A stretch of DNA of 64,000 nt from Syntrophorhabdaceae bacterium (GCA_963666485.2 CAXXUO010000002.1:128001-192000), one strand, 5' to 3'; shown: positions 1 through 64,000, numbered from the stretch's first letter. Made by a program: numbers and translations. The notes: a model not told the origin generated them from the sequence alone.

Positions 1-146
1 AAATGCATTGCGGCTAATGTGGACAAATTTCCAAATAGTATGAAGCCTACTATCGCTATGTAGAGATTTCTTTTCCTCTTGATGATCTTTGTAATTATCG
101 CCTTATATTTTTTGTCCTTCATAAATTGCGTTAAGAATTGTTTCAT
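1..146 (-). CDS. Partial CDS running off the window edge; probable periplasmic adaptor (membrane fusion) subunit of the TolC export operon
   Basis: Manual translation from ATG at 146 gives MKQFLTQFMKDKKYKAIITKIIKRKRNLYIAIVGFILFGNLSTLAAMH..., a basic N-terminus followed by one hydrophobic segment. It starts 8 nt after the TolC stop. The product is inferred from position. Confidence 0.55.
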   Translation of the reverse strand, partial: MKQFLTQFMKDKKYKAIITKIIKRKRNLYIAIVGFILFGNLSTLAAMH

Positions 147-154
147 TTCATTTC

Positions 155-1480
155 CTAATTTCCTACGGCTTTTTCCAGGCCTATATAGGCAATTTTATAA
201 TCATAGATTGCCCGATTATGAGACATCATCGCCTTGCTGTACTCGGTGAGCGCATTAACGACGTCTGTTGAATTTCCTACCTGATGTTCATACCGTTTGG
301 ACGCAATTTCGTAATTTTCCGAAGCCTGACAAATCATTAATTTGGTCAAGGCTATTCTGTCCTTTGCCTGAGTCAGATTGACAAAGGCTTCCTGCACATC
401 CTTGACAATATTGTTACGCAATGCATTTTCATTTTCGTTTAAAGCATTCAAATGAGCGATCGCTTCACCGAGATCATTTTTCTTATAAAAACCATCGAAA
501 ATATTGAAATTCATGTTTATCCCCAGCATCCAATTCTCGTTGTTAAAGGAAAAACTGTCGCCATACCAGCCATATTTCGCAGTCCCTGAGATGCTTGGGA
601 AGTATTCGCGCTGCTTTAATGTGACGCTTTGCCTGGCCGCTTCTTTCTGCGCCAGAAGAGATTTAAGGTCGGGCCGATTCGCTAATGCCTTTTCGATAGC
701 TTCTTCTTCACGGCCTGACAATTCATTTATTTCGATGTCTTCTTTGATTATAAATTCGGGGAGATAGGAAAACCCCATGGCATTGTTGAGCTTGATCCGG
801 GCAATTCTTACGGCGTTTTCGGTAATAAGTAGGCGATGTCTTGCATCCCCTAATTCAACCTCCGCCCTGGTGACATCGATACGGGCCTTTAAGCCAACCT
901 TGTAAAAACCGGTGGCATGCTTGAGGTGGTGGCTCGCTTGAGCGACAACCTCCTGCGCAACTTTCCGGTCTTTTTGTGCGAGGTATAAATCAAAATAGGC
1001 CTTTTGAACGTTGAATTTGACCTGGATCCTTGTATTCATCTCGCTGGCACGGGCTGCCCGGGCATCGTATTTGGAAATATCGACCCGGGCCGGAGTTCTG
1101 CCAAAATCGAAGACGTTCTGGTTGAGAGAAAATGACGATATATATTGATCGCTCGCCTTCTTTGAGGCTTCCTGGAAATACAAGTTGCCATTTCCATCAA
1201 TATTGATGCCCATAGAAGGCTTGGCATCAGGATATACATGTGCATATTCTGAAGACAGCCCAATCTGAGGATAATAGGCGGATTGTGTTTTTCCAACTCT
1301 TCTTTCAGCGACTTGCGCATTATATCCTGATTCGCCAATGCTGGGATTATATCTCATTGCAATTTCGACGGTTTGGTCAAGGCTGAGAATTTGCCCGGCC
1401 TTTACGACATCCATTGCTTGCAGTATGATCGGGAAAAGCAAACTAAAAACGAATGAATAAACTAAATTGCGAAGTATCAA
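155..1480 (-). CDS. TolC-family outer membrane efflux protein
   Basis: 441 aa with a signal peptide, two OEP repeats (YYPQIGLS...FSLNQNVFDFG; YFPSISGT...NFNIFDGF) and a LEKAVG C-terminus. Confidence 0.93.
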   Translation of the reverse strand: MILRNLVYSFVFSLLFPIILQAMDVVKAGQILSLDQTVEIAMRYNPSIGESGYNAQVAERRVGKTQSAYYPQIGLSSEYAHVYPDAKPSMGINIDGNGNLYFQEASKKASDQYISSFSLNQNVFDFGRTPARVDISKYDARAARASEMNTRIQVKFNVQKAYFDLYLAQKDRKVAQEVVAQASHHLKHATGFYKVGLKARIDVTRAEVELGDARHRLLITENAVRIARIKLNNAMGFSYLPEFIIKEDIEINELSGREEEAIEKALANRPDLKSLLAQKEAARQSVTLKQREYFPSISGTAKYGWYGDSFSFNNENWMLGINMNFNIFDGFYKKNDLGEAIAHLNALNENENALRNNIVKDVQEAFVNLTQAKDRIALTKLMICQASENYEIASKRYEHQVGNSTDVVNALTEYSKAMMSHNRAIYDYKIAYIGLEKAVGN

Positions 1481-1895
1481 TTTTGGATGTATCTCCTTTT
1501 AGGATAGGGGAAATACAAAAGCAACATGTGTTAATGGTTGCGTCAAGATACTATGATTCGACTTCTTTATCTGTCACACAACAATTGAGTTTTATATGTA
1601 TTGTCATTTAATTGACGATAAACGAATGTCTATATGGGTCCCGAATGACCACAAGAATGATAATAATATAGTATTCTTTTTCATTAAACCTGCGTCTATT
1701 TCCCCTATTTGAACTACAGACAACTTTTCGAACAATCGAGTACTCTGTAAGAGCTACAGGAAATAAAACGGGCGGAACTAGAGCGAATTCTCGATATTTT
1801 CCATTCAGGACCTCTTCTCGAACCTACAGCAGCAGACATTACCGATACAAGAAATGAATACGATCAACAATCACCGCATGAGAAGGAGGAATGCC

Positions 1896-2039
1896 ATGGA
1901 TCTTTTGAGGCGAAGCGGAGGTAGTGCAATAGTGTCTATTATAGTTGGCTCGACGGCGATAGTAATTTTGCTTATGGGAGTTCTTGCGATGGATGCAATG
2001 CTGGGATGGGGAGTATGGAAGTGGCTCGCGGGTCATTAA
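1896..2039 (+). CDS. Small hydrophobic peptide A (47 aa), paralog of the next gene
   Basis: RBS AGGAGG at 1884-1889, 6 nt before ATG 1896. Sequence MDLLRRSGGSAIVSIIVGSTAIVILLMGVLAMDAMLGWGVWKWLAGH. Confidence 0.75.
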   Translation: MDLLRRSGGSAIVSIIVGSTAIVILLMGVLAMDAMLGWGVWKWLAGH

Positions 2040-2068
2040 CACAATCAAACAAAAAGGAGGGTATTGAT

Positions 2069-2221
2069 ATGAATTTTTTACTGAACATGAAAGGAGTCGT
2101 AAATATTGCTGTTGTAAGCCTTATTATGGTGGGATCGCTGGTAATTACCGCCTTGGGAGTCCTGGCCATCGATGTGGTGTTCGGGTTGGGTATCTGGAAA
2201 TGGGTTACGGCGGGCCATTAA
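2069..2221 (+). CDS. Small hydrophobic peptide B (50 aa), paralog of peptide A
   Basis: RBS AAGGAGG before ATG 2069. Sequence MNFLLNMKGVVNIAVVSLIMVGSLVITALGVLAIDVVFGLGIWKWVTAGH; shares GVLAxDxxxGxGxWKW..AGH with peptide A. Confidence 0.78.
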   Translation: MNFLLNMKGVVNIAVVSLIMVGSLVITALGVLAIDVVFGLGIWKWVTAGH

Positions 2222-2278
2222 AAGAATCTCAGTATACAAATACCTGCGCCATAAATATCCTAACAAAAGGGGGCAATT

Positions 2279-2485
2279 GTGAACGTTAAAATGAAGTGGA
2301 AATTTGTCCAAAACGGGATAAGGAAAATAAACGGTTCATCGAACATCCTGCTCAAACATACGGGATCGGCAGCAACCAGCCTTCTTATCATTCCGGCTGC
2401 CGCAGGCATAATATTTGTTGCCTTGACGATACTTTCTTCGTTCTTTAGGCTGCCTCCCATTCCGCTCTGCCCGTATTGCATATAG
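2279..2485 (+). CDS. Small single-TM protein with a C-terminal CPYC motif
   Basis: AAGGGGG before GTG 2279 (alternative ATG at 2291). Hydrophobic stretch LLIIPAAAGIIFVALTILSSFF, then PPIPLCPYCI. Confidence 0.55.
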   Translation: MNVKMKWKFVQNGIRKINGSSNILLKHTGSAATSLLIIPAAAGIIFVALTILSSFFRLPPIPLCPYCI

Positions 2486-2561
2486 TTGAACAAAACAGTC
2501 GCCTTCATGGGATACGAGGGAAATGATTCCTCATTAAACGTGTAATAATGACGGGTAACAG

Positions 2562-2600
2562 AGAACGGGGGACCGAAAAAAGCCTCCCGTTCTTTTTATT
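2562..2600 (+). terminator. Rho-independent terminator closing the small-peptide cluster
   Basis: AGAACGGGGG...CTCCCGTTCT stem (one G-U pair) followed by TTTTATT. Confidence 0.7.
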
Positions 2601-2629
2601 CCGGAGTTGTAACCGGATTTGTAACTCCC

Positions 2630-2885
2630 CTGACCACGAAAGTTGAGAATCCGACATTTACCTGCCGAATCAGCAACGATGTCAGGGATTTCGACCTGTT
2701 CTATGCCCAGATGTATGTCCCTCATATCCAGAAAAGGTTTCAGGACCTTGCCACACTCTGGATTCGTACGAGCACCTCAGAACGGTTTGTCAAAAAGGAT
2801 TCCTTCTGCTTATCGAAGAACACGAGAAAATTGTCGCCGGGGGGGGTCCTGTGCACCGTCGAAAATAACACTCTGTTCTTCAGCT
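2630..2885 (+). pseudogene. Frameshifted gene fragment, possibly GNAT/FemAB-like
   Basis: Joining frames gives ...KVENPTFTCRISNDVRDFDLFYAQMYVPHIQKRFQDLATL / DSYEHLRTVCQKGFLLLIEEHEKIVAG / VLCTVENNTLFFS. It is protein-like, has no start or RBS, and has two frameshifts, one in a G8 run. Confidence 0.45.
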
Positions 2886-2999
2886 CAGCCGCCTCTCCAC
2901 GGTTGACCGGTCTGAAGAAGTTGCTCAATGTCGGCAAAGCTGTACTTTCAAGCGGGGAGAGCCGACGGGCAGGATTGGGAGATGAAGTTCTGAACCGGC

Positions 3000-4490
3000 C
3001 TATCGCGGAACTACCTGTTTGCGAGCCTTCTTCGCCTCTTCTATCGCATCGAGTTGGAGCCGGTAGGCGCTGTAGTACTTGAAGATGTTGCGTACATATG
3101 TTGTGGTCTCCATACCGACCTTTTCGGCTGTGACGACCTCGACGTTGTTGAGCCACTGGTTCGGGTCAAACCCGCGGCGCTCGGCCTCCTTGCGCATCGC
3201 CGCGATCTTTCCCGGGCCGCAATTATAGCTCGCAAAGGCAAACAATGTACGGTTGTTCCCGGTGAATTTGGCATCCGGGAAGTACTTCGTCATGAGGCGG
3301 TCCATGTACTTCGCACCGGCGTGGATGTTGGGCTCGGTAATGCTGATATCACCCACCTTCAATTCCTTGCCGGTGGACGGCAGGAGCTGCATGACGCCGA
3401 TGGCCCCCGAGCGGCTCTTTGCCTTCTGGTTGAGCTGTGACTCCTGGTAGCCCTGCGCTGCCAGCATGAGGGGGTCGAAATCGTATTGCTGCCCGTACTT
3501 CCGGAAGAGAGCAAGGATCTCCTCGAAACGCTTCCACTCCGAGGCACCCGTCGGGTCTTTTATCTGTTTCACCCGGGACATGTACTTTTTCAGCCGGATG
3601 GCCACGAGACCCTGCTTCTGGAGATGGTTCTGCGCGAAGTCGAGGATCTCCGCTTCCAGTTTCGGGCTCCCCTTTCGAATGGCCCAGCCCGTCTTGCCGC
3701 TTTCCCTGGCAACCGCCTGCTGGTTCACCTTGATCTTCGGAAGGATCTGTGCCCACATCTTCGCTTTCCAGTCATCTACCACGATGATCTCGAGAATGCC
3801 GGCATTGACCATCTCCATCAAGTCCTCGTCTTCCAGTGCATCGGGCACAAGTACCAGTTTCACGGCGGACTTGCGCTCCTTCTTAAAACGGGCGTTGAGC
3901 TCGTTGAGGCTCTCATAATAGCTCGATGCCTTCCGGACGTGGACTGTCTTGTCGGCAAGGTCGTCCGTGGAGGCGATCGCGGGGGACTTCGGCCCGGTGA
4001 CGATCAATTCTCTTATACCGGGCTGTTTGGCCGGCGCGACAAAATCCACCGTCTTGAGGCGCTCGGCGGTCATGGTGAGGTTGCCCACGGCAATGTCGCC
4101 CAGGCCGCTTACAACCTCCGGCAGCAGTTTGTCCCGGGTCGTGGGGATGATGAGGACGGTGACCGGGCGCCTGGCCAGCGTCTTCGCATACTTCCTGTTG
4201 ATCCACCGCTCGAAATCGCGGACGTTCTCGGCGGTAATTCCCATCTCGTGCCCGTTGTCGTTAAAATAGAGAGACCGGCTGTACGGCACGAGCACCCGGA
4301 TCACGCGGCGCTCCAACATCTGATCGAAGTCTTTCGTGAAGGGCGTACGGGATATGTCCAGCTGGCGCGCACTTTGCTTCGCGCCCGGTTTGGACGAGGC
4401 GGCGGCGCATTCGCCGGATAAGCCCATGATCAGAACCAGAAAAAAGATGAACCCGATCATAAGCTCCAGCATCCGGTATTTGGCCTTCAT
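3000..4490 (-). CDS. MltF-like lytic transglycosylase (substrate-binding domain plus SLT domain)
   Basis: PBPb-type N-terminal half; SLT motifs QGYQESQL, GAIGVMQL, ASYNCGPG and ETTTYVRNI. Confidence 0.9.
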   Translation of the reverse strand: MKAKYRMLELMIGFIFFLVLIMGLSGECAAASSKPGAKQSARQLDISRTPFTKDFDQMLERRVIRVLVPYSRSLYFNDNGHEMGITAENVRDFERWINRKYAKTLARRPVTVLIIPTTRDKLLPEVVSGLGDIAVGNLTMTAERLKTVDFVAPAKQPGIRELIVTGPKSPAIASTDDLADKTVHVRKASSYYESLNELNARFKKERKSAVKLVLVPDALEDEDLMEMVNAGILEIIVVDDWKAKMWAQILPKIKVNQQAVARESGKTGWAIRKGSPKLEAEILDFAQNHLQKQGLVAIRLKKYMSRVKQIKDPTGASEWKRFEEILALFRKYGQQYDFDPLMLAAQGYQESQLNQKAKSRSGAIGVMQLLPSTGKELKVGDISITEPNIHAGAKYMDRLMTKYFPDAKFTGNNRTLFAFASYNCGPGKIAAMRKEAERRGFDPNQWLNNVEVVTAEKVGMETTTYVRNIFKYYSAYRLQLDAIEEAKKARKQVVPR

Positions 4491-4620
4491 CCGCTCCCCT
4501 CCAAAATGGACTTACTTGTGTCTTACCACACTTAAACCGTGGACACAACCCGGAAACACCCATTATAGACCTCTGTCGGAATACTCGAAAATCGAAGCCG
4601 CCGATAAGCGCCCGGCGAGA

Positions 4621-6774
4621 TCACTTGAGCGAGAGGAGGTGGGTGCGAAGGTTGGCTTTTTTGTTGTTCAGGCCAAGTTTCTTCCGTATGTTGTCCCTGT
4701 GGGAATCGACAGCGCTTGGCGCCACGCCCATTAACCGTGCTATATCCTTCGTCGTCTTCCCCTCCCGTATGAATGACACCACCTCGGTCTCCTTCGGCGT
4801 CAGGCCAAACTGTTTTATCATGTTCAAAAAGGGTGACAGTATCTCGGCGAGGTTCGCCTCGACGACGTTGAGATAGGCCTCATGGCGGGGGGTTAGCTGC
4901 TCTTTTCTTATCTTCCGTATATGGGGCAGGATCATTGTCCTGATGTTCGACACGAACTGGACTTCGAGCTCTTTCCTGTCCTCTTCCCTCTGCTTTAACA
5001 ACACCCTGAGGGCGGTGTTGACCTCTTCGAGGGTTTTGGATTTGACCGACAATTCGTTCTCCCGGTCCTCTCTCCTGGCAATTTCCTCGCGAAGTTCGGC
5101 CGTGCGCTCCGCCACAAGCTGTTCAAGGTGCTCGCGGGATGCTCTTAATTCCTCCTCCATCTTCTTCCGTCCGGTAATGTCCCGATCGGTACCCCGATAC
5201 CCTTTGAGGTCTCCGGCGGCATCGTAAAAAGGAAGGCCATCCGTTTCCAGAACGACAAGGTGTCCGTCTTTATGAACGTTGACATTTTCCAATGCGACCA
5301 ACGGTCTCTCTTTCTTTGCGAATACGGCGAATACTTCCGTCATCCGTTTTGCTTCCTCCGGGGCCATGAGATCAAACGCTGTCTTGCCGAGGACCTCTTC
5401 CGGTTCATATCCGAGTATGTGTTTGATCTGCGGGCTGACGTAGGTATACCGTCCCGCGCGGTCAACCTCCCAGACCCAGTCATACACGGTCTCGACCAGG
5501 CCCTGGAATTTCTGTTTACTCTCCCAGAGCTCTTCTTCGGCCTGCTTGCGGGCCGTTATGTCCTCCGTGAAGCCTTCGTACACCGCCGGTTTGCCCTGAT
5601 CGTCGTAAACCGTCCTGCAGTTCGTGGAGACCCACGCAATGCTTCCGTCTTTCCTGTATATCTGAAATTCAAAGTCGTCGAGCTTCCCTTCCCTGTCCAG
5701 GATGGAAAGGGCCTCCTGCCTTTTGGCCGGGTCAACGTAACTCTGGGTCCCGATATCCGTTATGGAGCCCATCATCTCTTCCGGTGAGTCGAACCCGCTG
5801 ATCCTGGCAAATGCCGAATTAATGGTGAGGAGCCTGCCGTCGGGGGATGACCGGAATATGCCCTCCAGCGCGTTGTCGAAGATGGAGCGGTACATGGCCT
5901 CGGCCCTTCTGCGGTCGGTAACGTCCGTCCCCACGCCGAAAAAATAATCCGGGCTGCCATCGGGTTTTTTTATGGCCCTGCCATGCCATTCCACCAGGAC
6001 CTCTTTTCCGTCTCTTGTAAGGACCCTGTTCTCGTTGAATGTAGGCTGCGCCAGGGTTATCAGTCTGGAGAAAACCGGTGAAAGCCTTTCTCTGTCGCTC
6101 TCGGGCACCAGCCTCATATAGTCCTTGTTCTTCACTTCCTCCAGGTTGTATCCAAGGGCCCCGAGCATTGATGCGTTCATATGCCTGACCGTACGATCGG
6201 CATTGATCGCTACGAAAAAAGCCGGGGACGATTCGACAAGGGTCGAATTGAACGCTATTTCTTTGAGCAGGGCCTCTTCCATTCGTTTTTGCCGGGTTAT
6301 GTCGCGGACGACGGCTTGCAGGAGAGGTCTGCCGTCTATGATCATAGGGCTCAAAAACACTTCCGATGGAAATACCTCACCCGTATCTGCCCGCTTATGC
6401 GCCCATTCAAATTGCTGTGGCCCCGTTGTCAATGCCATAGCTATGTGGCGATCGCCCAACACCCTCGATTCGGTACCGCAGGCCTGAACGGGCGGGGACA
6501 GGTCGGCGGGGTGTATCCCGCACAACTCTTCCCGTGTCGCACAGCCGAACAGCCTGACGGCGGCACCGTTGCAGTCGAAAAAGTGATCCCGGTCCATGAG
6601 CAGCACCGCGTCGCTGGTAGAATCGTAGAGGGTGCGGAACTTCATTTCGGAACGCTGCAGCGCCTCCAGGGTTTTCACGTGCGCCGTTTCCGACTGTTCC
6701 AGTTCACTGATCCTCTGTTTCAGCAGTGATATTTCCTCGACTATTTCCTCGCGTGTCCGGGACGGTTCTTTCAT
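4621..6774 (-). CDS. Multi-PAS, LuxR-type HTH transcriptional regulator
   Basis: Four PAS/PAC repeats ending in DIT/DVT-R; C-terminal LTPKETEVVSFIREGKTTKDIA...VDSHRDNIRKKLGL. The start is likely ATG 6774 (MKEPSRT) rather than 6885. Confidence 0.9.
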   Translation of the reverse strand: MKEPSRTREEIVEEISLLKQRISELEQSETAHVKTLEALQRSEMKFRTLYDSTSDAVLLMDRDHFFDCNGAAVRLFGCATREELCGIHPADLSPPVQACGTESRVLGDRHIAMALTTGPQQFEWAHKRADTGEVFPSEVFLSPMIIDGRPLLQAVVRDITRQKRMEEALLKEIAFNSTLVESSPAFFVAINADRTVRHMNASMLGALGYNLEEVKNKDYMRLVPESDRERLSPVFSRLITLAQPTFNENRVLTRDGKEVLVEWHGRAIKKPDGSPDYFFGVGTDVTDRRRAEAMYRSIFDNALEGIFRSSPDGRLLTINSAFARISGFDSPEEMMGSITDIGTQSYVDPAKRQEALSILDREGKLDDFEFQIYRKDGSIAWVSTNCRTVYDDQGKPAVYEGFTEDITARKQAEEELWESKQKFQGLVETVYDWVWEVDRAGRYTYVSPQIKHILGYEPEEVLGKTAFDLMAPEEAKRMTEVFAVFAKKERPLVALENVNVHKDGHLVVLETDGLPFYDAAGDLKGYRGTDRDITGRKKMEEELRASREHLEQLVAERTAELREEIARREDRENELSVKSKTLEEVNTALRVLLKQREEDRKELEVQFVSNIRTMILPHIRKIRKEQLTPRHEAYLNVVEANLAEILSPFLNMIKQFGLTPKETEVVSFIREGKTTKDIARLMGVAPSAVDSHRDNIRKKLGLNNKKANLRTHLLSLK

Positions 6775-7039
6775 CTCAATCTTCCTGTGGTTGTGATTCA
6801 CGATACGGGCCAAAAGGCCGAGCCTGCAATGCTGCGGCTGCACCGGCCTTCGTCGCCTGCCCGTCACATTTTCCTGCACTTTCATTCAATTTGCAAGGGG
6901 TAATCCCGGGATGGGATCATCGAAATCAGGATCCGGGCCACGTCTTGCATTATCGCATTTCACCTGTGCAAGATTGCCGGTCGCGCCGGGAAAGCTTAAA
7001 AGGTCTGCCGATAATTAGCTCAAGAAAGATTCCTTGACG

Positions 7040-7300
7040 TCAGGACTTCCCGATAAGAATATCGTGCAAATTGATGACCGCCATGGCGATCTGGGAGTTG
7101 TCGACGAGAAAGGCGATGTTTATTTCGGATGCGCTCTGGGAAACCATCCCGGCCTTGATCCCCGCTTTCCCGAGAGCGGCGAAGATATCGACTAGGCCTT
7201 TCGGGTTCCCCTTCAGCTCTTCCCCGCAGAGACCGGATGAGCCCGGTACGGTCACTTTTCACATCTTTCGTATATCCAATATCCCGGCGATATGCAATAT
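7040..7300 (-). pseudogene. Remnant of an aspartokinase-type C-terminal ACT domain
   Basis: ...GLCGEELKG...IFAALGKAGIKAGMVSQSASEINIAFLVDNSQIAMAVINLHDILI matches the aspartokinase ACT pattern. The upstream part (DVKSDRTGLI) lies in another frame and no kinase domain is present. Confidence 0.65.
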
Positions 7301-7400
7301 AAATGTCCGGGAAACGTATCGAACATCTGCCAAATAAGAAAGGCAACCGTCTCCGGCTGCCTCCTTTGTTGTCAGATGAAATGATCTCGCGCTGACGGCC

Positions 7401-7856
7401 CTACTCCTTGTAAACGCCGCATCCGAACACGTAGTCACCGACTTTTTCAACGTAGGTGGTTTTCGCGTCTGTCTTTTTCGTCACCGGATTCGCCCATTTA
7501 TAGTCTACCCAGCCGGTGCCTTTTTCAGTTGCGGTCTTGATGATCTCCTGCATGAAGAGCTTGCCGTCGGCGTCTTTCAACCCCGACACGTCCTTGCCGA
7601 CAAGCTTGGGATTCCCGCCATGGGCAAAGACCATACCTTTCGCATCGATGACAAAGATATAGAGATCGCCTTTCACAAACTGCCCTTTCGGGTCTGAGAA
7701 TTCAGCAAACGCCTTGTCCTTGCCGTTGGCCTTGTAGAACGCCACCCCTTTTTCTATGAGGGCCTTCGCTTCGGCCTGGGTCCCGGCACAGAACCCCGTC
7801 CCTACGAGACCGAACAGAAATAAACCTGCCAACATCATCACTACAAGCTTTCTCAT
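7401..7856 (-). CDS. Stand-alone periplasmic single-Cache (sCache_2) protein
   Basis: Signal peptide; GDLYIFVID, AHG, LKDADGKLF and GWVDYKWANP motifs; RBS GGAGG. Confidence 0.9.
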   Translation of the reverse strand: MRKLVVMMLAGLFLFGLVGTGFCAGTQAEAKALIEKGVAFYKANGKDKAFAEFSDPKGQFVKGDLYIFVIDAKGMVFAHGGNPKLVGKDVSGLKDADGKLFMQEIIKTATEKGTGWVDYKWANPVTKKTDAKTTYVEKVGDYVFGCGVYKE

Positions 7857-8005
7857 TCCAAAACCTCCCCTTTGATTGTTTTGTGTTCCCTGTCAGAGGC
7901 CGAAAGGCTGCAACGCCATCCGGATAAAGTTATAGACAGGGTCCCAATAAACGATGTTATCATACTCGCAGTATAAAACAAACCGTTATCCCGTCAGGAG
8001 GTGCC

Positions 8006-8275
8006 ATGAAAAAATTATCATGTGGGGCTGCTGCATTCTTGATCGCTTCGGCCTTTGCTGTCGCCGCACCCGTAGTAGAGAAGCCGCTTTTTGGGGCGGA
8101 GGAAAAGGTGCCCGTCTCGACCGGGGCCCCCGTCAAGGCAATGAAGCAGCAGCCTCCCAAAACCCAGGGGGCGGCCGGTGCCGCGGCAAACACCGACGCA
8201 GCGAAGAACAAGGCGCAAGGCGGTAAGAAGAAAGATACGAGGATTGAGGACGATCCGATAGGGACAAGGAGATAA
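8006..8275 (+). CDS. Small secreted Lys/Ala-rich protein
   Basis: RBS AGGAGG; signal peptide MKKLSCGAAAFLIASAFAVA; low-complexity mature part. Confidence 0.7.
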   Translation: MKKLSCGAAAFLIASAFAVAAPVVEKPLFGAEEKVPVSTGAPVKAMKQQPPKTQGAAGAAANTDAAKNKAQGGKKKDTRIEDDPIGTRR

Positions 8276-8329
8276 AGCGGGGACGTCCGATGTTCCGTTC
8301 GAACATCCGCCGGGTAAACGAAGGCTATT

Positions 8330-9073
8330 TCATCCCTTCTGTTTATCAGCCGCTTCCGACGCCTTCTTGAGAGCGTTAAGGAATGCCCCGTAATACTTTT
8401 CCGCCGTGTCGCCGGGCAGCGCCTCGTCCTTATCACGCAAGGCATATATGTCTTTCAGCGCGTCCCCGTCGAGACCGAATACGCGGGCCGAGGCCTCGAT
8501 GATCTGCGAATGCCCTGTCACGCCGTTCCCTGTGACCGCGAGGAGGAACCCCAGCGTTTCGACAAAGCGCTTTACCTGCTGAGACATCATCACGGTGAGC
8601 CGCTGCCCCCCGTTCAGGATGTAGTGCCTGCGCATCTTGAGAAGCATGTTGCTCAGGCGCTGTCTCAAGCGGACCATGACGTTCTGGCTGTCTATGCTCA
8701 GGCCCGCAAGGGGATCCTCACCGTAGAGCACCCGGTAGCCGTCCCTGATCGCCATGAATTTCAGGGGGAATATATCCACGCTGGCGGCGATATCGTCAGG
8801 CGTCAGGAAGAGCGGCGCGATGCCCGACCGTCTTCCCTTGAAAACGGGGTCGAGAAGAGAGTGCAAGGCTGAGATGTCGGCATTCCCGACGACAACGAGA
8901 AGATTGATGTCGCTCTTCCCGGGACGGTAGTCGTCACGCGCGGCGCTTCCGTACAGAACGAGCGACTCGAGTGATATCCCGGGGATCTTCTGAATATCCT
9001 CGAGGAATGATGCGACCGCGGTCTTTTCCTCTGTACCCAATTGTGTTCCGGACAGGTCTATGTCTTTGCTCAT
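8330..9073 (-). CDS. Nucleotidyltransferase-domain protein
   Basis: LYGSAARDDY...SDINLL (polymerase-beta-type GS...DxN motif) followed by a helical C-terminal domain. Starts 9 nt after the radical SAM stop. Confidence 0.82.
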   Translation of the reverse strand: MSKDIDLSGTQLGTEEKTAVASFLEDIQKIPGISLESLVLYGSAARDDYRPGKSDINLLVVVGNADISALHSLLDPVFKGRRSGIAPLFLTPDDIAASVDIFPLKFMAIRDGYRVLYGEDPLAGLSIDSQNVMVRLRQRLSNMLLKMRRHYILNGGQRLTVMMSQQVKRFVETLGFLLAVTGNGVTGHSQIIEASARVFGLDGDALKDIYALRDKDEALPGDTAEKYYGAFLNALKKASEAADKQKG

Positions 9074-9082
9074 CTTAACCTC

Positions 9083-10210
9083 TCACGTAAATATCTGCGG
9101 GGCCTTCCCGGTACCCGCAGGTTCCGGGGCGTATGCCGTCACCGCTGCCTCAACATAGCAGCCCGGGTCTTTCCTGAAGGGGTCCCCGGTGAGCGCATAG
9201 GAAAGACACCTCAGGCCCCCTCCACATAACCGTTCGTAAAAACAGCCGCCGCATCCTTGGGCCGCTTTTTTCCTGTCCCGCAGCGCAACGAAAAGGGGGC
9301 TTTCCCTGTAGATCTCCGTAAGGGGCCGGTCGAGAACGTTTCCCGTGCGGACGGGCATGCGCCTGCAGGGAACGACATCACCGTTGGCCATGACAGTGAT
9401 CAGCGTGTCACCTGCTGCGCACCGGTAGGGCTCGCCCCCTCCCGCGAGGAACTGCAGGGCCCGGTCCATGGCGATCTCAGTGCGGCACATGGGGTTCCTT
9501 CGGGCCTTCTCTTTAATCTTGAGGACTGCCGAAAAAAAGTCACGGACCTCGCCGGGGGAAAGGACCTCATCCTCGAGCGGCGCACTGCCGCCGCAGGGGA
9601 TGAAACGGTCCGTCCAGACCTTCGACACGCCGAGTTTCATTCCGAGCTTCGCAACATCGCCGAAGCACCGGTAGTTCCGGCGCGTAGCCGTGAAAGATAT
9701 CAGCGTCCTGGTCCCGTTGTCACCAAGATGGCCTATCGCGCGGGAGATCCTCTTGAAGTCGCCCGGCCCCCGTATGCTGTCGTGGGTAGCCTCGTCACCG
9801 TCGATGCTCACCTGGACGAACCTCGGCCCGAGGGACGCAAGGCGCCGGGCGGCTTTCGCATCGAGAAAGCTGCCGTTTGTCAGGACGGCAAAGCTGAATG
9901 CGTCCCTGCGGGCATGGAATTCCTCGAGGAGCTCCCAGATGTCGTCCCGTACAAAAGGCTCCCCACCCGTGAGGTTGATGTGCCCGGGGGGCCCGTTGCC
10001 GGCCGCTGTCAGGTCGCAGAACTGGTCCGTTATCGCGACAAGTTGTTCGCCGTTTAGCTCCTGCGCTCCGTCCCGGTCCTGGTAGCAGTGAATGCACCTG
10101 TTGTTGCACCGCTCCGTTATGTGCCACTGGAGGAGCATTCTGCGACCCGGCGGACGGCCTTTCGCCCGGGCCGCCTTTAAGCGGTCATGATACGCTTTTA
10201 CCCGCCGCAT
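9083..10210 (-). CDS. Radical SAM/SPASM-domain protein (peptide/protein maturase-like)
   Basis: CNNRCIHC (CxxxCxxC), TGGEP, TNG and SIDG...HDSIRG; SPASM cysteines in CAAG...GDVVPC...CGGC...CGGGLRC...DPGC. The start is uncertain (ATG 10210 overlapping the upstream stop, or ATG 10138). Confidence 0.92.
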   Translation of the reverse strand: MRRVKAYHDRLKAARAKGRPPGRRMLLQWHITERCNNRCIHCYQDRDGAQELNGEQLVAITDQFCDLTAAGNGPPGHINLTGGEPFVRDDIWELLEEFHARRDAFSFAVLTNGSFLDAKAARRLASLGPRFVQVSIDGDEATHDSIRGPGDFKRISRAIGHLGDNGTRTLISFTATRRNYRCFGDVAKLGMKLGVSKVWTDRFIPCGGSAPLEDEVLSPGEVRDFFSAVLKIKEKARRNPMCRTEIAMDRALQFLAGGGEPYRCAAGDTLITVMANGDVVPCRRMPVRTGNVLDRPLTEIYRESPLFVALRDRKKAAQGCGGCFYERLCGGGLRCLSYALTGDPFRKDPGCYVEAAVTAYAPEPAGTGKAPQIFT

Positions 10211-11103
10211 CCGCCGCACCCCCCGCATCCGCCACCGCCGCCGCTGCATCCGCTGCCGCCGCTGCATCCGCCGCAGGCACTTCCCGAGGACGATTTCTTG
10301 AAGGCGGCATGAATTTCTTCGTACATAGGGGTGCCCGTCAGGGCGGCCGCGCCGAATATGGCGACCGCATAGGCCGGGTCTATCCCCTCCGGCGCGCTTC
10401 TCGTTCGCAGCCAGTCAAAGTGTTTTTCCAGTTTCGCGAGATACTGTCTGCCGAGCCAGCTGGCCCTGCCCCATGGCTTGAGCATCAGGGGGACGAGAAC
10501 GAAAGAGAAGACCATCAGCATGAAGAGGAAGAACACCGGTTTTCCGAAAGAAATACCGAGTACGAATTTCGAAACACCGGTCACGACAAGAATGATCATA
10601 AGGACCCAGAAGATCAGCCAGCCCTGTTTCTCCTCCGATGCGTTCTTGACGAGCCGGTTCTGCGCAAGCTCCTGGTAATTGTACAGGGACAGTCTTTCCA
10701 CGTCCTTGCGTATCTCCTCAAGTTTAAAGAGGTTCCTCGTATACAACTTCATCTTTACATGATCATAGACGGAGCGGGGAACGGGCTTCAATGTCTGGAG
10801 CCTGGCCAGGCGGTCCGGCTCGCTGAGGCCTGTCCTCTTGACGGAGGCCAGGTCCTTCTCGCCTTCGATCTCCACGAGCCCCTTGTTCAGGAGATCGAAA
10901 ACTGCCGTCTTGACGGCCTCCTTCCAACCCCCTTTCAGGAACGATATCGTCACGGGGTCGAACCTCGTCAGGTTGGGCATGGGCGCGCCCCTGCTGCTGT
11001 CGGACCCCATCATCACCCGGCCGACAAGGACGCATGCCGCCGCCAGGCACACGTAAAGAAAGAGAAAGGTTGGTCCCGGTATGGATCGCAAGAATTCAAG
11101 CAT
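10198..11103 (-). CDS. TIGR04222-like membrane protein with a Cys/Gly/Ser low-complexity C-terminal tail
   Basis: N-terminal GPTFLFLY; ISFLKGG...AVFDLL..GLV; a TM hairpin (KFVLGISFGKPVFFL); AVAIFG; tail SSSGSACGGCSGGSGCSGGGGGCGGCGGCGG. The likely start is ATG 11103, overlapping the upstream stop. Confidence 0.85.
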   Translation of the reverse strand: MLEFLRSIPGPTFLFLYVCLAAACVLVGRVMMGSDSSRGAPMPNLTRFDPVTISFLKGGWKEAVKTAVFDLLNKGLVEIEGEKDLASVKRTGLSEPDRLARLQTLKPVPRSVYDHVKMKLYTRNLFKLEEIRKDVERLSLYNYQELAQNRLVKNASEEKQGWLIFWVLMIILVVTGVSKFVLGISFGKPVFFLFMLMVFSFVLVPLMLKPWGRASWLGRQYLAKLEKHFDWLRTRSAPEGIDPAYAVAIFGAAALTGTPMYEEIHAAFKKSSSGSACGGCSGGSGCSGGGGGCGGCGGCGG

Positions 11104-12814
11104 TGCCCGATCTTCCTCCCGCGGAGATATAATATACGGTGTCGCCCGGGTACACTGCCGCGTGGCCCCGTCCGAACCTGATGCCCCCTTCCCTTCCCTT
11201 GACCATGAGCACCCTGTCCCGCAATCCTTCGAGGACAGTTTCGAAGGCCCCGGCGTCACCAACCTCGGTGCCCGAAATAAAGATCTTTCCCGCAGGACTG
11301 TCGAACGCGTTCATGACATCGCTGTTCAATGCCGCCGATGCGAAGGCTGCGGCCGCAATGTAGGAGGAACTGACGGCGTCGTCTATCGCAAAATTTTTCC
11401 GTATCATGCGGGCGAAATCCTCGTCGAAGATCCTCAGGACCGTCCTGATGCCGCCGTTCGTCGCCGCCGCGTTCAGCCCGGCCTCGAGGTTCGTGAGATC
11501 GTTGTCGGTGGAGCATATTATCGCTTTCGCGCGCCCTGTGCCGGCATGGGCCAGGGAATCCTCCAGCACGGCGTCTGACACGATGAACGGGATGCCCATG
11601 TTCCTGAGTCTCTGGACGAACCTGTTCTGCGGGTTCTTCTCGACGACCACCACATTCTCCCCGAGTTCGACAAGATTCTCGAGTATCCTTGCCCCGACAT
11701 CCCCGAGGCCGCAGAGGATGATATGGTCCTTGACGTGCATCTTCCGCCTGCCCATCAGCATTTCGAGACGTTTCTTGATCATGCTGTCCGTGATGAAAGC
11801 GAACAATATGGCCATAAGCATGGCCCCGGAGAGCATGAGGACGATTCCGACGATCTTGGAAATGGTCGATGAGTCGCGCAGGCTGATATCGCCGAAGCCG
11901 ACGGTTGTGAGGACGGTCACGACAAAGTAAACGGCATTGATGAAGCTCAGTTTCTCGACTGCGGCGAAGAAGAAGACGCTGAAAATGAGTATGCCCAGGA
12001 GAGTGACGAGGGTAGAGAAGAGCACCTTGTCCGACAGGAGAAGGTGCGGCCTGAACCTGAATTTCTTCTTTGTCCCGTTGCTTCTTTCGTCCGGACTGCG
12101 CGGACTAATGCCGTTGAGCGTCTTCGCCCCCGCAAAGGATGAGAAGCACAGGACCCGCGCGTCGTTCCCTATTTCCGCGTCCCTGCCGGGACAAGCGGCC
12201 CCGTCGATAGCGACTACCCGGACAGCGTGTACGGCTTCAACCTCGCCGGCACTTCTTTCGCTTCCCCCGGTCAAGGCCACGCCTTTCACCTCGTAAAACG
12301 TGTATGTCTCTTTGTCGACTTTGAACGACAGAACGGAATCCCGGACCAATGCGGAAACCGCGAAGCTCGGCGTCGCGACCTGCGACACGCTGATAGCGCG
12401 CACGCCGGGAATCCTCTTTTCAAGCTCCCCCGCGAACTTCATGTTGAAGACCCGCACGACGATCCTCATGCCGGGATTGATTTCGTTGACCCTCATTGCC
12501 GCGTGTATATTGAACTGGTCATCCTCGGAGGGAAATATGATGGACCCCGCTGAACGAAGGTCCAGGTGGTTAAGGGTATCGAGGCTGTTCGTGTCGGCCG
12601 TGACGACGAGGACCCCGGATAACCTCGTCTCCCCGAGAAGCCGCGAATGTTCCCGCGCGACGACGGTGACAGGCACCCCCGCCTCGACGAGGAATTCCAT
12701 GATCCTGAACCCGGCATTGGAAAGGCCGTAGATGATGACACGCCCGTGCCCTTCCTTGCCGGCGCCGGATGCCGCTTTGCCGTCAACCGCGTTTTGGTCC
12801 AGTATAACCCCCAC
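11096..12814 (-). CDS. Potassium-channel-family protein with two TrkA-N/RCK domains
   Basis: Selectivity filter TVLTTVGFGD between two TM helices; Rossmann motifs IYGLSNAG and ILCGLGDVG. Confidence 0.9.
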   Translation of the reverse strand: MGVILDQNAVDGKAASGAGKEGHGRVIIYGLSNAGFRIMEFLVEAGVPVTVVAREHSRLLGETRLSGVLVVTADTNSLDTLNHLDLRSAGSIIFPSEDDQFNIHAAMRVNEINPGMRIVVRVFNMKFAGELEKRIPGVRAISVSQVATPSFAVSALVRDSVLSFKVDKETYTFYEVKGVALTGGSERSAGEVEAVHAVRVVAIDGAACPGRDAEIGNDARVLCFSSFAGAKTLNGISPRSPDERSNGTKKKFRFRPHLLLSDKVLFSTLVTLLGILIFSVFFFAAVEKLSFINAVYFVVTVLTTVGFGDISLRDSSTISKIVGIVLMLSGAMLMAILFAFITDSMIKKRLEMLMGRRKMHVKDHIILCGLGDVGARILENLVELGENVVVVEKNPQNRFVQRLRNMGIPFIVSDAVLEDSLAHAGTGRAKAIICSTDNDLTNLEAGLNAAATNGGIRTVLRIFDEDFARMIRKNFAIDDAVSSSYIAAAAFASAALNSDVMNAFDSPAGKIFISGTEVGDAGAFETVLEGLRDRVLMVKGREGGIRFGRGHAAVYPGDTVYYISAGGRSGNA

Positions 12815-13023
12815 TCTCGTACCGGAGAATCGATGTGTCAGCGAGCCAATTGTATCACACTGCTTTCATTTGTTGAACGGATAATTTTGAAGGCAGGAAA
12901 ACCCCGGGGGCGCATACTGATAATGCCCGCGCGCCCCTGTTAACACAGGCGATCATCGCTCTTTACTTTTTCACCCGTATGATGTAATAATCCTCGACTT
13001 GATGTGGAAGGTGAACAGAACAA

Positions 13024-13920
13024 ATGACGTTATCAGCTAAAGTAAAAAATATTTTCATCTCTACAAGGCCATGGTCATTCACCATGTCCCTCATATCGGT
13101 TTCCATCGGTACGCTCCTCGCTGCCCAGGAGGGCCCCGTTTCCTGGTTCTGGTTTGCCCTCGTTTGCATAGGAATAGTGTCGTTTCACGCAACTGCGAAT
13201 GTCCTGAACGATTATTTCGATACGAGATATAATGTAGACCAAAAGGATTCCCCGACCGCGCGCTACAGGCCTCATCCGTTGATCGGCAATTTACTCACGC
13301 CCCGGCAGCTCCTCGTTGAAGCGTTTATCCTGTTGGCCATTACACTCGGCATAGGGTTCACCATCTCCGGGATGCGGTCGATCACCGTGTTGTGGATCGG
13401 GCTTATCGGTGTCGCAACAAGTGTTTTCTATACCGGGTGGCCGATAAAATTTAAATATTCCGGCTGGGGCGAGATATTCGTCTTTCTCATGTGGGGCCCC
13501 CTGATGTTTGAGGGAGCCTACGTCGTTCAGCGCCAGGTATTGTCCGGCAAGGTATTCCTCGTATCGGTCCCGTTCGGGGTGCTCGTGGCGCTTGTGCTGC
13601 TGGCGAATAACATTCGGGATATCGCATATGATTCGCGGCAGCGCATACGAACTGTCAGTATATTGCTCGGCCCTCGCCGGTCGATCATGCTGTATGCGGC
13701 GCTCATTGTGACCGCGTACGTATTTACGGCTCTCATCGTTGCTATCGGCGTCCTGAGCCCCTGGGCGCTCCTGGTCCTCATCTCTTTACCGAAAGCGATC
13801 AAACTGCTCAGGGAATTCATGAAGAAAGTGCCGGAAGCAGCCGATGCAAACACCGCGCAGTTGAACACAATTTTCGGCATTCTCCTGATCATTGCCCTCA
13901 TCCTGGAGAAGGTGCTTTAA
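13024..13920 (+). CDS. menA: UbiA-family prenyltransferase, MenA (DHNA octaprenyltransferase)-like
   Basis: TRPWSF, NVLNDYFD, YT..P..FKY.GWGE and NNIRDIAYD motifs; multiple TM segments. Confidence 0.8.
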   Translation: MTLSAKVKNIFISTRPWSFTMSLISVSIGTLLAAQEGPVSWFWFALVCIGIVSFHATANVLNDYFDTRYNVDQKDSPTARYRPHPLIGNLLTPRQLLVEAFILLAITLGIGFTISGMRSITVLWIGLIGVATSVFYTGWPIKFKYSGWGEIFVFLMWGPLMFEGAYVVQRQVLSGKVFLVSVPFGVLVALVLLANNIRDIAYDSRQRIRTVSILLGPRRSIMLYAALIVTAYVFTALIVAIGVLSPWALLVLISLPKAIKLLREFMKKVPEAADANTAQLNTIFGILLIIALILEKVL

Positions 13921-14528
13921 TGGCGGTCGTCGGCGCAATCGTTCTTGCATTCGTTTGCTGGGCTTTTACCTTTGGCCTGCCGCAGGGGAATTTCTGGGTC
14001 AAGATAGGCCTGTCCGTGGTAATTGTGACCGCATATTCTCTCTGGTGGCAGCGTCCCGTGATCGCACTGCGCTGGCGCTCTTTTCTGCTCGGGGCGATCT
14101 CTGCAGTCATACTCTATTTTATATTCTATGCGGGCAACATTCTCTCCGCGTTTATTTTCTCGAATGCCGGCCGCCAGGTAGGCGGCATCTACGGTCTCGG
14201 GCACGGGACGAACCATCTTTGGATATTCCTTTTGCTGCTCTTGGTCACCGGGCCCGGCGAAGAGATATTCTGGCGCGGTTTTCTCCAATCAAAATTGATG
14301 GACCGCTTCGGAAAATGGCCGGGTTATTGTATCGCGACAGGGGTCTATGCGGCCGTGCACGTATTTTCGGGGAATATCATCCTCATCGGGGCCGCATTGG
14401 TAGCGGGAATGTTTTGGGGTGCAATGTACATGTGGCGCAGGGACCTGTTCATGCAGATCATCTCACACTCTTTGTGGTCGAGTTTTATATTCGCAGTCAC
14501 TCCCATCACACCGGCTATACATCAATAA
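13920..14528 (+). CDS. CPBP (Abi/CAAX) family intramembrane metalloprotease
   Basis: EEIFWRG, YAAVH and IISHSLW motifs; TAATG overlap with the upstream gene. Confidence 0.88.
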   Translation: MAVVGAIVLAFVCWAFTFGLPQGNFWVKIGLSVVIVTAYSLWWQRPVIALRWRSFLLGAISAVILYFIFYAGNILSAFIFSNAGRQVGGIYGLGHGTNHLWIFLLLLLVTGPGEEIFWRGFLQSKLMDRFGKWPGYCIATGVYAAVHVFSGNIILIGAALVAGMFWGAMYMWRRDLFMQIISHSLWSSFIFAVTPITPAIHQ

Positions 14529-14559
14529 AATTCAAACCGGATAACGGATCGCATGGTTA

Positions 14560-16674
14560 TCAGAAATTACTTTCGCGGAGGATGACGTCGTATATCCTTT
14601 GAAGAAAGCCCGCCATGGCGCTTCTTCGCTTGGCTTTTATGCCGGCAACGCCTTTCAGGCGCAGCGCCGGGACGCCCGGGGGATCGCACGAGGCGAGGCG
14701 CACGCGGAAAACGGGCTGCAGCGGCCGGATAAGGCCCTTTGGATCGGCCTGGGCGGGGATCGGCCCCGAATACGGTGAAGCGAGGGAGGGCTCCTCGAGG
14801 GCGGCCAGGTTGACTTTATCGATTGCCGCAACGCGGCAGGTGAACGTCCCGAAACCGGCGCCGTCCGGGATAAAAGTGGCTTTGTTGCCTATCGCGATCC
14901 TCTGGAGCTCGGAGCCGTTGACGAATGCGTCGACCTTGTTCTCGGCCGGGTCTACAAGCACATAGAGCTGCTCGCGCGCCGGGATGAAAAGGCCCGGCCT
15001 GATCTCGTCGTTGCGCGTCAAAATATTACCGTCGAACGGGGCACGCATCATCAGCTTCAACCATTCTTTTTCCAACCCGTCAAGGTTCGCCTTCGTTTCC
15101 TCGAACCTGTGCCGCAGGACCTCGCCCACGGCGAGCGCTTCCTCGTTGAAGGGCTGATGTTCCAGGTCCCAGCGGGACTGCGACTCGGACACCCGCGCCT
15201 GCCGGACCTTGTATTCGAGCTCCTGCGAGCGAAGGACCACCAGCACATCCCCTGCCCTCACACGGCCCCTGCCCTGTGCGGGCTCTTCCACGACCTCCGA
15301 CGGGTACGCGGCATAAAAGCCCTGTTCACGTGCCGCAGACATCATGGCCGGTGCCGTTATCCGGCCCGACCAGGGGATGAGGAAGACGATGATGAAGGCA
15401 AGGGTGGCGCACGCCGTCCTGAAGATCGTGTAATTGAGCTTCATGCGGAAACGAAGGTCGACCCATGTTCTCACCTCGCGATACACGGGCTGCAGGATAA
15501 ACCACCACATCTCGACTGAAAAAAGGATGATCCCGAGCATTTTGAAAAAATACCGGTAGACGAGGATGGCGATCCCCAGGAAGATAAAAAAACGATAGGC
15601 CCAAACGACATAGGAAAAGACAATGAGGAACTTCCGGTATGCGTCGGGCATGGGTTCCGGCGGCGGGTCGTCGAACCCGAAAAGTATTTCGCGGAGCCAC
15701 CACCTGCCGAAGGCAAAGGAACGTGCATGCAGGTTCGCTATCCCCAGGAAGTCGGACAGGATAAAATAGCCGTCGTAGCGGAGAAAGGGGCTGGCGTTCA
15801 GAAGAAGCGTCATGACCCATGACGTGGTGGCGAGGACGAACGCGCCCGACCGCAGCACCCCGTCAGGCAGGAACACCCAGGCCCAGGTGGCAGCCACGGC
15901 AAGCAGGAGTTCGGTCGCCATGCCGGCGGCCCCGACCGCCAGGCGCTTATGCCTGTCCTGAAGTTTCCACACCTCGTTGGTGTCCGTGTAGAGCATGGGG
16001 AACAGAACGACGAACACGATGCCCATCGCCGGGATCTTGCACCCGTACCTGTGCGCGGTCACTGCGTGCCCGAACTCGTGCGCCGTCTTGGCGATGGACA
16101 CCGCGACCGCCGTTGCGGCGATGCCTTCCCACGTCCTGTATATGGCAAGCGAGTGGCGGAATACGTCCCACTGGCGCGAAATGACATAGAGGGCGAGCAC
16201 TGCGGCCGCCAGGGCGAGGGTAAGGAACCACTGGCTGTACATGAAGGTGACGCGACTGGCGAATGCATCGAGGACCTTCTGGGGCTTAAGCAGCGGGACC
16301 CGGAAAAAAAGATAGTTCTTGAGCAGCGTCATCATCCAGGAAACACGCATTGCCCGAAGCCCTGCGAGGGCCCGGATGCTTCCTTTCGTTTCGACCAGGT
16401 AACTCTGCTCCAGGAACAGTGCTATGTGGGCTATGTCTTCATGGGTGACCGTGAGGGTCGTTTCACGCGCGAGGGCACCGACAACGAGGTCGGACCTGCC
16501 GAGGTCCCATCGCGAAAGGATCTCGAAGGCCTGCCAGTTCAGCTGGTAAAACCTGTTTGCCGAGGGATCGTGGAGCGTCCATGTCCGGCTTCCGTCGGCC
16601 GCGGACGGCGCGGGGTAAATGGCGAGTTCCTGCCGCAAAGGGGGGAGATTGAAAGGTTTCACCAGCCTAACCAT
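14560..16674 (-). CDS. M50 peptidase-domain / HlyD-type adaptor fusion protein
   Basis: HEFGH zinc motif and NASPFLRYDGY; N-terminal LPPLRQEL...WTLHDP; C-terminal coiled coil plus APFDG. Confidence 0.9.
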   Translation of the reverse strand: MVRLVKPFNLPPLRQELAIYPAPSAADGSRTWTLHDPSANRFYQLNWQAFEILSRWDLGRSDLVVGALARETTLTVTHEDIAHIALFLEQSYLVETKGSIRALAGLRAMRVSWMMTLLKNYLFFRVPLLKPQKVLDAFASRVTFMYSQWFLTLALAAAVLALYVISRQWDVFRHSLAIYRTWEGIAATAVAVSIAKTAHEFGHAVTAHRYGCKIPAMGIVFVVLFPMLYTDTNEVWKLQDRHKRLAVGAAGMATELLLAVAATWAWVFLPDGVLRSGAFVLATTSWVMTLLLNASPFLRYDGYFILSDFLGIANLHARSFAFGRWWLREILFGFDDPPPEPMPDAYRKFLIVFSYVVWAYRFFIFLGIAILVYRYFFKMLGIILFSVEMWWFILQPVYREVRTWVDLRFRMKLNYTIFRTACATLAFIIVFLIPWSGRITAPAMMSAAREQGFYAAYPSEVVEEPAQGRGRVRAGDVLVVLRSQELEYKVRQARVSESQSRWDLEHQPFNEEALAVGEVLRHRFEETKANLDGLEKEWLKLMMRAPFDGNILTRNDEIRPGLFIPAREQLYVLVDPAENKVDAFVNGSELQRIAIGNKATFIPDGAGFGTFTCRVAAIDKVNLAALEEPSLASPYSGPIPAQADPKGLIRPLQPVFRVRLASCDPPGVPALRLKGVAGIKAKRRSAMAGFLQRIYDVILRESNF

Positions 16675-17573
16675 TGCCTGAGGGCGGTCAGGGGGCGGCG
16701 GAAAATATAGTACGCCAGTATCACCCTCTTCCCGTAGATCTTTGCGATACCCGTTAATCCGACGCGGGGCGGAGCCGACCCGTCCGCGAGAAAATCAGCT
16801 TTGAGGCGATACGCGACAAGGCCCGCCGGGGTAACCTCGGATTTATACGAGGCGTACGTGAGCCGGCCGTCCCGCGGCCGCTGCGGATCGGAGGTGAGAT
16901 AGAGTGTCACCTTTGTCCCCTGCTGAAGCGCGATAGCGTCGGCCACCGGAAGGAAGATGAGCATCTCGACATTCGCCGGGTCGGCGATGACGACGATCCT
17001 TTCTCCGACGGACACGCTTTTCCCTATCCAGTCATTGGCGTCCGCGAATACGGCGATGCCGTCGCGGGGCGCCTTCACCTCTATCTTGTCGAAGAGGTTC
17101 CGGGAAAACGCAAGCTCGGCTTCCCTCCCCTGCATCTTGCCCTGGCTCGACTCTATCGAGGACCGCGCTTTTTCGTCCTCGATCGCCATCTGTGACGTTT
17201 GCCTGTATACCTCGGCCGCGACCTGGTATGCCTTCGAGGCGACCTGCAGGCGCGTCTCGAGGTTCGTCCTGTCGAACTCGAACAGGACCTGCCCTTTTTT
17301 CACCTCTTCGTTCGGACGAACACGGAACTTGAAGATGATCCCTTCGAGGGGCGAGCGGACGACGAGAGGGTCCCTCGGGGCCACCTCCGCGGGGGCCTGC
17401 ACGGATAGCCGCACGGGGAGCAGAAAAAAGACCAGGATGGCAATGGCGACAGCCGCCTTGCGCTTTGGCGTTCCCAGCTTCTCTTTCACCACCCGGATAT
17501 ATTTGCGGGGAGGCGCGAGGGCCTTGAAGCCGTGTGCATAGATGGAGGCAAGTTCCCTGTAACACATAAACAA
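16659..17573 (-). CDS. HlyD-family adaptor subunit, probably 5'-truncated
   Basis: VRSPLEG, a coiled coil, APRDGIAVF and YYIFRRPL. Begins abruptly at ELASIYAHGF with no clear RBS. Confidence 0.8.
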   Translation of the reverse strand: MFMCYRELASIYAHGFKALAPPRKYIRVVKEKLGTPKRKAAVAIAILVFFLLPVRLSVQAPAEVAPRDPLVVRSPLEGIIFKFRVRPNEEVKKGQVLFEFDRTNLETRLQVASKAYQVAAEVYRQTSQMAIEDEKARSSIESSQGKMQGREAELAFSRNLFDKIEVKAPRDGIAVFADANDWIGKSVSVGERIVVIADPANVEMLIFLPVADAIALQQGTKVTLYLTSDPQRPRDGRLTYASYKSEVTPAGLVAYRLKADFLADGSAPPRVGLTGIAKIYGKRVILAYYIFRRPLTALRQWLGW

Positions 17574-17844
17574 AGATCGTGCCTGATGTCAATAAGACTT
17601 TGGTCTCACATGAAGGTTAGGATTCCCGCAGTCTTTTCCTCACAATTCTTGATTATCATTGACATTTGCGGCCCATAATATAACATTGAAGCAATTGTTT
17701 GCGTTTACAGGCAGGTAGAGCAGAAGGAGTGCGTTGAATAATCGGGCAAAAACAGGTTCTACCAGGCTCAGGGCCTGTCCCGCATCGATGTGCCCGATTA
17801 CACGGTATCGCCTTTCGGCCAGAAAAGGGTAATATCACAGGGTC

Positions 17845-20711
17845 ATGAAATTCTCTTTCTTCAAATCGATCCGTACTCACCTCATTTTACTGGTCCTTCT
17901 GTCCATCCTGCCGGCACTCGGGATAATCCTTTATTCGGGGTTTGAACGTCAACTCAACGACAAAAGGGAAGCGGAAAAGGCTTCAGCGAGGGTCCTGCAC
18001 GACCTGGCGGAAGACCATGAAAACGCGGTGCAGAGCACCCGGGCGCTCCTTGCCACTCTGTCCAGAACGCCTGAGGTCCAGAACCAGAACGGTCCCGGAT
18101 GCGGCAAGATCCTTGCCGATCTTCTCAAACAGAACCCTCTGTATGCCCAACATTGTTGCAGCCAGAGCCGACGGGATGGTGTATGCCAGCGCAGTGCCCT
18201 CTCCCGCCTTCAGCGTACGTCATCGAAAATTCTTCCAGGACGCGGTGAAGTCGCGTGATTTCTCTGTGGGGGGAATATGTAAAGGGCATCGTCGTGCAAA
18301 GGCCCGTGCTGCACCTCGCGTACCCTGTCATAGACGCAAAGGACCGTTTGACCCGGGGTGCTGGCAGTTGCCCTCGACCTCGCCCGCTACAAGAACATAT
18401 TCCTGGGGGACACATCTGCCCGAAGGCTCGGTATTTGCCATTACCGACCACAAGCATATCCGTCTGTTCCGATACCCTTACCCGGAAAAGTACATGGGGG
18501 ACGCCGATCTTCCCGACATGATCGCGACCATATCGGCCGGGGGAAAAGAAGGGATTTTCACCGCCCCGGGGGTTGACGGCATCAGGCGTCTTTATGCCTA
18601 TGAAAAAGATATATCTCAAGGGAAGCCCATCACCGTATCTTTACATGCGCGTCGGCATACCCGAGGCGAAGGTCCTCGCCGGCGTCAGAAAAACGTTTTT
18701 CATCAACATCCCCCTTCTGTGCCTTGCTGTACTTGTTGCCCTCATACTGGCGTGGCTTATTGGAAATATGGTCGTCACCCGGAGATTGACGAGGCTCGTC
18801 GACGCATCCCTGGAACTGGCCCGGGGCAACCTTAAAGCCCGCAGCGGCCTCAGGCACAGCGAAAGCGAGCTTGGCCAGCTTGCCGCCGCCTTCGATGAAA
18901 TGGCCCAGGCCCTTGAGGACGAGGAAAAAGAGCGGGAGCTTGCAGAACAAAACCTCAAGCTGAGCGAGGAAAAATACCGCGACATCTTCGAGAACGCTAT
19001 CGAAGGCATTTATCGGACCTCCCCGGAAGGCCGGTTTCTCACGGCCAACCCCGCCGCGTGCACGATCCTGGGGTATGATTCCTCACAAGAGCTCGTCGAT
19101 ACCGTAACAGACATACGCAGCCAGATCTACGCCGATCCCGCCGACCGGGACGAGGCGCTCCGGCTGATGAATGAACAGGGCTTCATCAGGAACTTCGAAA
19201 CGCGGTTCCGCCGCAAAGACGGAAATGTTCTCTGGGTGTCGCTGACGGCCCGCCCTGTCTACGATGAAAAAGGCAACCTCCTTCATATAGAGGGGACAAG
19301 CCAGGATATTTCCGACCGCAAACAGGCAGAGGATGCGTTGCGGGAAAGCGATGAACGCTATCGGGTCCTGGTGGAAACGTCCAACGAAGGCATCTGGGTG
19401 ATGGACGGGGACCACGTGACGACGTACGTCAACCAGGCGATGGCCGACATGCTCGGGCACACCCCCTCGGAGATGACCGGGAAAAAGGTCGAGGATTTCT
19501 TTTTCCCCGAGGACATGGAATTTCACCGGGACCGCATGACGGCCCGGCATTCGGGGAAGGACGAAATATATGAACGCCGTTTCAGGAAAAAAGACGGTTC
19601 GGTACTCTGGACGCTGGTTTCAGCCAAGGCGCTCCGCAATGATCAAGGCGGGTTTGCCGGCTCCTTTGCCATGTTCATAGACATTACCGAGGCCAAGTCG
19701 TCACAGGACGCATTGCGACTGAGCGAAGAGCGCTTCCGGGCCCTGACGACAGCTACCAGCGATGTCGTGTATCACATGTCCGCGGATTGGAGGGAAATGC
19801 TCTATCTCGATGACCAGGGCTTCATTCCCGGTACTGAAAAGTCGAGTGCCGGGTGGCTTTCAAAATATATCCATCCTGATGACCGGGACCGCGTAACGGC
19901 GGTCATCAAGGAGGCCATCCGGAGCAAAAGGGTCTTTGAGTTTGAGCACCGGGTCATCAGGGCGGACGGCAGCCATGGCTGGGTCTTCTCCCGCGCAGTC
20001 CCTCTTTTGGATGACAGGGGCGAGATCATCGAATGGTTCGGTGCGGCCAGCGATATCACCGGCCGCAAGCAGGCGGAGGAGGACATAAAGAATTCCCTCC
20101 ACGAGAAAGAGATCCTCCTGAAGGAGATCCACCATCGCGTGAAAAACAACCTCATGGTCGTATCGAGCATCCTGAACCTTCAATCGGAAACGATCAGAGA
20201 CAGGAAGGCGAGAGACCTCATCGAGGACTGCCGCAAGAGGGTACAGGCAATGTCACTCGTCCACAACAGGCTCTACCGGTCGTCAGACCTCGCCCACATA
20301 AACTTCAGGGAATACACGGGGGACCTCCTCGCAGACATTGCCCGATCGTACGGGGACCGCGCCGGGAATATTGCCCTTGTGACCGACGTCGGGGACATCA
20401 CCTTCGATATCGACACCGCAATGCCGCTCGGCCTCATCATGAACGAACTCGTCTCGAATGCCATGAAACACGGCTTTTCCGGGGAGAGGAAGGGCACCAT
20501 TACGGTCAGCCTCCACGAAAACAGGGAACACTTCCTGTTCGCCGTCAAAGATGACGGCATAGGTTTTCCCCGTGATATGGATTTTACCGGAACTGAATCA
20601 CTTGGCATGCAGCTCGTCGTTACCCTCGTGTCACAGCTCGAAGGAAGCATAGAGCTTGTGAGGGACAACGGGACGGAGTTCAGGATAACCTTCAGACCGG
20701 AACAAATTTAA
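17845..20711 (+). CDS. Cache-HAMP-PAS x3 HisKA_2-type sensor histidine kinase (5' part split by five +1 homopolymer frameshifts)
   Basis: ORFs 17845, 17942, 18255, 18358 and 18573 join into one protein when one base is removed from each of five runs. H-box KEIHHRVKNNL; NELVSNAMKH and DDGIG. Confidence 0.88.
20097..20693 (+). repeat. Kinase-domain DNA duplicated at about 25890-26486
   Basis: Long near-identical stretches in both copies, e.g. AAGGAGATCCACCA..GTGAAAAACAACCTCATGGTCGT..TCGAGCATCCTGAACCT. Confidence 0.85.
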
Positions 20712-21172
20712 AACAGAGCGGGAAGGATTGATGGGGTCCCGGGTTCCCTGTCAGGGGGGTGACGGGAATCGCCCTCGTCCAGCCGCCCGGGCAGTTCGGG
20801 ACGGTGGGATAATACCCTTCCGGGTTGCGGCAGTAAAAAAAGGTACGCCTGCGGTGCCGGCCCGGCGTAGGGCACGGGTCCGTCATACACGTACGGGTAA
20901 TAGGGGTCACGGTACCCGTAATAGTACGGCGCGTAATAGTAGGAGGGTCCGTAGTACCTCCCCGGGTAATAGACACGGACCGGTCCCCCGCGGTAGTACT
21001 GACCTCCCCCGTGGTAGTAACCCCCGCCGCGGTAGTGATGGCCCCCGCCATGATAGGAATGGCCCCCGCCGCGATGGCCGCCCGAGTGGCCTCCCCGGGC
21101 ACACAACCCGATCGATGCGAGGCTGAGGAAAATGAGTACGGCACTACCGATAATGAGAACCCGGTTTTTCAT
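20708..21172 (-). CDS. Secreted Gly/His/Tyr/Pro-rich protein (frameshift in the A7 run at 20835-20841)
   Basis: RBS GGAGG; signal peptide; GGHxGG and YY repeats. Removing one base restores FYCRNPEGYYPTVPNCPGGW. Confidence 0.75.
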   Translation of the reverse strand: MKNRVLIIGSAVLIFLSLASIGLCARGGHSGGHRGGGHSYHGGGHHYRGGGYYHGGGQYYRGGPVRVYYPGRYYGPSYYYAPYYYGYRDPYYPYVYDGPVPYAGPAPQAYLFLLPQPGRVLSHRPELPGRLDEGDSRHPPDREPGTPSILPALF

Positions 21173-21315
21173 CTCGCGCCTCCCTGCCTGTTACATATAC
21201 TGCAAAACACTTCCTGTCAACAGACATTTTCGGGAGGCTTCAATTTTTGTTCTTCGTCCCGGCGGCCTCATTCATGCGCCGGTGATGTGCGAATTTTGTA
21301 TCCATGAAACATTAC

Positions 21316-21410
21316 TGTCTCATGTGTGAAACACAACTTTGTCCTCGCAGAAATAACAGTCAATGATCTTTAATGGTTATCCGTACATTATTATTGGAAT
21401 ACTTATTGCA
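21316..21410 (+). promoter_or_regulatory. Putative sigma54 promoter with an upstream activator palindrome
   Basis: TGGAATACTTATTGCA (GG-N10-GC) at 21395-21410; palindrome TGTCTCA-TGTG-TGAAACA at 21316-21333. Confidence 0.6.
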
Positions 21411-21489
21411 ATAATATATAACAGTTAAATTCATACTCGACCAAAACGGCTTCGCGAGAAACAAGGGGGGTGTCATAAAACCTTCATTC

Positions 21490-22093
21490 ATGCGGTCCAT
21501 ACGGGTCAAGCTCGTCCTGCTGGTCCTCATTTCAATGATACCGGCGCTGGCGGTGGTCCTCTATTCCGAACGGGCGCTGCGGGATGCCCTCGTCCGGGAT
21601 GCACACGAAAAGTCGCTTCATGATAGTCCTCGGGGTTGCGTCGGAACACGAGCGCACGGTGGAATCCACGCGCAAGCTCCTGTCCGCCATAGCGAAAAAC
21701 CCGGATGTACTGGCGGCGAACGTACCCCGGTGCAACAGGCTTCTTGGCGACATCCTCGCAGAGAATCCCATCTACGCGAATATCTTCCTCGTGCATTCGG
21801 GAGGAGAGGTTTTCGCTTCCGGTCTGAAACCCTTCAAACCGCACAGTGTCACAAACAGAAAATACTACAAAGACGCAACGAACACGGGGAAATTCTCCGC
21901 CGGCGAGTATGTTATGGCCGTCACGGCGAAAATACCCGTCATTCATTTTGCCCACCCCGTGCATACCGGCTCCGTCGGACTGCAGCTGGTCATTGCGCTG
22001 GCTGAACAGTTGGACGGACGCCTCGAGATTGACAGGGATCGAGGCGCCGCCTTTACCCTGACCTTTCCCGGAAAGGAGGGCCGTAATGGATAA
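21490..22093 (+). pseudogene. Internally deleted Cache sensor kinase (N-terminal Cache fused to the last HATPase strands)
   Basis: The N-terminus is paralogous to the 17845 gene (SIRVKLVLLVLISMIPAL...NPIYANI...FSAGEY...IHFAHPV), then jumps at about 21965 to GSVGLQLVIALAEQLDGRLEIDRDRGAAFTLTF. There is also a frameshift near 21610-21620. Confidence 0.8.
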
Positions 22094-25000
22094 CAGGAAG
22101 ACCATCCTCCTCGTGGAGGATGAAGCGCTCATCGCGATCGCACAGAAGAAGACCCTCGAGAAATACGGGTACGCGGTCGTTATGGCCCATTCCGGGGAGA
22201 AGGCCATGGAGACGGTCCGCACCACGGCGGGCATCAGCCTCATCCTCATGGACATAAACCTCGGGAGGGGAAAGATGGACGGCACCGAAACCGCCGAACG
22301 CATCCTCGAGGACCACGATATCCCCGTCCTCTTCCTTTCCAGCTACACCCAGGCCGAGATCGTCGAGAAGACGGAAAAGATCACGTCCTACGGTTATGTC
22401 GTCAAGGACTCCGGCGAGACGGTCCTCAATGCCTCGATCAAGATGGCGTTCAAGCTGCACGAGGCCCACCGTGAACTCAAGGAAACCAAAGATGTCGCGC
22501 AGAGATACCTCAACGTGGCCGCCGAGATCATCGTTTCCCTGGACACACGGGGGAGGATCACCCTGCTCAACGACAGCGGGCATAAGCTTCTCGGATATGA
22601 GAACGGTGAGCTCATAGGAAAGGGCTGGTTTGATACGTGCACCCCTGAAAGGCTTAAGAACGAGCTGAACCAGGTCTTCGCGGCACTGGCGGAGGGAGGG
22701 TGTGAACAGACAGACGTCCTGACCTACGAGAACCCGGTCGTCACGAAGAACGGGGAGGAACTGACCATCCTGTGGCACAACACGGTCATCAGGAACGATG
22801 AGGGAAAGATCATTGCCGTGCTGAGCTCGGGCGAGAATATCACGGAACGTAAAAGGGCCGAGGAGGCGCTCCGGGAGAGCGAAAAGGCCATGCGGGCCTT
22901 TTTCGATGCCGTGCACGAGACGGTGGTCCTCATCGACACGGAAGGGACCATAATCCTGGCGAATACCGTCGTGGCCGAGAGGCTGGGCACAACGGTCGAA
23001 AAACTTGCCGGCACCTGCCTGTATGACCATTTCCCCCCCGATGTGGCATCGTACAGGAAGGAACGGTACGACAGGGCCATGGAAACGGGCCTGCCCGCCT
23101 TTTTTGAAGATACGAGGGGGCCACGGAGCTTTGAGCATCATTGCCAGCCTGTCCTGACGGCGGACGGAAAGGTAGCGGGCCTGACCATATTTGCCTACGA
23201 GACAACCTCGCACAAGAAGACTGAGACCGCGCTTCGGGAGAGTGAGGAGAAATATCGCTCGCTCTTTGAAAATGCCATAGAGGGGATCTTCCAGACGACC
23301 CCGGAAGGGAAGTACCTGTCCGCTAACCCCGCACTGGCGAGGTTTTTCGGCTATGACTCACCCCAAGAGCTCATGGAGGCGACCATCGATATCGGTACCC
23401 AGCGCTACACAGACCCCGGGGAGCGCCAGAAGTTTATGGATGCCTTCGAGGCTCAGGGTGTGATCAGGGACTTCGAGGTACGGCTCGTCAGGAAGGACGG
23501 GAACCCCGTGTGGACGTCGATGAACGCCCGGGCCGTCAGGGACGAACAGGGCGCGATACTGTACTACGAAGGCACCGTCGAGAACATCACCACCCGCAAG
23601 ATGGCCGAGGAGGAGGCGACCAGGGAAAGGGAGAAACTGAGGACCCTTTTCGACAACGCCCCTTTCGGGATGGTCCTTATCGATGAGGCCGGACGTTTCA
23701 TCTACGTCAACGCCAGATTCACGGAACTCCTGGGGTATGACCTGTCCGATGTCCCCGACGGCAGGGCATGGTTCAGGAAAGCTTACCCTGATGCCGAATA
23801 CAGACATTCCGTGGTCGCCGCGTGGAAAGAGGACCTCGGGAACGCCGGGCCGGGCGAACGAAGGCCGCGGACCTTTACTGTCGCCTGCAAGGACGGCTTG
23901 CGAAAGATAGTCAACTTCATCCCTTCCCGGCTCAGCACCGGGGACAACCTGATGACCTGCGAGGACATCACGAACCGCAAGCGCGTCGAAGACGAGTTGA
24001 AGCGGCTGAAGACATTCCATGAAGAGATCACCGAATCGATCGTCAACGGGGTATGGGTGTCCGATAAGGATGACGTTCTCATATACTGCAACCGCGGTAT
24101 GGGGGTCATTGCCGGTGTATCCCCTCACTTGATGGTGGGGACACACCTGTGGCGGGGTTTTTCCGAAGAGACGGTGGCAAAGTTCAAGGAACATTACATG
24201 TCGGCCAAAGAATCGCTGAAACCGGTACCCTATGACGCCGTCCCCGTCGTGACCCCTGCCGGACGGTCCACCTACCAGTCAGGCTGGCTCATCCCCCTCG
24301 TCGAGGAAGGACAATTCCACGGCATGATCTGTACGGTGGAAGACATCACGGAGAGGAAGCAGGCCGAAACGGTGCTGCGCGAGAGCGAAGAGAAGTTCAG
24401 GCTTCTCGTTGAAAATTTACCGCAAAGGATCTTCCTCAAGGACCGCCTCTCCAATTACATGAGCTGCAACCGCCACTATGCCCGTGACATGGGCATCGAG
24501 CCCGAGGCAATAACCGGCAGGACCGATTACGAGTTTTACCCCCGGGAACTGGCGGAGAAATACCGGGCAGACGACAGGGAGGTTATCGAGTCCGGCAGGG
24601 CAATCTCTGTGGAAGAGAAATACCTGTCTTCGGGCAGGCAGCAGTGGATATGGACGACCAAGGTCCCCTACCGTGATGCGAACGGCGATATTTCAGGTGT
24701 CATGGGCATTTTCGAAGACATCACGGAACGGAAAAACATTACCGAGAAACTCTTTAAAGAACAGGAGCGCCTCAGGATCATCTTCGACGCATCGCCTGCA
24801 GGCATTATCATTGTCGACCGCGCGGGGACCATCACGTTTGCCAACGAGAAGACGGCCGAGATGTTCGGCTGCACGCTCGCTGAACTCATCGGTTCCGCGT
24901 ACCCGTCCCATGTTCACCCGGACCAGAGGTCCATCGGCGACACAAGGATGCACCAACTCATAGAAGGCACGGTGGACAGCGTCGATACCGAACGGTACTA

Positions 25001-26489
25001 TGTCCGCAAGGACGGTACCGGTTTCTGGGGATATTTGAGCGGCCGCCGCCAGGGTGACGAGAGCGGGACCTTTGTCAACCTTGTCGGGATCATCACGGAT
25101 ATTACATCCCGCAAAGAGGCCGAGACGGCCTTGAAAGAGAGCGAGGAAAAGTACCGCCTTATCTTCGAGAACGCCCTGGAAGGCATATTCCGTACATCCC
25201 CGGAAGGGCGATATCTCGCTGCCAACCCCACCCTGGCCGGCATCCTGGGATATGATTCCCCGCAGGACCTCATCGGGTCTGTTACTGACATCGGCGGCCA
25301 GGTATACGCCGACGCCGGTGATCGCGAAAAAGTTTTCAGGCTCATGCGGGACAATGGTCATATCAAGGGCTTTGAAACACGGTTCCACCGGAAGGACGGG
25401 AGCATTATCTGGGTATCGCTGAACGCCCATCCCGTTTACGACGCACATGGCGGCCTGCTCTACTTCGAAGGGACTGCTCAGGACACCACGGACCGCCACC
25501 GGGCAGAAGACGCCCTCAGGGCAAGCGAAGAAACGATAAGAACACTCCTGAACGCGACATCTGACGCGGTATTTCTTTTAGACAAAGACATGGTCTACCT
25601 CGCTGTAAACGAGATAACTGCACGGCGCCTGGGTAGGAAGGTCGATCAGATCGTGGGCACCAGCGTTTTTGAACTCATCCAGGGGGAGGTTGCCGAGAAA
25701 AGAAATACAATGTTCAGCAAGGTTCTCGACACGGGCAAGCCCGTCGCTTTCACCGATGAAAGGGACGGATTATCGCTCGAGAACACCTTATACCCCGTGT
25801 TCGGTGCCGGGGAGAAGGTCAGGATGGTCGCCGTGTACAGCCGGGATATAACGACAGCCAGGCACACCGAGGAGGCGCTCAGGACCTCTCTCCGCGAGAA
25901 AGAGGTCCTTCTCAAGGAGATCCACCACCGGGTGAAAAACAACCTCATGGTCGTGTCGAGCATCCTGAACCTCCAATCGGAGACGATCGGGGACAGGAAG
26001 GCGAGGGACCTTATCGAGGATTGCCGCAAGAGGATACATGCAATGTCCCTCGTCCACAACAGGCTGTACCGCTCGGCGGACCTCGCCCGGATCAGCTTCA
26101 GCGAATACACCGGGGACCTCCTTTCAGATATTGCCCGCTCGTACGGGGACCGCCCGGGCAATATCGCCCTCGTGACCGACGTAGGGGGCGTCGCCTTCGA
26201 CATCGATACGGCGATACCGATCGGCCTCATCATGAACGAGCTCGTCTCCAACGCTATGAAGCATGCCTTCCCCGGCGAGAGGAAGGGCACCATCGCGGTC
26301 AGCCTCCACCAGGAGGAGGGCGGCTTCAGGCTCTCGGTCAGGGATGACGGGATCGGCTTCCCGGAGGACCTCGATTTTGCCTCCACGGAGTCGTTAGGGA
26401 TGCAGCTCGTCATCACCCTCGTGGAGCAGCTTGACGGAAACATAGAGCTCGTCAGGGGCCACGGGACAGAGTTCAGGATCACCTTCTGA
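22086..26489 (+). CDS. Receiver / multi-PAS / HisKA_2 hybrid histidine kinase (1467 aa)
   Basis: N-terminal REC (LLVEDE, LMDINL, GYVVK), about nine PAS repeats and H-box KEIHHRVKNNL; no TM segment. Confidence 0.93.
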   Translation: MDNRKTILLVEDEALIAIAQKKTLEKYGYAVVMAHSGEKAMETVRTTAGISLILMDINLGRGKMDGTETAERILEDHDIPVLFLSSYTQAEIVEKTEKITSYGYVVKDSGETVLNASIKMAFKLHEAHRELKETKDVAQRYLNVAAEIIVSLDTRGRITLLNDSGHKLLGYENGELIGKGWFDTCTPERLKNELNQVFAALAEGGCEQTDVLTYENPVVTKNGEELTILWHNTVIRNDEGKIIAVLSSGENITERKRAEEALRESEKAMRAFFDAVHETVVLIDTEGTIILANTVVAERLGTTVEKLAGTCLYDHFPPDVASYRKERYDRAMETGLPAFFEDTRGPRSFEHHCQPVLTADGKVAGLTIFAYETTSHKKTETALRESEEKYRSLFENAIEGIFQTTPEGKYLSANPALARFFGYDSPQELMEATIDIGTQRYTDPGERQKFMDAFEAQGVIRDFEVRLVRKDGNPVWTSMNARAVRDEQGAILYYEGTVENITTRKMAEEEATREREKLRTLFDNAPFGMVLIDEAGRFIYVNARFTELLGYDLSDVPDGRAWFRKAYPDAEYRHSVVAAWKEDLGNAGPGERRPRTFTVACKDGLRKIVNFIPSRLSTGDNLMTCEDITNRKRVEDELKRLKTFHEEITESIVNGVWVSDKDDVLIYCNRGMGVIAGVSPHLMVGTHLWRGFSEETVAKFKEHYMSAKESLKPVPYDAVPVVTPAGRSTYQSGWLIPLVEEGQFHGMICTVEDITERKQAETVLRESEEKFRLLVENLPQRIFLKDRLSNYMSCNRHYARDMGIEPEAITGRTDYEFYPRELAEKYRADDREVIESGRAISVEEKYLSSGRQQWIWTTKVPYRDANGDISGVMGIFEDITERKNITEKLFKEQERLRIIFDASPAGIIIVDRAGTITFANEKTAEMFGCTLAELIGSAYPSHVHPDQRSIGDTRMHQLIEGTVDSVDTERYYVRKDGTGFWGYLSGRRQGDESGTFVNLVGIITDITSRKEAETALKESEEKYRLIFENALEGIFRTSPEGRYLAANPTLAGILGYDSPQDLIGSVTDIGGQVYADAGDREKVFRLMRDNGHIKGFETRFHRKDGSIIWVSLNAHPVYDAHGGLLYFEGTAQDTTDRHRAEDALRASEETIRTLLNATSDAVFLLDKDMVYLAVNEITARRLGRKVDQIVGTSVFELIQGEVAEKRNTMFSKVLDTGKPVAFTDERDGLSLENTLYPVFGAGEKVRMVAVYSRDITTARHTEEALRTSLREKEVLLKEIHHRVKNNLMVVSSILNLQSETIGDRKARDLIEDCRKRIHAMSLVHNRLYRSADLARISFSEYTGDLLSDIARSYGDRPGNIALVTDVGGVAFDIDTAIPIGLIMNELVSNAMKHAFPGERKGTIAVSLHQEEGGFRLSVRDDGIGFPEDLDFASTESLGMQLVITLVEQLDGNIELVRGHGTEFRITF

Positions 26490-26516
26490 GCCTGCCTGCG
26501 GCGGCTCATTCAGGTT

Positions 26517-27077
26517 TCAAACATCTTTTTCTTTGTCCCATATCGTGCGCAAAATAGGGATCATAACGGCAAATATACATGAGAGCAGGAAATATAAGAC
26601 GATAGCTATCAGGGGGCTGGAACTGGCGCCGAGGAAGATAAAAAGGATCGAGATTCCCAGGAAGGCATACAAGACGATCAGTTTGATCGCGAGGGCCTCG
26701 TATTTCAGGAAACCCCAGCCTAAGTTCGCCACGAGGCCGACGGCATACGTCAAAAAGCCGGGGTATAGGAAAAACAACGCGATCGAAGCAGCTGTGACAA
26801 TTATTCTCGCCTTTTTATCTTTGGCCTTTTGTTCCTGTCTTGCCAGCTTCGCTTTTACACGATTATTGAGCACCTCCCAGTTCCGGCAGACCTCTTTGCA
26901 CTCCTTGCATATTGCCGTGTCCTGGTAGATCCTTCCCAACGTGCTCGGCAGCGGCGCGATCTCACCAAAACGGTACCTGGCCCCGCAATGGTCGCAGACC
27001 CACGCGTACCCTTCGGCCACGTCCTTTTCATGGTAAAGAGAGAGGGTATCGTCTTCCATAACATTTTTTACGGGCAT
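26517..27077 (-). CDS. Hypothetical membrane protein with an N-terminal Zn-ribbon-like region
   Basis: CDHC...CKECKEVC followed by about four TM segments; start uncertain. Confidence 0.6.
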   Translation of the reverse strand: MPVKNVMEDDTLSLYHEKDVAEGYAWVCDHCGARYRFGEIAPLPSTLGRIYQDTAICKECKEVCRNWEVLNNRVKAKLARQEQKAKDKKARIIVTAASIALFFLYPGFLTYAVGLVANLGWGFLKYEALAIKLIVLYAFLGISILFIFLGASSSPLIAIVLYFLLSCIFAVMIPILRTIWDKEKDV

Positions 27078-27351
27078 GGGCTTCCCCCGTCCCGCCCTCA
27101 AAGATAGGGCCTTATTTGGTTTTCGAGAGATCGCGTTTGCCTGTGTTCGCTCGCCCGGCAAGCCTTAACTGATCATATCCGTGAGAAATGATTGAATACT
27201 CGTATGATATCAGTCAAAAAACGTCAAGGCAATATCATTTTAGCAACTCCTTTGTCTCTCTGGACATTTCCGAAGAGACACACTATGATAGTCTCAACAT
27301 ATCTCAGGCGCCCATTTCGAAAAAAATATGTGATCCCACGGGGGGAGATCA

Positions 27352-28374
27352 GTGACGAACGATACGTACATTGTCGAGCCGTTCAAGCCGGCTGATGCCG
27401 AAGGAGTGTCGCGGCTTTTTTCCGAGGTCTACGGCGACAGGTATCCTGTCAGGACGGTGTACGAACCGGACCAGTTGATCGCTGCCAGTCGCGGGGGGCG
27501 GTATTTTCCCTTTTGCGTTCATGACAGGTCGGGAAAGGTGATAGGGTACGGGGCACTCAACTCTTCCGCCCCCTTCCGGGGGATATACGAGTTTGTCCAG
27601 GGCGTGGTCTCTCCCGATTGCCAGGGAGGGGGCATCGGCACACTCCTCTTTGAGTTCGTTGAAAAATACATGCCCACCCTGCCCCACTGTGAGGTGTATT
27701 TCGGTGAGGCGGTCTGCAACCACATACACACGCAGAAGGCCGGGGCCCTGATCAAGACCATAGAGACCGGGATCGAGGTGGACCTTTTGCCGGGGAACCA
27801 GTATGGCAAACGCGACGATGCCCCGGTACGGGTGGCGGCGGTCGACATGTTCAGGACGTTCGTCCCGAAACCGCAGGTCGTATACGTACCGGCCGTCTAT
27901 GACGAGATCGCCCGTTATATTTACGGCGGCTTTGACGATAGCCGCACGATCCGCAACGCGGCAGGGCCCGAAACCGGTACCGGCCCGCTGACGCAGATGT
28001 CCGTCAGCGCATTCGAATCCGCGCATGTGGCCCGCATATCCGTCCCGGTCGTTGGTCCTGACTTCATGGAGCAGTTCAACAAAGAACAGGAAATGCTCGC
28101 CGGCCGGGACATCCGGGTCATCCAGGCGTGGCTCAATATTTCACGGCCTGTGGCCGCCGCAATGACGGAGGAGTTGAGAAGGCACGGGTATTTCTTCGGG
28201 GCCTTCTGCCCCCGGTGGTTCGATGAAGATTGCGTGCTCATGCAGCGCATCATCGGTGACCCTGACTGGGACCATATCCATCTCTATTCCGGAAGGTCCG
28301 GGAAGATACTGGAATTCATTCGCTCCGATTGGAAAGAAACCGCCGGAACGGAACGTGAGGCCCCTCATGAATAA
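27352..28374 (+). CDS. GNAT-family N-acetyltransferase
   Basis: Acetyl-CoA motif VVSPDCQGGGIGTLL; FGEAVCNH..TQK; RBS GGGGAG before GTG. Confidence 0.8.
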   Translation: MTNDTYIVEPFKPADAEGVSRLFSEVYGDRYPVRTVYEPDQLIAASRGGRYFPFCVHDRSGKVIGYGALNSSAPFRGIYEFVQGVVSPDCQGGGIGTLLFEFVEKYMPTLPHCEVYFGEAVCNHIHTQKAGALIKTIETGIEVDLLPGNQYGKRDDAPVRVAAVDMFRTFVPKPQVVYVPAVYDEIARYIYGGFDDSRTIRNAAGPETGTGPLTQMSVSAFESAHVARISVPVVGPDFMEQFNKEQEMLAGRDIRVIQAWLNISRPVAAAMTEELRRHGYFFGAFCPRWFDEDCVLMQRIIGDPDWDHIHLYSGRSGKILEFIRSDWKETAGTEREAPHE

Positions 28375-29209
28375 TGTGCAGAAGCCGCTTCAGGGCATTA
28401 AAGTCCTGGCATTCGCCTTCAACCTGCCCGGCCCTGTGGCGGCCGCCGAGCTCCAAAAACTGGGGGCTTCGGTGACCAGGGTCGAATCCCCCGCGGGAGA
28501 TACCTTCGCGACATGGTGCCCGTCCTGGTACAAGGCACTGTGTTCAGGGCAGAGGGTCCTTCGCATAGACCTGAAGACGGCAGAAGGCCTTGCCGCAATG
28601 GAAGGGCTTCTCGCAGAAAGCGATCTTTTTCTTACATCCTTTCGCCTGTCCGCATTGCAGAGGCTGTCTCTCGACCGCGGGAGCGTCGAGGCCCGGCATC
28701 CCGCACTCTGCCAGGTTGCCATAGTCGGATACCCTGCACCCCTGCAAAATCAGGCGGGCCATGACATCACCTACCAGGCCGCCCTCGGCCTCGTCACACC
28801 CCCGCACAATCCGCGCACCTTCGTCGCTGACCTGTCCGGGGCACAAAGGGCCGCGATAGCCGCAGTTTCCCTGCTCTACGCACGGGAGCGGGGCCTCGGG
28901 GCAGGATATGCCGAGATCTCCCTTTCAGAAAGCGCCGAAGAGTTCGCCGAACCGCTGCGCCACGGGATCACGAGCCCCGGCTCCCTATTCGGAGGCGGAT
29001 TGCCGGAATACGGGCTCTACGAATCACGCGAGGGATGGATAGCCGTGGCGGCCCTCGAGAAGCACTTCCGGGATGACCTCGGCACATCTCTCGGCATAAA
29101 TGGCGAGATAAGCCGGGAAAAACTGCAGGTGATATTTCTCACCCGGACGGCCCGGGAATGGGAAGAGTGGGCGACAGCGAACGATCTTCCCATAGCCGCC
29201 GTGCGGTGA
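28367..29209 (+). CDS. CaiB/BaiF class III CoA-transferase
   Basis: PLQGIKVL, LPGP, IDLK..EG and AGHDITYQA (catalytic Asp); start ATG 28367 overlaps the GNAT gene. Confidence 0.88.
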   Translation: MNNVQKPLQGIKVLAFAFNLPGPVAAAELQKLGASVTRVESPAGDTFATWCPSWYKALCSGQRVLRIDLKTAEGLAAMEGLLAESDLFLTSFRLSALQRLSLDRGSVEARHPALCQVAIVGYPAPLQNQAGHDITYQAALGLVTPPHNPRTFVADLSGAQRAAIAAVSLLYARERGLGAGYAEISLSESAEEFAEPLRHGITSPGSLFGGGLPEYGLYESREGWIAVAALEKHFRDDLGTSLGINGEISREKLQVIFLTRTAREWEEWATANDLPIAAVR

Positions 29210-29212
29210 ACC

Positions 29213-30901
29213 CTATTCGCCGGGTTTCTTGGCAGGGGATGCGTACCAGCGTTCCTTCGGGACGATCTTCGGTTCGGCGGGGTCTGAACGGTAGGACGGG
29301 GACATGATCTGGACATCGTATTCGTTGAATGCGTCCTGTATGTTCCGGTGCAGGTCGGCATAGGCCACCGTCATCCTTTGCGGGTCATCGCAGTACACGT
29401 TCAGTTCGTAGGCAACGTAAAAATCGTCGAGGGATGTCTGGAGTATGAACGGCGCCGGCTCCCTGAGTATCCCCGGGGTCCTTTCCGCAGCCACGAGAAG
29501 GAGCGCCTCCACCTGCCGCCAGGGTGCGTCGTACCCTATGGTGATCTTCGTATGCAGTATGAGGCCCGCCTCTTTCGCGAGCGTGCTGTAATTAACGACA
29601 TTGCTGTTGACGATGACGGAAGACGGCACAACGATCACCTCGTTCTTGATCGTTCTCAAGCTGACCACCTGGAGCCTCATCTCGATGACGTCGCCCACAA
29701 ACTCACCTATCTTCACACGGTCCCCGATCTTGAACACCCTTCGGTAGGTCAGTGAATACCCTGCAAGGATATTCGCGACGGCGGACGTCGAGCCCAGGGA
29801 AAAAAGAACGCCCAGAAAAATGGAGACCCCTTTGAAGGCCGGGGACTCGGACCCGGGGATATAGGGGAAGGCAACAATAGCGGCAAACGCAAGGACCAGT
29901 ATGCGGCAAAGCTTGTATGTCGGAGCTGACCATTCGGGATAAAATCCCTCGAACTTTATGACCCCGGCCTCCAGGCCGTTGAAGAGAAATTTCATCACCC
30001 TGAGAACGACAAAGGCAAAAAAGCCAATGACCACCACAAACAACAGGTTGGGGATCGCCCGCCAGACGGCGCTTCCTATCGTGCCGACAGGAGATGTCAC
30101 GTATCCGAGCAACGTACCCGCTATCGGACGCGTCCAGGGGAAAAAATGAAGGATAAGGTCGGCATAGGCATAAAATACCAAAAGCAGGATGATGAAACGG
30201 ACGATCCTGATAAGCCACGCCAGGATTGCCTGACTCCTTTCCGCGCTGATAATATCGAGGGACCTTGCATGGGCAGCGGACATCTTGGCATGGGCCCACT
30301 CGCGGAGCCTCAAGGTCAAACGCCGGTAGATCCTCAAGACCACGTAAACAATGAACAGAAGGGCGAAGGTCGTCAGTACGGAATAGACAATTCCCAGCAG
30401 GATCTGTTTCCGGCTGTGATCATGGCGGTACTGCGTGATGGCGGCCCGCAGGACTTCGATGCGCTTCTGCGCCAGTTCGTCGCGCGTCATTTTCTCAGCC
30501 CGCGCATCCTGGTCAAATACGGATAACAGGAGCTTGTCCCGGGCATTGATCGTGGTTATGGGTTCATTGAAATCCTGAATGGAAACCGAATCAACGGGGA
30601 TCGTATAGTCCCGGGCAACTGACTGCAGCCGCTGGGTCAGCAACAATGCCCTTTCCTGCGCGGAGAAGCCTTTTACATCATCCTTGATATAAAAGAGGAC
30701 CTTGTCATCGAGCATCACGGGGTAGCCAACCTTGCTGCCCTGCACAGCGCCGCTGACTGCCGTGTCCCTGCCGGGGGCCCTGTCGGGCCCGGCCGCAGCG
30801 AACGCTCCATGAATGCCGGTTATGGCCAGGAAAGAGAAAATTAAGATCCACACAAGCGATCTCTTTACTGAACTTTTTTCCCGGCGCTGCTTTTCTGTCA
30901 T
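29213..30901 (-). CDS. MscS-family mechanosensitive ion channel
   Basis: ANILAG...RVFKIGDRVKIG..GDV, VPSS and TIGYD motifs; large periplasmic N-terminal region. Confidence 0.92.
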   Translation of the reverse strand: MTEKQRREKSSVKRSLVWILIFSFLAITGIHGAFAAAGPDRAPGRDTAVSGAVQGSKVGYPVMLDDKVLFYIKDDVKGFSAQERALLLTQRLQSVARDYTIPVDSVSIQDFNEPITTINARDKLLLSVFDQDARAEKMTRDELAQKRIEVLRAAITQYRHDHSRKQILLGIVYSVLTTFALLFIVYVVLRIYRRLTLRLREWAHAKMSAAHARSLDIISAERSQAILAWLIRIVRFIILLLVFYAYADLILHFFPWTRPIAGTLLGYVTSPVGTIGSAVWRAIPNLLFVVVIGFFAFVVLRVMKFLFNGLEAGVIKFEGFYPEWSAPTYKLCRILVLAFAAIVAFPYIPGSESPAFKGVSIFLGVLFSLGSTSAVANILAGYSLTYRRVFKIGDRVKIGEFVGDVIEMRLQVVSLRTIKNEVIVVPSSVIVNSNVVNYSTLAKEAGLILHTKITIGYDAPWRQVEALLLVAAERTPGILREPAPFILQTSLDDFYVAYELNVYCDDPQRMTVAYADLHRNIQDAFNEYDVQIMSPSYRSDPAEPKIVPKERWYASPAKKPGE

Positions 30902-31057
30902 CCGCGTCCACCCCTCTTATCGATCGAATGCCATAAAAAAGACTGTTTTGATTTTCTATTAGAATATAATTTTTTACAAGCAAAAGTCACCGGGTGCCTC
31001 ACCCGGCGCACACACTTTGAACTTGTCACGAAAAACCCGGTATTGTAGATTACACGC

Positions 31058-32485
31058 ATGAATGACTCGCGAAAAGAATTGATGATCGTGTTGACCATCG
31101 CATTCGCCTCTTTTCTCGCCCGGCTCAACCTCTACACGGTCAATATATCGCTTCCCACGATCTCCCGTGTCTTCGGCATCGGTTCCTCCGATGTATCGCA
31201 GATCGTGACGTCGTACCTCTTGATCATCACCAGTTCCCTCGTTCTGTTCGGGAAGCTCGGTGACAGCCTGGGGTTCAAGCGGATGTTCATTGCCGGGTAC
31301 GCCGTGTTCATGGCGGGCTCTCTCTTGTGCGGCATATCGCCCGGGATCTATTCGCTTGTCGCGTCACGATTTGTCCAGGGCATCGGCAGTTCCATGCTTC
31401 TCGCAACGAGTTTTGCACTGATCGCGCAGGCGGTCCCGCACGGGAGGCTCGGCTGGGCCTTCGGGATAAATGCCACCGCAAACGCGCTCGGAGTGGCCGC
31501 CGGGGCACCCCTGGGGGGCATCATTGCCGGTTACCTTTCCTGGAGGTTCATCTTCCTTATCAACATCCCTCTCGGGATCGCAGCTGTTTTCTTTGCGGTG
31601 CGGTACCTCCCCTCTTCCTTTGTCCCCGGCCGGAAGACCGTTCGCCGACAGGGTCCATTCGACATCCCGGGGGCGGCACTCAGCTTTACGGTCCTCGCCG
31701 CATTTCTCTACGTTATGAACTGGGTGGATGTGAAGGGATGGACCTCCCCGGCTGTTCTCGCGTCCGCCGCACTGTGTATTGTATCGTCAATTGTTCTCAT
31801 CGCCTGGGAAAAGAGGTGCCGGGACCCTCTCCTCGACCTGGCCATGCTCAAGGACCGCGGGTTTATCTATGCGCTCGCCGCAACGACCGCCGCCTACATG
31901 CTCATTGCGGGGAACGGGTTCCTGCTGCCTTTCTACCTCGAACTCGTGAAGGGCCTTGACGCAGCAAAGACGGGGATGGTCCTGCTCATCTATTCGCTTA
32001 TTTATGTCTTCGTATCCCCCTATGCGGGCAGGTTGTCCGACAGGACAGACCCCGTCAAGCTCTGCGTCATTGCCATGCTCTCCGGTGCCGTAAGCACCTT
32101 CGTCTTTGCCTTTACGCTCAACCTAAGCGGACTTGCACCCGCCGTTATCTTTCTTGCCTGGCTCGGCTTTTCCTACGTTTTTTTCCTGTCACCCGTCAAT
32201 GGCCTCGTTATGGGCTTTGCCCCGAAAGGCAAAGAAGGGGTCGCCTCGGGGCTTCTCAATACTGCCATCAACCTGGCCATGGTCCTCGGCGTCGCCGTAT
32301 TCGAGCTGATCTTCGGCGCGTCCTTGCGCTCGGCCGGCCTGCCGCCGGGCGAGGGCCCGGCCCTGATGCGGGCATTACCGTCAGCCCTGCCTCATGCCTT
32401 CGGTAACGCCTATATCGCAGGAGGCCTCATGTGCCTGGCGGCGATGCTTTTTTCTGTACTCGTGAAAAAAAGCCGTATAAAATAA
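31058..32485 (+). CDS. MFS transporter, DHA2 (14-TM) type
   Basis: VNISLPTI, GKLGDSLGFKR, RFVQGIG, WRFIFLINIP and FDIPG motifs. Confidence 0.92.
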   Translation: MNDSRKELMIVLTIAFASFLARLNLYTVNISLPTISRVFGIGSSDVSQIVTSYLLIITSSLVLFGKLGDSLGFKRMFIAGYAVFMAGSLLCGISPGIYSLVASRFVQGIGSSMLLATSFALIAQAVPHGRLGWAFGINATANALGVAAGAPLGGIIAGYLSWRFIFLINIPLGIAAVFFAVRYLPSSFVPGRKTVRRQGPFDIPGAALSFTVLAAFLYVMNWVDVKGWTSPAVLASAALCIVSSIVLIAWEKRCRDPLLDLAMLKDRGFIYALAATTAAYMLIAGNGFLLPFYLELVKGLDAAKTGMVLLIYSLIYVFVSPYAGRLSDRTDPVKLCVIAMLSGAVSTFVFAFTLNLSGLAPAVIFLAWLGFSYVFFLSPVNGLVMGFAPKGKEGVASGLLNTAINLAMVLGVAVFELIFGASLRSAGLPPGEGPALMRALPSALPHAFGNAYIAGGLMCLAAMLFSVLVKKSRIK

Positions 32486-32492
32486 CGATTCT

Positions 32493-34190
32493 ATGACCGA
32501 TCAGTTCATCCCGCCGCCCTATACCTGGACAGCCGTGCCCGGGACCAAGAACGTAGATATCTACCATATCGTGCGGAAACCGTCTGTCCTGTGTTCCAAT
32601 ACGTATATAATCAAGGCGCCGGACCTTTTTGTCGTCATCGATCCGGGAACCGATCCCGAACAGATAGCTCATGGCCGGCAGGTGATACTGGAAAAGCGGC
32701 AGGGGCAGGTCATCCCTGTCTTCCTCTTCCTCACCCATTGCCATATCGATCATTTCCTCGCCGTGAACCTTCTCATGGACCAGGCGTTCAACGGCCAGTT
32801 CATTTGCCACCCGCTCGCCGCAGACGCCATCGAGGCGCGGGATGAGAACCTGACCCTCGCGAACATGAACGGGTCGGTGCTGCCGATATGCAAGGTACGG
32901 GAGAGACTTTTTCAAGACGGGGACGGCCCCATCCCCGATGAAGAGGTTGCTCTCTCCGTGGAGAGCGGCATCGTGGAGCTTGACGACGGGCAGGTCATAC
33001 CGTGCAACATTGTAGACCTGGGTGGCGGCGACCGGATCGAGATATTCCAGACCCCCGGGCACAGCCCCGACAGTGTCACCTACGTGGTGGGACAATTCAT
33101 GTATACGGGTGATCTTCACGTTGCCACGACACCCGGGATCGCCGGGAAAAATGGATGGGACAATAACGCACTCGTCTCCTCCATAAGCACAATGATCGCT
33201 GTGGGCAAGAAACGGGAGGTGGTCCACATCCTGCCCGGTCACGGTAAGGTCATCGATTTCGAGAAGGCCACGAACATGTTCCTTAAAGAGGCGGCCGAGG
33301 CCCGGCACCTCGACAGCCTTGCCCTTTTCGACCGGGAGCGCTCGCTATACCTTTCGGAGTATGCCATCGTGCTTCTCGAGGAGACGAGCAGCATCTTTTC
33401 CATCATTGCCGCCCGCCTGCTGAAAGTTTCCTATTACCTCGAAATGCTCGGTGAACATGATCACGCGGAGTCTATCCCGAAAATTATCGACACGGACATG
33501 CTCGATCAATTGGTGGATGAGTTCCATGCATACATCGAGGAACTCAAAGGCCTGCGGGGCGCGCCGGTGATCTCGAAGGCCGTGCAATTCTCCCGCAAAG
33601 TAAACAAGGTGTTCGAGCCCGAGAAGATATCTCACCTCTTCGACCCCTGTTTTTTGAGGCGGATCAAGAGCCTTCTGTCCGATTTCGTCAATGTCGTGTA
33701 CGGTATTCGCTTCCTCGACCAGGAAACCAGTTTCGGGCTGAACACAGCGGTCAGGGAAACACTTGCGGCATTGAAAAGGAACCCTACCGAAAGCGACCGG
33801 ATATTCGAAACCCTGGATGACGACCGTGAATTTATCGATGAGCTTACGAGGCGCATCGCGTACACGCCGCTTTTCGCCAATATACGTTTTTCATTCTCCG
33901 GGCCCGAGGCCGATCTCATCATCACCGCTGACAGGCTCATGTTCCAGGACCTTCTCAACGCCCTCCTCGAGCAGTTCGCTATTTCAGAAATAGATCACAT
34001 CGATCTCGAAACGGGCCGCGATGAAAACGGGGCGGCCATTCTTTCCGTGGCCCCGGGGCACGATGCGGGCCCCTTCTCGCTGAGGGATTCAAAAGCACTC
34101 TACATGCGCCATTCCATGAAAATCGCCGGCGGGTCGTTCGAAGCCGTCACGTCGGGCGGCAAGGAACTGTATCGCTTTCTCTTTTCGTGA
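32493..34190 (+). CDS. Metallo-beta-lactamase-fold hydrolase with a long C-terminal extension (degenerate kinase/HATPase-like)
   Basis: THCHIDH, PGHSPD, GD and PGHG motifs. The C-terminal ~300 aa is helical and ends in an HATPase-like topology without N/G boxes. Confidence 0.8.
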   Translation: MTDQFIPPPYTWTAVPGTKNVDIYHIVRKPSVLCSNTYIIKAPDLFVVIDPGTDPEQIAHGRQVILEKRQGQVIPVFLFLTHCHIDHFLAVNLLMDQAFNGQFICHPLAADAIEARDENLTLANMNGSVLPICKVRERLFQDGDGPIPDEEVALSVESGIVELDDGQVIPCNIVDLGGGDRIEIFQTPGHSPDSVTYVVGQFMYTGDLHVATTPGIAGKNGWDNNALVSSISTMIAVGKKREVVHILPGHGKVIDFEKATNMFLKEAAEARHLDSLALFDRERSLYLSEYAIVLLEETSSIFSIIAARLLKVSYYLEMLGEHDHAESIPKIIDTDMLDQLVDEFHAYIEELKGLRGAPVISKAVQFSRKVNKVFEPEKISHLFDPCFLRRIKSLLSDFVNVVYGIRFLDQETSFGLNTAVRETLAALKRNPTESDRIFETLDDDREFIDELTRRIAYTPLFANIRFSFSGPEADLIITADRLMFQDLLNALLEQFAISEIDHIDLETGRDENGAAILSVAPGHDAGPFSLRDSKALYMRHSMKIAGGSFEAVTSGGKELYRFLFS

Positions 34191-34200
34191 AGCTCAACTC

Positions 34201-35316
34201 ATGGAAAGACTCTATTATATAGACAACTTCCGGGTATACATGATCGTGGGGGTGGTGGTTCACCACATAGCGGTCATCTATGGCGTCCCGGGCGGCTGGT
34301 ACTACGGCGAATACGGCGGCGACCGGGTGTCGCAGATATTCCTGACCATCCTGACGTTCATCGTGAGGTCGTTCGTCCTCGGATTCTTCTTTTTCATCGC
34401 GGCATATTTTACACCCGGGGCGTACGACCGCAAGGGGCCTGTCGCTTTTATGAAAGAGCGGCTGATCAAGCTCGGCATCCCGCTCGTCATCTATTCGTAT
34501 ATCATCGGCCCGTCTATCACGTATCTTGTCAAGTTCGACACCCTCTCGACACAGTATTCCTTTCTGCAGAACATGTACCAGTTCAGGAACGTGGCGCCTG
34601 CCGCGCTGTGGTTCGTGGAGGTCCTCCTCATATTTTCCTTCCTCTACGTCCTGTGGCGCCTCGTCACGGGACCTGTTTCTCCTGTTCGCAAAGACGGCGG
34701 GGTGTTCCCTTCAAACGCCGCCATAATGGCGGCAGCGGTCCTCCTCGGGCTCGCTACCTTTCTGACCCGGATATGGTTCCCGGCCACATACGTGATCTGG
34801 CACTTAAGGCCCGGCAACTACCCGCCGTACATTGTCCTGTTCATACTCGGGACCATAGCCTACCGGCGCAACTGGCTCTCAGGAATCGGTCAGGACGTTC
34901 TCAGGTTCTGGACGCGGGTGTTTGCCGTTTCCTTTATCGCCTTTCTCGCGGTGGTGCTCTATGACGGGGTTTTCCACGGGCACACCGAATTGTACCGGGG
35001 GGGAATGAGCCCGCAGGGGCTGTTCGGGGCCATGTGGGAGAATGTTTTTGCCATGGCCGTCATGATATGCGGCCTCTATCTCGGCCGTAAACGCAACAAA
35101 CCGCGGGGGAAACTTCTCGAGGCAATGTCCGCAAACGCTTTTGCCGTCTACGTGTTCCATGCGCCGGTGGTCGTCGCCTTTGCCTGTTTCCTGATGTACG
35201 TGCCCATACATCCCCTGCTGAAATTCACCCTGGTGGCCTTGACCGCGGTACCTTTCACATTTTTGATGTGCAATTACGTTATACGGAAACTTCCCCTGGC
35301 CGGCCGCATCTTCTGA
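34201..35316 (+). CDS. Acyltransferase-3 family membrane protein (OpgC/MdoC-like)
   Basis: RLYYIDNFR, FFFIAAYF, RLIKLGIP, LWFV and YVFH motifs. Confidence 0.88.
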   Translation: MERLYYIDNFRVYMIVGVVVHHIAVIYGVPGGWYYGEYGGDRVSQIFLTILTFIVRSFVLGFFFFIAAYFTPGAYDRKGPVAFMKERLIKLGIPLVIYSYIIGPSITYLVKFDTLSTQYSFLQNMYQFRNVAPAALWFVEVLLIFSFLYVLWRLVTGPVSPVRKDGGVFPSNAAIMAAAVLLGLATFLTRIWFPATYVIWHLRPGNYPPYIVLFILGTIAYRRNWLSGIGQDVLRFWTRVFAVSFIAFLAVVLYDGVFHGHTELYRGGMSPQGLFGAMWENVFAMAVMICGLYLGRKRNKPRGKLLEAMSANAFAVYVFHAPVVVAFACFLMYVPIHPLLKFTLVALTAVPFTFLMCNYVIRKLPLAGRIF

Positions 35317-35442
35317 TAACCGGAAAAGGCCGCGGCAGCGGGAGCGCGCAGGAATGCCGTCACGTTAAAAGAAGAACCGTCTTTTTGTCAATTATATGGT
35401 AGGAAAGATCGGGAAAATGTAGTAAGTGATAATGTTGGATGG

Positions 35443-35509
35443 CAGGCGATGGACTATGGGTAGCTGGTATCCCGGGCACGTTTTCCTATCGCCTATCACC
35501 TATCGCCTG
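35443..35509. repeat. Short inverted heptamer-repeat element (CCYATYR family)
   Basis: Left arm CAGGCGATGGACTATGGG; right arm CCTATCG-CCTATCA-CCTATCG-CCTG. Confidence 0.65.
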
Positions 35510-35526
35510 AACACGTGAGGTAACAT

Positions 35527-36306
35527 ATGGATTCTCTGATCTTTGGTCTCATCGCACTGGGGTGCAGCCTGGCCGGTATTACCTGCGGCATGCTGCTTCG
35601 GCTCGTCCTTCCCCTGGAACATCTGAGCGACGAATCCAAGGACGCCGTGAAACTGGGGACGGGCATGATCGCCACTCTCGGCGCGCTTGTCCTTGGCCTG
35701 CTCATCGCCTCCGCGAAGGGGAACTTCGATACGGTCAACGGCGGGCTGAGGGATACCGGTGCAAAAATGATCCTGCTCGACAGGACGCTCGCCCGGTATG
35801 GAGCTGAGACCGGGGAGATACGTCTTTTGCTGCGTCACTATATCAGGCACGCCGTTATTTACAATTGGCCGGAGGATAAAGCCCGGGTTACGACCACAAA
35901 AACGGACTACCCGGAAAACTGGGCCTCGAAAGACGGCATCGGAGACCTGCAGGCCAGGCTGCGTGCGTTAACCCCCCGTAATGAAACGGAGCGGGAGCTC
36001 AAGGCGCGGGCGATCCAGATCGGTTATGAAATCGACCACGCACGATGGCTTCTTTTCGAGCAGCGGGGCATGACGGCGCTGCCCATGACATTCCTCGTGA
36101 TCATTGTCTGTTGGTTCACCCTGCTCTTTATCAGCTTCGGCCTGCTCGCGCCCCGCAACGCAACGGTGCTCGTCGTGCTGTTCGTGTGCGCGCTATCCGT
36201 GTCCTGCGCCCTCTTTCTTATGATAGAGCTCGACCACCCCTACCGGGGGATAGTCAAGGCCCCGAGCACCCCCCTTGTCGATGCGCTGAAATTTATGGGA
36301 GAATAG
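35527..36306 (+). CDS. DUF4239 / bestrophin-like membrane protein
   Basis: HLSDESKDAVKLG..ATLGALVLGLLIASAK and IELDHPYRGIV; RBS GAGG. Confidence 0.75.
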   Translation: MDSLIFGLIALGCSLAGITCGMLLRLVLPLEHLSDESKDAVKLGTGMIATLGALVLGLLIASAKGNFDTVNGGLRDTGAKMILLDRTLARYGAETGEIRLLLRHYIRHAVIYNWPEDKARVTTTKTDYPENWASKDGIGDLQARLRALTPRNETERELKARAIQIGYEIDHARWLLFEQRGMTALPMTFLVIIVCWFTLLFISFGLLAPRNATVLVVLFVCALSVSCALFLMIELDHPYRGIVKAPSTPLVDALKFMGE

Positions 36307-36318
36307 GAAGAGAAATAC

Positions 36319-37776
36319 ATGACAGTCACAGTTTCAAGGATGAGACCATTTATGATACCGGAGAAGACAGACAAAGAGCGTGCCCATTCCTGGCTTTACC
36401 GGGCCGCAATTATCCTCTTGATCCTCGTGATCACCCTTATCACAGGATGCGCCCATTATCCCGTCAATGTCCCCATCGCGAAATACGACCCGGATTACGG
36501 CTACCGCGGCAAGAACATGCGCGTGCCCGACAAGAAGGAAACGCTCCTCGTTTCGTTAAGTTTTTCCGGCGGAGGGACCCGGGCGGCGGCCTTCTCTTAC
36601 GGGGTGCTCGAGGCGCTTCGTGACACGGAGATAACTGTCGACGGGAAGAAGGTGCGGCTCCTCGACGAGGTCGACGCCATTGCCGGCGTCTCCGGCGGGA
36701 GTTTCACGGCCGCCTATTACGGCTTGTTCGGCGACCGCATATTCACCGATTTCGAGCAGAAATTCCTGAAGAAGAACATCGAGGGCGAACTCAAGAAGCG
36801 GATCCTTCTCAACCCGTACAGCTGGGGACGGCTGTTTTCGGCATACTTCGACAGGAGCGACCTCATCGCGGAATATTACGACACGAATGTCTTTGAAGGC
36901 GCAACCTTCGCCGACATGATGAAAAGAAAAGGGACCATGATCTATATCAACGCGACGGACATGGTGCACGGGACGCGCCTCGCGTTCACGCAGGACAGCT
37001 TCGATCTCCTGTGCTCGGACCTGGCCACTTTTTCCGTTGCCCGGGCATGCGCGGCCTCATCCGCCGTCCCGATACTGCTCTCCCCCGTCACCCTGCGCAA
37101 CTATGCCGGTACGTGCGGCTTCACACTGCCACCCGTTCTCGTGAAGGCAATGGAAGAGCGCGCCCTTCCCGACCGGCAATTTGACCTTGCGAACAACATC
37201 CTGCCGTTTCTCGATTCAAAGAAAAAGCCGTATCTTCACCTCGTTGACGGCGGGGTCTCGGACAACCTCGGCGTACGCACGGTCATAGAGAGGGTGTCGT
37301 TCCTGGGCAACGCCTGGGACAGCCTGCAAGGGGCCGACCTCGCCGATACCAACCGGGCCATTTTCATCATCGTCAACGCCGAGACGGAGATCGACACCCA
37401 GTGGGACCGCAGGGAGTCCATCCCGCCGTTCGCCGCCATGGTGGACTCGTATTCGTCCATAGCCATCTCCCGGTACAATGTCGAGACGATCGCCCTCCTG
37501 AAGGAAGTGCTGCCGCGGTGGACGCAGGAGATCCAGAGGGGCCGGTGCGGCAATAAACCGGTCAACACGGCACCGGGCGAATGCGGCGATATCCGGTTCT
37601 ACATCGTGGAGGTGAAGTTCGACGCGATCAAGGATTCCGCGCTCCGGTCATTCTTCAAGCACCTGCCGACGTCGTTCGCACTGGACAGCGACCAGGTCGA
37701 CAAGCTCCGCGAAGCCGCCCGGACGATCCTGTCCCAAAACCGTGAATTTCAGAAATTTCTGCAGGATATGAAGTGA
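36319..37776 (+). CDS. Patatin-like phospholipase, lipoprotein
   Basis: SGGGTRA, GVSGG, ASSAVP and DGG motifs; lipobox ITGC. Confidence 0.92.
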   Translation: MTVTVSRMRPFMIPEKTDKERAHSWLYRAAIILLILVITLITGCAHYPVNVPIAKYDPDYGYRGKNMRVPDKKETLLVSLSFSGGGTRAAAFSYGVLEALRDTEITVDGKKVRLLDEVDAIAGVSGGSFTAAYYGLFGDRIFTDFEQKFLKKNIEGELKKRILLNPYSWGRLFSAYFDRSDLIAEYYDTNVFEGATFADMMKRKGTMIYINATDMVHGTRLAFTQDSFDLLCSDLATFSVARACAASSAVPILLSPVTLRNYAGTCGFTLPPVLVKAMEERALPDRQFDLANNILPFLDSKKKPYLHLVDGGVSDNLGVRTVIERVSFLGNAWDSLQGADLADTNRAIFIIVNAETEIDTQWDRRESIPPFAAMVDSYSSIAISRYNVETIALLKEVLPRWTQEIQRGRCGNKPVNTAPGECGDIRFYIVEVKFDAIKDSALRSFFKHLPTSFALDSDQVDKLREAARTILSQNREFQKFLQDMK

Positions 37777-37794
37777 GGCGATGGGCGATGGGTT

Positions 37795-40092
37795 TTATGT
37801 ATCCCTGTGGTCCAGCACCCTTCTGACGCTACTGGCAAGCTCCTGTTTGACGAGGGGTTTTGAGAGAAACTCCCTGATGCCGATCCGGCGCGCAGTGTCC
37901 GGCGAGATGGTCTGGCTGTACCCCGTACAGAGAATGATGGGGATATCTTTCCTTACAGCGAGGAGTTCTGCGGCGAGTTGCGGGCCGGCGATCCGGGGCA
38001 TGGCATAATCGGTGATCACGAGATCGAAGAGCGCGGGGTCGGAGGAAAAGATATTCAGGCCTTCCTCACTGTCGGTCACCGCGGTCACTTTATAACCAAG
38101 CCGCTCAAGGGTCTTCCTGCCCCATTCCGCGATCATCCTTTCGTCATCGACAAAGAGGATCTTCTCGGTGCCTCCGATGATTTCGGGAATTGCCACGGTT
38201 TTGGCATCCGCCCCGGTCTTCGCCTTGGGGAGCATCACCCTGAAGGTGGAACCTTCCCCGGGGACACTCTCAACGGCGATCGTCCCGTTCAGGTCCTTTA
38301 TAATGCCATAGACGACGCTAAGCCCCATGCCTGTACCCTTCCCCACCTCGCGCGTCGTAAAGAACGGGTCGAATAGCCTCTTCATGACCTCAGGGCCCAT
38401 TCCTACGCCTGTGTCCGTCACGACAAGCTGGACATATTCTCCCGGTGCCGCATACGTTCCCGGCATATTGATATCACCCTCGAAATCAATATCGGAAAGT
38501 TTGACCTCGAGGGTCCCTCCCTTTTCCTCCATGGCGAGCCAGGCGTTATTGACCAGGTTGATGAGGATCTGTTGTACCTCGACAGGCGACGCAAAGACCC
38601 TATCCGATGTTGCCGTGATGGAGAACTTTATCTCTACCATCGCGGGGATAGAGGCACGCATCAGCTGGATCGTCTCCTTTATAATTTCCGATAATGACAG
38701 GGGGCCCCTTTCATAGGTTGTCTTCCGGGCAAAAGCCAGTATCTGCTTAACCAGTTCTCTCGCTCTCATGGCTGACCGCACGACATTACCGAGATTATGG
38801 TGAACGTCGGGACGGTCCTGAACGTCTTCCTGCGCCATCTCCGTAAAACCCAGGATGGCAGCGAGGATATTGTTGAAGTCATGAGCAATACCTCCGGCCA
38901 TCGTACCGAGGGCCTCCATTTTATGGGATTGGCGGAGCGCCTCCTGCGTCCTCTCGCGCTCTTCCGTCTCGCGCCTGAGTGATACATAGGCTTGTTCCAA
39001 CTCGGAGGTACGCTCCTTCACCCTCATCTCGAGTTCATCATGGGCTTTACGCAGGGCTTCTTCCGCCATTTTACGCTCAACGATCTCCGACTGAAGGGAT
39101 TCATTGATGGACGCAAGCTCCCCTGCCCTTTCCCGCTCTTCCCTTAATGTTGTCCTGTGCACGACAAGCGAAAGGCCCAGCAAGGCCAAAAAGATCGACG
39201 CAGCGAGGAGTGAATTCATTTTCAGGCGTCCGCGCCATTCCTTAAGGACCGACTCGACAGGCACACCGGTGACTACCAAAAGCGGCAGATCGGGGACCTT
39301 CCTGTATGCCAGAAACCGGGGGGTGCCATCTATTGCGCTGGACTTGAACAAACCCGAAGGCGACCTGTTGAAAGGTTCCGTGAACACTGTGAGATTGCTC
39401 AAGTTCTTCCCAATCAATTCTTTTTTCATCGGCTGCCGGAGTATGAGCGCTCCGTCCGTGCGGAAAACCGCAACCGAGCTGTCTCGTCCTATGTCGATAT
39501 TTCGCAGGAAATCGGTGAAATCGTCCGTGTCGATGGCAGCCAGAACAATACCGAGAAATCTGCCCTCCTTCCCGTTGATCCGGTGGCTTATCGTGAAACT
39601 GTATTTCCCGGTGATCCTGCCTTTGACCAGCGGCCCGATATGAACAGGATCCCCTCTATCTCTTTGCAATCCAAAATATTCCCTGTCACGGAAATTGTCC
39701 GGTCGGGAAGGATATTGCGTGGAATCGAGGACAAGGTCCCCCCTGCTGTCGAGCAGCCACAGTGATCCGGCATCCGGCAATTCTCTGGCGGCCCCTTGAA
39801 ATCTTTCCCGTTCATTCGCGGACGAGACCGTTCCTTCAATCCCCGTCTCCCCGATCCTTTCCGCCCTGTTCGCTAATATTGCTTCTGTGGCGACAATGGT
39901 CCGCTTTATCCTCTCTTCGAGTGAGATGGCGGTCTTCTGAAGCACCAGCTGTGCACGCTCGACGGTTCTCTCGTAATCGCGCTGGGAGGTGTACCACAGG
40001 GTAAAAGCATCCAGCAGGAACAAGAGTATGAGGATAGATATCAGGTAGAACCGGGACGAAAGAAGACGTGCTGTTCTCTTTCTCACAGGCAT
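37795..40092 (-). CDS. Hybrid sensor histidine kinase (dCache-HisKA-HATPase-REC)
   Basis: GGIAHDFNNIL, NLVNNA, DTGVG, FDPFFTT and GTGMGL; C-terminal REC (FVDDE, TDYAMP). Confidence 0.93.
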   Translation of the reverse strand: MPVRKRTARLLSSRFYLISILILLFLLDAFTLWYTSQRDYERTVERAQLVLQKTAISLEERIKRTIVATEAILANRAERIGETGIEGTVSSANERERFQGAARELPDAGSLWLLDSRGDLVLDSTQYPSRPDNFRDREYFGLQRDRGDPVHIGPLVKGRITGKYSFTISHRINGKEGRFLGIVLAAIDTDDFTDFLRNIDIGRDSSVAVFRTDGALILRQPMKKELIGKNLSNLTVFTEPFNRSPSGLFKSSAIDGTPRFLAYRKVPDLPLLVVTGVPVESVLKEWRGRLKMNSLLAASIFLALLGLSLVVHRTTLREERERAGELASINESLQSEIVERKMAEEALRKAHDELEMRVKERTSELEQAYVSLRRETEERERTQEALRQSHKMEALGTMAGGIAHDFNNILAAILGFTEMAQEDVQDRPDVHHNLGNVVRSAMRARELVKQILAFARKTTYERGPLSLSEIIKETIQLMRASIPAMVEIKFSITATSDRVFASPVEVQQILINLVNNAWLAMEEKGGTLEVKLSDIDFEGDINMPGTYAAPGEYVQLVVTDTGVGMGPEVMKRLFDPFFTTREVGKGTGMGLSVVYGIIKDLNGTIAVESVPGEGSTFRVMLPKAKTGADAKTVAIPEIIGGTEKILFVDDERMIAEWGRKTLERLGYKVTAVTDSEEGLNIFSSDPALFDLVITDYAMPRIAGPQLAAELLAVRKDIPIILCTGYSQTISPDTARRIGIREFLSKPLVKQELASSVRRVLDHRDT

Positions 40093-40180
40093 ATATAGGT
40101 TATAACACTTTATGAGTTATTGGTTATATGCAAAATAAATGACTACCATGTCGCGGACGATATGCTCCGGTTTCGAGTAT

Positions 40181-40211
40181 CGTCACCCCGGTGTCAAGCA
40201 CCGGAATGACG
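40181..40211. repeat. REP-like intergenic palindrome
   Basis: CGTCA-CC-CCGGTG-TCAAG-CACCGG-AA-TGACG hairpin. Confidence 0.45.
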
Positions 40212-40319
40212 GCTAGGGGAGGATCGAACGTTGTTAAGGTATCTGGCCGGGACGACGGATGTAGCAGTTTATTATGCCATCAACCGTTATTTATTAGAGA
40301 GTTGTTCCGGGCAGGCCGC

Positions 40320-41378
40320 TCAACTCCCTTCATTTTCGCCGTCTTCCATCCAGTACACCAGGAGGTTGTAGCCTATCGAAAGAACGATGGCACCGGTAAA
40401 AAGCCCGAGGAGGCCCGAGAATATGAACCCGCCTATCGCGCCAAGGAAAATGACCAGCATAGGCACCGGGGAGCCTTTCCCCATGAGCAGGGGCTTCAGT
40501 ACATTGTCAGATATACCGACGAAGAGAAGCGCGATCGTCCACAGGATGGCCGGCACGACGGCTTTTGCCGAAAAAATGTAAATGACGACCGGTATGATGA
40601 CAATGGCTGTAGGCAATTGAAGAATGGCGATAATGAGGACCGCAAAAGCCCAGAGCGCTCCAAGGGGCACGCCGGCGAGCATGAAAATCGTGCCCGCCGC
40701 GAGGAACTGGAAAAATGCCACACCGAGGATGCCTTTGGCCACGTTCTGGATCGTGATCCGCATTTGAGGGACGATCTCATCACCACGTTCCCCGGCCAGG
40801 CGGCGGACCAGTTTCCTGACAAAAACTCCCGACACATCCGCCTTGATGAGGAATATACCGCCGATAATTATCGACACGAAGAACATGACCAGGCTCTTCC
40901 CGAAGCCGCCGAGCGGCCCGATAATTCTCATGCCGAATTTTGCCAGCGGCTCCCTGTACGTGGTGATGGCCGACTCCAGGCTATGAGACGCGAGCGACCA
41001 GGCTTCCGATATCGGTTTCCCGATAAGGGGCCACCCGGCAACGGAGGGATCGGGGGGAGGGACAACGAGGGTGTGCTCCCTGAACCGGGTAACCAGGCCA
41101 TGTACCCCGTCGATCAGCGACATGACAAGCCATGTGCTCGGCAGCAGAAGGATGACGAGGATGAGGACGGTCAAAACTACCCCTGCCAGCATGTTCCTCT
41201 CGCCCATCCAGCGCCTCACCATCACGAAGAGAGGGTGCAGGGTAACGGCGATGATCGCACCCCAGATCACAGGCTGGATAAAGGGGAGAATGATCCCGAT
41301 GCACCAGGCGATAAGCGCAAAGAGCACGACGATCCTGATGATCGTATCGATCGAAGGAAATTTAACAGTGTGGTTCAT
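40320..41378 (-). CDS. AI-2E family transporter
   Basis: PFIQPVIWG...LHP, DNVLKPLL and GAIGG...GLFTG motifs. Confidence 0.9.
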   Translation of the reverse strand: MNHTVKFPSIDTIIRIVVLFALIAWCIGIILPFIQPVIWGAIIAVTLHPLFVMVRRWMGERNMLAGVVLTVLILVILLLPSTWLVMSLIDGVHGLVTRFREHTLVVPPPDPSVAGWPLIGKPISEAWSLASHSLESAITTYREPLAKFGMRIIGPLGGFGKSLVMFFVSIIIGGIFLIKADVSGVFVRKLVRRLAGERGDEIVPQMRITIQNVAKGILGVAFFQFLAAGTIFMLAGVPLGALWAFAVLIIAILQLPTAIVIIPVVIYIFSAKAVVPAILWTIALLFVGISDNVLKPLLMGKGSPVPMLVIFLGAIGGFIFSGLLGLFTGAIVLSIGYNLLVYWMEDGENEGS

Positions 41379-41512
41379 ATGATCATCCTTTCTCTATTTT
41401 AGAAAGGGGGGTGTAATTGTGTCAATAACAATCCGAAAAACCCGGCGTGATCATCATTTCCGGCTTGCGATTACACGAACATTGGTCGATAATGATGGGG
41501 CACGGAGATGTA

Positions 41513-42853
41513 ATGCAGATATTTATAACCCTCATTGAAAGCATGGCGGTCATCATCGTTATCGCCTACCTGGTGACGCGAAGCAGGTTCTATTCCGATG
41601 TCATGTCCGGCACTATCTCCACCATGAACCGCCTGTACCTTATCCTCATTTTCGGCGGGTTTTCGATCTACGGGACATTGAGCGGATTCAAGGTCATGGG
41701 GGCGATCGCCAACATACGGGACCTCGGGCCCGCCATTGCGGGCCTCATCGCAGGGCCCGTCGTCGGTTTAGGCGCCGGGCTCATAGGCGGAATACACAGG
41801 TATTTTCAGGGTGGGTTCACATGCGAGCCCTGCTCGATATCCACGGTCGTGGCGGGTCTTGCAGGCGGGATCGTGTATACCTTGAGAAAAGGCAGACCGG
41901 CAAGCATACCCTTAAGGGTCCTGTTCATGGTCGCGGTCGAGGCTTTTCACATGGGGCTGACCCTGCTCTTGAGCCGTCCGTTCGATGAGGCCCTCGCCCT
42001 CGTGAAACAGATCAGCGTCCCCATGATCGTGGCGAACGGCGCCGGAATAGGCATTTACACCTTCATCATCAAGAATCTTATCAGGGAACGCTCGGTAGAG
42101 GCTGCAAAGCAGGTGATAGAAGGCGAGCTCAAGGCGGCGCGGGAGATACAGATGGGAATTGTGCCTAGGATGTTCCCTCCCTTCCCCGACCGGAAAGAAT
42201 TTGACATCAATGCCGTTCTCGTACCGGCGAAAGAAGTGGGCGGCGATTTTTACGATTTCTTTTTCATCGATGACGATCGCCTGTTCTTTACGATCGGCGA
42301 TGTTTCGGGCAAAGGCGTTCCGGGATCCCTCTTCATGGCCGTCACGATAACATTGCTGCGGTCTACCGCCATGCAGGGGAAGAAGGCGGGTGAAATGCTG
42401 GAAAGCGTGAATAGCTCGTTGTCACGGGAGAACGCAACGAACATGTTTGTCACCGTTTTCTGCGGGGTCATGAACATACGGACCGGTTTCGTGGAATATG
42501 CGAACGCCGGGCATAATCCTCCCTTCGTCATCCGTAAGGATGGCAGTATCGATATGCTTTCCGGCAACGGGGCCCTCGTGCTTGCCGCTATGGAGAATAC
42601 CCCGTACGAGACAATGGCGGTCGCCCTGTCTCCGGGGGACATGATCTTTCATTACACGGATGGCGTTACAGAGGCAATGGACACGAAAGGCAACTTCTTT
42701 GGCGATGAAAAGCTTGCGGACGCCCTGAAGAAGACGCAGGGGATGCCCGCCGACGATGCCGTAGCCGCAATCCTCTCGGAGATACATGCGTTTGTATCCG
42801 GGGCCGAACAGTCCGACGACATAACCATGCTGGCCATACGGTACGCCGGCTGA
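41513..42853 (+). CDS. LytS/YhcK 5TM sensor fused to a PP2C (SpoIIE/RsbU-type) phosphatase
   Basis: ANIRDLG..IAGL.AGP.VGL; AREIQ, EVGGDFYD, GDVSGKG, NAGH, YTDG and DDIT motifs. Likely start ATG 41513. Confidence 0.92.
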   Translation: MQIFITLIESMAVIIVIAYLVTRSRFYSDVMSGTISTMNRLYLILIFGGFSIYGTLSGFKVMGAIANIRDLGPAIAGLIAGPVVGLGAGLIGGIHRYFQGGFTCEPCSISTVVAGLAGGIVYTLRKGRPASIPLRVLFMVAVEAFHMGLTLLLSRPFDEALALVKQISVPMIVANGAGIGIYTFIIKNLIRERSVEAAKQVIEGELKAAREIQMGIVPRMFPPFPDRKEFDINAVLVPAKEVGGDFYDFFFIDDDRLFFTIGDVSGKGVPGSLFMAVTITLLRSTAMQGKKAGEMLESVNSSLSRENATNMFVTVFCGVMNIRTGFVEYANAGHNPPFVIRKDGSIDMLSGNGALVLAAMENTPYETMAVALSPGDMIFHYTDGVTEAMDTKGNFFGDEKLADALKKTQGMPADDAVAAILSEIHAFVSGAEQSDDITMLAIRYAG

Positions 42854-42856
42854 GCA

Positions 42857-43798
42857 CTACTTCTCTATCTTTACCCGCATATTCGGCTTGCGCGTGAACC
42901 GCGTTGCGAACCAGGCGCCGATCAGGCCTCCGCCCAGGGAAAAGAGGGTATCTTCCCCTATGTCCACGAGGATCTGCGGTATGTTCGCCGCAAACACCGC
43001 CCATCTAACCGTAAGGCCCACTTTGATGGCATGCTGGTGCGTGTAATACCCGGCAGTGAAGATGAGCCCGAGAAGGACCGAGACAACGGTGAACAGGCCG
43101 CTGATGACCTGTATCGGCAAGCCGACCCTGCCGGCCGCTTTCCGGACACAAAAACCGATCCCGATACCAATGCCTATGGCCACGGCCCAGAGCATCCTGC
43201 CCGTCAGTATGATGATCCCGCCGTAGGCGAGGGCCCCTATGATCGCCGTAACGGCCGCGACCAGGATCGCCAGGGGCACATTCATGGGAAGCTTTTCATA
43301 AAGTGCCTCCTGCTCGACGGCCTCCTGTTCGAGCCTCTCTATGCAGCCCGCGCAAATACGGTCCACCATGCCGTTGGCGAGAAGCGGCTGATCGACCGTG
43401 GTCCTGGCGCAAACGCGGCATACGAGGCCCGGGGGCGGGGCTATGCTCTTCAGGGAGTGAATGATCGCCTCCATGCTGCCCGTGAATTTCTCTACCTTCG
43501 GGAACCCCGTGATCCCCCTGACGTTGTTGAATATGACCATGCCGTCGGCGACCTCGATGGTCTTCGCCTTGATCCCTGCCTGCACCACCTCGGGCATCCC
43601 CGGCAGGGTTTCTTTGACCGTTCCATCCATGGCGGCATCGTCATAGCGCACAATGCCGCTCAGGATCGTATTGTTGCCCTTGGTACGGATGAGGACCTGG
43701 ACCGGGTAATCGTCTTTCATCCCTATCGCCGTCTTCTGATCGTGATGAAAGGTCAAACCGAGTGATGCGCCTGCTTCTTCTATGATCTTGTTGGCCAC
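42857..43798 (-). CDS. Hypothetical membrane protein with two CxxC motifs
   Basis: CRVC...CAGC followed by about four TM segments; GGGGG RBS before GTG. Confidence 0.75.
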   Translation of the reverse strand: MANKIIEEAGASLGLTFHHDQKTAIGMKDDYPVQVLIRTKGNNTILSGIVRYDDAAMDGTVKETLPGMPEVVQAGIKAKTIEVADGMVIFNNVRGITGFPKVEKFTGSMEAIIHSLKSIAPPPGLVCRVCARTTVDQPLLANGMVDRICAGCIERLEQEAVEQEALYEKLPMNVPLAILVAAVTAIIGALAYGGIIILTGRMLWAVAIGIGIGIGFCVRKAAGRVGLPIQVISGLFTVVSVLLGLIFTAGYYTHQHAIKVGLTVRWAVFAANIPQILVDIGEDTLFSLGGGLIGAWFATRFTRKPNMRVKIEK

Positions 43799-43835
43799 AA
43801 CAACCCCCTTTACACATTATCTCCCGCCTTTCGGC

Positions 43836-45668
43836 CTATTTGACACCTGCCGGGGCGGGGGTTTCGTTCTGCTTCAGCATGATCGCTATATCGCCCAGGC
43901 TTCGCGTCGGGCTGTCAGCGGCGATCTTGATGACCCCCGGGGCGTTCTCAACGCTGAAGGTAACACCGGGCGGCGCCTTCAAGGGGACCTGCTCCTTCTC
44001 TGTCATCACCGCGAGAACATATTCCCCCTTGCCCATATCCTTGAACTCGAACCGGCCCGCCTCGTCCGTTGTCTTCCCATCGACGGGAAAGCCGCCATAG
44101 TACTGGGGGTCGATCTGCGTCATCTTCGGCCTGTACGTGAAGAGTGCGACCTTTGTCCCCGCAAGCGGCGCCCCGTTCAGCTTCAAGACCCCCGTTACCG
44201 ATGTTCCCGCGACGACGGGCTCGTTCAGGAAGGCGGCTTTCGTGAGGTCGGCCCCCCTTACCTTTGCTTTCGTCGCCCAGGTCTTCGCCTCGTCCATCCT
44301 GCCGAAATGCATGAACGCCTCGGATATCCGTAAAGCCTGGGTCTTGCCGATGTACCATTTCTTTTCGTCGGCAAAAGACCTCAGGTACGTCTCGTTCTCT
44401 GCCGTGGCGGGAATGGTGGAGAGGCGCCTCAGGAGAAACAGGCGTGGCAGCAGCTGGAATTCGGCATTCCTGAACATCTGCCCGGTCCCTTTTTCCATGT
44501 CCCAGAGTTTGACGTACCCCTTCATAATGGCATCCCGGCCGGCATGGAGGTAGAGGGAGCCGTCCTTGCGGAGCGCGACGTAGTCCTCTATCTTCTTGAT
44601 GTTTCCCGGGGTGAGCGCGTACGTGTTGTTGTATACCAGAAGGCTGCTGCCCGCGGCCTCCATGCGCCACTCCTGGACTGCCGGCTTGTCGGGGATAAAG
44701 AGCACCATGGTCTTTACCGCGGTCCCTTTCTCGGGTATCCCCACCGCCTCGGCGAGGTTCTTCTTCTTGAAGTCGTACCGGGCGGCGGCATCGTTATATG
44801 TACTGCCGACGATGCCGGTATAGGCCGCAAGGAGGATAAGCGGGAGGATGAGCCTCAGGAGGCGCACCTTCACCGTCAACCGCCTCGCCGAAAGCACCGT
44901 GACAAACCCGGCAATAATGGCGAACGAAAGCCCCAGCATTACCATGACGGCCCTCGCGAAGAGCTGCCAGCCAAGGAGGCTCGGTTCAGCGGACTTGCCC
45001 AGCACTTCCGTTATAAGCAGGAAATACTTGTCGAAACACCAGTTGTAGAGCAGGAGCATACAATACGTGATGGCTCCGCAGGCGGCCCCCATGAGAAAGC
45101 TCGCCGCAACCTTCGGCCATGCAGACGCGAAATCGTCCTTGTCGCCCGGGCGCCAGGACGTAAGATCGCCCGCCCACCCCATCTCGCCGACAAGGAGCCA
45201 GAGAATACCGGATATGGCGCTCATGAGGATCCCGTAGAGCAGAAGGGACTCCGGCATGGGGGAAGGAAAGACCCCCGAAAAGATGGCGAGCGGCGTCCGT
45301 GCCGCGGCCACGATAAAAAGGAAGGCCAGGACCATGCCCCCCAGTCCGGCAATGATGGCTTTTACTTTTTTGACACCCGGCTTCAGGAGAGAACGGAAGT
45401 TAGGGTTCAGTTCAAAAAGAACAAGGAAATAACCAATGAGGGCAAATCCAAGGATCACCCAGATCGTCACCTGAGCGTTGGCCCCCAAAAACCCGAGGAA
45501 GCCTGTCGCCATGGCCTCGAAGTCGGCCTTCTCCTTCATTGTCAGAAGCATGTCGACGTAGCTCGGTCTCGCAATGGCGTTGAGGACGGCGACGATGCCG
45601 ATGGCGGAAGCAACCCCGAATATCCCCATCACGATGACAAGGATCAGGCCTCTTATGAAGTCTTTCAT
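43836..45668 (-). CDS. Hypothetical polytopic membrane protein with a C-terminal carboxypeptidase-regulatory-like (Cna-B-type) domain
   Basis: About seven TM segments; C-terminal GAPLAGTKVAL...TTDEAGRFEFKDMGKGEY. Start ATG 45668 with GGGGGAG RBS. Confidence 0.75.
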   Translation of the reverse strand: MKDFIRGLILVIVMGIFGVASAIGIVAVLNAIARPSYVDMLLTMKEKADFEAMATGFLGFLGANAQVTIWVILGFALIGYFLVLFELNPNFRSLLKPGVKKVKAIIAGLGGMVLAFLFIVAAARTPLAIFSGVFPSPMPESLLLYGILMSAISGILWLLVGEMGWAGDLTSWRPGDKDDFASAWPKVAASFLMGAACGAITYCMLLLYNWCFDKYFLLITEVLGKSAEPSLLGWQLFARAVMVMLGLSFAIIAGFVTVLSARRLTVKVRLLRLILPLILLAAYTGIVGSTYNDAAARYDFKKKNLAEAVGIPEKGTAVKTMVLFIPDKPAVQEWRMEAAGSSLLVYNNTYALTPGNIKKIEDYVALRKDGSLYLHAGRDAIMKGYVKLWDMEKGTGQMFRNAEFQLLPRLFLLRRLSTIPATAENETYLRSFADEKKWYIGKTQALRISEAFMHFGRMDEAKTWATKAKVRGADLTKAAFLNEPVVAGTSVTGVLKLNGAPLAGTKVALFTYRPKMTQIDPQYYGGFPVDGKTTDEAGRFEFKDMGKGEYVLAVMTEKEQVPLKAPPGVTFSVENAPGVIKIAADSPTRSLGDIAIMLKQNETPAPAGVK

Positions 45669-45977
45669 GAATCTCCCCCTTTTTGTCGTTACCGTGCGTT
45701 TCTTTCCATTGTCCACAAATCCTTGCATGTGTGCAATAAAAAACTGCCTGCCATCTTCTGCCCCATCCGGCCTGTGCGATCAGGCGGAAGACAAAACCCA
45801 TGATCTCGGCGCACATCTCAAATGAACGTCTAGAATTTATCCTGTTATACTGCTAGACTCAAAACAAGACCCTCTTTCAAGGGTGTACACACGCTTCAGG
45901 TGCCATTCCTCCCGGTATTCTTCTGTCACCCTCAAGGGCCATGGGACGCATCTGGAAGAACGAACCAGGAGTTACCT

Positions 45978-46802
45978 ATGAAACAGATGCCGACGATGCT
46001 TCTCTGGTTGTCTCTCGCGTTTGCAGCAGCGTCACCCCTTTTTGCCGGACCGCCCATGGGGAATGATGACGTGGTCAAGCTGGTCAGGGCGGGCATGAGT
46101 GAAGCCCTGATACTATCAAGCATCGATTCCTGCGAACCCGGGTTCGACACATCGGCGGACGCCCTCATCAAGCTCAAGAAGGCCGGGGTCAGCGACACGA
46201 TCATTCAGCGCATGCTATCAAAGAAACCCGCGTCGTCCCTCCCGCAGGCGGTCGGCGCACAAGGTTCGGTCTGCGCGCTTGCCGCACCCGAGAGCCTGCT
46301 TCCCGTGATGGACGGCCCACGCCAGGTTAATCTTTCATTCCGCGAAGCGGACATAGACGAAGATGTCAGCGCGGGCAGCACGATAGCCAACATACTCACC
46401 CTCGGCGTCGCTCCCGAAAAAGGTACCGTATCGGCACGCATTTCGGGTGCGCGGGCCTCGCATCGCATCACGTCGGGATCGCCGGTATTTCTCGACCTGG
46501 CCACCATCGAGGGCCAGTCGCCCGGTGATGTTTTCGCTCTGATCAGGTTCGATATCAAGGATGGGGACCGGACCGTGGTCATAGGCGAGGCATCTGCATC
46601 CCTCTTCGGAGGCTACAAAGGCCGTTCCAAGTTCAAGGACGGCACGGAGATTTCCCTGAAGCTCGAAAAGAAACAGAGCAACTGCAGGTACAAAGACCAG
46701 ACGATAAACATTTACAGCGGTACGCCGGAGACGCCGCTCAGGCCGGGCGAATATGCCCTCATCTACGGCGAGATACTCTACGACTTCGGCGTGGGGCCTT
46801 GA
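45978..46802 (+). CDS. Hypothetical secreted protein
   Basis: AGGAG RBS; signal peptide; NDDVVKLVRAGMSEALI...LIKLKKAGVSDTII helical repeat; PLRPGEYAL...YDFGV. Confidence 0.8.
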   Translation: MKQMPTMLLWLSLAFAAASPLFAGPPMGNDDVVKLVRAGMSEALILSSIDSCEPGFDTSADALIKLKKAGVSDTIIQRMLSKKPASSLPQAVGAQGSVCALAAPESLLPVMDGPRQVNLSFREADIDEDVSAGSTIANILTLGVAPEKGTVSARISGARASHRITSGSPVFLDLATIEGQSPGDVFALIRFDIKDGDRTVVIGEASASLFGGYKGRSKFKDGTEISLKLEKKQSNCRYKDQTINIYSGTPETPLRPGEYALIYGEILYDFGVGP

Positions 46803-46986
46803 TATGCGCATCGGGAGACATTAAAACGAAAGAAGGAAGGGATCACCTTTGACGAACGAAGCTGCGTCGCGGTAGTGAAGACCATGGATTTTGCCATGCC
46901 TCTGACATGCGAGACGGCCGGAAACTGTCCGCGGTCCGCAAAGTAGATATTCCTGTGGATGAAGATACGCGTAAGGAGACACTTCT

Positions 46987-48312
46987 ATGAGACGCCCCGA
47001 CATTAAAATGATACTCCCGGGCCCTGAGGCCTCAAAGCTCATCGAGATCGACTCGGCCCATGTATCGCCTTCGTACACGAGGGTCTACCCCCTGGTGGCG
47101 CAGAAGGGCGAAGGGCTCTGGATCGAGGATGTCGACGGGAACACCTTTCTCGACTTCACGGCGGGCATTGCGGTCTGCGCCACCGGGCACTGCCACCCCC
47201 GCGTGGTGGAAGCTATCAAGGAACAGGCAGACCGCCTGCTTCACATGTCCGGGACGGATTTCTATTACACGCCGCAGGTCAGGCTGGCCGAGAAGCTTGG
47301 TGCGGTCATCCCGGGGAGCACGGCAAAGAAGGTCTATTTCGGCAACTCAGGGGCCGAGGCGGTCGAGGCGGCATTCAAGCTCGCCAGGTGGCACACGCGC
47401 AGGGAGCTGAACATAGCGTTTTTCGGCGCCTTTCACGGACGGACGATGGGCGCCCTTTCGCTGACCGCGAGCAAGAGCCAGCAGAAAAAACACTACCATC
47501 CGTTTGTCCCCGGCATCACTCACATCCCGTATGCCTATTGCTACCGCTGTCCGTACGGAGGGTGTTACCCGAAGTGCGGGATCGAGTGCGTGCACTGGAT
47601 CGAGGACACGCTCTTCCACACCAGCATGTCACCGGAAGAAGTGGCTGCCGTTTTCGTCGAGCCGATACAGGGAGAAGGAGGTTACATCGTTCCGCCTCCC
47701 GAGTTCCACCGGGAGCTTCGCCGCATCACCGCGAAATGGGGGATCCTCTATGTGGCCGACGAGGTACAGTCAGGAATGGGCAGGACCGGGAGAATGACGG
47801 CCATGGAGCATTTCGGCGTCGAACCGGATATCATCGCCCTGGCAAAGGGTATAGCTTCGGGGCTTCCTCTCGGCGCCATGGTCGCCCCGGCCGGGATCAT
47901 GGACTGGGAAGCGGGTTCCCACGCCTCGACCTTCGGAGGCAATCCCCTGTCCTGCCAGGCGTCGCTTGCTACCATAGAACTCCTCGAAGGAGGGCTCATG
48001 GCGAATGCGGCCGTTATGGGCGAACGTCTTCTGAATGGCTTCAAAGAACTTCAAGATACATACGAATGCATCGGGGACGTTCGCGGTAAAGGGCTCATGA
48101 TCGGCGTTGAACTGGTGAAGGACCGGACGACCAGGGAGAGGGCCGGCGATTGGCGAAATGTTATAATAAAGAAGGCGTTCGAGAAGGGGCTTCTCCTTCT
48201 CGGCTGCGGCGAGAATACGCTGCGTATCTGCCCTGCCCTCACGGTATCGCAGGACGAGATCGACATGTTCCTGTCGATGCTCGCAGAGATACTCAAAGAG
48301 GTGGCGGGCTGA
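46987..48312 (+). CDS. Class III PLP aminotransferase (ornithine/lysine/GABA omega-aminotransferase-like)
   Basis: NSGAEAVE, FHGRT, EPIQGEGG, DEVQSGMGRTG, AKGIASG and STFGGNP motifs. Confidence 0.92.
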   Translation: MRRPDIKMILPGPEASKLIEIDSAHVSPSYTRVYPLVAQKGEGLWIEDVDGNTFLDFTAGIAVCATGHCHPRVVEAIKEQADRLLHMSGTDFYYTPQVRLAEKLGAVIPGSTAKKVYFGNSGAEAVEAAFKLARWHTRRELNIAFFGAFHGRTMGALSLTASKSQQKKHYHPFVPGITHIPYAYCYRCPYGGCYPKCGIECVHWIEDTLFHTSMSPEEVAAVFVEPIQGEGGYIVPPPEFHRELRRITAKWGILYVADEVQSGMGRTGRMTAMEHFGVEPDIIALAKGIASGLPLGAMVAPAGIMDWEAGSHASTFGGNPLSCQASLATIELLEGGLMANAAVMGERLLNGFKELQDTYECIGDVRGKGLMIGVELVKDRTTRERAGDWRNVIIKKAFEKGLLLLGCGENTLRICPALTVSQDEIDMFLSMLAEILKEVAG

Positions 48313-48371
48313 CAACATTCGTACAGGCGGCCGACCGGGCATTTCACGATCGGCTCCGGGGAGAATAGGTC

Positions 48372-49907
48372 ATGGAGAAAATACTGGGCGACCTCGGCCT
48401 TGACGCGTCGGTAGAATTATCCGGTGCAGGGACAGGGAGCTGGCTTCGCTGCAGCGGCCCGATACTGGAGTCGGTATCCCCCATTGATGGCCGCGCAATA
48501 GGCAGGATCGCATGCGCAGGCGCGGACGACTGTGAAACGGTGATAACGCGGGCCGCGCAGGCCTTCGAAGAATGGCGGATGGTGCCCGCCCCGGCGCGGG
48601 GCGACATCGTGAGACAAATAGGCAATGCGCTCAGGGCCCGCAAGAAGGAACTCGGCGCCCTCGTGAGCCTCGAGATGGGTAAGATCAGGGCCGAGGGTGA
48701 AGGCGAGGTGCAGGAGATGATCGACATGGCCGATCTTGCAGTCGGCCAGTCGAGGATGCTCTACGGCAAGACCATGCCCAGCGAACGGCCGGGTCACCGT
48801 TTGTACGAACAGTGGCATCCTTTAGGCCCCGTGGGGGTCGTCACCGCGTTTAATTTTCCCGTCGCCGTGTGGGCGTGGAACGCGATGATCGCACTCGTTG
48901 CCGGCGACACCGTGATCTGGAAACCTTCATCGAAGACACCGCTCTGTGCCATCGCTGCCATGCAGATCGCAGGAGAGGTGCTGAAAAAGAACGCCCTGCC
49001 GGAAGGCATCCTGAACGTTATCATAGGCCCGCATGCGGCGGTGGGCAATGCGCTCATCGGGGACAAGCGCGTCCCGCTCGTCTCGGCCACGGGGAGCGTG
49101 CGGATGGGGCGCGCCGTCGGCCAGGCGGTCAAGGCCCGGCTCGGCCGGACAATACTTGAGCTCGGAGGGAACAACGCGATCATCGTCACGCCCTCCGCGG
49201 ACCTCGATCTCGCCGTGAGGGCAATCCTTTTCGGGGCCGTCGGCACGGCGGGGCAGCGCTGCACCAGCACGCGGCGCCTTATTGTCCACGCGAGCATCTA
49301 TGGCCGTCTTGCGGACCGGTTGATCGAAGCTTACAAACAGGTGCGCATCGGCAACCCCCTTGACGAAAAGACCCTCATGGGACCGCTCGTCGACCGGGAG
49401 GCGGTCGGTTCCATGCAGCTGGCCCTCAAGCGTCTCAAGGAGAAAGGCGGGGATGTCCTCTATGGCGGGGATGTCCTCTCGGGCGGCCTTTTCGATGCGG
49501 GGACATATGTCAGGCCGTGCCTCGGCCGGGCAACGCCCGATACGCCCATCGTGAAAGAGGAAACGTTCGCCCCGGTCCTGTACCTCATTGAATATGAAAC
49601 CATCGAGCAGGCGGTCCGCTACCACAATCTCGTTCCCCAGGGGCTCTCTTCGGCCATCTTTACGAATGATGTCAGGGAGGCCGAGTTTTTCCTGAGTCAG
49701 CGCGGCTCCGACTGCGGCATAGCGAACGTGAACATCGGCACCTCGGGCGCGGAGATCGGCGGTGCCTTCGGCGGGGAGAAAGAGACCGGCGGAGGCCGGG
49801 AGGCGGGCTCCGATGCCTGGAAGGCATACATGCGGCGGCAGACGTGCACGATCAACTGGTCCCGCGAGCTCCCCCTGGCGCAGGGGATCGAGTTCGACGC
49901 AGGTTAA
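48372..49907 (+). CDS. ALDH7/AmaB-type aldehyde dehydrogenase (aminoadipate semialdehyde / P6C dehydrogenase-like)
   Basis: AFNFPVAVWAWN, LELGGNN, GTAGQRCT and NVNIGTSGAEIGGAFGGEKETGGGRE motifs. Confidence 0.9.
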   Translation: MEKILGDLGLDASVELSGAGTGSWLRCSGPILESVSPIDGRAIGRIACAGADDCETVITRAAQAFEEWRMVPAPARGDIVRQIGNALRARKKELGALVSLEMGKIRAEGEGEVQEMIDMADLAVGQSRMLYGKTMPSERPGHRLYEQWHPLGPVGVVTAFNFPVAVWAWNAMIALVAGDTVIWKPSSKTPLCAIAAMQIAGEVLKKNALPEGILNVIIGPHAAVGNALIGDKRVPLVSATGSVRMGRAVGQAVKARLGRTILELGGNNAIIVTPSADLDLAVRAILFGAVGTAGQRCTSTRRLIVHASIYGRLADRLIEAYKQVRIGNPLDEKTLMGPLVDREAVGSMQLALKRLKEKGGDVLYGGDVLSGGLFDAGTYVRPCLGRATPDTPIVKEETFAPVLYLIEYETIEQAVRYHNLVPQGLSSAIFTNDVREAEFFLSQRGSDCGIANVNIGTSGAEIGGAFGGEKETGGGREAGSDAWKAYMRRQTCTINWSRELPLAQGIEFDAG

Positions 49908-49923
49908 ACAAGGAGGTCTTTTC

Positions 49924-51027
49924 ATGGCATTCACCGTGCCGCCTTATAACCCGCCCGATTTCAGTTCCCCTCACCTTGCCGGCGCTCCCCTCGCGATCTT
50001 CCGCCAGGCGCCGCATGACGGGGTGGCCCCGGACGACTACCATGCCACGACGATCTTCCCGGAATACTTTCAGATGGCAAAGGGCACATGGACGCTCCCC
50101 GAGGAGTCACGTATGGACTGTGTCGTCGTCCTCGAAGCGGACGGGCAACTGTCCGTCAAGGAGTTCAGGCACCTCAAGCGGGGAGACCTCGTTGCAACCG
50201 GCAGGGGCGAGAACGGGGAAGACGGCATCTTTGTCCATGCAAACGGTTTCGACTTTCCCGGACATGCGGCGGACAAGTTCGCTTTCCGGACCGGGATAAC
50301 GCGGGAAACATCGTTCTCCATCGACTATGACAAATTGTATGATCTCCTCGAGTATGAGCGTGCAAACGGGTTCATACTGTGGGTACTCGGCCCGGCCACG
50401 GTTTTCGACCGGGATGCCCGGGAGGCCTTCACGCACCTCGTGGAACTCGGGTACGCGCAGGGCATGCTGGCGGGGAACGCGCTGGCCGTCCACGACATGG
50501 AGGCCTCTCTGTTCGGCACGGCCCTTGGACAGGAGATCTACTCGAAGCGGCCTGTCGAGCTCGGGCACTACAAGCATCTCGACACGGTCAACACGATCAG
50601 GGCCATCGGCTCGATCGGTGAGGCAATCGAGCGCGGGGTGGTAAAGGACGGTATTATCCACGCCCTCACGGAAAAAGGGGTCCCTTACGTGCTTGCCGGA
50701 TCGATCCGCGACGACGGCCCCCTGCCGGGGGTCATCGGGAACGCGTACGCGGCGCAGGACGGCATGCGCAGCCTCACCCGCCGCGCCACCACGGTCATCG
50801 CCCTCGCGACGCAGCTTCACGCGATCGCCACCGGCAACATGGTGCCATCGTACACGGTAACAGAGACAGGCGTGGTGAGGCCTGTGTACTTTTACTCCGT
50901 TGACATGTCCGAGTTCGCCGTCAGCAAGCTTGCCGACCGCGGTTCCCTCACGGCCCGTTCGATCCTGACGAACGTGCAGGATTTCATCGTAACCGTCGAG
51001 CGGGGGCTGCGCAAGAGGAACGGATAA
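49924..51027 (+). CDS. TIGR00300 / ArgZ-C-terminal-like protein, putative ornithine cyclodeaminase
   Basis: AGNALAVHDME..LFGTALG, GHYKHL, VLAGSIRDDGPLP and LHAIATGN motifs; AGGAGG RBS before ATG 49924. Confidence 0.75.
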   Translation: MAFTVPPYNPPDFSSPHLAGAPLAIFRQAPHDGVAPDDYHATTIFPEYFQMAKGTWTLPEESRMDCVVVLEADGQLSVKEFRHLKRGDLVATGRGENGEDGIFVHANGFDFPGHAADKFAFRTGITRETSFSIDYDKLYDLLEYERANGFILWVLGPATVFDRDAREAFTHLVELGYAQGMLAGNALAVHDMEASLFGTALGQEIYSKRPVELGHYKHLDTVNTIRAIGSIGEAIERGVVKDGIIHALTEKGVPYVLAGSIRDDGPLPGVIGNAYAAQDGMRSLTRRATTVIALATQLHAIATGNMVPSYTVTETGVVRPVYFYSVDMSEFAVSKLADRGSLTARSILTNVQDFIVTVERGLRKRNG

Positions 51028-51048
51028 CGGCTGTCCGAGGTACATGCG

Positions 51049-51987
51049 TCACGGGATGATTTCCGTCCCCGCTTGCCCGGATATTGCCCCTTCGATCGAT
51101 TCTATAGACGTGATGACCGCCCTCTTTCCCCCGCCCGTAACGAACTGAACGGCAGCTTCTACCTTCGGGCCCATGGACCCGGGAGGGAATTGGCCGTCTT
51201 CGAGGTAGAATCCGGCATCGCCCACCGTCAGTGTCCGCAGGAAGGTCTCGCCCGGTTTCCCGAAATTGAGTGCTGCACCGGGCACATCGGTAGCGATCAG
51301 GAAAGTATCGACATCCGCTTCGCGAGCAAGCACTGCGCTCGCAAGGTCCTTGTCGATCACCGCGTCCACGCCGCAGAAGGACCTCCCCTCGCGGATGACG
51401 GGTATACCCCCGCCGCCGCAGCATATGACGATGAAGCCCATTTCGATGAGCTGCCTGATCTCCCGTTTCTCGACAATGGTAACGGGCCTCGGGGAGGCGA
51501 CGACCCTGCGCAGCCCTCTGGCCGTTTTCCTGACCGGGTAAGGAAGCTGTGACGCTCTTTCCTCCGTGTAATACGGACCGATAGGCTTGGTCGGGTCTTC
51601 GAACGCAGGGTCTTTCTCGTCAACGACCACGTAGCTGATCAGGCTCACGAGGTGCGTCTGGGCACCGGCCCCCAACTCCATGAGCTCACTATCAAGGGTC
51701 GATTCGATCATGTAGCCGATCTCGCCCTGGGTCTGCGCCACGAGGATCTCGAGCGGCATGGGCACGACCGCATCGCAGCATTCCTGCTGGAGAAGAAGAT
51801 TCCCCACCTGGGGCCCGTTCCCGTGCGTGATAATGATGCGGTAGTCACGTGAAAGGCGGGCGATCTGGCGGATGGGGACCTTGAGGTTGCGGAACTGCTC
51901 TTCGACAGTTCCCCTCTCCCCCGGCCTGATGAGGGCGTTCCCGCCCAGGGCGACGAGGAGGATCGGCTTCGCGTCATGTCCGGCCAT
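51049..51987 (-). CDS. arcC: Carbamate kinase
   Basis: ALGGNAL, THGNGPQVG, PTKPIG, RRVVASP, GGGGIPV, AVIDKD and GSMGPKV motifs. Confidence 0.95.
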   Translation of the reverse strand: MAGHDAKPILLVALGGNALIRPGERGTVEEQFRNLKVPIRQIARLSRDYRIIITHGNGPQVGNLLLQQECCDAVVPMPLEILVAQTQGEIGYMIESTLDSELMELGAGAQTHLVSLISYVVVDEKDPAFEDPTKPIGPYYTEERASQLPYPVRKTARGLRRVVASPRPVTIVEKREIRQLIEMGFIVICCGGGGIPVIREGRSFCGVDAVIDKDLASAVLAREADVDTFLIATDVPGAALNFGKPGETFLRTLTVGDAGFYLEDGQFPPGSMGPKVEAAVQFVTGGGKRAVITSIESIEGAISGQAGTEIIP

Positions 51988-51989
51988 AT

Positions 51990-53348
51990 TTACTTTCTAT
52001 CCATTGCGGGCGCGTGTTCTGCCGGCAGCCCGAGTTCCTCGAGACGCCCGGCCAGGCATTCCTCGAGAGTCGGTGTTCCGCGGTCGCGGTACTCGTAGCG
52101 CACGCGAAGCGCGGGCTTGTTGACGGCAAGGACCCGAGTCAGATGAATGGGCGTCGCAAAAACGACGACGTCACATTCCGCGCGGTTTATCGTGCGCGCA
52201 AGGTCACCGATCTGGTCGGCGCTATATCCCATCGCCGGAAGAACAGGGCCTATATGAGGATACGCCGCATAAACCTGCTCTATCGTCCCGACGGCATATT
52301 CCCGCGGATCGACGATCTCTGCGGCCCCGCATTGCGATGCAGCTATGTATCCCGCCCCATAGGCCATCCCCCCGTGCGTCAGGGTAGGCCCATCTTCCAC
52401 GACCAGCACCCTCTTTCCCCGGATCCGTTCCGGGTCGGAGACGAGCACCGGGGATTCTGCGAAAAGGACCTTCGCCCCGGGGGCGTTAAGTTCAATGTTC
52501 CTGCGGACCTCTTCCGTATTCGCGGCGGGCGCCGTGTCCACCTTGTTGATGATCGCTATATCCGCCATCCTCATGTTCGTTTCACCGGGATAGTAGGCAA
52601 GCTCATGGCCCGCCCGGAGCGGGTCGAACAACACGATGTGCACGTCGGGCCGGTAGAACGGGGTGTCGTTGTTTCCGCCGTCCCACACGATGACGTCCCC
52701 TTCCCCCTCTGCGGCCGTGAGGATCCGGCCGTAATCCACCCCCGCGTAGACAGTGATCCCCATGTCTACAAGAGGCTCATATTCCTCAAGCTCCTCTATG
52801 GTGCACCTGCAGCGCTCGAAGTCTTCATGACGTGAAAACCGCTGGATTATCTGCTCCTCGAGGTTACCATAGGGCATGGGATGCCGGACAACGACCGCCT
52901 TTAACGCGCGGCTATTAAGTATCTCACACACCTTGCGGGTCGTCTGGGACTTGCCCGCACCCGTCCTGACAGCGCAGACGGCAACCACCGGCCTTTTGGA
53001 ACTGAGCATCGTATAGGTCGCCCCGATCAGGATAAAATCCGCCCCTTCCGCCATGACGGCGGAGGCCTTGTGCATCACGTCCAGGTGGGACACATCGCTG
53101 TACGAGAAGACAACAAGGTCGATCACGTGCTGCCGGATGAGGGCGGCAAGCTCGCCTTCAGGGTAGATAGGGACCCCCTCGGGGTAAAGGCCCCCGGAAA
53201 GTTGAGGAGGATAAACCCTCTGACCGATCCCCGGGATCTGCGCCATGGTAAAGGCAACGACCCTGTACCGGGGGTTGTCCCTGAAATATATATTGAAGTT
53301 ATGGAAATCGCGGCCCGCGGCACCCATGATGATGACCTTTTCAATCAT
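51990..53348 (-). CDS. Cyclic 2,3-diphosphoglycerate synthetase-like P-loop protein; probable arginine synthetase (ArcE-like)
   Basis: GAAGRDFHNFN, AVRTGAGKSQ, RHPMPYG, WDGGNND, EDGPTLTHGGM and LPAMGY motifs; ends 2 nt before carbamate kinase. Confidence 0.8.
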   Translation of the reverse strand: MIEKVIIMGAAGRDFHNFNIYFRDNPRYRVVAFTMAQIPGIGQRVYPPQLSGGLYPEGVPIYPEGELAALIRQHVIDLVVFSYSDVSHLDVMHKASAVMAEGADFILIGATYTMLSSKRPVVAVCAVRTGAGKSQTTRKVCEILNSRALKAVVVRHPMPYGNLEEQIIQRFSRHEDFERCRCTIEELEEYEPLVDMGITVYAGVDYGRILTAAEGEGDVIVWDGGNNDTPFYRPDVHIVLFDPLRAGHELAYYPGETNMRMADIAIINKVDTAPAANTEEVRRNIELNAPGAKVLFAESPVLVSDPERIRGKRVLVVEDGPTLTHGGMAYGAGYIAASQCGAAEIVDPREYAVGTIEQVYAAYPHIGPVLPAMGYSADQIGDLARTINRAECDVVVFATPIHLTRVLAVNKPALRVRYEYRDRGTPTLEECLAGRLEELGLPAEHAPAMDRK

Positions 53349-53487
53349 ATGGAAAACCTCCGCTCGACACGCCCGTCAGGGCTCCCCTCAAGCATGAGCC
53401 TTGAGGATGCCTCAACCCTATGTCATCAATTATATCAGTGAATGCAGCTTTTCCCCGGTCATTCATCCGTGGGATAACTTTTTTCCG

Positions 53488-53673
53488 CTATTGTTCGTAG
53501 TGAATTGCCTCCACCGGGCAGGCCTCTGCAGCTTCAATGATCTTCGTGTCGAGCGTCAGGTCGGCGTCCTTGATTATAGTTGCGAGTTCCCCTTCAAGCA
53601 CGAAAACCTCGGGGCATATCTCTACACACGCCCCGCACGCTACGCAGGTGTCATCTACCGATACTTTTTTCAT
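53488..53673 (-). CDS. Ferredoxin (single 4Fe-4S cluster)
   Basis: CVACGAC..ICP...ACPVEAI; GGGAGGGG RBS. Confidence 0.93.
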   Translation of the reverse strand: MKKVSVDDTCVACGACVEICPEVFVLEGELATIIKDADLTLDTKIIEAAEACPVEAIHYEQ

Positions 53674-53868
53674 CTTCCCCTCCCTGTTTTCTTTGCGAGG
53701 TGCCGTTTTGATGCGACGCTCCGCACCTCTTTCATTTCCTCAAAACCTATGACACCCGTATTGTTTTGTAAACGGCCTGTGCGCGCCGCCACGTGCAGGT
53801 CAGAAGAACCCGCCTCGCTGCACACCCGGTCGGCAGGAATGTCATGGGCCACCCCACCGGATCGAATA

Positions 53869-55500
53869 TCAGTGCTTATCCTGTTCGCTGCTCCGCAGGG
53901 AAAGGGCAAAATCGGGACAGATGTAGAGGCATTTCCGGCAACCCACGCACCGCTCGGTGTCCCGGGCGGCCACGGGCCGGTAACCGGCCGGATTGAAGGT
54001 ATCGGATGGGGAAAAAACATTGAGCGAACAGACCTCCCTGCAATACCCGCATTCCTTGCAGGCAAGGGGGTCCACCTCAACGGTAAACTGTCGAACGTCG
54101 CAGGCGAGGCACCGGAGAGCCTCGTCCACCGCCGTTTCGGGGCTGTACCCGACCTCCAGGGGGACCGGTGCCGCGACACGTTCGGCCGGGCTAACCGTTC
54201 CGGCACGGTGCCTCACGGTGCCCCTCGGCGACGGCTCGCACACGGTGAGGCCGGTGCCGCCCTCGCCGGCCCGGTCGATCACGCCCTCGCCGCCCAGAAA
54301 CCTGTCTATCGCAACAGCGGCCCTTCTGCCTTCGGCAATCGCGTGAATGATCGACGACGGGCCCGTGACCGCCTCACCCGCCGCAAATAAGCCCGGGGTA
54401 TGCGTCATCAGGTCATTGCCGGCATCGATGAGCCCTTCCTCTTTTGCCACACCGGTGACGTCGACGAAGCCCGTGTCCGGGGTCTGGCCTATGGCGAGGA
54501 TCACAGTGTCCGCATCGAGGTCGCGCGTGACAGACGGGTCGTACCGGGGGGCGAACCTGCCCTCGTCATCGAACACGGAGACACAGCGGATACAGCGGAC
54601 GCCTGTGACCTTGCCCTCCCTGCCGCGAAGGGCCTCAGGGCCCCATCCGTTCTCGACGACAATGCCCTCTTCGACGGCATCGGCAATCTCCCAGGAGTAG
54701 GCCGGCATTTCGCCCTGTTTTTCAAGACAGATGACGCGCACATCCTTTGCTCCGAGCCGCAGCGCGCTCATCGCAGCGTCGATCGCGACATTCCCCCCGC
54801 CGATGACGCAGACCTTCGCCCCCACAGGGACCGTATCGCCCTTCTTGACGGACCGCAGGAAGTCGAGGCCCCCATATACGCCTGTGAGTTCGGAACCCGG
54901 CAGCCCAAGTCTCTTGCTCAGCTGATTGCCCGATGCTATAAGGACCGCATCGTATTCGCCCGCGAGTTCGGCGACGCGGACTTCCTTGCCTCCGGAGAAC
55001 CTGACCCCGAGCCCGAAGATGAACCTCAGGTCGTTCTCGAGGACCTCCCGGGGAAGCCGGTACTCCGGGATGGCGGAGCGCAGCATGCCGCCGGCGAGTT
55101 CATCCTTCTCAAAGACCTCGACGGTGTGGCCGAGAAGGGCGAGGTAATAGGCGGCGGTGAGGCCGCACGGGCCGGACCCGATAATTGCCGCGTTCTTCCC
55201 CGTAGGCGCATTCGCGCACGGCGGCTGCCCTGATCCTCCACTCAACTCCCCGGCTGCCCGTTTCAGCATCCTGATCGCCACGGTCTCATCGAACTGGATG
55301 CGGGCGCACCGCGCCTCGCAGGGGTGGACACAGACGCGGCCGCACACGGCAGGAAAAGGGATCCTCTCCCGTATGACCTTAAGCGCGCCATCGAAATCCC
55401 CGTGCTGGATGTGCCTGATGTACCGGGGCACATCGATCCCTGCCGGGCAGTCTTCCCTGCATCGCGGCACAGCGTTCTTCGTGTCCTTCACATCTTCCAT
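53869..55500 (-). CDS. GltD/NfnB-like FAD-NAD(P) Fe-S oxidoreductase with a C-terminal 2x[4Fe-4S] delta-subunit-like domain
   Basis: C...CP and CGRVCVHPCE..C; GSGPCG; GGGNVAID; C-terminal CKECGYC..VC and GYRP...CVGCRKC..ICPDFA. Confidence 0.88.
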   Translation of the reverse strand: MEDVKDTKNAVPRCREDCPAGIDVPRYIRHIQHGDFDGALKVIRERIPFPAVCGRVCVHPCEARCARIQFDETVAIRMLKRAAGELSGGSGQPPCANAPTGKNAAIIGSGPCGLTAAYYLALLGHTVEVFEKDELAGGMLRSAIPEYRLPREVLENDLRFIFGLGVRFSGGKEVRVAELAGEYDAVLIASGNQLSKRLGLPGSELTGVYGGLDFLRSVKKGDTVPVGAKVCVIGGGNVAIDAAMSALRLGAKDVRVICLEKQGEMPAYSWEIADAVEEGIVVENGWGPEALRGREGKVTGVRCIRCVSVFDDEGRFAPRYDPSVTRDLDADTVILAIGQTPDTGFVDVTGVAKEEGLIDAGNDLMTHTPGLFAAGEAVTGPSSIIHAIAEGRRAAVAIDRFLGGEGVIDRAGEGGTGLTVCEPSPRGTVRHRAGTVSPAERVAAPVPLEVGYSPETAVDEALRCLACDVRQFTVEVDPLACKECGYCREVCSLNVFSPSDTFNPAGYRPVAARDTERCVGCRKCLYICPDFALSLRSSEQDKH

Positions 55501-55507
55501 TGAAGTT

Positions 55508-56077
55508 TTATCCCGGCTTCAATTGTTGAGCGATGAGGTTTTCGCCGAGACGAAGAGCTCTCACATTACCGGCAGCGGCGTCCGGGAATGTGTCGCTCAC
55601 AACGGCAATGAGGCTGTCCATGCGTATTATTCCTGTACGGGCGACCATGGCGCCGAGGGCAATGAGAGCTGCGGCACCCGGCCGGCCGAGTTCAGCCGCC
55701 AGCTTCGTAAAGGGAAACCCGCAAAAATTGTTTTCCCCGCGTTCTGCGAGGCACGTCGTATCGAAAATGACGAGCGGCCCCTTCCCGGCCCGGCCTTCAT
55801 AACGCCCGAAGGCCGTTTCGTTAAGCGCCAGCACGACGTCGGGTTCCTCGACCTGCTGAAATAGTATCTCTTCCGTATCGATGATAAGCTCTGATACAGA
55901 CTCACCGCCCCGCGCCGCAATACCGTACGACTGGGTCTGAACGACATTCCTGCCTTCCCTCACAGCACCTTCTCCTAAGAGCATGGCGGACACTATAAGG
56001 CCCTGGCCGCCTGCTCCTGCCAGGATGACCTCATAATGTTCTTTCTGCCGCTGTCTTTCCTGTTCCCGCAGGTCCAT
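55508..56077 (-). CDS. 2-oxoacid:acceptor oxidoreductase gamma subunit
   Basis: AGAGGQG and QTQSYG..ARGG.S motifs. Confidence 0.92.
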   Translation of the reverse strand: MDLREQERQRQKEHYEVILAGAGGQGLIVSAMLLGEGAVREGRNVVQTQSYGIAARGGESVSELIIDTEEILFQQVEEPDVVLALNETAFGRYEGRAGKGPLVIFDTTCLAERGENNFCGFPFTKLAAELGRPGAAALIALGAMVARTGIIRMDSLIAVVSDTFPDAAAGNVRALRLGENLIAQQLKPG

Positions 56078-56080
56078 GCG

Positions 56081-56902
56081 TCAGTCCTTCTTTGCCTTCG
56101 AACGGACTTCGTCATACCGCGCATTGAAATCCGGGTCGTCCCGGTCGACGAGCTTCCCGATGGGGAAAAAGCCGGCCTGTGCATCCGCGGTGAGCAGGTC
56201 GTACTCTTCTTTCGGCAAGGCCCTGTCCTTGATGGCCTTGAGCATATCGACCGGTGTCCCCATCCGGTTGTACTTCCCGTAATGCGTGGGACAGGGGCTC
56301 ATGACCTCGACGACGGAGAACCCTTTTTTCTTGAGGGCCTCTTTTATGTTCGCCTCGAGTTCGAACCCATGCCAGGGGGTTCCCCGTGCCACGTAGTTCG
56401 CGCCCGCAACACCGGCGAGGGCGCAGATATCGAAATCCCTCTCCGGGTTCGCATAGGCCGTGGTGCTCGTCAGCATGCCGAAAGGGGTGGTCCCGGAGAC
56501 CTGTCCGCCCGTCATGCCGAAATTGAAATTGTTCACGACGATCACGGTGACGTCGATGTTGCGGCGCGCGGCATGGATGAAATGGTTGCCCCCAATGGTG
56601 ACCGAGTCGCCGTCGCCCATGAGCACGACCACGTTCAAACGGGGGTTGAAGGCTTTCATTCCCGTCGCGAACGCGAGGGCCCTGCCGTGCGTTCCGTGAA
56701 AGCCGTTTGTCACCACGTAGTCATCCGCCTTGCCCCAACACCCGATGCCGGTCACGACGACGGTCTCCTCATTCCTGAGACCCAACGACGCGAAGGCGCG
56801 AAGAAGCGCGGAAAGGACGATGCCGTTGCCGCACCCCGGGCACCACATATGGGGCGTCACGCCCTCTTTCAAGTATCGCATTCCCGATGAAAAGTCCGTC
56901 AT
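56081..56902 (-). CDS. korB: 2-oxoacid:ferredoxin oxidoreductase beta subunit (TPP-binding)
   Basis: WCPGCG, GIGC, HGRA, GDGD...IGGNHFIHA, GMTGGQ and SPCP motifs. Confidence 0.9.
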   Translation of the reverse strand: MTDFSSGMRYLKEGVTPHMWCPGCGNGIVLSALLRAFASLGLRNEETVVVTGIGCWGKADDYVVTNGFHGTHGRALAFATGMKAFNPRLNVVVLMGDGDSVTIGGNHFIHAARRNIDVTVIVVNNFNFGMTGGQVSGTTPFGMLTSTTAYANPERDFDICALAGVAGANYVARGTPWHGFELEANIKEALKKKGFSVVEVMSPCPTHYGKYNRMGTPVDMLKAIKDRALPKEEYDLLTADAQAGFFPIGKLVDRDDPDFNARYDEVRSKAKKD

Positions 56903-56904
56903 AG

Positions 56905-58047
56905 CTAAGCCATAATCATTGCAAGAATATCACGGGGCCGGATTATCTGCCCGTTGAAACTGTTCACTCCCTTTATGTCCCGCTCGGGGCCTAACACCCG
57001 TCGCACCTCGCCTGCCGCCTGCCCGGCATAGTTCATCTCCGGGACGATCACCCGCCTCGCCCCATGAGCGGCGCGGCGAACTTCTTTGTCAGGAAACGGC
57101 CAGAGGGTCTGAAGCTGGAGCACCCCGGCCTTGATGCCTTCTTTTCTTGCTTCCTTCGCCGCGGCCCGGCCCGCGCGCGTCGTGATCCCGTACGCGACGA
57201 TGACGACGTCCGCGTCGTCAACGTCAAACGTCCGCGTCATCACGATCTCGTCACGGTGCATGTCGATCTTGCGGTGGATCCGGCTGATCTTCCGGGCGGC
57301 ATTGGCCGGGTCGTTGTTGCTGAGTCCGTCGGGCCCGTGCATCGAGCTTGACACGTGGAACACATACGGGCTTCCGTACGCAGCGAGCGGTGCCACACCG
57401 TCTTCACCCGCCTCGAAGGGCTTATATTCTGACGGCGGAACGGAAGGTTGCTTCCTGTCGATTATCGCGAGTTCCCCCTCCTCGGGGACGGTGAGGTTCT
57501 CCCGCATGTGGGCGACGACCTCATCCGAAACGAGGATGACGGGGGTCCGGTATTTTTCCGACAGATTGAACGCCTGCACGGTGAGCTCAAAGCACTCGCG
57601 CACCGTGGCCGGGCAGAGGGCGATGAGCGTCTGGTCACCGTGCCGTCCCCACCGCACCTGCATGAAGTCCGCCTGCGCGGGCTTCGTGGCGAGTCCCGTA
57701 GACGGCCCTGACCGCTGGACATGAACAATGACGCACGGAACTTCAGCCATCACGGCCAGCCCCAGGTTCTCCTGCATGAGAGAGAACCCCGGGCCGCTCG
57801 TGGCGGTAAAGGCCTTCGCACCGGCAAGCGATGCCCCGATGACCGCGGCGATGCTCGCTATCTCGTCTTCCATCTGGATGTACATCCCCCCGACGCCGGG
57901 CAGGATGACCGAGCATTCTTCCGCTATTTCCGAGGAGGGCGTGATGGGGTATCCCGCATAGAACCGGGCGCCTGCATACAGGGCGCCCTTAACGATCGCC
58001 TGGTTGCCTTGAATCAGCGTCATTGCAGATTTTCCGGTATTATTCAC
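56905..58047 (-). CDS. korA: 2-oxoacid:acceptor oxidoreductase alpha subunit
   Basis: YPITPSSE, QMEDEI, ATSGPGFSLMQE and QRSGPSTG motifs. The start may be ATG 58023. The substrate cannot be determined from sequence. Confidence 0.9.
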   Translation of the reverse strand: MNNTGKSAMTLIQGNQAIVKGALYAGARFYAGYPITPSSEIAEECSVILPGVGGMYIQMEDEIASIAAVIGASLAGAKAFTATSGPGFSLMQENLGLAVMAEVPCVIVHVQRSGPSTGLATKPAQADFMQVRWGRHGDQTLIALCPATVRECFELTVQAFNLSEKYRTPVILVSDEVVAHMRENLTVPEEGELAIIDRKQPSVPPSEYKPFEAGEDGVAPLAAYGSPYVFHVSSSMHGPDGLSNNDPANAARKISRIHRKIDMHRDEIVMTRTFDVDDADVVIVAYGITTRAGRAAAKEARKEGIKAGVLQLQTLWPFPDKEVRRAAHGARRVIVPEMNYAGQAAGEVRRVLGPERDIKGVNSFNGQIIRPRDILAMIMA

Positions 58048-58067
58048 ACTATGGGCAGTATAGCATA

Positions 58068-58275
58068 AAATGGGCTATGGGCGATGGGCTATGGGCGATG
58101 GGGAGGGAGGATGATCCGCCTGAAATGGGCGGTAGGCGAACGGGGCTTTGTTGTTTCCTATTGCCCATCACCTATTGCCCATTGCCCATCACCTATTGCC
58201 CATTGCCCATCGCCTATTGCCCATCACCCATCGCCTATTGCCCATCGCCCATTGCCCATCGCCTATTGCCCATCA
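58068..58275. repeat. Inverted heptamer tandem-repeat element
   Basis: Five NNATGGG units at 58068-58102 face 17 CCYATYR units at 58157-58275. Confidence 0.95.
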
Positions 58276-58288
58276 CCTCTTTTATTCA

Positions 58289-58318
58289 TTGACACCCGAC
58301 GCTGCCGCATACTATAAC
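58289..58318 (+). promoter_or_regulatory. Putative sigma70 promoter for the small secreted proteins
   Basis: TTGACA-N18-TATAAC, ending 26 nt before ATG 58345. Confidence 0.6.
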
Positions 58319-58344
58319 CAACAAAAATATTGCGGAGGAACCGG

Positions 58345-58581
58345 ATGAAAAAAAGCCTCACGATCATTGCTGCCATTCTGATCATTCTTGCCGTTGCGTG
58401 CCCATCGTTCGCCGCACCAAAAAAGGGGCCTCCCTGGAAAGCCAGCGAAGAGCCGGCGGCAAAGGTCGAAAAAAGCAACACCATGACCAAACCCCAGAAG
58501 GCAGCGCCGGTCCAGGACAAAACGCCGGCAGCGAATAAAAAAACAGAAAAGGGATCATGGGATTGGGGAAACAAGAAATAG
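58345..58581 (+). CDS. Small secreted Lys-rich protein
   Basis: GGAGG RBS; signal peptide ending PSFA; K/A/P-rich mature part. Confidence 0.75.
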   Translation: MKKSLTIIAAILIILAVACPSFAAPKKGPPWKASEEPAAKVEKSNTMTKPQKAAPVQDKTPAANKKTEKGSWDWGNKK

Positions 58582-58630
58582 TGATCCATTGACAGCATCA
58601 CAAATATAAAATGTTCCAGGAGGAAACAAG

Positions 58631-58873
58631 ATGAAAAAACTTTTTACCGTTTTCTTTGTACTGTTCGTCGTCCTCACCTTCGCATGCGCATCCTTCGCAG
58701 CGACAATAAAGAAGGTCGATGAACCCGCAGTCAAGCTTCAGCCGGGCGAAGCCGCCACGAAGGTGGACAAAACCAACAAGGCCCAACAGTCAGTGAAAGA
58801 CAAGAAAGTCCCCCCGGTCAAGCCCAACGGAGCAGAAAAAGCCGGAGCAGCAAAAGCCGGAGCAGCAAAATAA
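58631..58873 (+). CDS. Small secreted Lys-rich protein
   Basis: AGGAGG RBS; signal peptide ending ASFA; KAGAA x2 encoded by a 15-bp direct repeat. Confidence 0.78.
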   Translation: MKKLFTVFFVLFVVLTFACASFAATIKKVDEPAVKLQPGEAATKVDKTNKAQQSVKDKKVPPVKPNGAEKAGAAKAGAAK

Positions 58874-58885
58874 GAGGACTGGTAA

Positions 58886-58928
58886 AAGCAATGGGTAATA
58901 GGGATCTTTTTCTTATTACCCATTGCTT
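58886..58928. terminator. Hairpin between convergent genes, built from the heptamer-family units
   Basis: AAGCAATGGGTAATAGG / CTTATTACCCATTGCTT, a 17-bp stem with one G-U pair. Confidence 0.65.
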
Positions 58929-58933
58929 ATTTC

Positions 58934-58974
58934 GCCGTTAGCCGTACGCCGTTAGCCGTTAGCCGTTAGCCGTT
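58934..58974. repeat. GCCGTTA heptamer tandem repeat (about six copies) overlapping the ppnP stop codon
   Basis: GCCGTTA GCCGTAC GCCGTTA GCCGTTA GCCGTTA GCCGTT. Confidence 0.9.
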
Positions 58975-59280
58975 CCCATACGAACAGCAATAATCCGTCA
59001 GTGTCTTAACCTTCAAACTGAACTTCGACTCCCCGGGCACCTCAAACACATCCCCTTCCTTGAAGCTTGCCCACCCGGCGGCGCCGGGCAGCATCACGTC
59101 GAGGTCGCCGGCAAGGATCTCCATGATCTCCTTCTCGGCGGTGCCGAACTCATACTCCCCGGGGAACATGATCCCGAGGGTCTTTTTTGACCCGTCCGGG
59201 AAGATCACGGTACGGCTCGTGACCTTGCCCTCGAAATAGACGTTCGCTTTCTTGACGATCGTTACATTTTTGAATTCCAT
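58966..59280 (-). CDS. ppnP: Pyrimidine/purine nucleoside phosphorylase
   Basis: [35 protein letters not shown] and DYCCSY motifs. Confidence 0.92.
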
Positions 59281-59326
59281 CGCAACCCCTTTCTTTTCCT
59301 GTTATCGGGACCCTTAGTTTATGTCC

Positions 59327-60316
59327 TTATCGGCCTGCGACGACGCGCAGTTCCGCGAGCAGGTTGTCTTCTACATCGATGATGCCTGATTCACGCCGCT
59401 CACGCGCGAGACGGCCTTCCCGCTCTCCCGGCATGCATATCTCTTCCACCCCGGGCAGCTTCTTTGTGGATGTGACCTTGCCTGCGATCTCTGCGACGTT
59501 GCGCACGAACGTGTCCCGATCCATAAGGAGCTCCGGGTCGATGGCAAACATCAGGTGTCCCCAGTTGCCCTTGCTGTCACCGAGCCCGCAGTATGCCGCG
59601 CCCACGAGCGGCCCGGCAAGGATCTCCGCCACGAGCGCGAGGCCCGATCCTTTGTAGCTGCGGTCGAAGGAACGGATGGCACCCTCGATCGCCTTTTGCG
59701 GATCGGTCGTCGGTTTTCCCTCGCTGTCGTACGCGAAATCGTCCGGGATGCTCCTGCCCGCCGTCTTCGCTTCCACGAGGCCGAAATAGGACGTCGCTGC
59801 CGTTGACATATCGAGCACGATGGGGTCCTGTGGGGCGGGGATGGCGACGGCCAGGGGGTTCGTACCGAACACGGGCTCGTACGATCCATACACGGCGACC
59901 CGCTGGGGTGAGCGGCTGAACGCGAAACCGATCATCCCGTCTTCTGCAAACCGCGAGGCGTAGTAGCCTATCGCGCCCGACGACGTGTTCGTGTTGAATG
60001 TCCCGACAATCGCGAACCCTGCTCTCCTGGCCTTTTCCCTCACGATCTCGACGGCCCTGCCCGCAACGAGCATGGCATGGTTCTTGTTGCCGTTGACCCG
60101 CGCTGAAATGGGCGTTTCCTTTTCGATCACGATCTGCCCGGCGTTCGGGTCTTTCGGGATGCCCGGCCCGATGAGCTTTACTATTCCCTGGTTGTTGTCC
60201 CGCAACTGGGCATAGAGAAGCACGTCGGCGATGATATTCACTTCGTCATCGTTATAGCCGAATTTTTTTATGGCACTGCGGGTCAGTTCTTCGAGTTCTT
60301 TAACGGGTATCTGCAT
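59327..60316 (-). CDS. Ldh_2 (AllD/ComC/DpkA-like) family oxidoreductase
   Basis: FGTNPLAVAIP, VLDMST, YKGSGLAL.EILAG, AIDP and PGE motifs; start ATG 60316 with AGGAG RBS. Confidence 0.88.
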   Translation of the reverse strand: MQIPVKELEELTRSAIKKFGYNDDEVNIIADVLLYAQLRDNNQGIVKLIGPGIPKDPNAGQIVIEKETPISARVNGNKNHAMLVAGRAVEIVREKARRAGFAIVGTFNTNTSSGAIGYYASRFAEDGMIGFAFSRSPQRVAVYGSYEPVFGTNPLAVAIPAPQDPIVLDMSTAATSYFGLVEAKTAGRSIPDDFAYDSEGKPTTDPQKAIEGAIRSFDRSYKGSGLALVAEILAGPLVGAAYCGLGDSKGNWGHLMFAIDPELLMDRDTFVRNVAEIAGKVTSTKKLPGVEEICMPGEREGRLARERRESGIIDVEDNLLAELRVVAGR

Positions 60317-60454
60317 GATGATCTCCTGAAATGATATCTCCGGCCGCGTGGGCTCCACGGCGGCGCTCCGCCATTGTAATATGCCCGCTCTGTCCGCTTC
60401 AATGAAAAAGAGAAATGAAAAATACGGGGTGCCGATGCGAAGGGTCGGAACGCG

Positions 60455-61378
60455 CTATTTCCGGGACGCCATCCGGTCCACGACCGGGACCGCTTTCTGA
60501 GGATCATTCAGCTTCGTCACGCCGAATATATACGCACCCGACTGCCGGATGCACGTTCCCTTGTACAGCGGGTCGTTCACTATCAGGGTTGCCCCACCCT
60601 TGACGGCCGCCCTGTCGATCCTGACCCCCGATCTTTCGAGGTATTCAACGTAGCTGAGATAAGCGCCGGATGAATCGCCGGGAGAGGTGTTCAGGATCAC
60701 AAAAATTTTTCCCGTCTGGCCGTCAATTGTCATATCCGCGGTCAGGCCCTTTTTGAAGAACGCATACCCGAGGACACCATGCGCGATATACCGGACCGTA
60801 TCGGGTTTCACGCCGGGAATCGTTATCAGGGCTACCTCTCCGGGGGCAGAAGATTCCCCGGGCATCTTCCGGTCTATCTCCCGGGCAGCCGCGACGAGCT
60901 TATCTCTCGCTCCTGCCACTGTGCCGGACGCGGACAGGCGTACAAAGTACCGCCCCTTGTAAAACATGAGCTGGGAATCGTCGACAAACCCGTCGGCCCC
61001 GAGCTTTATTTTTTCTGCGTCCGGATCACGGTAATTCGAGTATATACCGAATGCATCGATATGCGATCCCATTGTATAGATATCGGCAACGATCCCTGAC
61101 GCGGTATCGCCGCCCGTACTGTAGAAGGCCGATGACAGCGAATCGAAGCCGTACGGCATGTAAAGTTCGGCCTCGCCGTTGATGTATGTGTAGAGGTTCC
61201 CGGCATTATAATGGCCGATGTTCCCGGACAACGCCCACCCCTGTAAAAAACCGGGCGCCGGCAGGAAATTGTCTGCATCCGCCGCACCGGCCGGTGAGCC
61301 GGATGCGAAGGAGAACGTGAGCATCATTGCCATGCCGACGATCAGGACCACATATCTCAGCCTTGTGCGCGCGATCAT
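60455..61378 (-). CDS. Exported DUF6599-like protein
   Basis: Signal peptide; NLYTYINGEAELY..YGF, DIYTMG...AFGIYS and KGRYFVRL motifs. Confidence 0.75.
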   Translation of the reverse strand: MIARTRLRYVVLIVGMAMMLTFSFASGSPAGAADADNFLPAPGFLQGWALSGNIGHYNAGNLYTYINGEAELYMPYGFDSLSSAFYSTGGDTASGIVADIYTMGSHIDAFGIYSNYRDPDAEKIKLGADGFVDDSQLMFYKGRYFVRLSASGTVAGARDKLVAAAREIDRKMPGESSAPGEVALITIPGVKPDTVRYIAHGVLGYAFFKKGLTADMTIDGQTGKIFVILNTSPGDSSGAYLSYVEYLERSGVRIDRAAVKGGATLIVNDPLYKGTCIRQSGAYIFGVTKLNDPQKAVPVVDRMASRK

Positions 61379-61390
61379 ACCGTTTTGTCC

Positions 61391-62566
61391 TTATGCATAC
61401 ATTGTCAGGGCCGTGCGCATCTTTGATGCGATATCGAGACCGTTCACACACTGCGCCGTGCACACGCTGCAGCCAAGGCACGCAGATGCCCGTGCCGCAG
61501 AGGGAAGCTCGTAATATGTCGACCGGGCAAGCTCCATGTTCCCGTAGCCCTGGGCATACATCAGCGACCTGTTTATCGTGCTTATCGCGACATGGTTGGG
61601 GCACGTCCCTTCGCATTCCCCGCACATATGGCAGTAATAGGGGCGGATCGCCTGCCCGTACCTCTTCAGGATCTCCTCGTCCTTTCCTGTGAGCTTCATT
61701 CCCATGACCGACATGTCCTCGCGGAGCATGCTCATGTCCTTCATGCCCGGGATCGCGGCGGTCACGTTGGTGTCGTCGAGGGCCCATTTCAATGCGGCCT
61801 GGTGGGGACTCAAGCCGCCGAGCGCCCCTGTCTGATATCCCCCCGCCTGCGTCTTCATCGCTATGACCCCGATCCCCGCCCCCGCGGCGCGCTTGATCGC
61901 CGCTTTCAACTCGGGAGGGCTCGTAAAGTTATAACCGACCAGCACGGTATCGAAAAATTTTTCGGGATCGTCGACCACGGCGTTCAGTACCTCGGCCTGG
62001 TTGGTATGGGTCGTGACGCCAAGGAAACGGACCTTCCCCTGTTTGCGAAGCTCGACGTACGCCTCGCGGACCTCCCGGGAGAATACACGTTCCTTGTCCG
62101 TCAGGTTGTGCATCTGAATGATGTCTACATGGTCCGTCTTGAGTTTTGTGAGGCTTGTTTCGACGTCCTCAAAAATTTCCTTCTTCGTGCTCGAAGAAGG
62201 CTTGGTCTTTGTGGCTATATACAATTTGTCGCGTATTCCCCGCACGGCCTGGCCGACAATCTCCTCGTTCCGGCCGTTCATGTACCGCCGTGCCGTGTCG
62301 ACATAATTCACTCCCAGGTCGAGAGCGGCCCGTATCACCTCGTGTTCAGGGGTCAGCATTGCCCCGAAACTGACAACTGTTATCTTGAGCCCCGTTCGTC
62401 CGAGCGTCCGGTAGACCGGGCTCGGGGGAAACGTGCCCGCCTGTCCCGCGGCGTTTTCCAGGACACCGCCGAGTCCGGTAAGGCCCGTGGCAACCGTCGC
62501 GGTAAAAGCGCTCAACTTCAGGAAATCCCTTCGGCTGATCCCTCCCGAACCGCTCTTTTTACCCAT
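61391..62566 (-). CDS. Aldo/keto reductase with a Tat signal and a C-terminal Fe-S domain
   Basis: SRRDFLK; YRTLGRTGL, DTARRY and IAMK; CHMCGEC...CP and CLGC..C...C. Confidence 0.9.
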   Translation of the reverse strand: MGKKSGSGGISRRDFLKLSAFTATVATGLTGLGGVLENAAGQAGTFPPSPVYRTLGRTGLKITVVSFGAMLTPEHEVIRAALDLGVNYVDTARRYMNGRNEEIVGQAVRGIRDKLYIATKTKPSSSTKKEIFEDVETSLTKLKTDHVDIIQMHNLTDKERVFSREVREAYVELRKQGKVRFLGVTTHTNQAEVLNAVVDDPEKFFDTVLVGYNFTSPPELKAAIKRAAGAGIGVIAMKTQAGGYQTGALGGLSPHQAALKWALDDTNVTAAIPGMKDMSMLREDMSVMGMKLTGKDEEILKRYGQAIRPYYCHMCGECEGTCPNHVAISTINRSLMYAQGYGNMELARSTYYELPSAARASACLGCSVCTAQCVNGLDIASKMRTALTMYA

Positions 62567-62742
62567 ATACGCCTCCTTAAATCCGGGTATGTGTTATGGA
62601 TCATGCGACACCGGTCATATTCTATCAGGTCTTTGAGAAACGTGCACGCTATAAAAATTCCAATTTCACTTTGGCATTAAACTGTTGTTAAAAGGAGGGC
62701 GCGGATGGCTATCTTAAAGCATGCTGCGCGAATACAGGGGCC

Positions 62743-62931
62743 TTAACGGATGATCTGCCGGTAAACGGCCGCTTGTCCATCCGGGATATCGGGCACAGTC
62801 TTTATGACGCGCAGGGGGGGCTTCGCGGGCCCGGTCTTCGAACGGGTCAGTTTCATGGTGTTCATGATAATGCCCGGTATACACAGTGCGATCACGATAA
62901 GACCGATCTTGATAAAGAGTCTCAATTCCAT
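62743..62931 (-). CDS. Small single-TM hypothetical protein
   Basis: GGAGG RBS before ATG 62931; MELRLFIKIGLIVIALCIPGII... Confidence 0.55.
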   Translation of the reverse strand: MELRLFIKIGLIVIALCIPGIIMNTMKLTRSKTGPAKPPLRVIKTVPDIPDGQAAVYRQIIR

Positions 62932-63037
62932 GTAAGCCTCCGCACGGGAAATGGATGGATACATTCCATTTATCGGCGGAAATGCTCCTTACTTAAATCC
63001 TTCCTCTCCCACCCCTGTTCCGATCATTCACCACACC

Positions 63038-63154
63038 TGTCTCATTCCCGATACAGTACTGTTTCACAGGTGAAGCATTTTTTTGCAAACAGCGTAAAGA
63101 ATCACATGTCTTTTCAACATGTTATATTTTACCTCACATGGCATATTTATTGCT
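63038..63154 (+). promoter_or_regulatory. Putative sigma54 promoter with tandem activator palindromes and an IHF-like site
   Basis: TGGCATATTTATTGCT at 63139-63154; TGTCTCA-N4-CGATACA at 63038-63055; TGTTTCA-N4-TGAAGCA at 63060-63077; TTTCAACATGTTA at 63112-63124. Confidence 0.7.
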
Positions 63155-63320
63155 GTATAATGATTGCACAGCATACCACACGTGTGTTCGCTTACGACGA
63201 TCTCAATAACGGCGAGGCACACCGGAATAATAGAAATGCTCCATTTGTGCTCAAGGGGGATGTTTGGCTGATAGAAGCCTTGAGGATACCGGCGATCGCG
63301 AGAGGGCCTCGACGGGGAAC

Positions 63321-64000
63321 ATGCCGATCTTTAAGAGCAAGGGAATAGCCTTACTGGGCGCCGCTATTCTCGTTGCGGCAATTGCGCTGGTGATCTGGAC
63401 GATCGTGAAAACGGACCGGCAGATGCGGGTTGACATTATCCGCCAGGCGTACTTCATGGCCCAGGCCGCGAACGTGAACCGCGTCAGGGCGTTGACGGGT
63501 ACCGACGCCGACCTTTCATTTTCTTCTTATCAGAGACTCAAGGAACAGTTCGCAACCGCAAAGCAAATAAACGATAAGACCCGTTCGATCTATCTCATGG
63601 GCCGCAGGCTCGACGGCGCGATCATTTCCCTTACGGACACGGAAGAGCCCGGTTCGAGAAAGTATCTGCCTCCCGGCCAGGTTTTCCAGGAGGTCCCGGA
63701 AAGCCTTCGCCAGGTCTTCGCCACGCATGACCCGGTGGCACGGGGGCCCTATACGGACAAGGAGGGTACATGGATAACGGCCCTCGTGCCCATATACGAT
63801 CCCCAGACCGTGGCAACCGGGATTGCGACCCCCGCCGACGCGCAATCCATGGTGCATAAGGCACGGGAATTTTTACGCAAGAACGGGCGGGACCGCTTGC
63901 TGGATGAGGCCGGCAGGCCCGGCGGACAATTCCAGAAGGGCGATCTTTATGTATTCGTCTATGACCGGAACATGACGCTTCTCGCACACCCTGTCAAAAT
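63321..64000 (+). CDS. Partial membrane sensor with Cache-type periplasmic domains (runs off the window)
   Basis: Manual translation MPIFKSKGIALLGAAILVAAIALVIW...YQRLKEQF...IYLMGRR.DG...GPYTDKEGTWITALVPI...GQFQKGDLYVFVYD...LAHPVK is open to the end of the window. Confidence 0.85.
   Translation, partial: MPIFKSKGIALLGAAILVAAIALVIWTIVKTDRQMRVDIIRQAYFMAQAANVNRVRALTGTDADLSFSSYQRLKEQFATAKQINDKTRSIYLMGRRLDGAIISLTDTEEPGSRKYLPPGQVFQEVPESLRQVFATHDPVARGPYTDKEGTWITALVPIYDPQTVATGIATPADAQSMVHKAREFLRKNGRDRLLDEAGRPGGQFQKGDLYVFVYDRNMTLLAHPVK

Follow-up and report, generated by a model that had tools for sequence, protein, structure and literature searches.

A radical SAM/SPASM enzyme family paired with Gly/Cys-rich protein tails: a candidate tail-maturation system in bacteria and archaea

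Gene content of the locus

The window, here meaning the whole 64,000-nucleotide stretch of Syntrophorhabdaceae DNA that was analysed, contains three neighbouring genes on the minus strand, designated T, R and N. These genes and the C-terminal tail of T are located as follows:

10198..11103, minus strand: T, TIGR04222 / DUF2207_C membrane protein of 301 aa plus stop codon (profile matches)
10201..10293, minus strand: tail of T, the proposed substrate core, 31 residues, SSSGSACGGCSGGSGCSGGGGGCGGCGGCGG (DNA reading)
9083..10138, minus strand: R, radical SAM/SPASM enzyme of 351 aa from the ATG at 10138 (profile matches)
8330..9073, minus strand: N, nucleotidyltransferase-fold protein of 247 aa, ANT/AadA two-domain type (fold and PF01909)

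The enclosing ORF of T spans 10198–11262 (-), and the ATG at 11103 is the start that agrees with the orthologue alignment, giving 301 aa. Reading of the DNA confirmed the protein at 10198–11103 with six Cys in a 31-residue tail that the initial annotation had described; the C-terminus is ...KKSSSGSACGGCSGGSGCSGGGGGCGGCGGCGG, the stop codon occupies 10200–10198, and the rest of the tail is Gly, Ser and Ala and uncharged. The outer coordinate given there for the enzyme gene, 9083, was also correct. The start of R is uncertain. Its conserved part opens at MLLQWHITERC with the ATG at 10138, which leaves 59 nt after the T stop. Alternative in-frame ATGs at 10210 and 10228 would both overlap tail codons, and a 100 %-identical database protein of 381 aa agrees with the start at 10228. 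R stop and N start are 9 nt apart, and the start of T overlaps the upstream gene by 8 nt. No short precursor ORF was found in the T–R and R–N gaps or at the T start, as the initial annotation had also stated for this operon, and these distances leave no room for one. The annotation had proposed a two-gene system; T and R stand as described, but the third conserved gene, N (8330–9073), had been overlooked. Elsewhere in the window, a promoter-like site (12876–12849) lies upstream of a K+ channel gene and a terminator-like site (7364–7339) follows a Cache gene, each as a consensus match only.

TIGR04222/DUF2207-type proteins are widespread and functionally uncharacterized. T is the only TIGR04222 match in its genome, scoring 103.5 bits (cut-off 43) over profile positions 2–228 of 229, in line with the family to which it had been likened, and it also matched PF20990 (DUF2207_C) with 36.1 bits (cut-off 33). 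Hydropathy and an AF2 model indicated three clear transmembrane (TM) helices, together with a cytoplasmic domain of roughly 115 aa, a short hydrophobic helix that is conserved (DPAxxxAxFG) and then a disordered tail. The model had a pLDDT of 86.4, with helices at residues 10–33, 155–185, 191–208, 243–255 and 259–269, and a pLDDT below 50 at residues 273–301. A Foldseek search of T against the PDB returned nothing at E≤0.001 (best 0.47, TM 0.15); the predicted secondary-structure string leaves the impression of a soluble domain resembling winged-helix units.

The catalytic signature of ANT/KNTase nucleotidyltransferases is G-S ... D-x-[DE], with two metal-binding carboxylates. N scored 21.2 bits against PF01909, at the cut-off of 21, and its AF2 model had a pLDDT of 94.2. 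The model has the two-domain fold of the ANT/KNTase type, a nucleotidyltransferase domain plus a helical bundle (TM 0.56–0.60). Foldseek relatives were AAD(9) (6sxj, E 8.4e-7, TM 0.59) and also AadA, HalB, KNTase and ANT(4'), over a range of E 8.4e-7 to 2.6e-4 and TM 0.48–0.60. A phmmer search of N against the PDB found nothing at E≤1, and the clusters found in ESM Atlas were all of the ‘hypothetical protein’ kind, labelled as PF01909 in part. AAD(9), AadA, KNTase and HalB share with N the Pol-beta-type domain with its helical bundle, the G-S motif and the first Asp, but N is only 12–18 % identical to these relatives and its signature, G-S ... S-D-x-N, departs from the canonical one: the second metal-carboxylate position, N57, is Asn in 45/45 aligned sequences. 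In the same alignment Y41, G42, S43, A44, S54, N57 and P103 were invariant, and D55 and D100 were at least 90 % conserved. Nothing ties N to aminoglycosides, as for AAD(9)/AadA, or to phage defence, as for Hailong HalB; the conserved neighbours of N are T and R.

Family membership of the radical SAM enzyme

The initial annotation had described R as a complete CxxxCxxC plus SPASM enzyme, and this is borne out by the profile matches to PF04055 (67.1 bits, cut-off 29.5) and PF13186 (SPASM; 35.6 bits, cut-off 21.5). The CxxxCxxC motif (C13/C17/C20) and a GGEP motif (G60-G61-E62-P63) were present in 80/80 members of the R family, and each of seven SPASM Cys (C242, C260, C298, C301, C307, C313 and C329) was present in 76–80 of the 80. 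From this Cys motif, R is predicted to hold two auxiliary SPASM clusters. Read from the ATG at 10138, the enzyme has 12 residues ahead of CxxxCxxC, and Pfam gave no match to an RRE/PqqD-family domain.

NCBIfam listed 69 families for R, and none of the 25 best-scoring ones reached its equivalog cut-off. The highest scores (bits/cut-off) were those of AhbD (144.9/500), TIGR04053 (142.9/395) and ACGX (128.6/400), followed by GeoRSP (127.3/400) and SbtM (124/350). The other cofactor models scored 126.7/515 (NirJ), 116.1/265 (MftC) and 84.8/381 (PqqE), and the sacti- and ranthipeptide maturase models 96.6/625 (StsB) and 82.6/340 (PapB); TIGR04463 (CrpC) was not one of the 25 best-scoring families out of these 69. 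The solved structure nearest to R by sequence was PqqE (6c8v, E 8.1e-16). The window's genome also carries, elsewhere, AhbC (724 bits, cut-off 650) with an adjacent AhbD-like gene (439.5 bits, just below 500) and an anSME gene (484.5 bits, cut-off 349). In the tree, the R family was split from the cofactor and anSME families by a branch of its own (SH-aLRT 95).

Several assignments were rejected on these grounds. R is not AhbD, NirJ, PqqE, MftC or anSME, since the models score far below their cut-offs, the genome has separate Ahb and anSME genes and the tree places R apart; it does not cluster with the NirJ, Ahb and PqqE families in their usual context, the outcome that would have told against the initial annotation. 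It is not a member of SbtM: the SbtM model (TIGR04082) was matched only at profile positions 200–515, and because these C-terminal 316 of 516 positions alone match, the N-terminal region of SbtM (about 200 aa) is missing from R. An AlbA/SkfB/StsB/PapB/CteB-type maturase was likewise rejected, as the models are far under cut-off, R lacks an RRE and the window has no short precursor. R belongs to a peptide-maturase-like family and not to a cofactor family.

Pairing of the enzyme with Gly/Cys tails across genomes

The distribution of the pair was determined in 81 R loci, comprising the window and 80 loci from genome contigs of more than ten bacterial and archaeal phyla. An ORF with a Gly/Cys tail was found in 59/81 loci, the compared genomes being kin rather than independent samples. 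T homologues (jackhmmer) occurred in 50/81 loci and N homologues in 27/81, both found with profiles built from those same loci. Besides T, R and N, the next most common gene cluster was present at R in 9/81 loci only. Linkage was kept through changes of gene order, with T-R-N in nine loci, N-T-R in six, R-N-T in five and one convergent arrangement. Among 401 genomes of the window's phylum, T exceeded the cut-off in five and an R orthologue (E≤1e-60) was found in six; T lay beside R in all five T-bearing genomes, from four taxonomic families. The proposal of a dedicated pair of R and a tailed membrane protein therefore holds across genomes: the enzyme does occur with Cys-rich tails, and the opposite case, R orthologues mostly without a tailed neighbour, was not observed.

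Because the same kind of tail recurs in these related loci, the tail in the window is not a chance feature. Composition was summarized for 60 tails from the 59 loci. Gly precedes Cys in 291/313 cases and follows it in 267/314, so that Gly flanks Cys on either side in 85–93 % of cases. There is a median of five Cys within the last 45 residues, and the 1472 residues from first Cys to end include 904 Gly, 314 Cys and 145 Ser. The end is CG+CG+ followed by 0–2 residues in 52/60 tails. Some tails consist only of Gly and Cys, for example at loci L029 and L049.

The tail is not confined to T. It was also found on a type-I membrane protein that bears a signal peptide (L041), on small membrane proteins of 87–136 aa (L043, L068 and L073), on a protein with a zinc-ribbon-like N-terminus (L051) and on a soluble protein of 403 aa (L010), all unrelated to T. 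Of the 22/81 loci without a detected tail, 13 had nothing seen, two had R at a contig edge and one had T elsewhere in the genome; two (L006 and L042) had short peptides with GCGCG cores instead, two had T with the tail cut off or with one Cys only, and in two (L052 and L054) T is possibly frameshifted. The tail is thus the constant partner of R while the carrier varies, and the pairing is with the tail and not with the carrier. One clade of R (SH-aLRT 95) lies in classic RiPP clusters, with one to three peptides of about 50 aa that have a common leader and GGCGCG cores. These clusters also encode two PqqD-family chaperones, an S26-like peptidase, an HprK-related kinase and a second radical SAM enzyme. 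A paralogue of R in the window's own genome (L099) had no Cys-rich ORF within ±1.5 kb.

In the T tree, R was present in the genome for 40/43 members of the R-type clade, and the three members without R had zero, zero and two tail Cys. A separate clade of seven members (Pseudomonadota sample) has Cys-rich tails with terminal CGGCGG and no R in the genome, so such tails can persist with no dedicated enzyme encoded beside them. In 6/7 of these R-less genomes the single MNIO gene lies in a bufferin-type operon far from T, adjoining DUF2063 in 6/6. No MNIO gene was found beside T in 17 T loci of Pseudomonadota (over ±5 kb or as far as the contig end) or at 80 R loci (tblastn with ten MNIO queries, some of which are probably mis-picked ORFs). 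The window's 99 %-complete genome had no match to the MNIO profile PF05114, with which a Caulobacter control genome did match. A genome-level complementarity of the form ‘R or MNIO’ was dropped, since the MNIO genes of the six R-less T genomes are all in bufferin-type operons with DUF2063.

A genome of the same genus (G377) had neither T nor R, and a DNA search with window positions 3000–17000 against it matched only parts of a PAS/LuxR regulator gene at 75–81 % identity. The two genomes are too diverged for the insertion boundaries of the cassette to be mapped by this comparison.

Topology evidence favours a cytoplasmic tail for T. According to hydropathy and the AF2 model, the fourth hydrophobic helix has 13 residues only, and the loop after TM3 carries 6–9 Lys/Arg in those T sequences where a fourth segment is called; where it is not, the whole post-TM3 region carries 7–15. 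Counting against this, the fourth segment reaches a TM-like hydropathy of 1.6–2.3 in about half of T sequences. On the other carriers, a signal peptide, the positive-inside rule or the absence of a TM segment places the tail inside in L041, L068, L073 and L010. A tail in the cytoplasm would be within reach of a cytoplasmic Fe-S enzyme. No protease or exporter was seen in T-type loci. The initial annotation had allowed the modified tail to be either retained on the membrane or released; with no protease or exporter and a tail read as cytoplasmic, retention is the better fit and release the poorer.

No pairing of T with R was found in NCBIfam models or the literature, and literature searches on TIGR04222 and on DUF2207 together with radical SAM likewise found none. 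A search on radical SAM, nucleotidyltransferase and Cys-rich membrane protein RiPPs did not return the T-R-N system. The trio, found in many bacterial and archaeal phyla, is most likely an undescribed system that alters the Cys of the tail.

Putative chemistry and biological meaning

T, R and N may form a dedicated protein-maturation module, in which R would act on the Cys in the C-terminal Gly-Cys-Gly repeats of T. The tail would then correspond to a RiPP core, and the remainder of T would serve as a membrane-anchored carrier. Gene context and analogy make it likely that R modifies the tail at all, and we hold almost as firmly that the trio is such a module with R acting on the tail Cys. The product would most likely stay joined to T at the cytoplasmic membrane face. 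N may be an accessory in a third of loci, acting either as a tailoring nucleotidyltransferase or as a non-catalytic nucleotide-binding partner, the latter option arising because the second catalytic carboxylate is an invariant Asn. The predicted complex of R with whole T lends the pairing weak support. Its median score was 0.57 against 0.00 for the best of three controls, with at least 31 % of contacts in agreement between runs and a partner pLDDT of at least 74. The mark for this score was reached by 116/157 solved complexes and 2/215 mismatched pairs, but at scores of 0.60 or lower by 18/157 solved complexes only and by both passing mismatches.

Bufferin-type MNIO enzymes use oxygen to make the same heterocycle that SbtM produces, and SbtM was chosen as the model for R for this reason. 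By analogy, R would carry out a two-step four-electron oxidation that converts Cys and the preceding Gly carbonyl into a thiooxazole-type heterocycle, giving a metal-chelating tail made without oxygen. If R does modify the tail, this product is our leading guess, held tentatively. The site at which SbtM makes a thio(seleno)oxazole is a conserved Gly-Cys motif (PMC9204691, in the part available), and such SbtM- or MNIO-like chemistry would suit the near-invariant Gly-Cys-Gly at least as well as a sactionine. SbtM resembles R in combining radical SAM and SPASM domains, and what is proposed for R, oxygen-independent action on Cys/Sec in a Gly-Cys motif, is described for it there; it differs in using a short selenopeptide, whereas the putative substrate of R is a membrane protein. 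With 124 bits for SbtM against 145 for AhbD and 143 for TIGR04053, the sequence of R does not favour SbtM and gives no pointer to the chemistry.

The closest precedent for the carrier is the MNIO (DUF692, PF05114)–TIGR04222 association (Microb Genom 2025, PMC12452194). As far as the available text goes, it shares the carrier family, an unstructured Ser/Gly tail with Cys and the proposal that the tail of a membrane protein is the substrate of an adjoining RiPP-type enzyme, described there as bufferin-like. The enzyme there is an oxygen-dependent MNIO, absent from the window's genome, and here an oxygen-independent radical SAM/SPASM protein; the tail is predicted to be periplasmic in those other T subfamilies and is read as cytoplasmic in the subfamily of the window. 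The main text and two supplement files of that paper contain no mention of a radical SAM partner of TIGR04222. Since no MNIO was found beside T in our samples, the idea of R as an oxygen-free counterpart of MNIO has its basis in the available part of PMC12452194 and not in these samples.

Thioether formation is the second choice. The commonest known task of SPASM enzymes on Cys-rich cores is to form thioethers, and the initial annotation had proposed Cys-to-carbon thioethers in general. Tails of Gly and Cys only, as at L029 and L049, exclude ranthionines (links to a beta or gamma carbon) for those tails. What stands of that proposal is a sactionine: because the acceptors are almost only Gly, R would link Cys-S to Gly C-alpha, probably in small rings per C-G-G(-G) repeat, leaving a rigid, protease-resistant knot on T. 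The short and regular Cys spacing (of 254 gaps, 76 are of 3 residues, 41 of 4 and 68 of 5) and the weak matches to StsB (96.6 bits) and PapB (82.6 bits) are consistent with this, but those scores are far below the cut-offs of 625 and 340. To our knowledge, sacti- and ranthisynthases carry an RRE, which R lacks. Sactipeptides have separate donor and acceptor halves, a division not seen in the tails, and the strict Gly before Cys (291/313) would be needless for a thioether while it matches the Gly-Cys site of SbtM. Assuming that the tail is modified, small-ring sactionines are thus less probable than the heterocycle, and as an account of the whole system they appear unlikely.

The best parallel for a thioether is CrpC–CrpA of Methanococcus voltae (TIGR04463; ACS Bio Med Chem Au 2026, PMC13692751). 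In the available part of that report, CrpC crosslinks a whole protein of 28.8 kDa at a repeated short motif, and its seven SPASM Cys, a motif that R shares, are taken to leave an open iron for the substrate Cys. A SPASM enzyme acting on a Cys-rich protein with a repeated C-terminal motif, as proposed for R, is thus common to both, as is a RiPP-like cluster in which no protease or exporter is obvious, and a metal-binding role is suspected there. CrpC differs in having an RRE and in forming ranthionines at C-x-x-Q/D, whereas R has no RRE and Gly, with some Ser, is the only acceptor present in the tails; the text available does not call CrpA a membrane protein, which T is. Three supplement files of the report contained none of the terms for a T-R system.

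Alternatively, the tail may stay unmodified as a flexible set of thiolate ligands for a metal or Fe-S cluster. The real substrate of R would then lie elsewhere, and T would be a membrane anchor, a cluster or electron donor or a regulator for R. In its C-x2-C-x2-C spacing, the terminal CGGCGGC matches ferredoxin-type cluster motifs. The R-less T clade keeps its Cys-rich tails with no enzyme gene beside T, which means that the tail may have a function in its own right. This reading is nevertheless improbable: members of the R family occur in RiPP clusters whose leader-bearing peptides have the same Gly/Cys core, the tail follows R onto unrelated carriers that include a soluble protein, few or no Cys remain in the tails of the three R-less members of the R-type T clade, and no other candidate substrate gene is conserved at R (next cluster in 9/81 loci). 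Least probable by far is that R is a cofactor enzyme of the AhbD/NirJ/PqqE/MftC type, or an anaerobic sulfatase maturase, that lies beside T by chance; AhbD is its best NCBIfam match (144.9 bits) and PqqE 6c8v its nearest solved structure (E 8.1e-16), but the scores miss the cut-offs (AhbD 500, NirJ 515, PqqE 381 and MftC 265) by far, the genome's own AhbC, AhbD-like and anSME genes lie elsewhere, the family branches apart (SH-aLRT 95) and the tail adjoins R in 59/81 loci of more than ten phyla.

Other systems near to this one are the uncharacterized radical SAM/SPASM cassettes of NCBIfam, ACGX (TIGR04340) and GeoRSP/SynChlorMet. The partner peptides of ACGX are Ala-Cys-Gly-x repeats, near to the G-C-G repeats described here. 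ACGX and GeoRSP are among the best matches of R, but it misses their 400-bit cut-offs widely. SynChlorMet resembles the short-peptide clade of R in its cassette of PqqD chaperones, a peptidase and a second radical SAM enzyme. A full-text literature search for ACGX gave nothing relevant among the matches listed.

RiPP-type enzymes are usually seen as makers of small secreted peptides. Few whole-protein substrates of such enzymes are named in the available part of PMC13692751, namely QHNDH, MCR, the E. coli ribosome and CrpA. The single R family appears to act on membrane-protein tails, on small membrane anchors and on free peptides, three substrate types that have their Gly/Cys core in common, and therefore offers a natural experiment on substrate recognition without an RRE. 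Copper- and metal-buffering chemistry is known from aerobes, by way of MNIO enzymes. In anaerobes and microaerophiles of many phyla, the tail of T, converted to a string of thiooxazoles (or of Gly-C-alpha thioethers), might act as an oxygen-independent, membrane-tethered, inward-facing metallophore, metal- or redox-active, that N binds or nucleotidylates, an extension that we regard as speculative and rather doubtful. If the thiooxazole string is correct, metal-buffering chemistry would also reach anoxic habitats and the cytoplasmic side of the membrane, with R as a radical SAM counterpart of the MNIO–TIGR04222 and bufferin systems. The same maturase family would then act on free RiPP peptides and on whole membrane proteins, and the TIGR04222/DUF2207-type proteins would gain a first testable role.

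The locus and the identity of R

The locus consists of three co-directional genes on the minus strand, taken from mechanical ORF calls: T (a TIGR04222 membrane protein with a Gly/Ser/Cys tail), R (a radical SAM/SPASM enzyme) and N (a nucleotidyltransferase-fold protein).

Genes of the locus
11103-10198, minus strand: T, 301 aa; TIGR04222 at 103.5 bits (cut-off 43) and Pfam DUF2207_C at 36.1 bits (cut-off 33)
10138-9083, minus strand: R; Radical_SAM and SPASM domains above the Pfam cut-offs
9073-8330, minus strand: N, 247 aa; NTP_transf_2 at 21.2 bits, borderline against a cut-off of 21

The C-terminal 31 residues of T, taken from the DNA, are SSSGSACGGCSGGSGCSGGGGGCGGCGGCGG. The start of R was placed at MLLQWHITERCNNRCIHC, 59 nt past the T stop; alternative in-frame starts at 10210 and 10228 both overlap T tail codons, and the length of a database protein identical to R (381 aa) fits the start at 10228. 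N starts 9 nt past the R stop, and the stop of a K+-channel-like gene upstream of T runs 8 nt into T. These gaps and the overlap leave no space for a separate short precursor in the operon, where the initial annotation had found none. Its pairing of a Cys-tailed membrane protein with a following radical SAM/SPASM gene was likewise confirmed by family matches and the DNA reading, while the third gene, N, had been overlooked. No PqqD/RRE domain was found in R in a Pfam scan.

The K+-channel-like gene (11096-12814, minus strand) encodes Ion_trans_2 and two TrkA_N domains and may head the operon, because it overlaps the T start and has a promoter-like site (12876-12849) upstream. A homologue was present near R in only 4 of 81 loci. 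Downstream of N are a 151-aa secreted single-Cache protein (7401-7856, minus strand), past a 470-nt gap, and a 754-aa multi-PAS protein (4621-6885, minus strand) with a C-terminus resembling a LuxR-type HTH. Inside the gap, the opposite strand has an 89-aa ORF (8006-8275, plus strand) whose start resembles a signal peptide. No link between these three and the T-R-N module was found.

None of the 69 NCBIfam families matched by R, of which the best 25 were listed, reached its cut-off. The highest scores were to AhbD (144.9 bits, cut-off 500), TIGR04053 (142.9/395) and ACGX (128.6/400), followed by GeoRSP (127.3/400), NirJ (126.7/515) and the thio(seleno)oxazole maturase SbtM (124/350). The genome of the window has ten SPASM matches, including an AhbC (724.3 bits, cut-off 650) adjoining an AhbD-like gene (439.5/500), and an anaerobic sulfatase maturase (anSME; 484.5 bits, cut-off 349). 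A quick maximum-likelihood tree, for which SH-aLRT was the only support measure as for all trees here, was calculated from 86 rows: 80 of the R family (the window, 78 of 80 loci and the phylum-sample genome G050, with L067 and L079 left out as too short) and six outgroups. The branch separating the R family from the Ahb and anSME genes had an SH-aLRT of 95, and two outgroup rows, the paralogue L099 from the window's genome and a further radical SAM gene of G050, did not separate from the R-family base. CxxxCxxC, GGEP and the seven SPASM cysteines were kept in 76-80 of the 80 R-family rows. A cofactor enzyme identity for R, which the initial annotation had named as counting against its proposal, was rejected on the scores far under cut-offs, the genome's own Ahb and anSME genes elsewhere and the separating branch.

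The paralogue L099 (L099:562-1800, plus strand; G000:C1:759814-762993) is a second uncharacterised radical SAM/SPASM gene of the same genome. Its scores (AhbD 153, GeoRSP 149, ACGX 145 and SbtM 113.5 bits) form a profile resembling that of R, and no Cys-rich ORF was seen within 1.5 kb of it.

Linkage and distribution

R has more than 1000 database relatives at E<=1e-10; among the 120 relatives listed, identity beyond the three closest was 50-59%. The best 80 of 161 confirmed R-related loci were compared together with the window, giving 81 loci from mutually related genomes. They derive from Thermodesulfobacteriota, Nitrospinota, Nitrospirota, Pseudomonadota (large sulfur bacteria), Chloroflexota, Planctomycetota, Verrucomicrobiota, Bacillota, Acidobacteriota, Myxococcota and several archaeal groups. 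In a profile search of all ORFs, T homologues were found in 50/81 and N homologues in 27/81 loci, the profiles having been built from the same loci in which both were counted. A composition filter on the last 30 residues (at least 2 Cys, 9 Gly and 20 small residues) detected a Gly/Cys-tail ORF in 59/81 loci. Linkage of T, R and N holds while gene order varies, with T-R-N in nine loci, N-T-R in six, R-N-T in five and a convergent arrangement in one.

A tail was not detected in the remaining 22 loci. Two of these have R at a contig edge, two (L006 and L042) bear short peptides with GCGCG cores, two encode a T whose tail is cut short or has just one Cys, two (L052 and L054) may have a frameshifted T, and one has T elsewhere in the genome; no candidate was seen in the other 13. 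T was absent from four of five tail-less genomes searched, the fifth being the one with T elsewhere. Seven tail-less loci fall into a single divergent clade (35-43% identity). In L052 and L054, Syntrophomonadaceae loci with no detected T, a C.GCGGCGG string in another frame occurs at the R start (L052:4644-4748 and L054:4955-5059) and may derive from a T tail through a frameshift or mis-assembly.

Among 401 genomes of the window's phylum, T was above cut-off in five and an R orthologue (E<=1e-60) was present in six. T adjoins R on the same strand in all five T genomes, which span four taxonomic families, and the sixth R genome, G050, has a short Gly/Cys peptide in place of T. A genome of the same genus as the window had neither T nor R. 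MNIO enzymes (DUF692/PF05114) were found in eight other genomes of this sample and in none together with T. In a 401-genome Pseudomonadota sample T was above cut-off in 17, with R adjacent in four, on another small contig with ends compatible with T adjacency in one, and elsewhere in the genome in one.

The Gly/Cys tail and its carriers

Tail composition was determined for 60 tails from 59 loci. Gly precedes Cys in 291 of 313 cases and comes after it in 267 of 314, and the median is five Cys among the final 45 residues. Counted from the first Cys onward, the tails add up to 1472 residues, of which 904 are Gly, 314 Cys and 145 Ser; 52/60 tails end in CG+CG+ plus 0-2 residues. The tail was also found on proteins without a T-profile match (jackhmmer), so that the tail is the constant feature and the carrier varies.

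Alternative carriers and short peptides at R loci
L041:4188-4991: signal peptide and one TM helix (type-I membrane protein)
L043, L068, L073: small membrane proteins, 87-136 aa
L051:4069-4896: N-terminal CPxC...CPxC (zinc-ribbon-like) region and three TM segments
L010:7385-8626: soluble, 403 aa, no hydrophobic segment; second tail ORF of this locus
L006:4160-4925 (three tandem ORFs), L042:4551-4799, L097:4761-4979: short peptides encoded immediately ahead of R orthologues

The short peptides belong to an R clade with an SH-aLRT of 95, comprising L006, L042 and G050/L097 together with L007 at a contig edge. In the first three, 1-3 tandem peptides of ~50 aa replace the tailed carrier and have a common leader, ...Y.EP.V.ATYSKEELEDAI.PHG..., and GGCGCG-type cores, with no NCBIfam match. 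L006 and L042 have a downstream gene row in common, which in L006, where it was scanned, encodes an HprK-related kinase, an S26-like peptidase, two PqqD-family chaperones and a second radical SAM enzyme. The peptides look like a RiPP class without earlier description served by the R maturase family. The recurrence of the Gly/Cys motif on varied carriers and in these short peptides is the best reason to regard it as the part on which R acts.

Co-occurrence of R with Cys-rich tails, put forward in the initial annotation as a check on its proposal that R crosslinks the T tail, was seen as co-variation in small numbers of related genomes. R was in the genome for 40 of the 43 members of the R-type T clade, and the three R-less members have 0, 0 and 2 tail Cys. 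A separate T clade of seven members (SH-aLRT 99), all Pseudomonadota, had R in none of its genomes (E<=1e-30) and no enzyme gene beside T.

R-less T clade
Loci L130-L135 and L139, in genomes G764, G646, G716, G791, G635, G650 and G688

The tails of this clade are still Cys-rich and end in CGGCGG. A single MNIO gene is present in each of six of these seven genomes, always far from T and in a bufferin-type operon with DUF2063. In this clade an MNIO may act in trans, or the tail may work unmodified. No MNIO gene occupied the slot beside T in the sampled genomes, so the MNIO-T association rests on PMC12452194.

Topology, proposed reaction and known systems

Hydropathy gave one pattern in 39 T sequences: TM1, a domain of ~130 aa and a TM2-TM3 hairpin with a short loop, then a Lys/Arg-rich region, a weaker hydrophobic segment and a nearly uncharged tail. 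Kyte-Doolittle values of the weaker fourth segment reached 1.6-2.3 in roughly half of this set, and where the segment was called the Lys/Arg-rich loop contained 6-9 Lys/Arg per 30-43 positions. In the AF2 model of T (pLDDT 86.4), TM helices at 10-33, 155-185 and 191-208 are followed by a 13-residue helix (243-255) as the fourth segment, an amphipathic helix (259-269) and a disordered tail. Judging from hydropathy and the model, the soluble domain and post-TM3 region are predicted to be cytoplasmic by the positive-inside rule; should the fourth segment not cross the membrane, the tail would lie in the cytoplasm as well. Several alternative carriers support this location: L041 has a signal peptide and one TM before the tail, L068 and L073 have Lys/Arg right behind the last TM, and L010 has no TM. 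A periplasmic tail is proposed for other T subfamilies in PMC12452194, in contrast to the cytoplasmic tail predicted here.

The AF2 model of N (pLDDT 94.2) matched in Foldseek the two-domain aminoglycoside adenylyltransferases AAD(9), AadA, ANT(4') and KNTase, and Hailong HalB (E 8.4e-7 to 2.6e-4, TM 0.48-0.60, identity 12-18%). Pol-beta-type nucleotidyltransferases usually have a D-x-[DE] motif, with an acidic residue where N has N57. In 45 aligned sequences of the N family (~246 aa), G42, S43, S54 and N57 are invariant, D55 and D100 nearly so, and the site is D-x-N (S-D-x-N) throughout; the Asn, present in 45/45, extends to relatives of 24-30% identity that are perhaps unlinked to R. N occurs over the whole R tree, yet in just one third of loci, and is missing from all five loci drawn from the window-phylum sample. 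Its role may be that of a tailoring enzyme or of a non-catalytic partner.

R probably acts on the T tail in G-C-G units. It would bind the tail, perhaps via an open iron of auxiliary cluster I, abstract a hydrogen atom and then oxidise each unit. Such an open iron has been proposed for substrate binding in seven-Cys SPASM enzymes (PMC13692751). To our knowledge, no radical SAM enzyme other than SbtM acts at a Gly-Cys site. Prediction of the complex of R with whole T lent weak support, with a median score of 0.57 and 0.00 for the best of three controls. Of 157 solved complexes, 116 reach this score, as do 2 of 215 mismatched pairs; only 18 of those solved complexes and both passing mismatches lie at 0.60 or under. 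At least 31% of contacts agreed between runs and partner pLDDT was at least 74.

Thiooxazole-type heterocycles would be the first-choice product, with a sactionine to Gly C-alpha as runner-up; ranthionine is impossible by composition in Gly/Cys-only tails. The thiooxazole type is put first because Gly before Cys is nearly invariant, because SbtM makes this product at a Gly-Cys site (PMC9204691), and because T-linked MNIO enzymes stand close to bufferin and oxazolin enzymes, which form thiooxazole or oxazolone-thioamide from Cys (PMC12452194). The NCBIfam scores of R favour neither thiooxazole nor sactionine.

No NCBIfam model fits R, and no publication was found pairing TIGR04222 or DUF2207 with a radical SAM enzyme. 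MNIO-TIGR04222 pairs have the same carrier as T-R with a different enzyme, and modification there is unproven. SbtM is of the same enzyme class as R and has the same site context, but belongs to another family and has another substrate. CrpC-CrpA (the TIGR04463 system of Methanococcus voltae) resembles the proposal for R in that its SPASM enzyme modifies an entire protein, but differs in its RRE, ranthionine chemistry and family. T-R(-N) would appear to be a RiPP-type radical SAM maturation of a protein, known in kind. New in it would be the absence of an RRE from R, an ANT-like partner with a D-x-N site, the likely cytoplasmic location of the tail and the use of a membrane-protein tail as the core.
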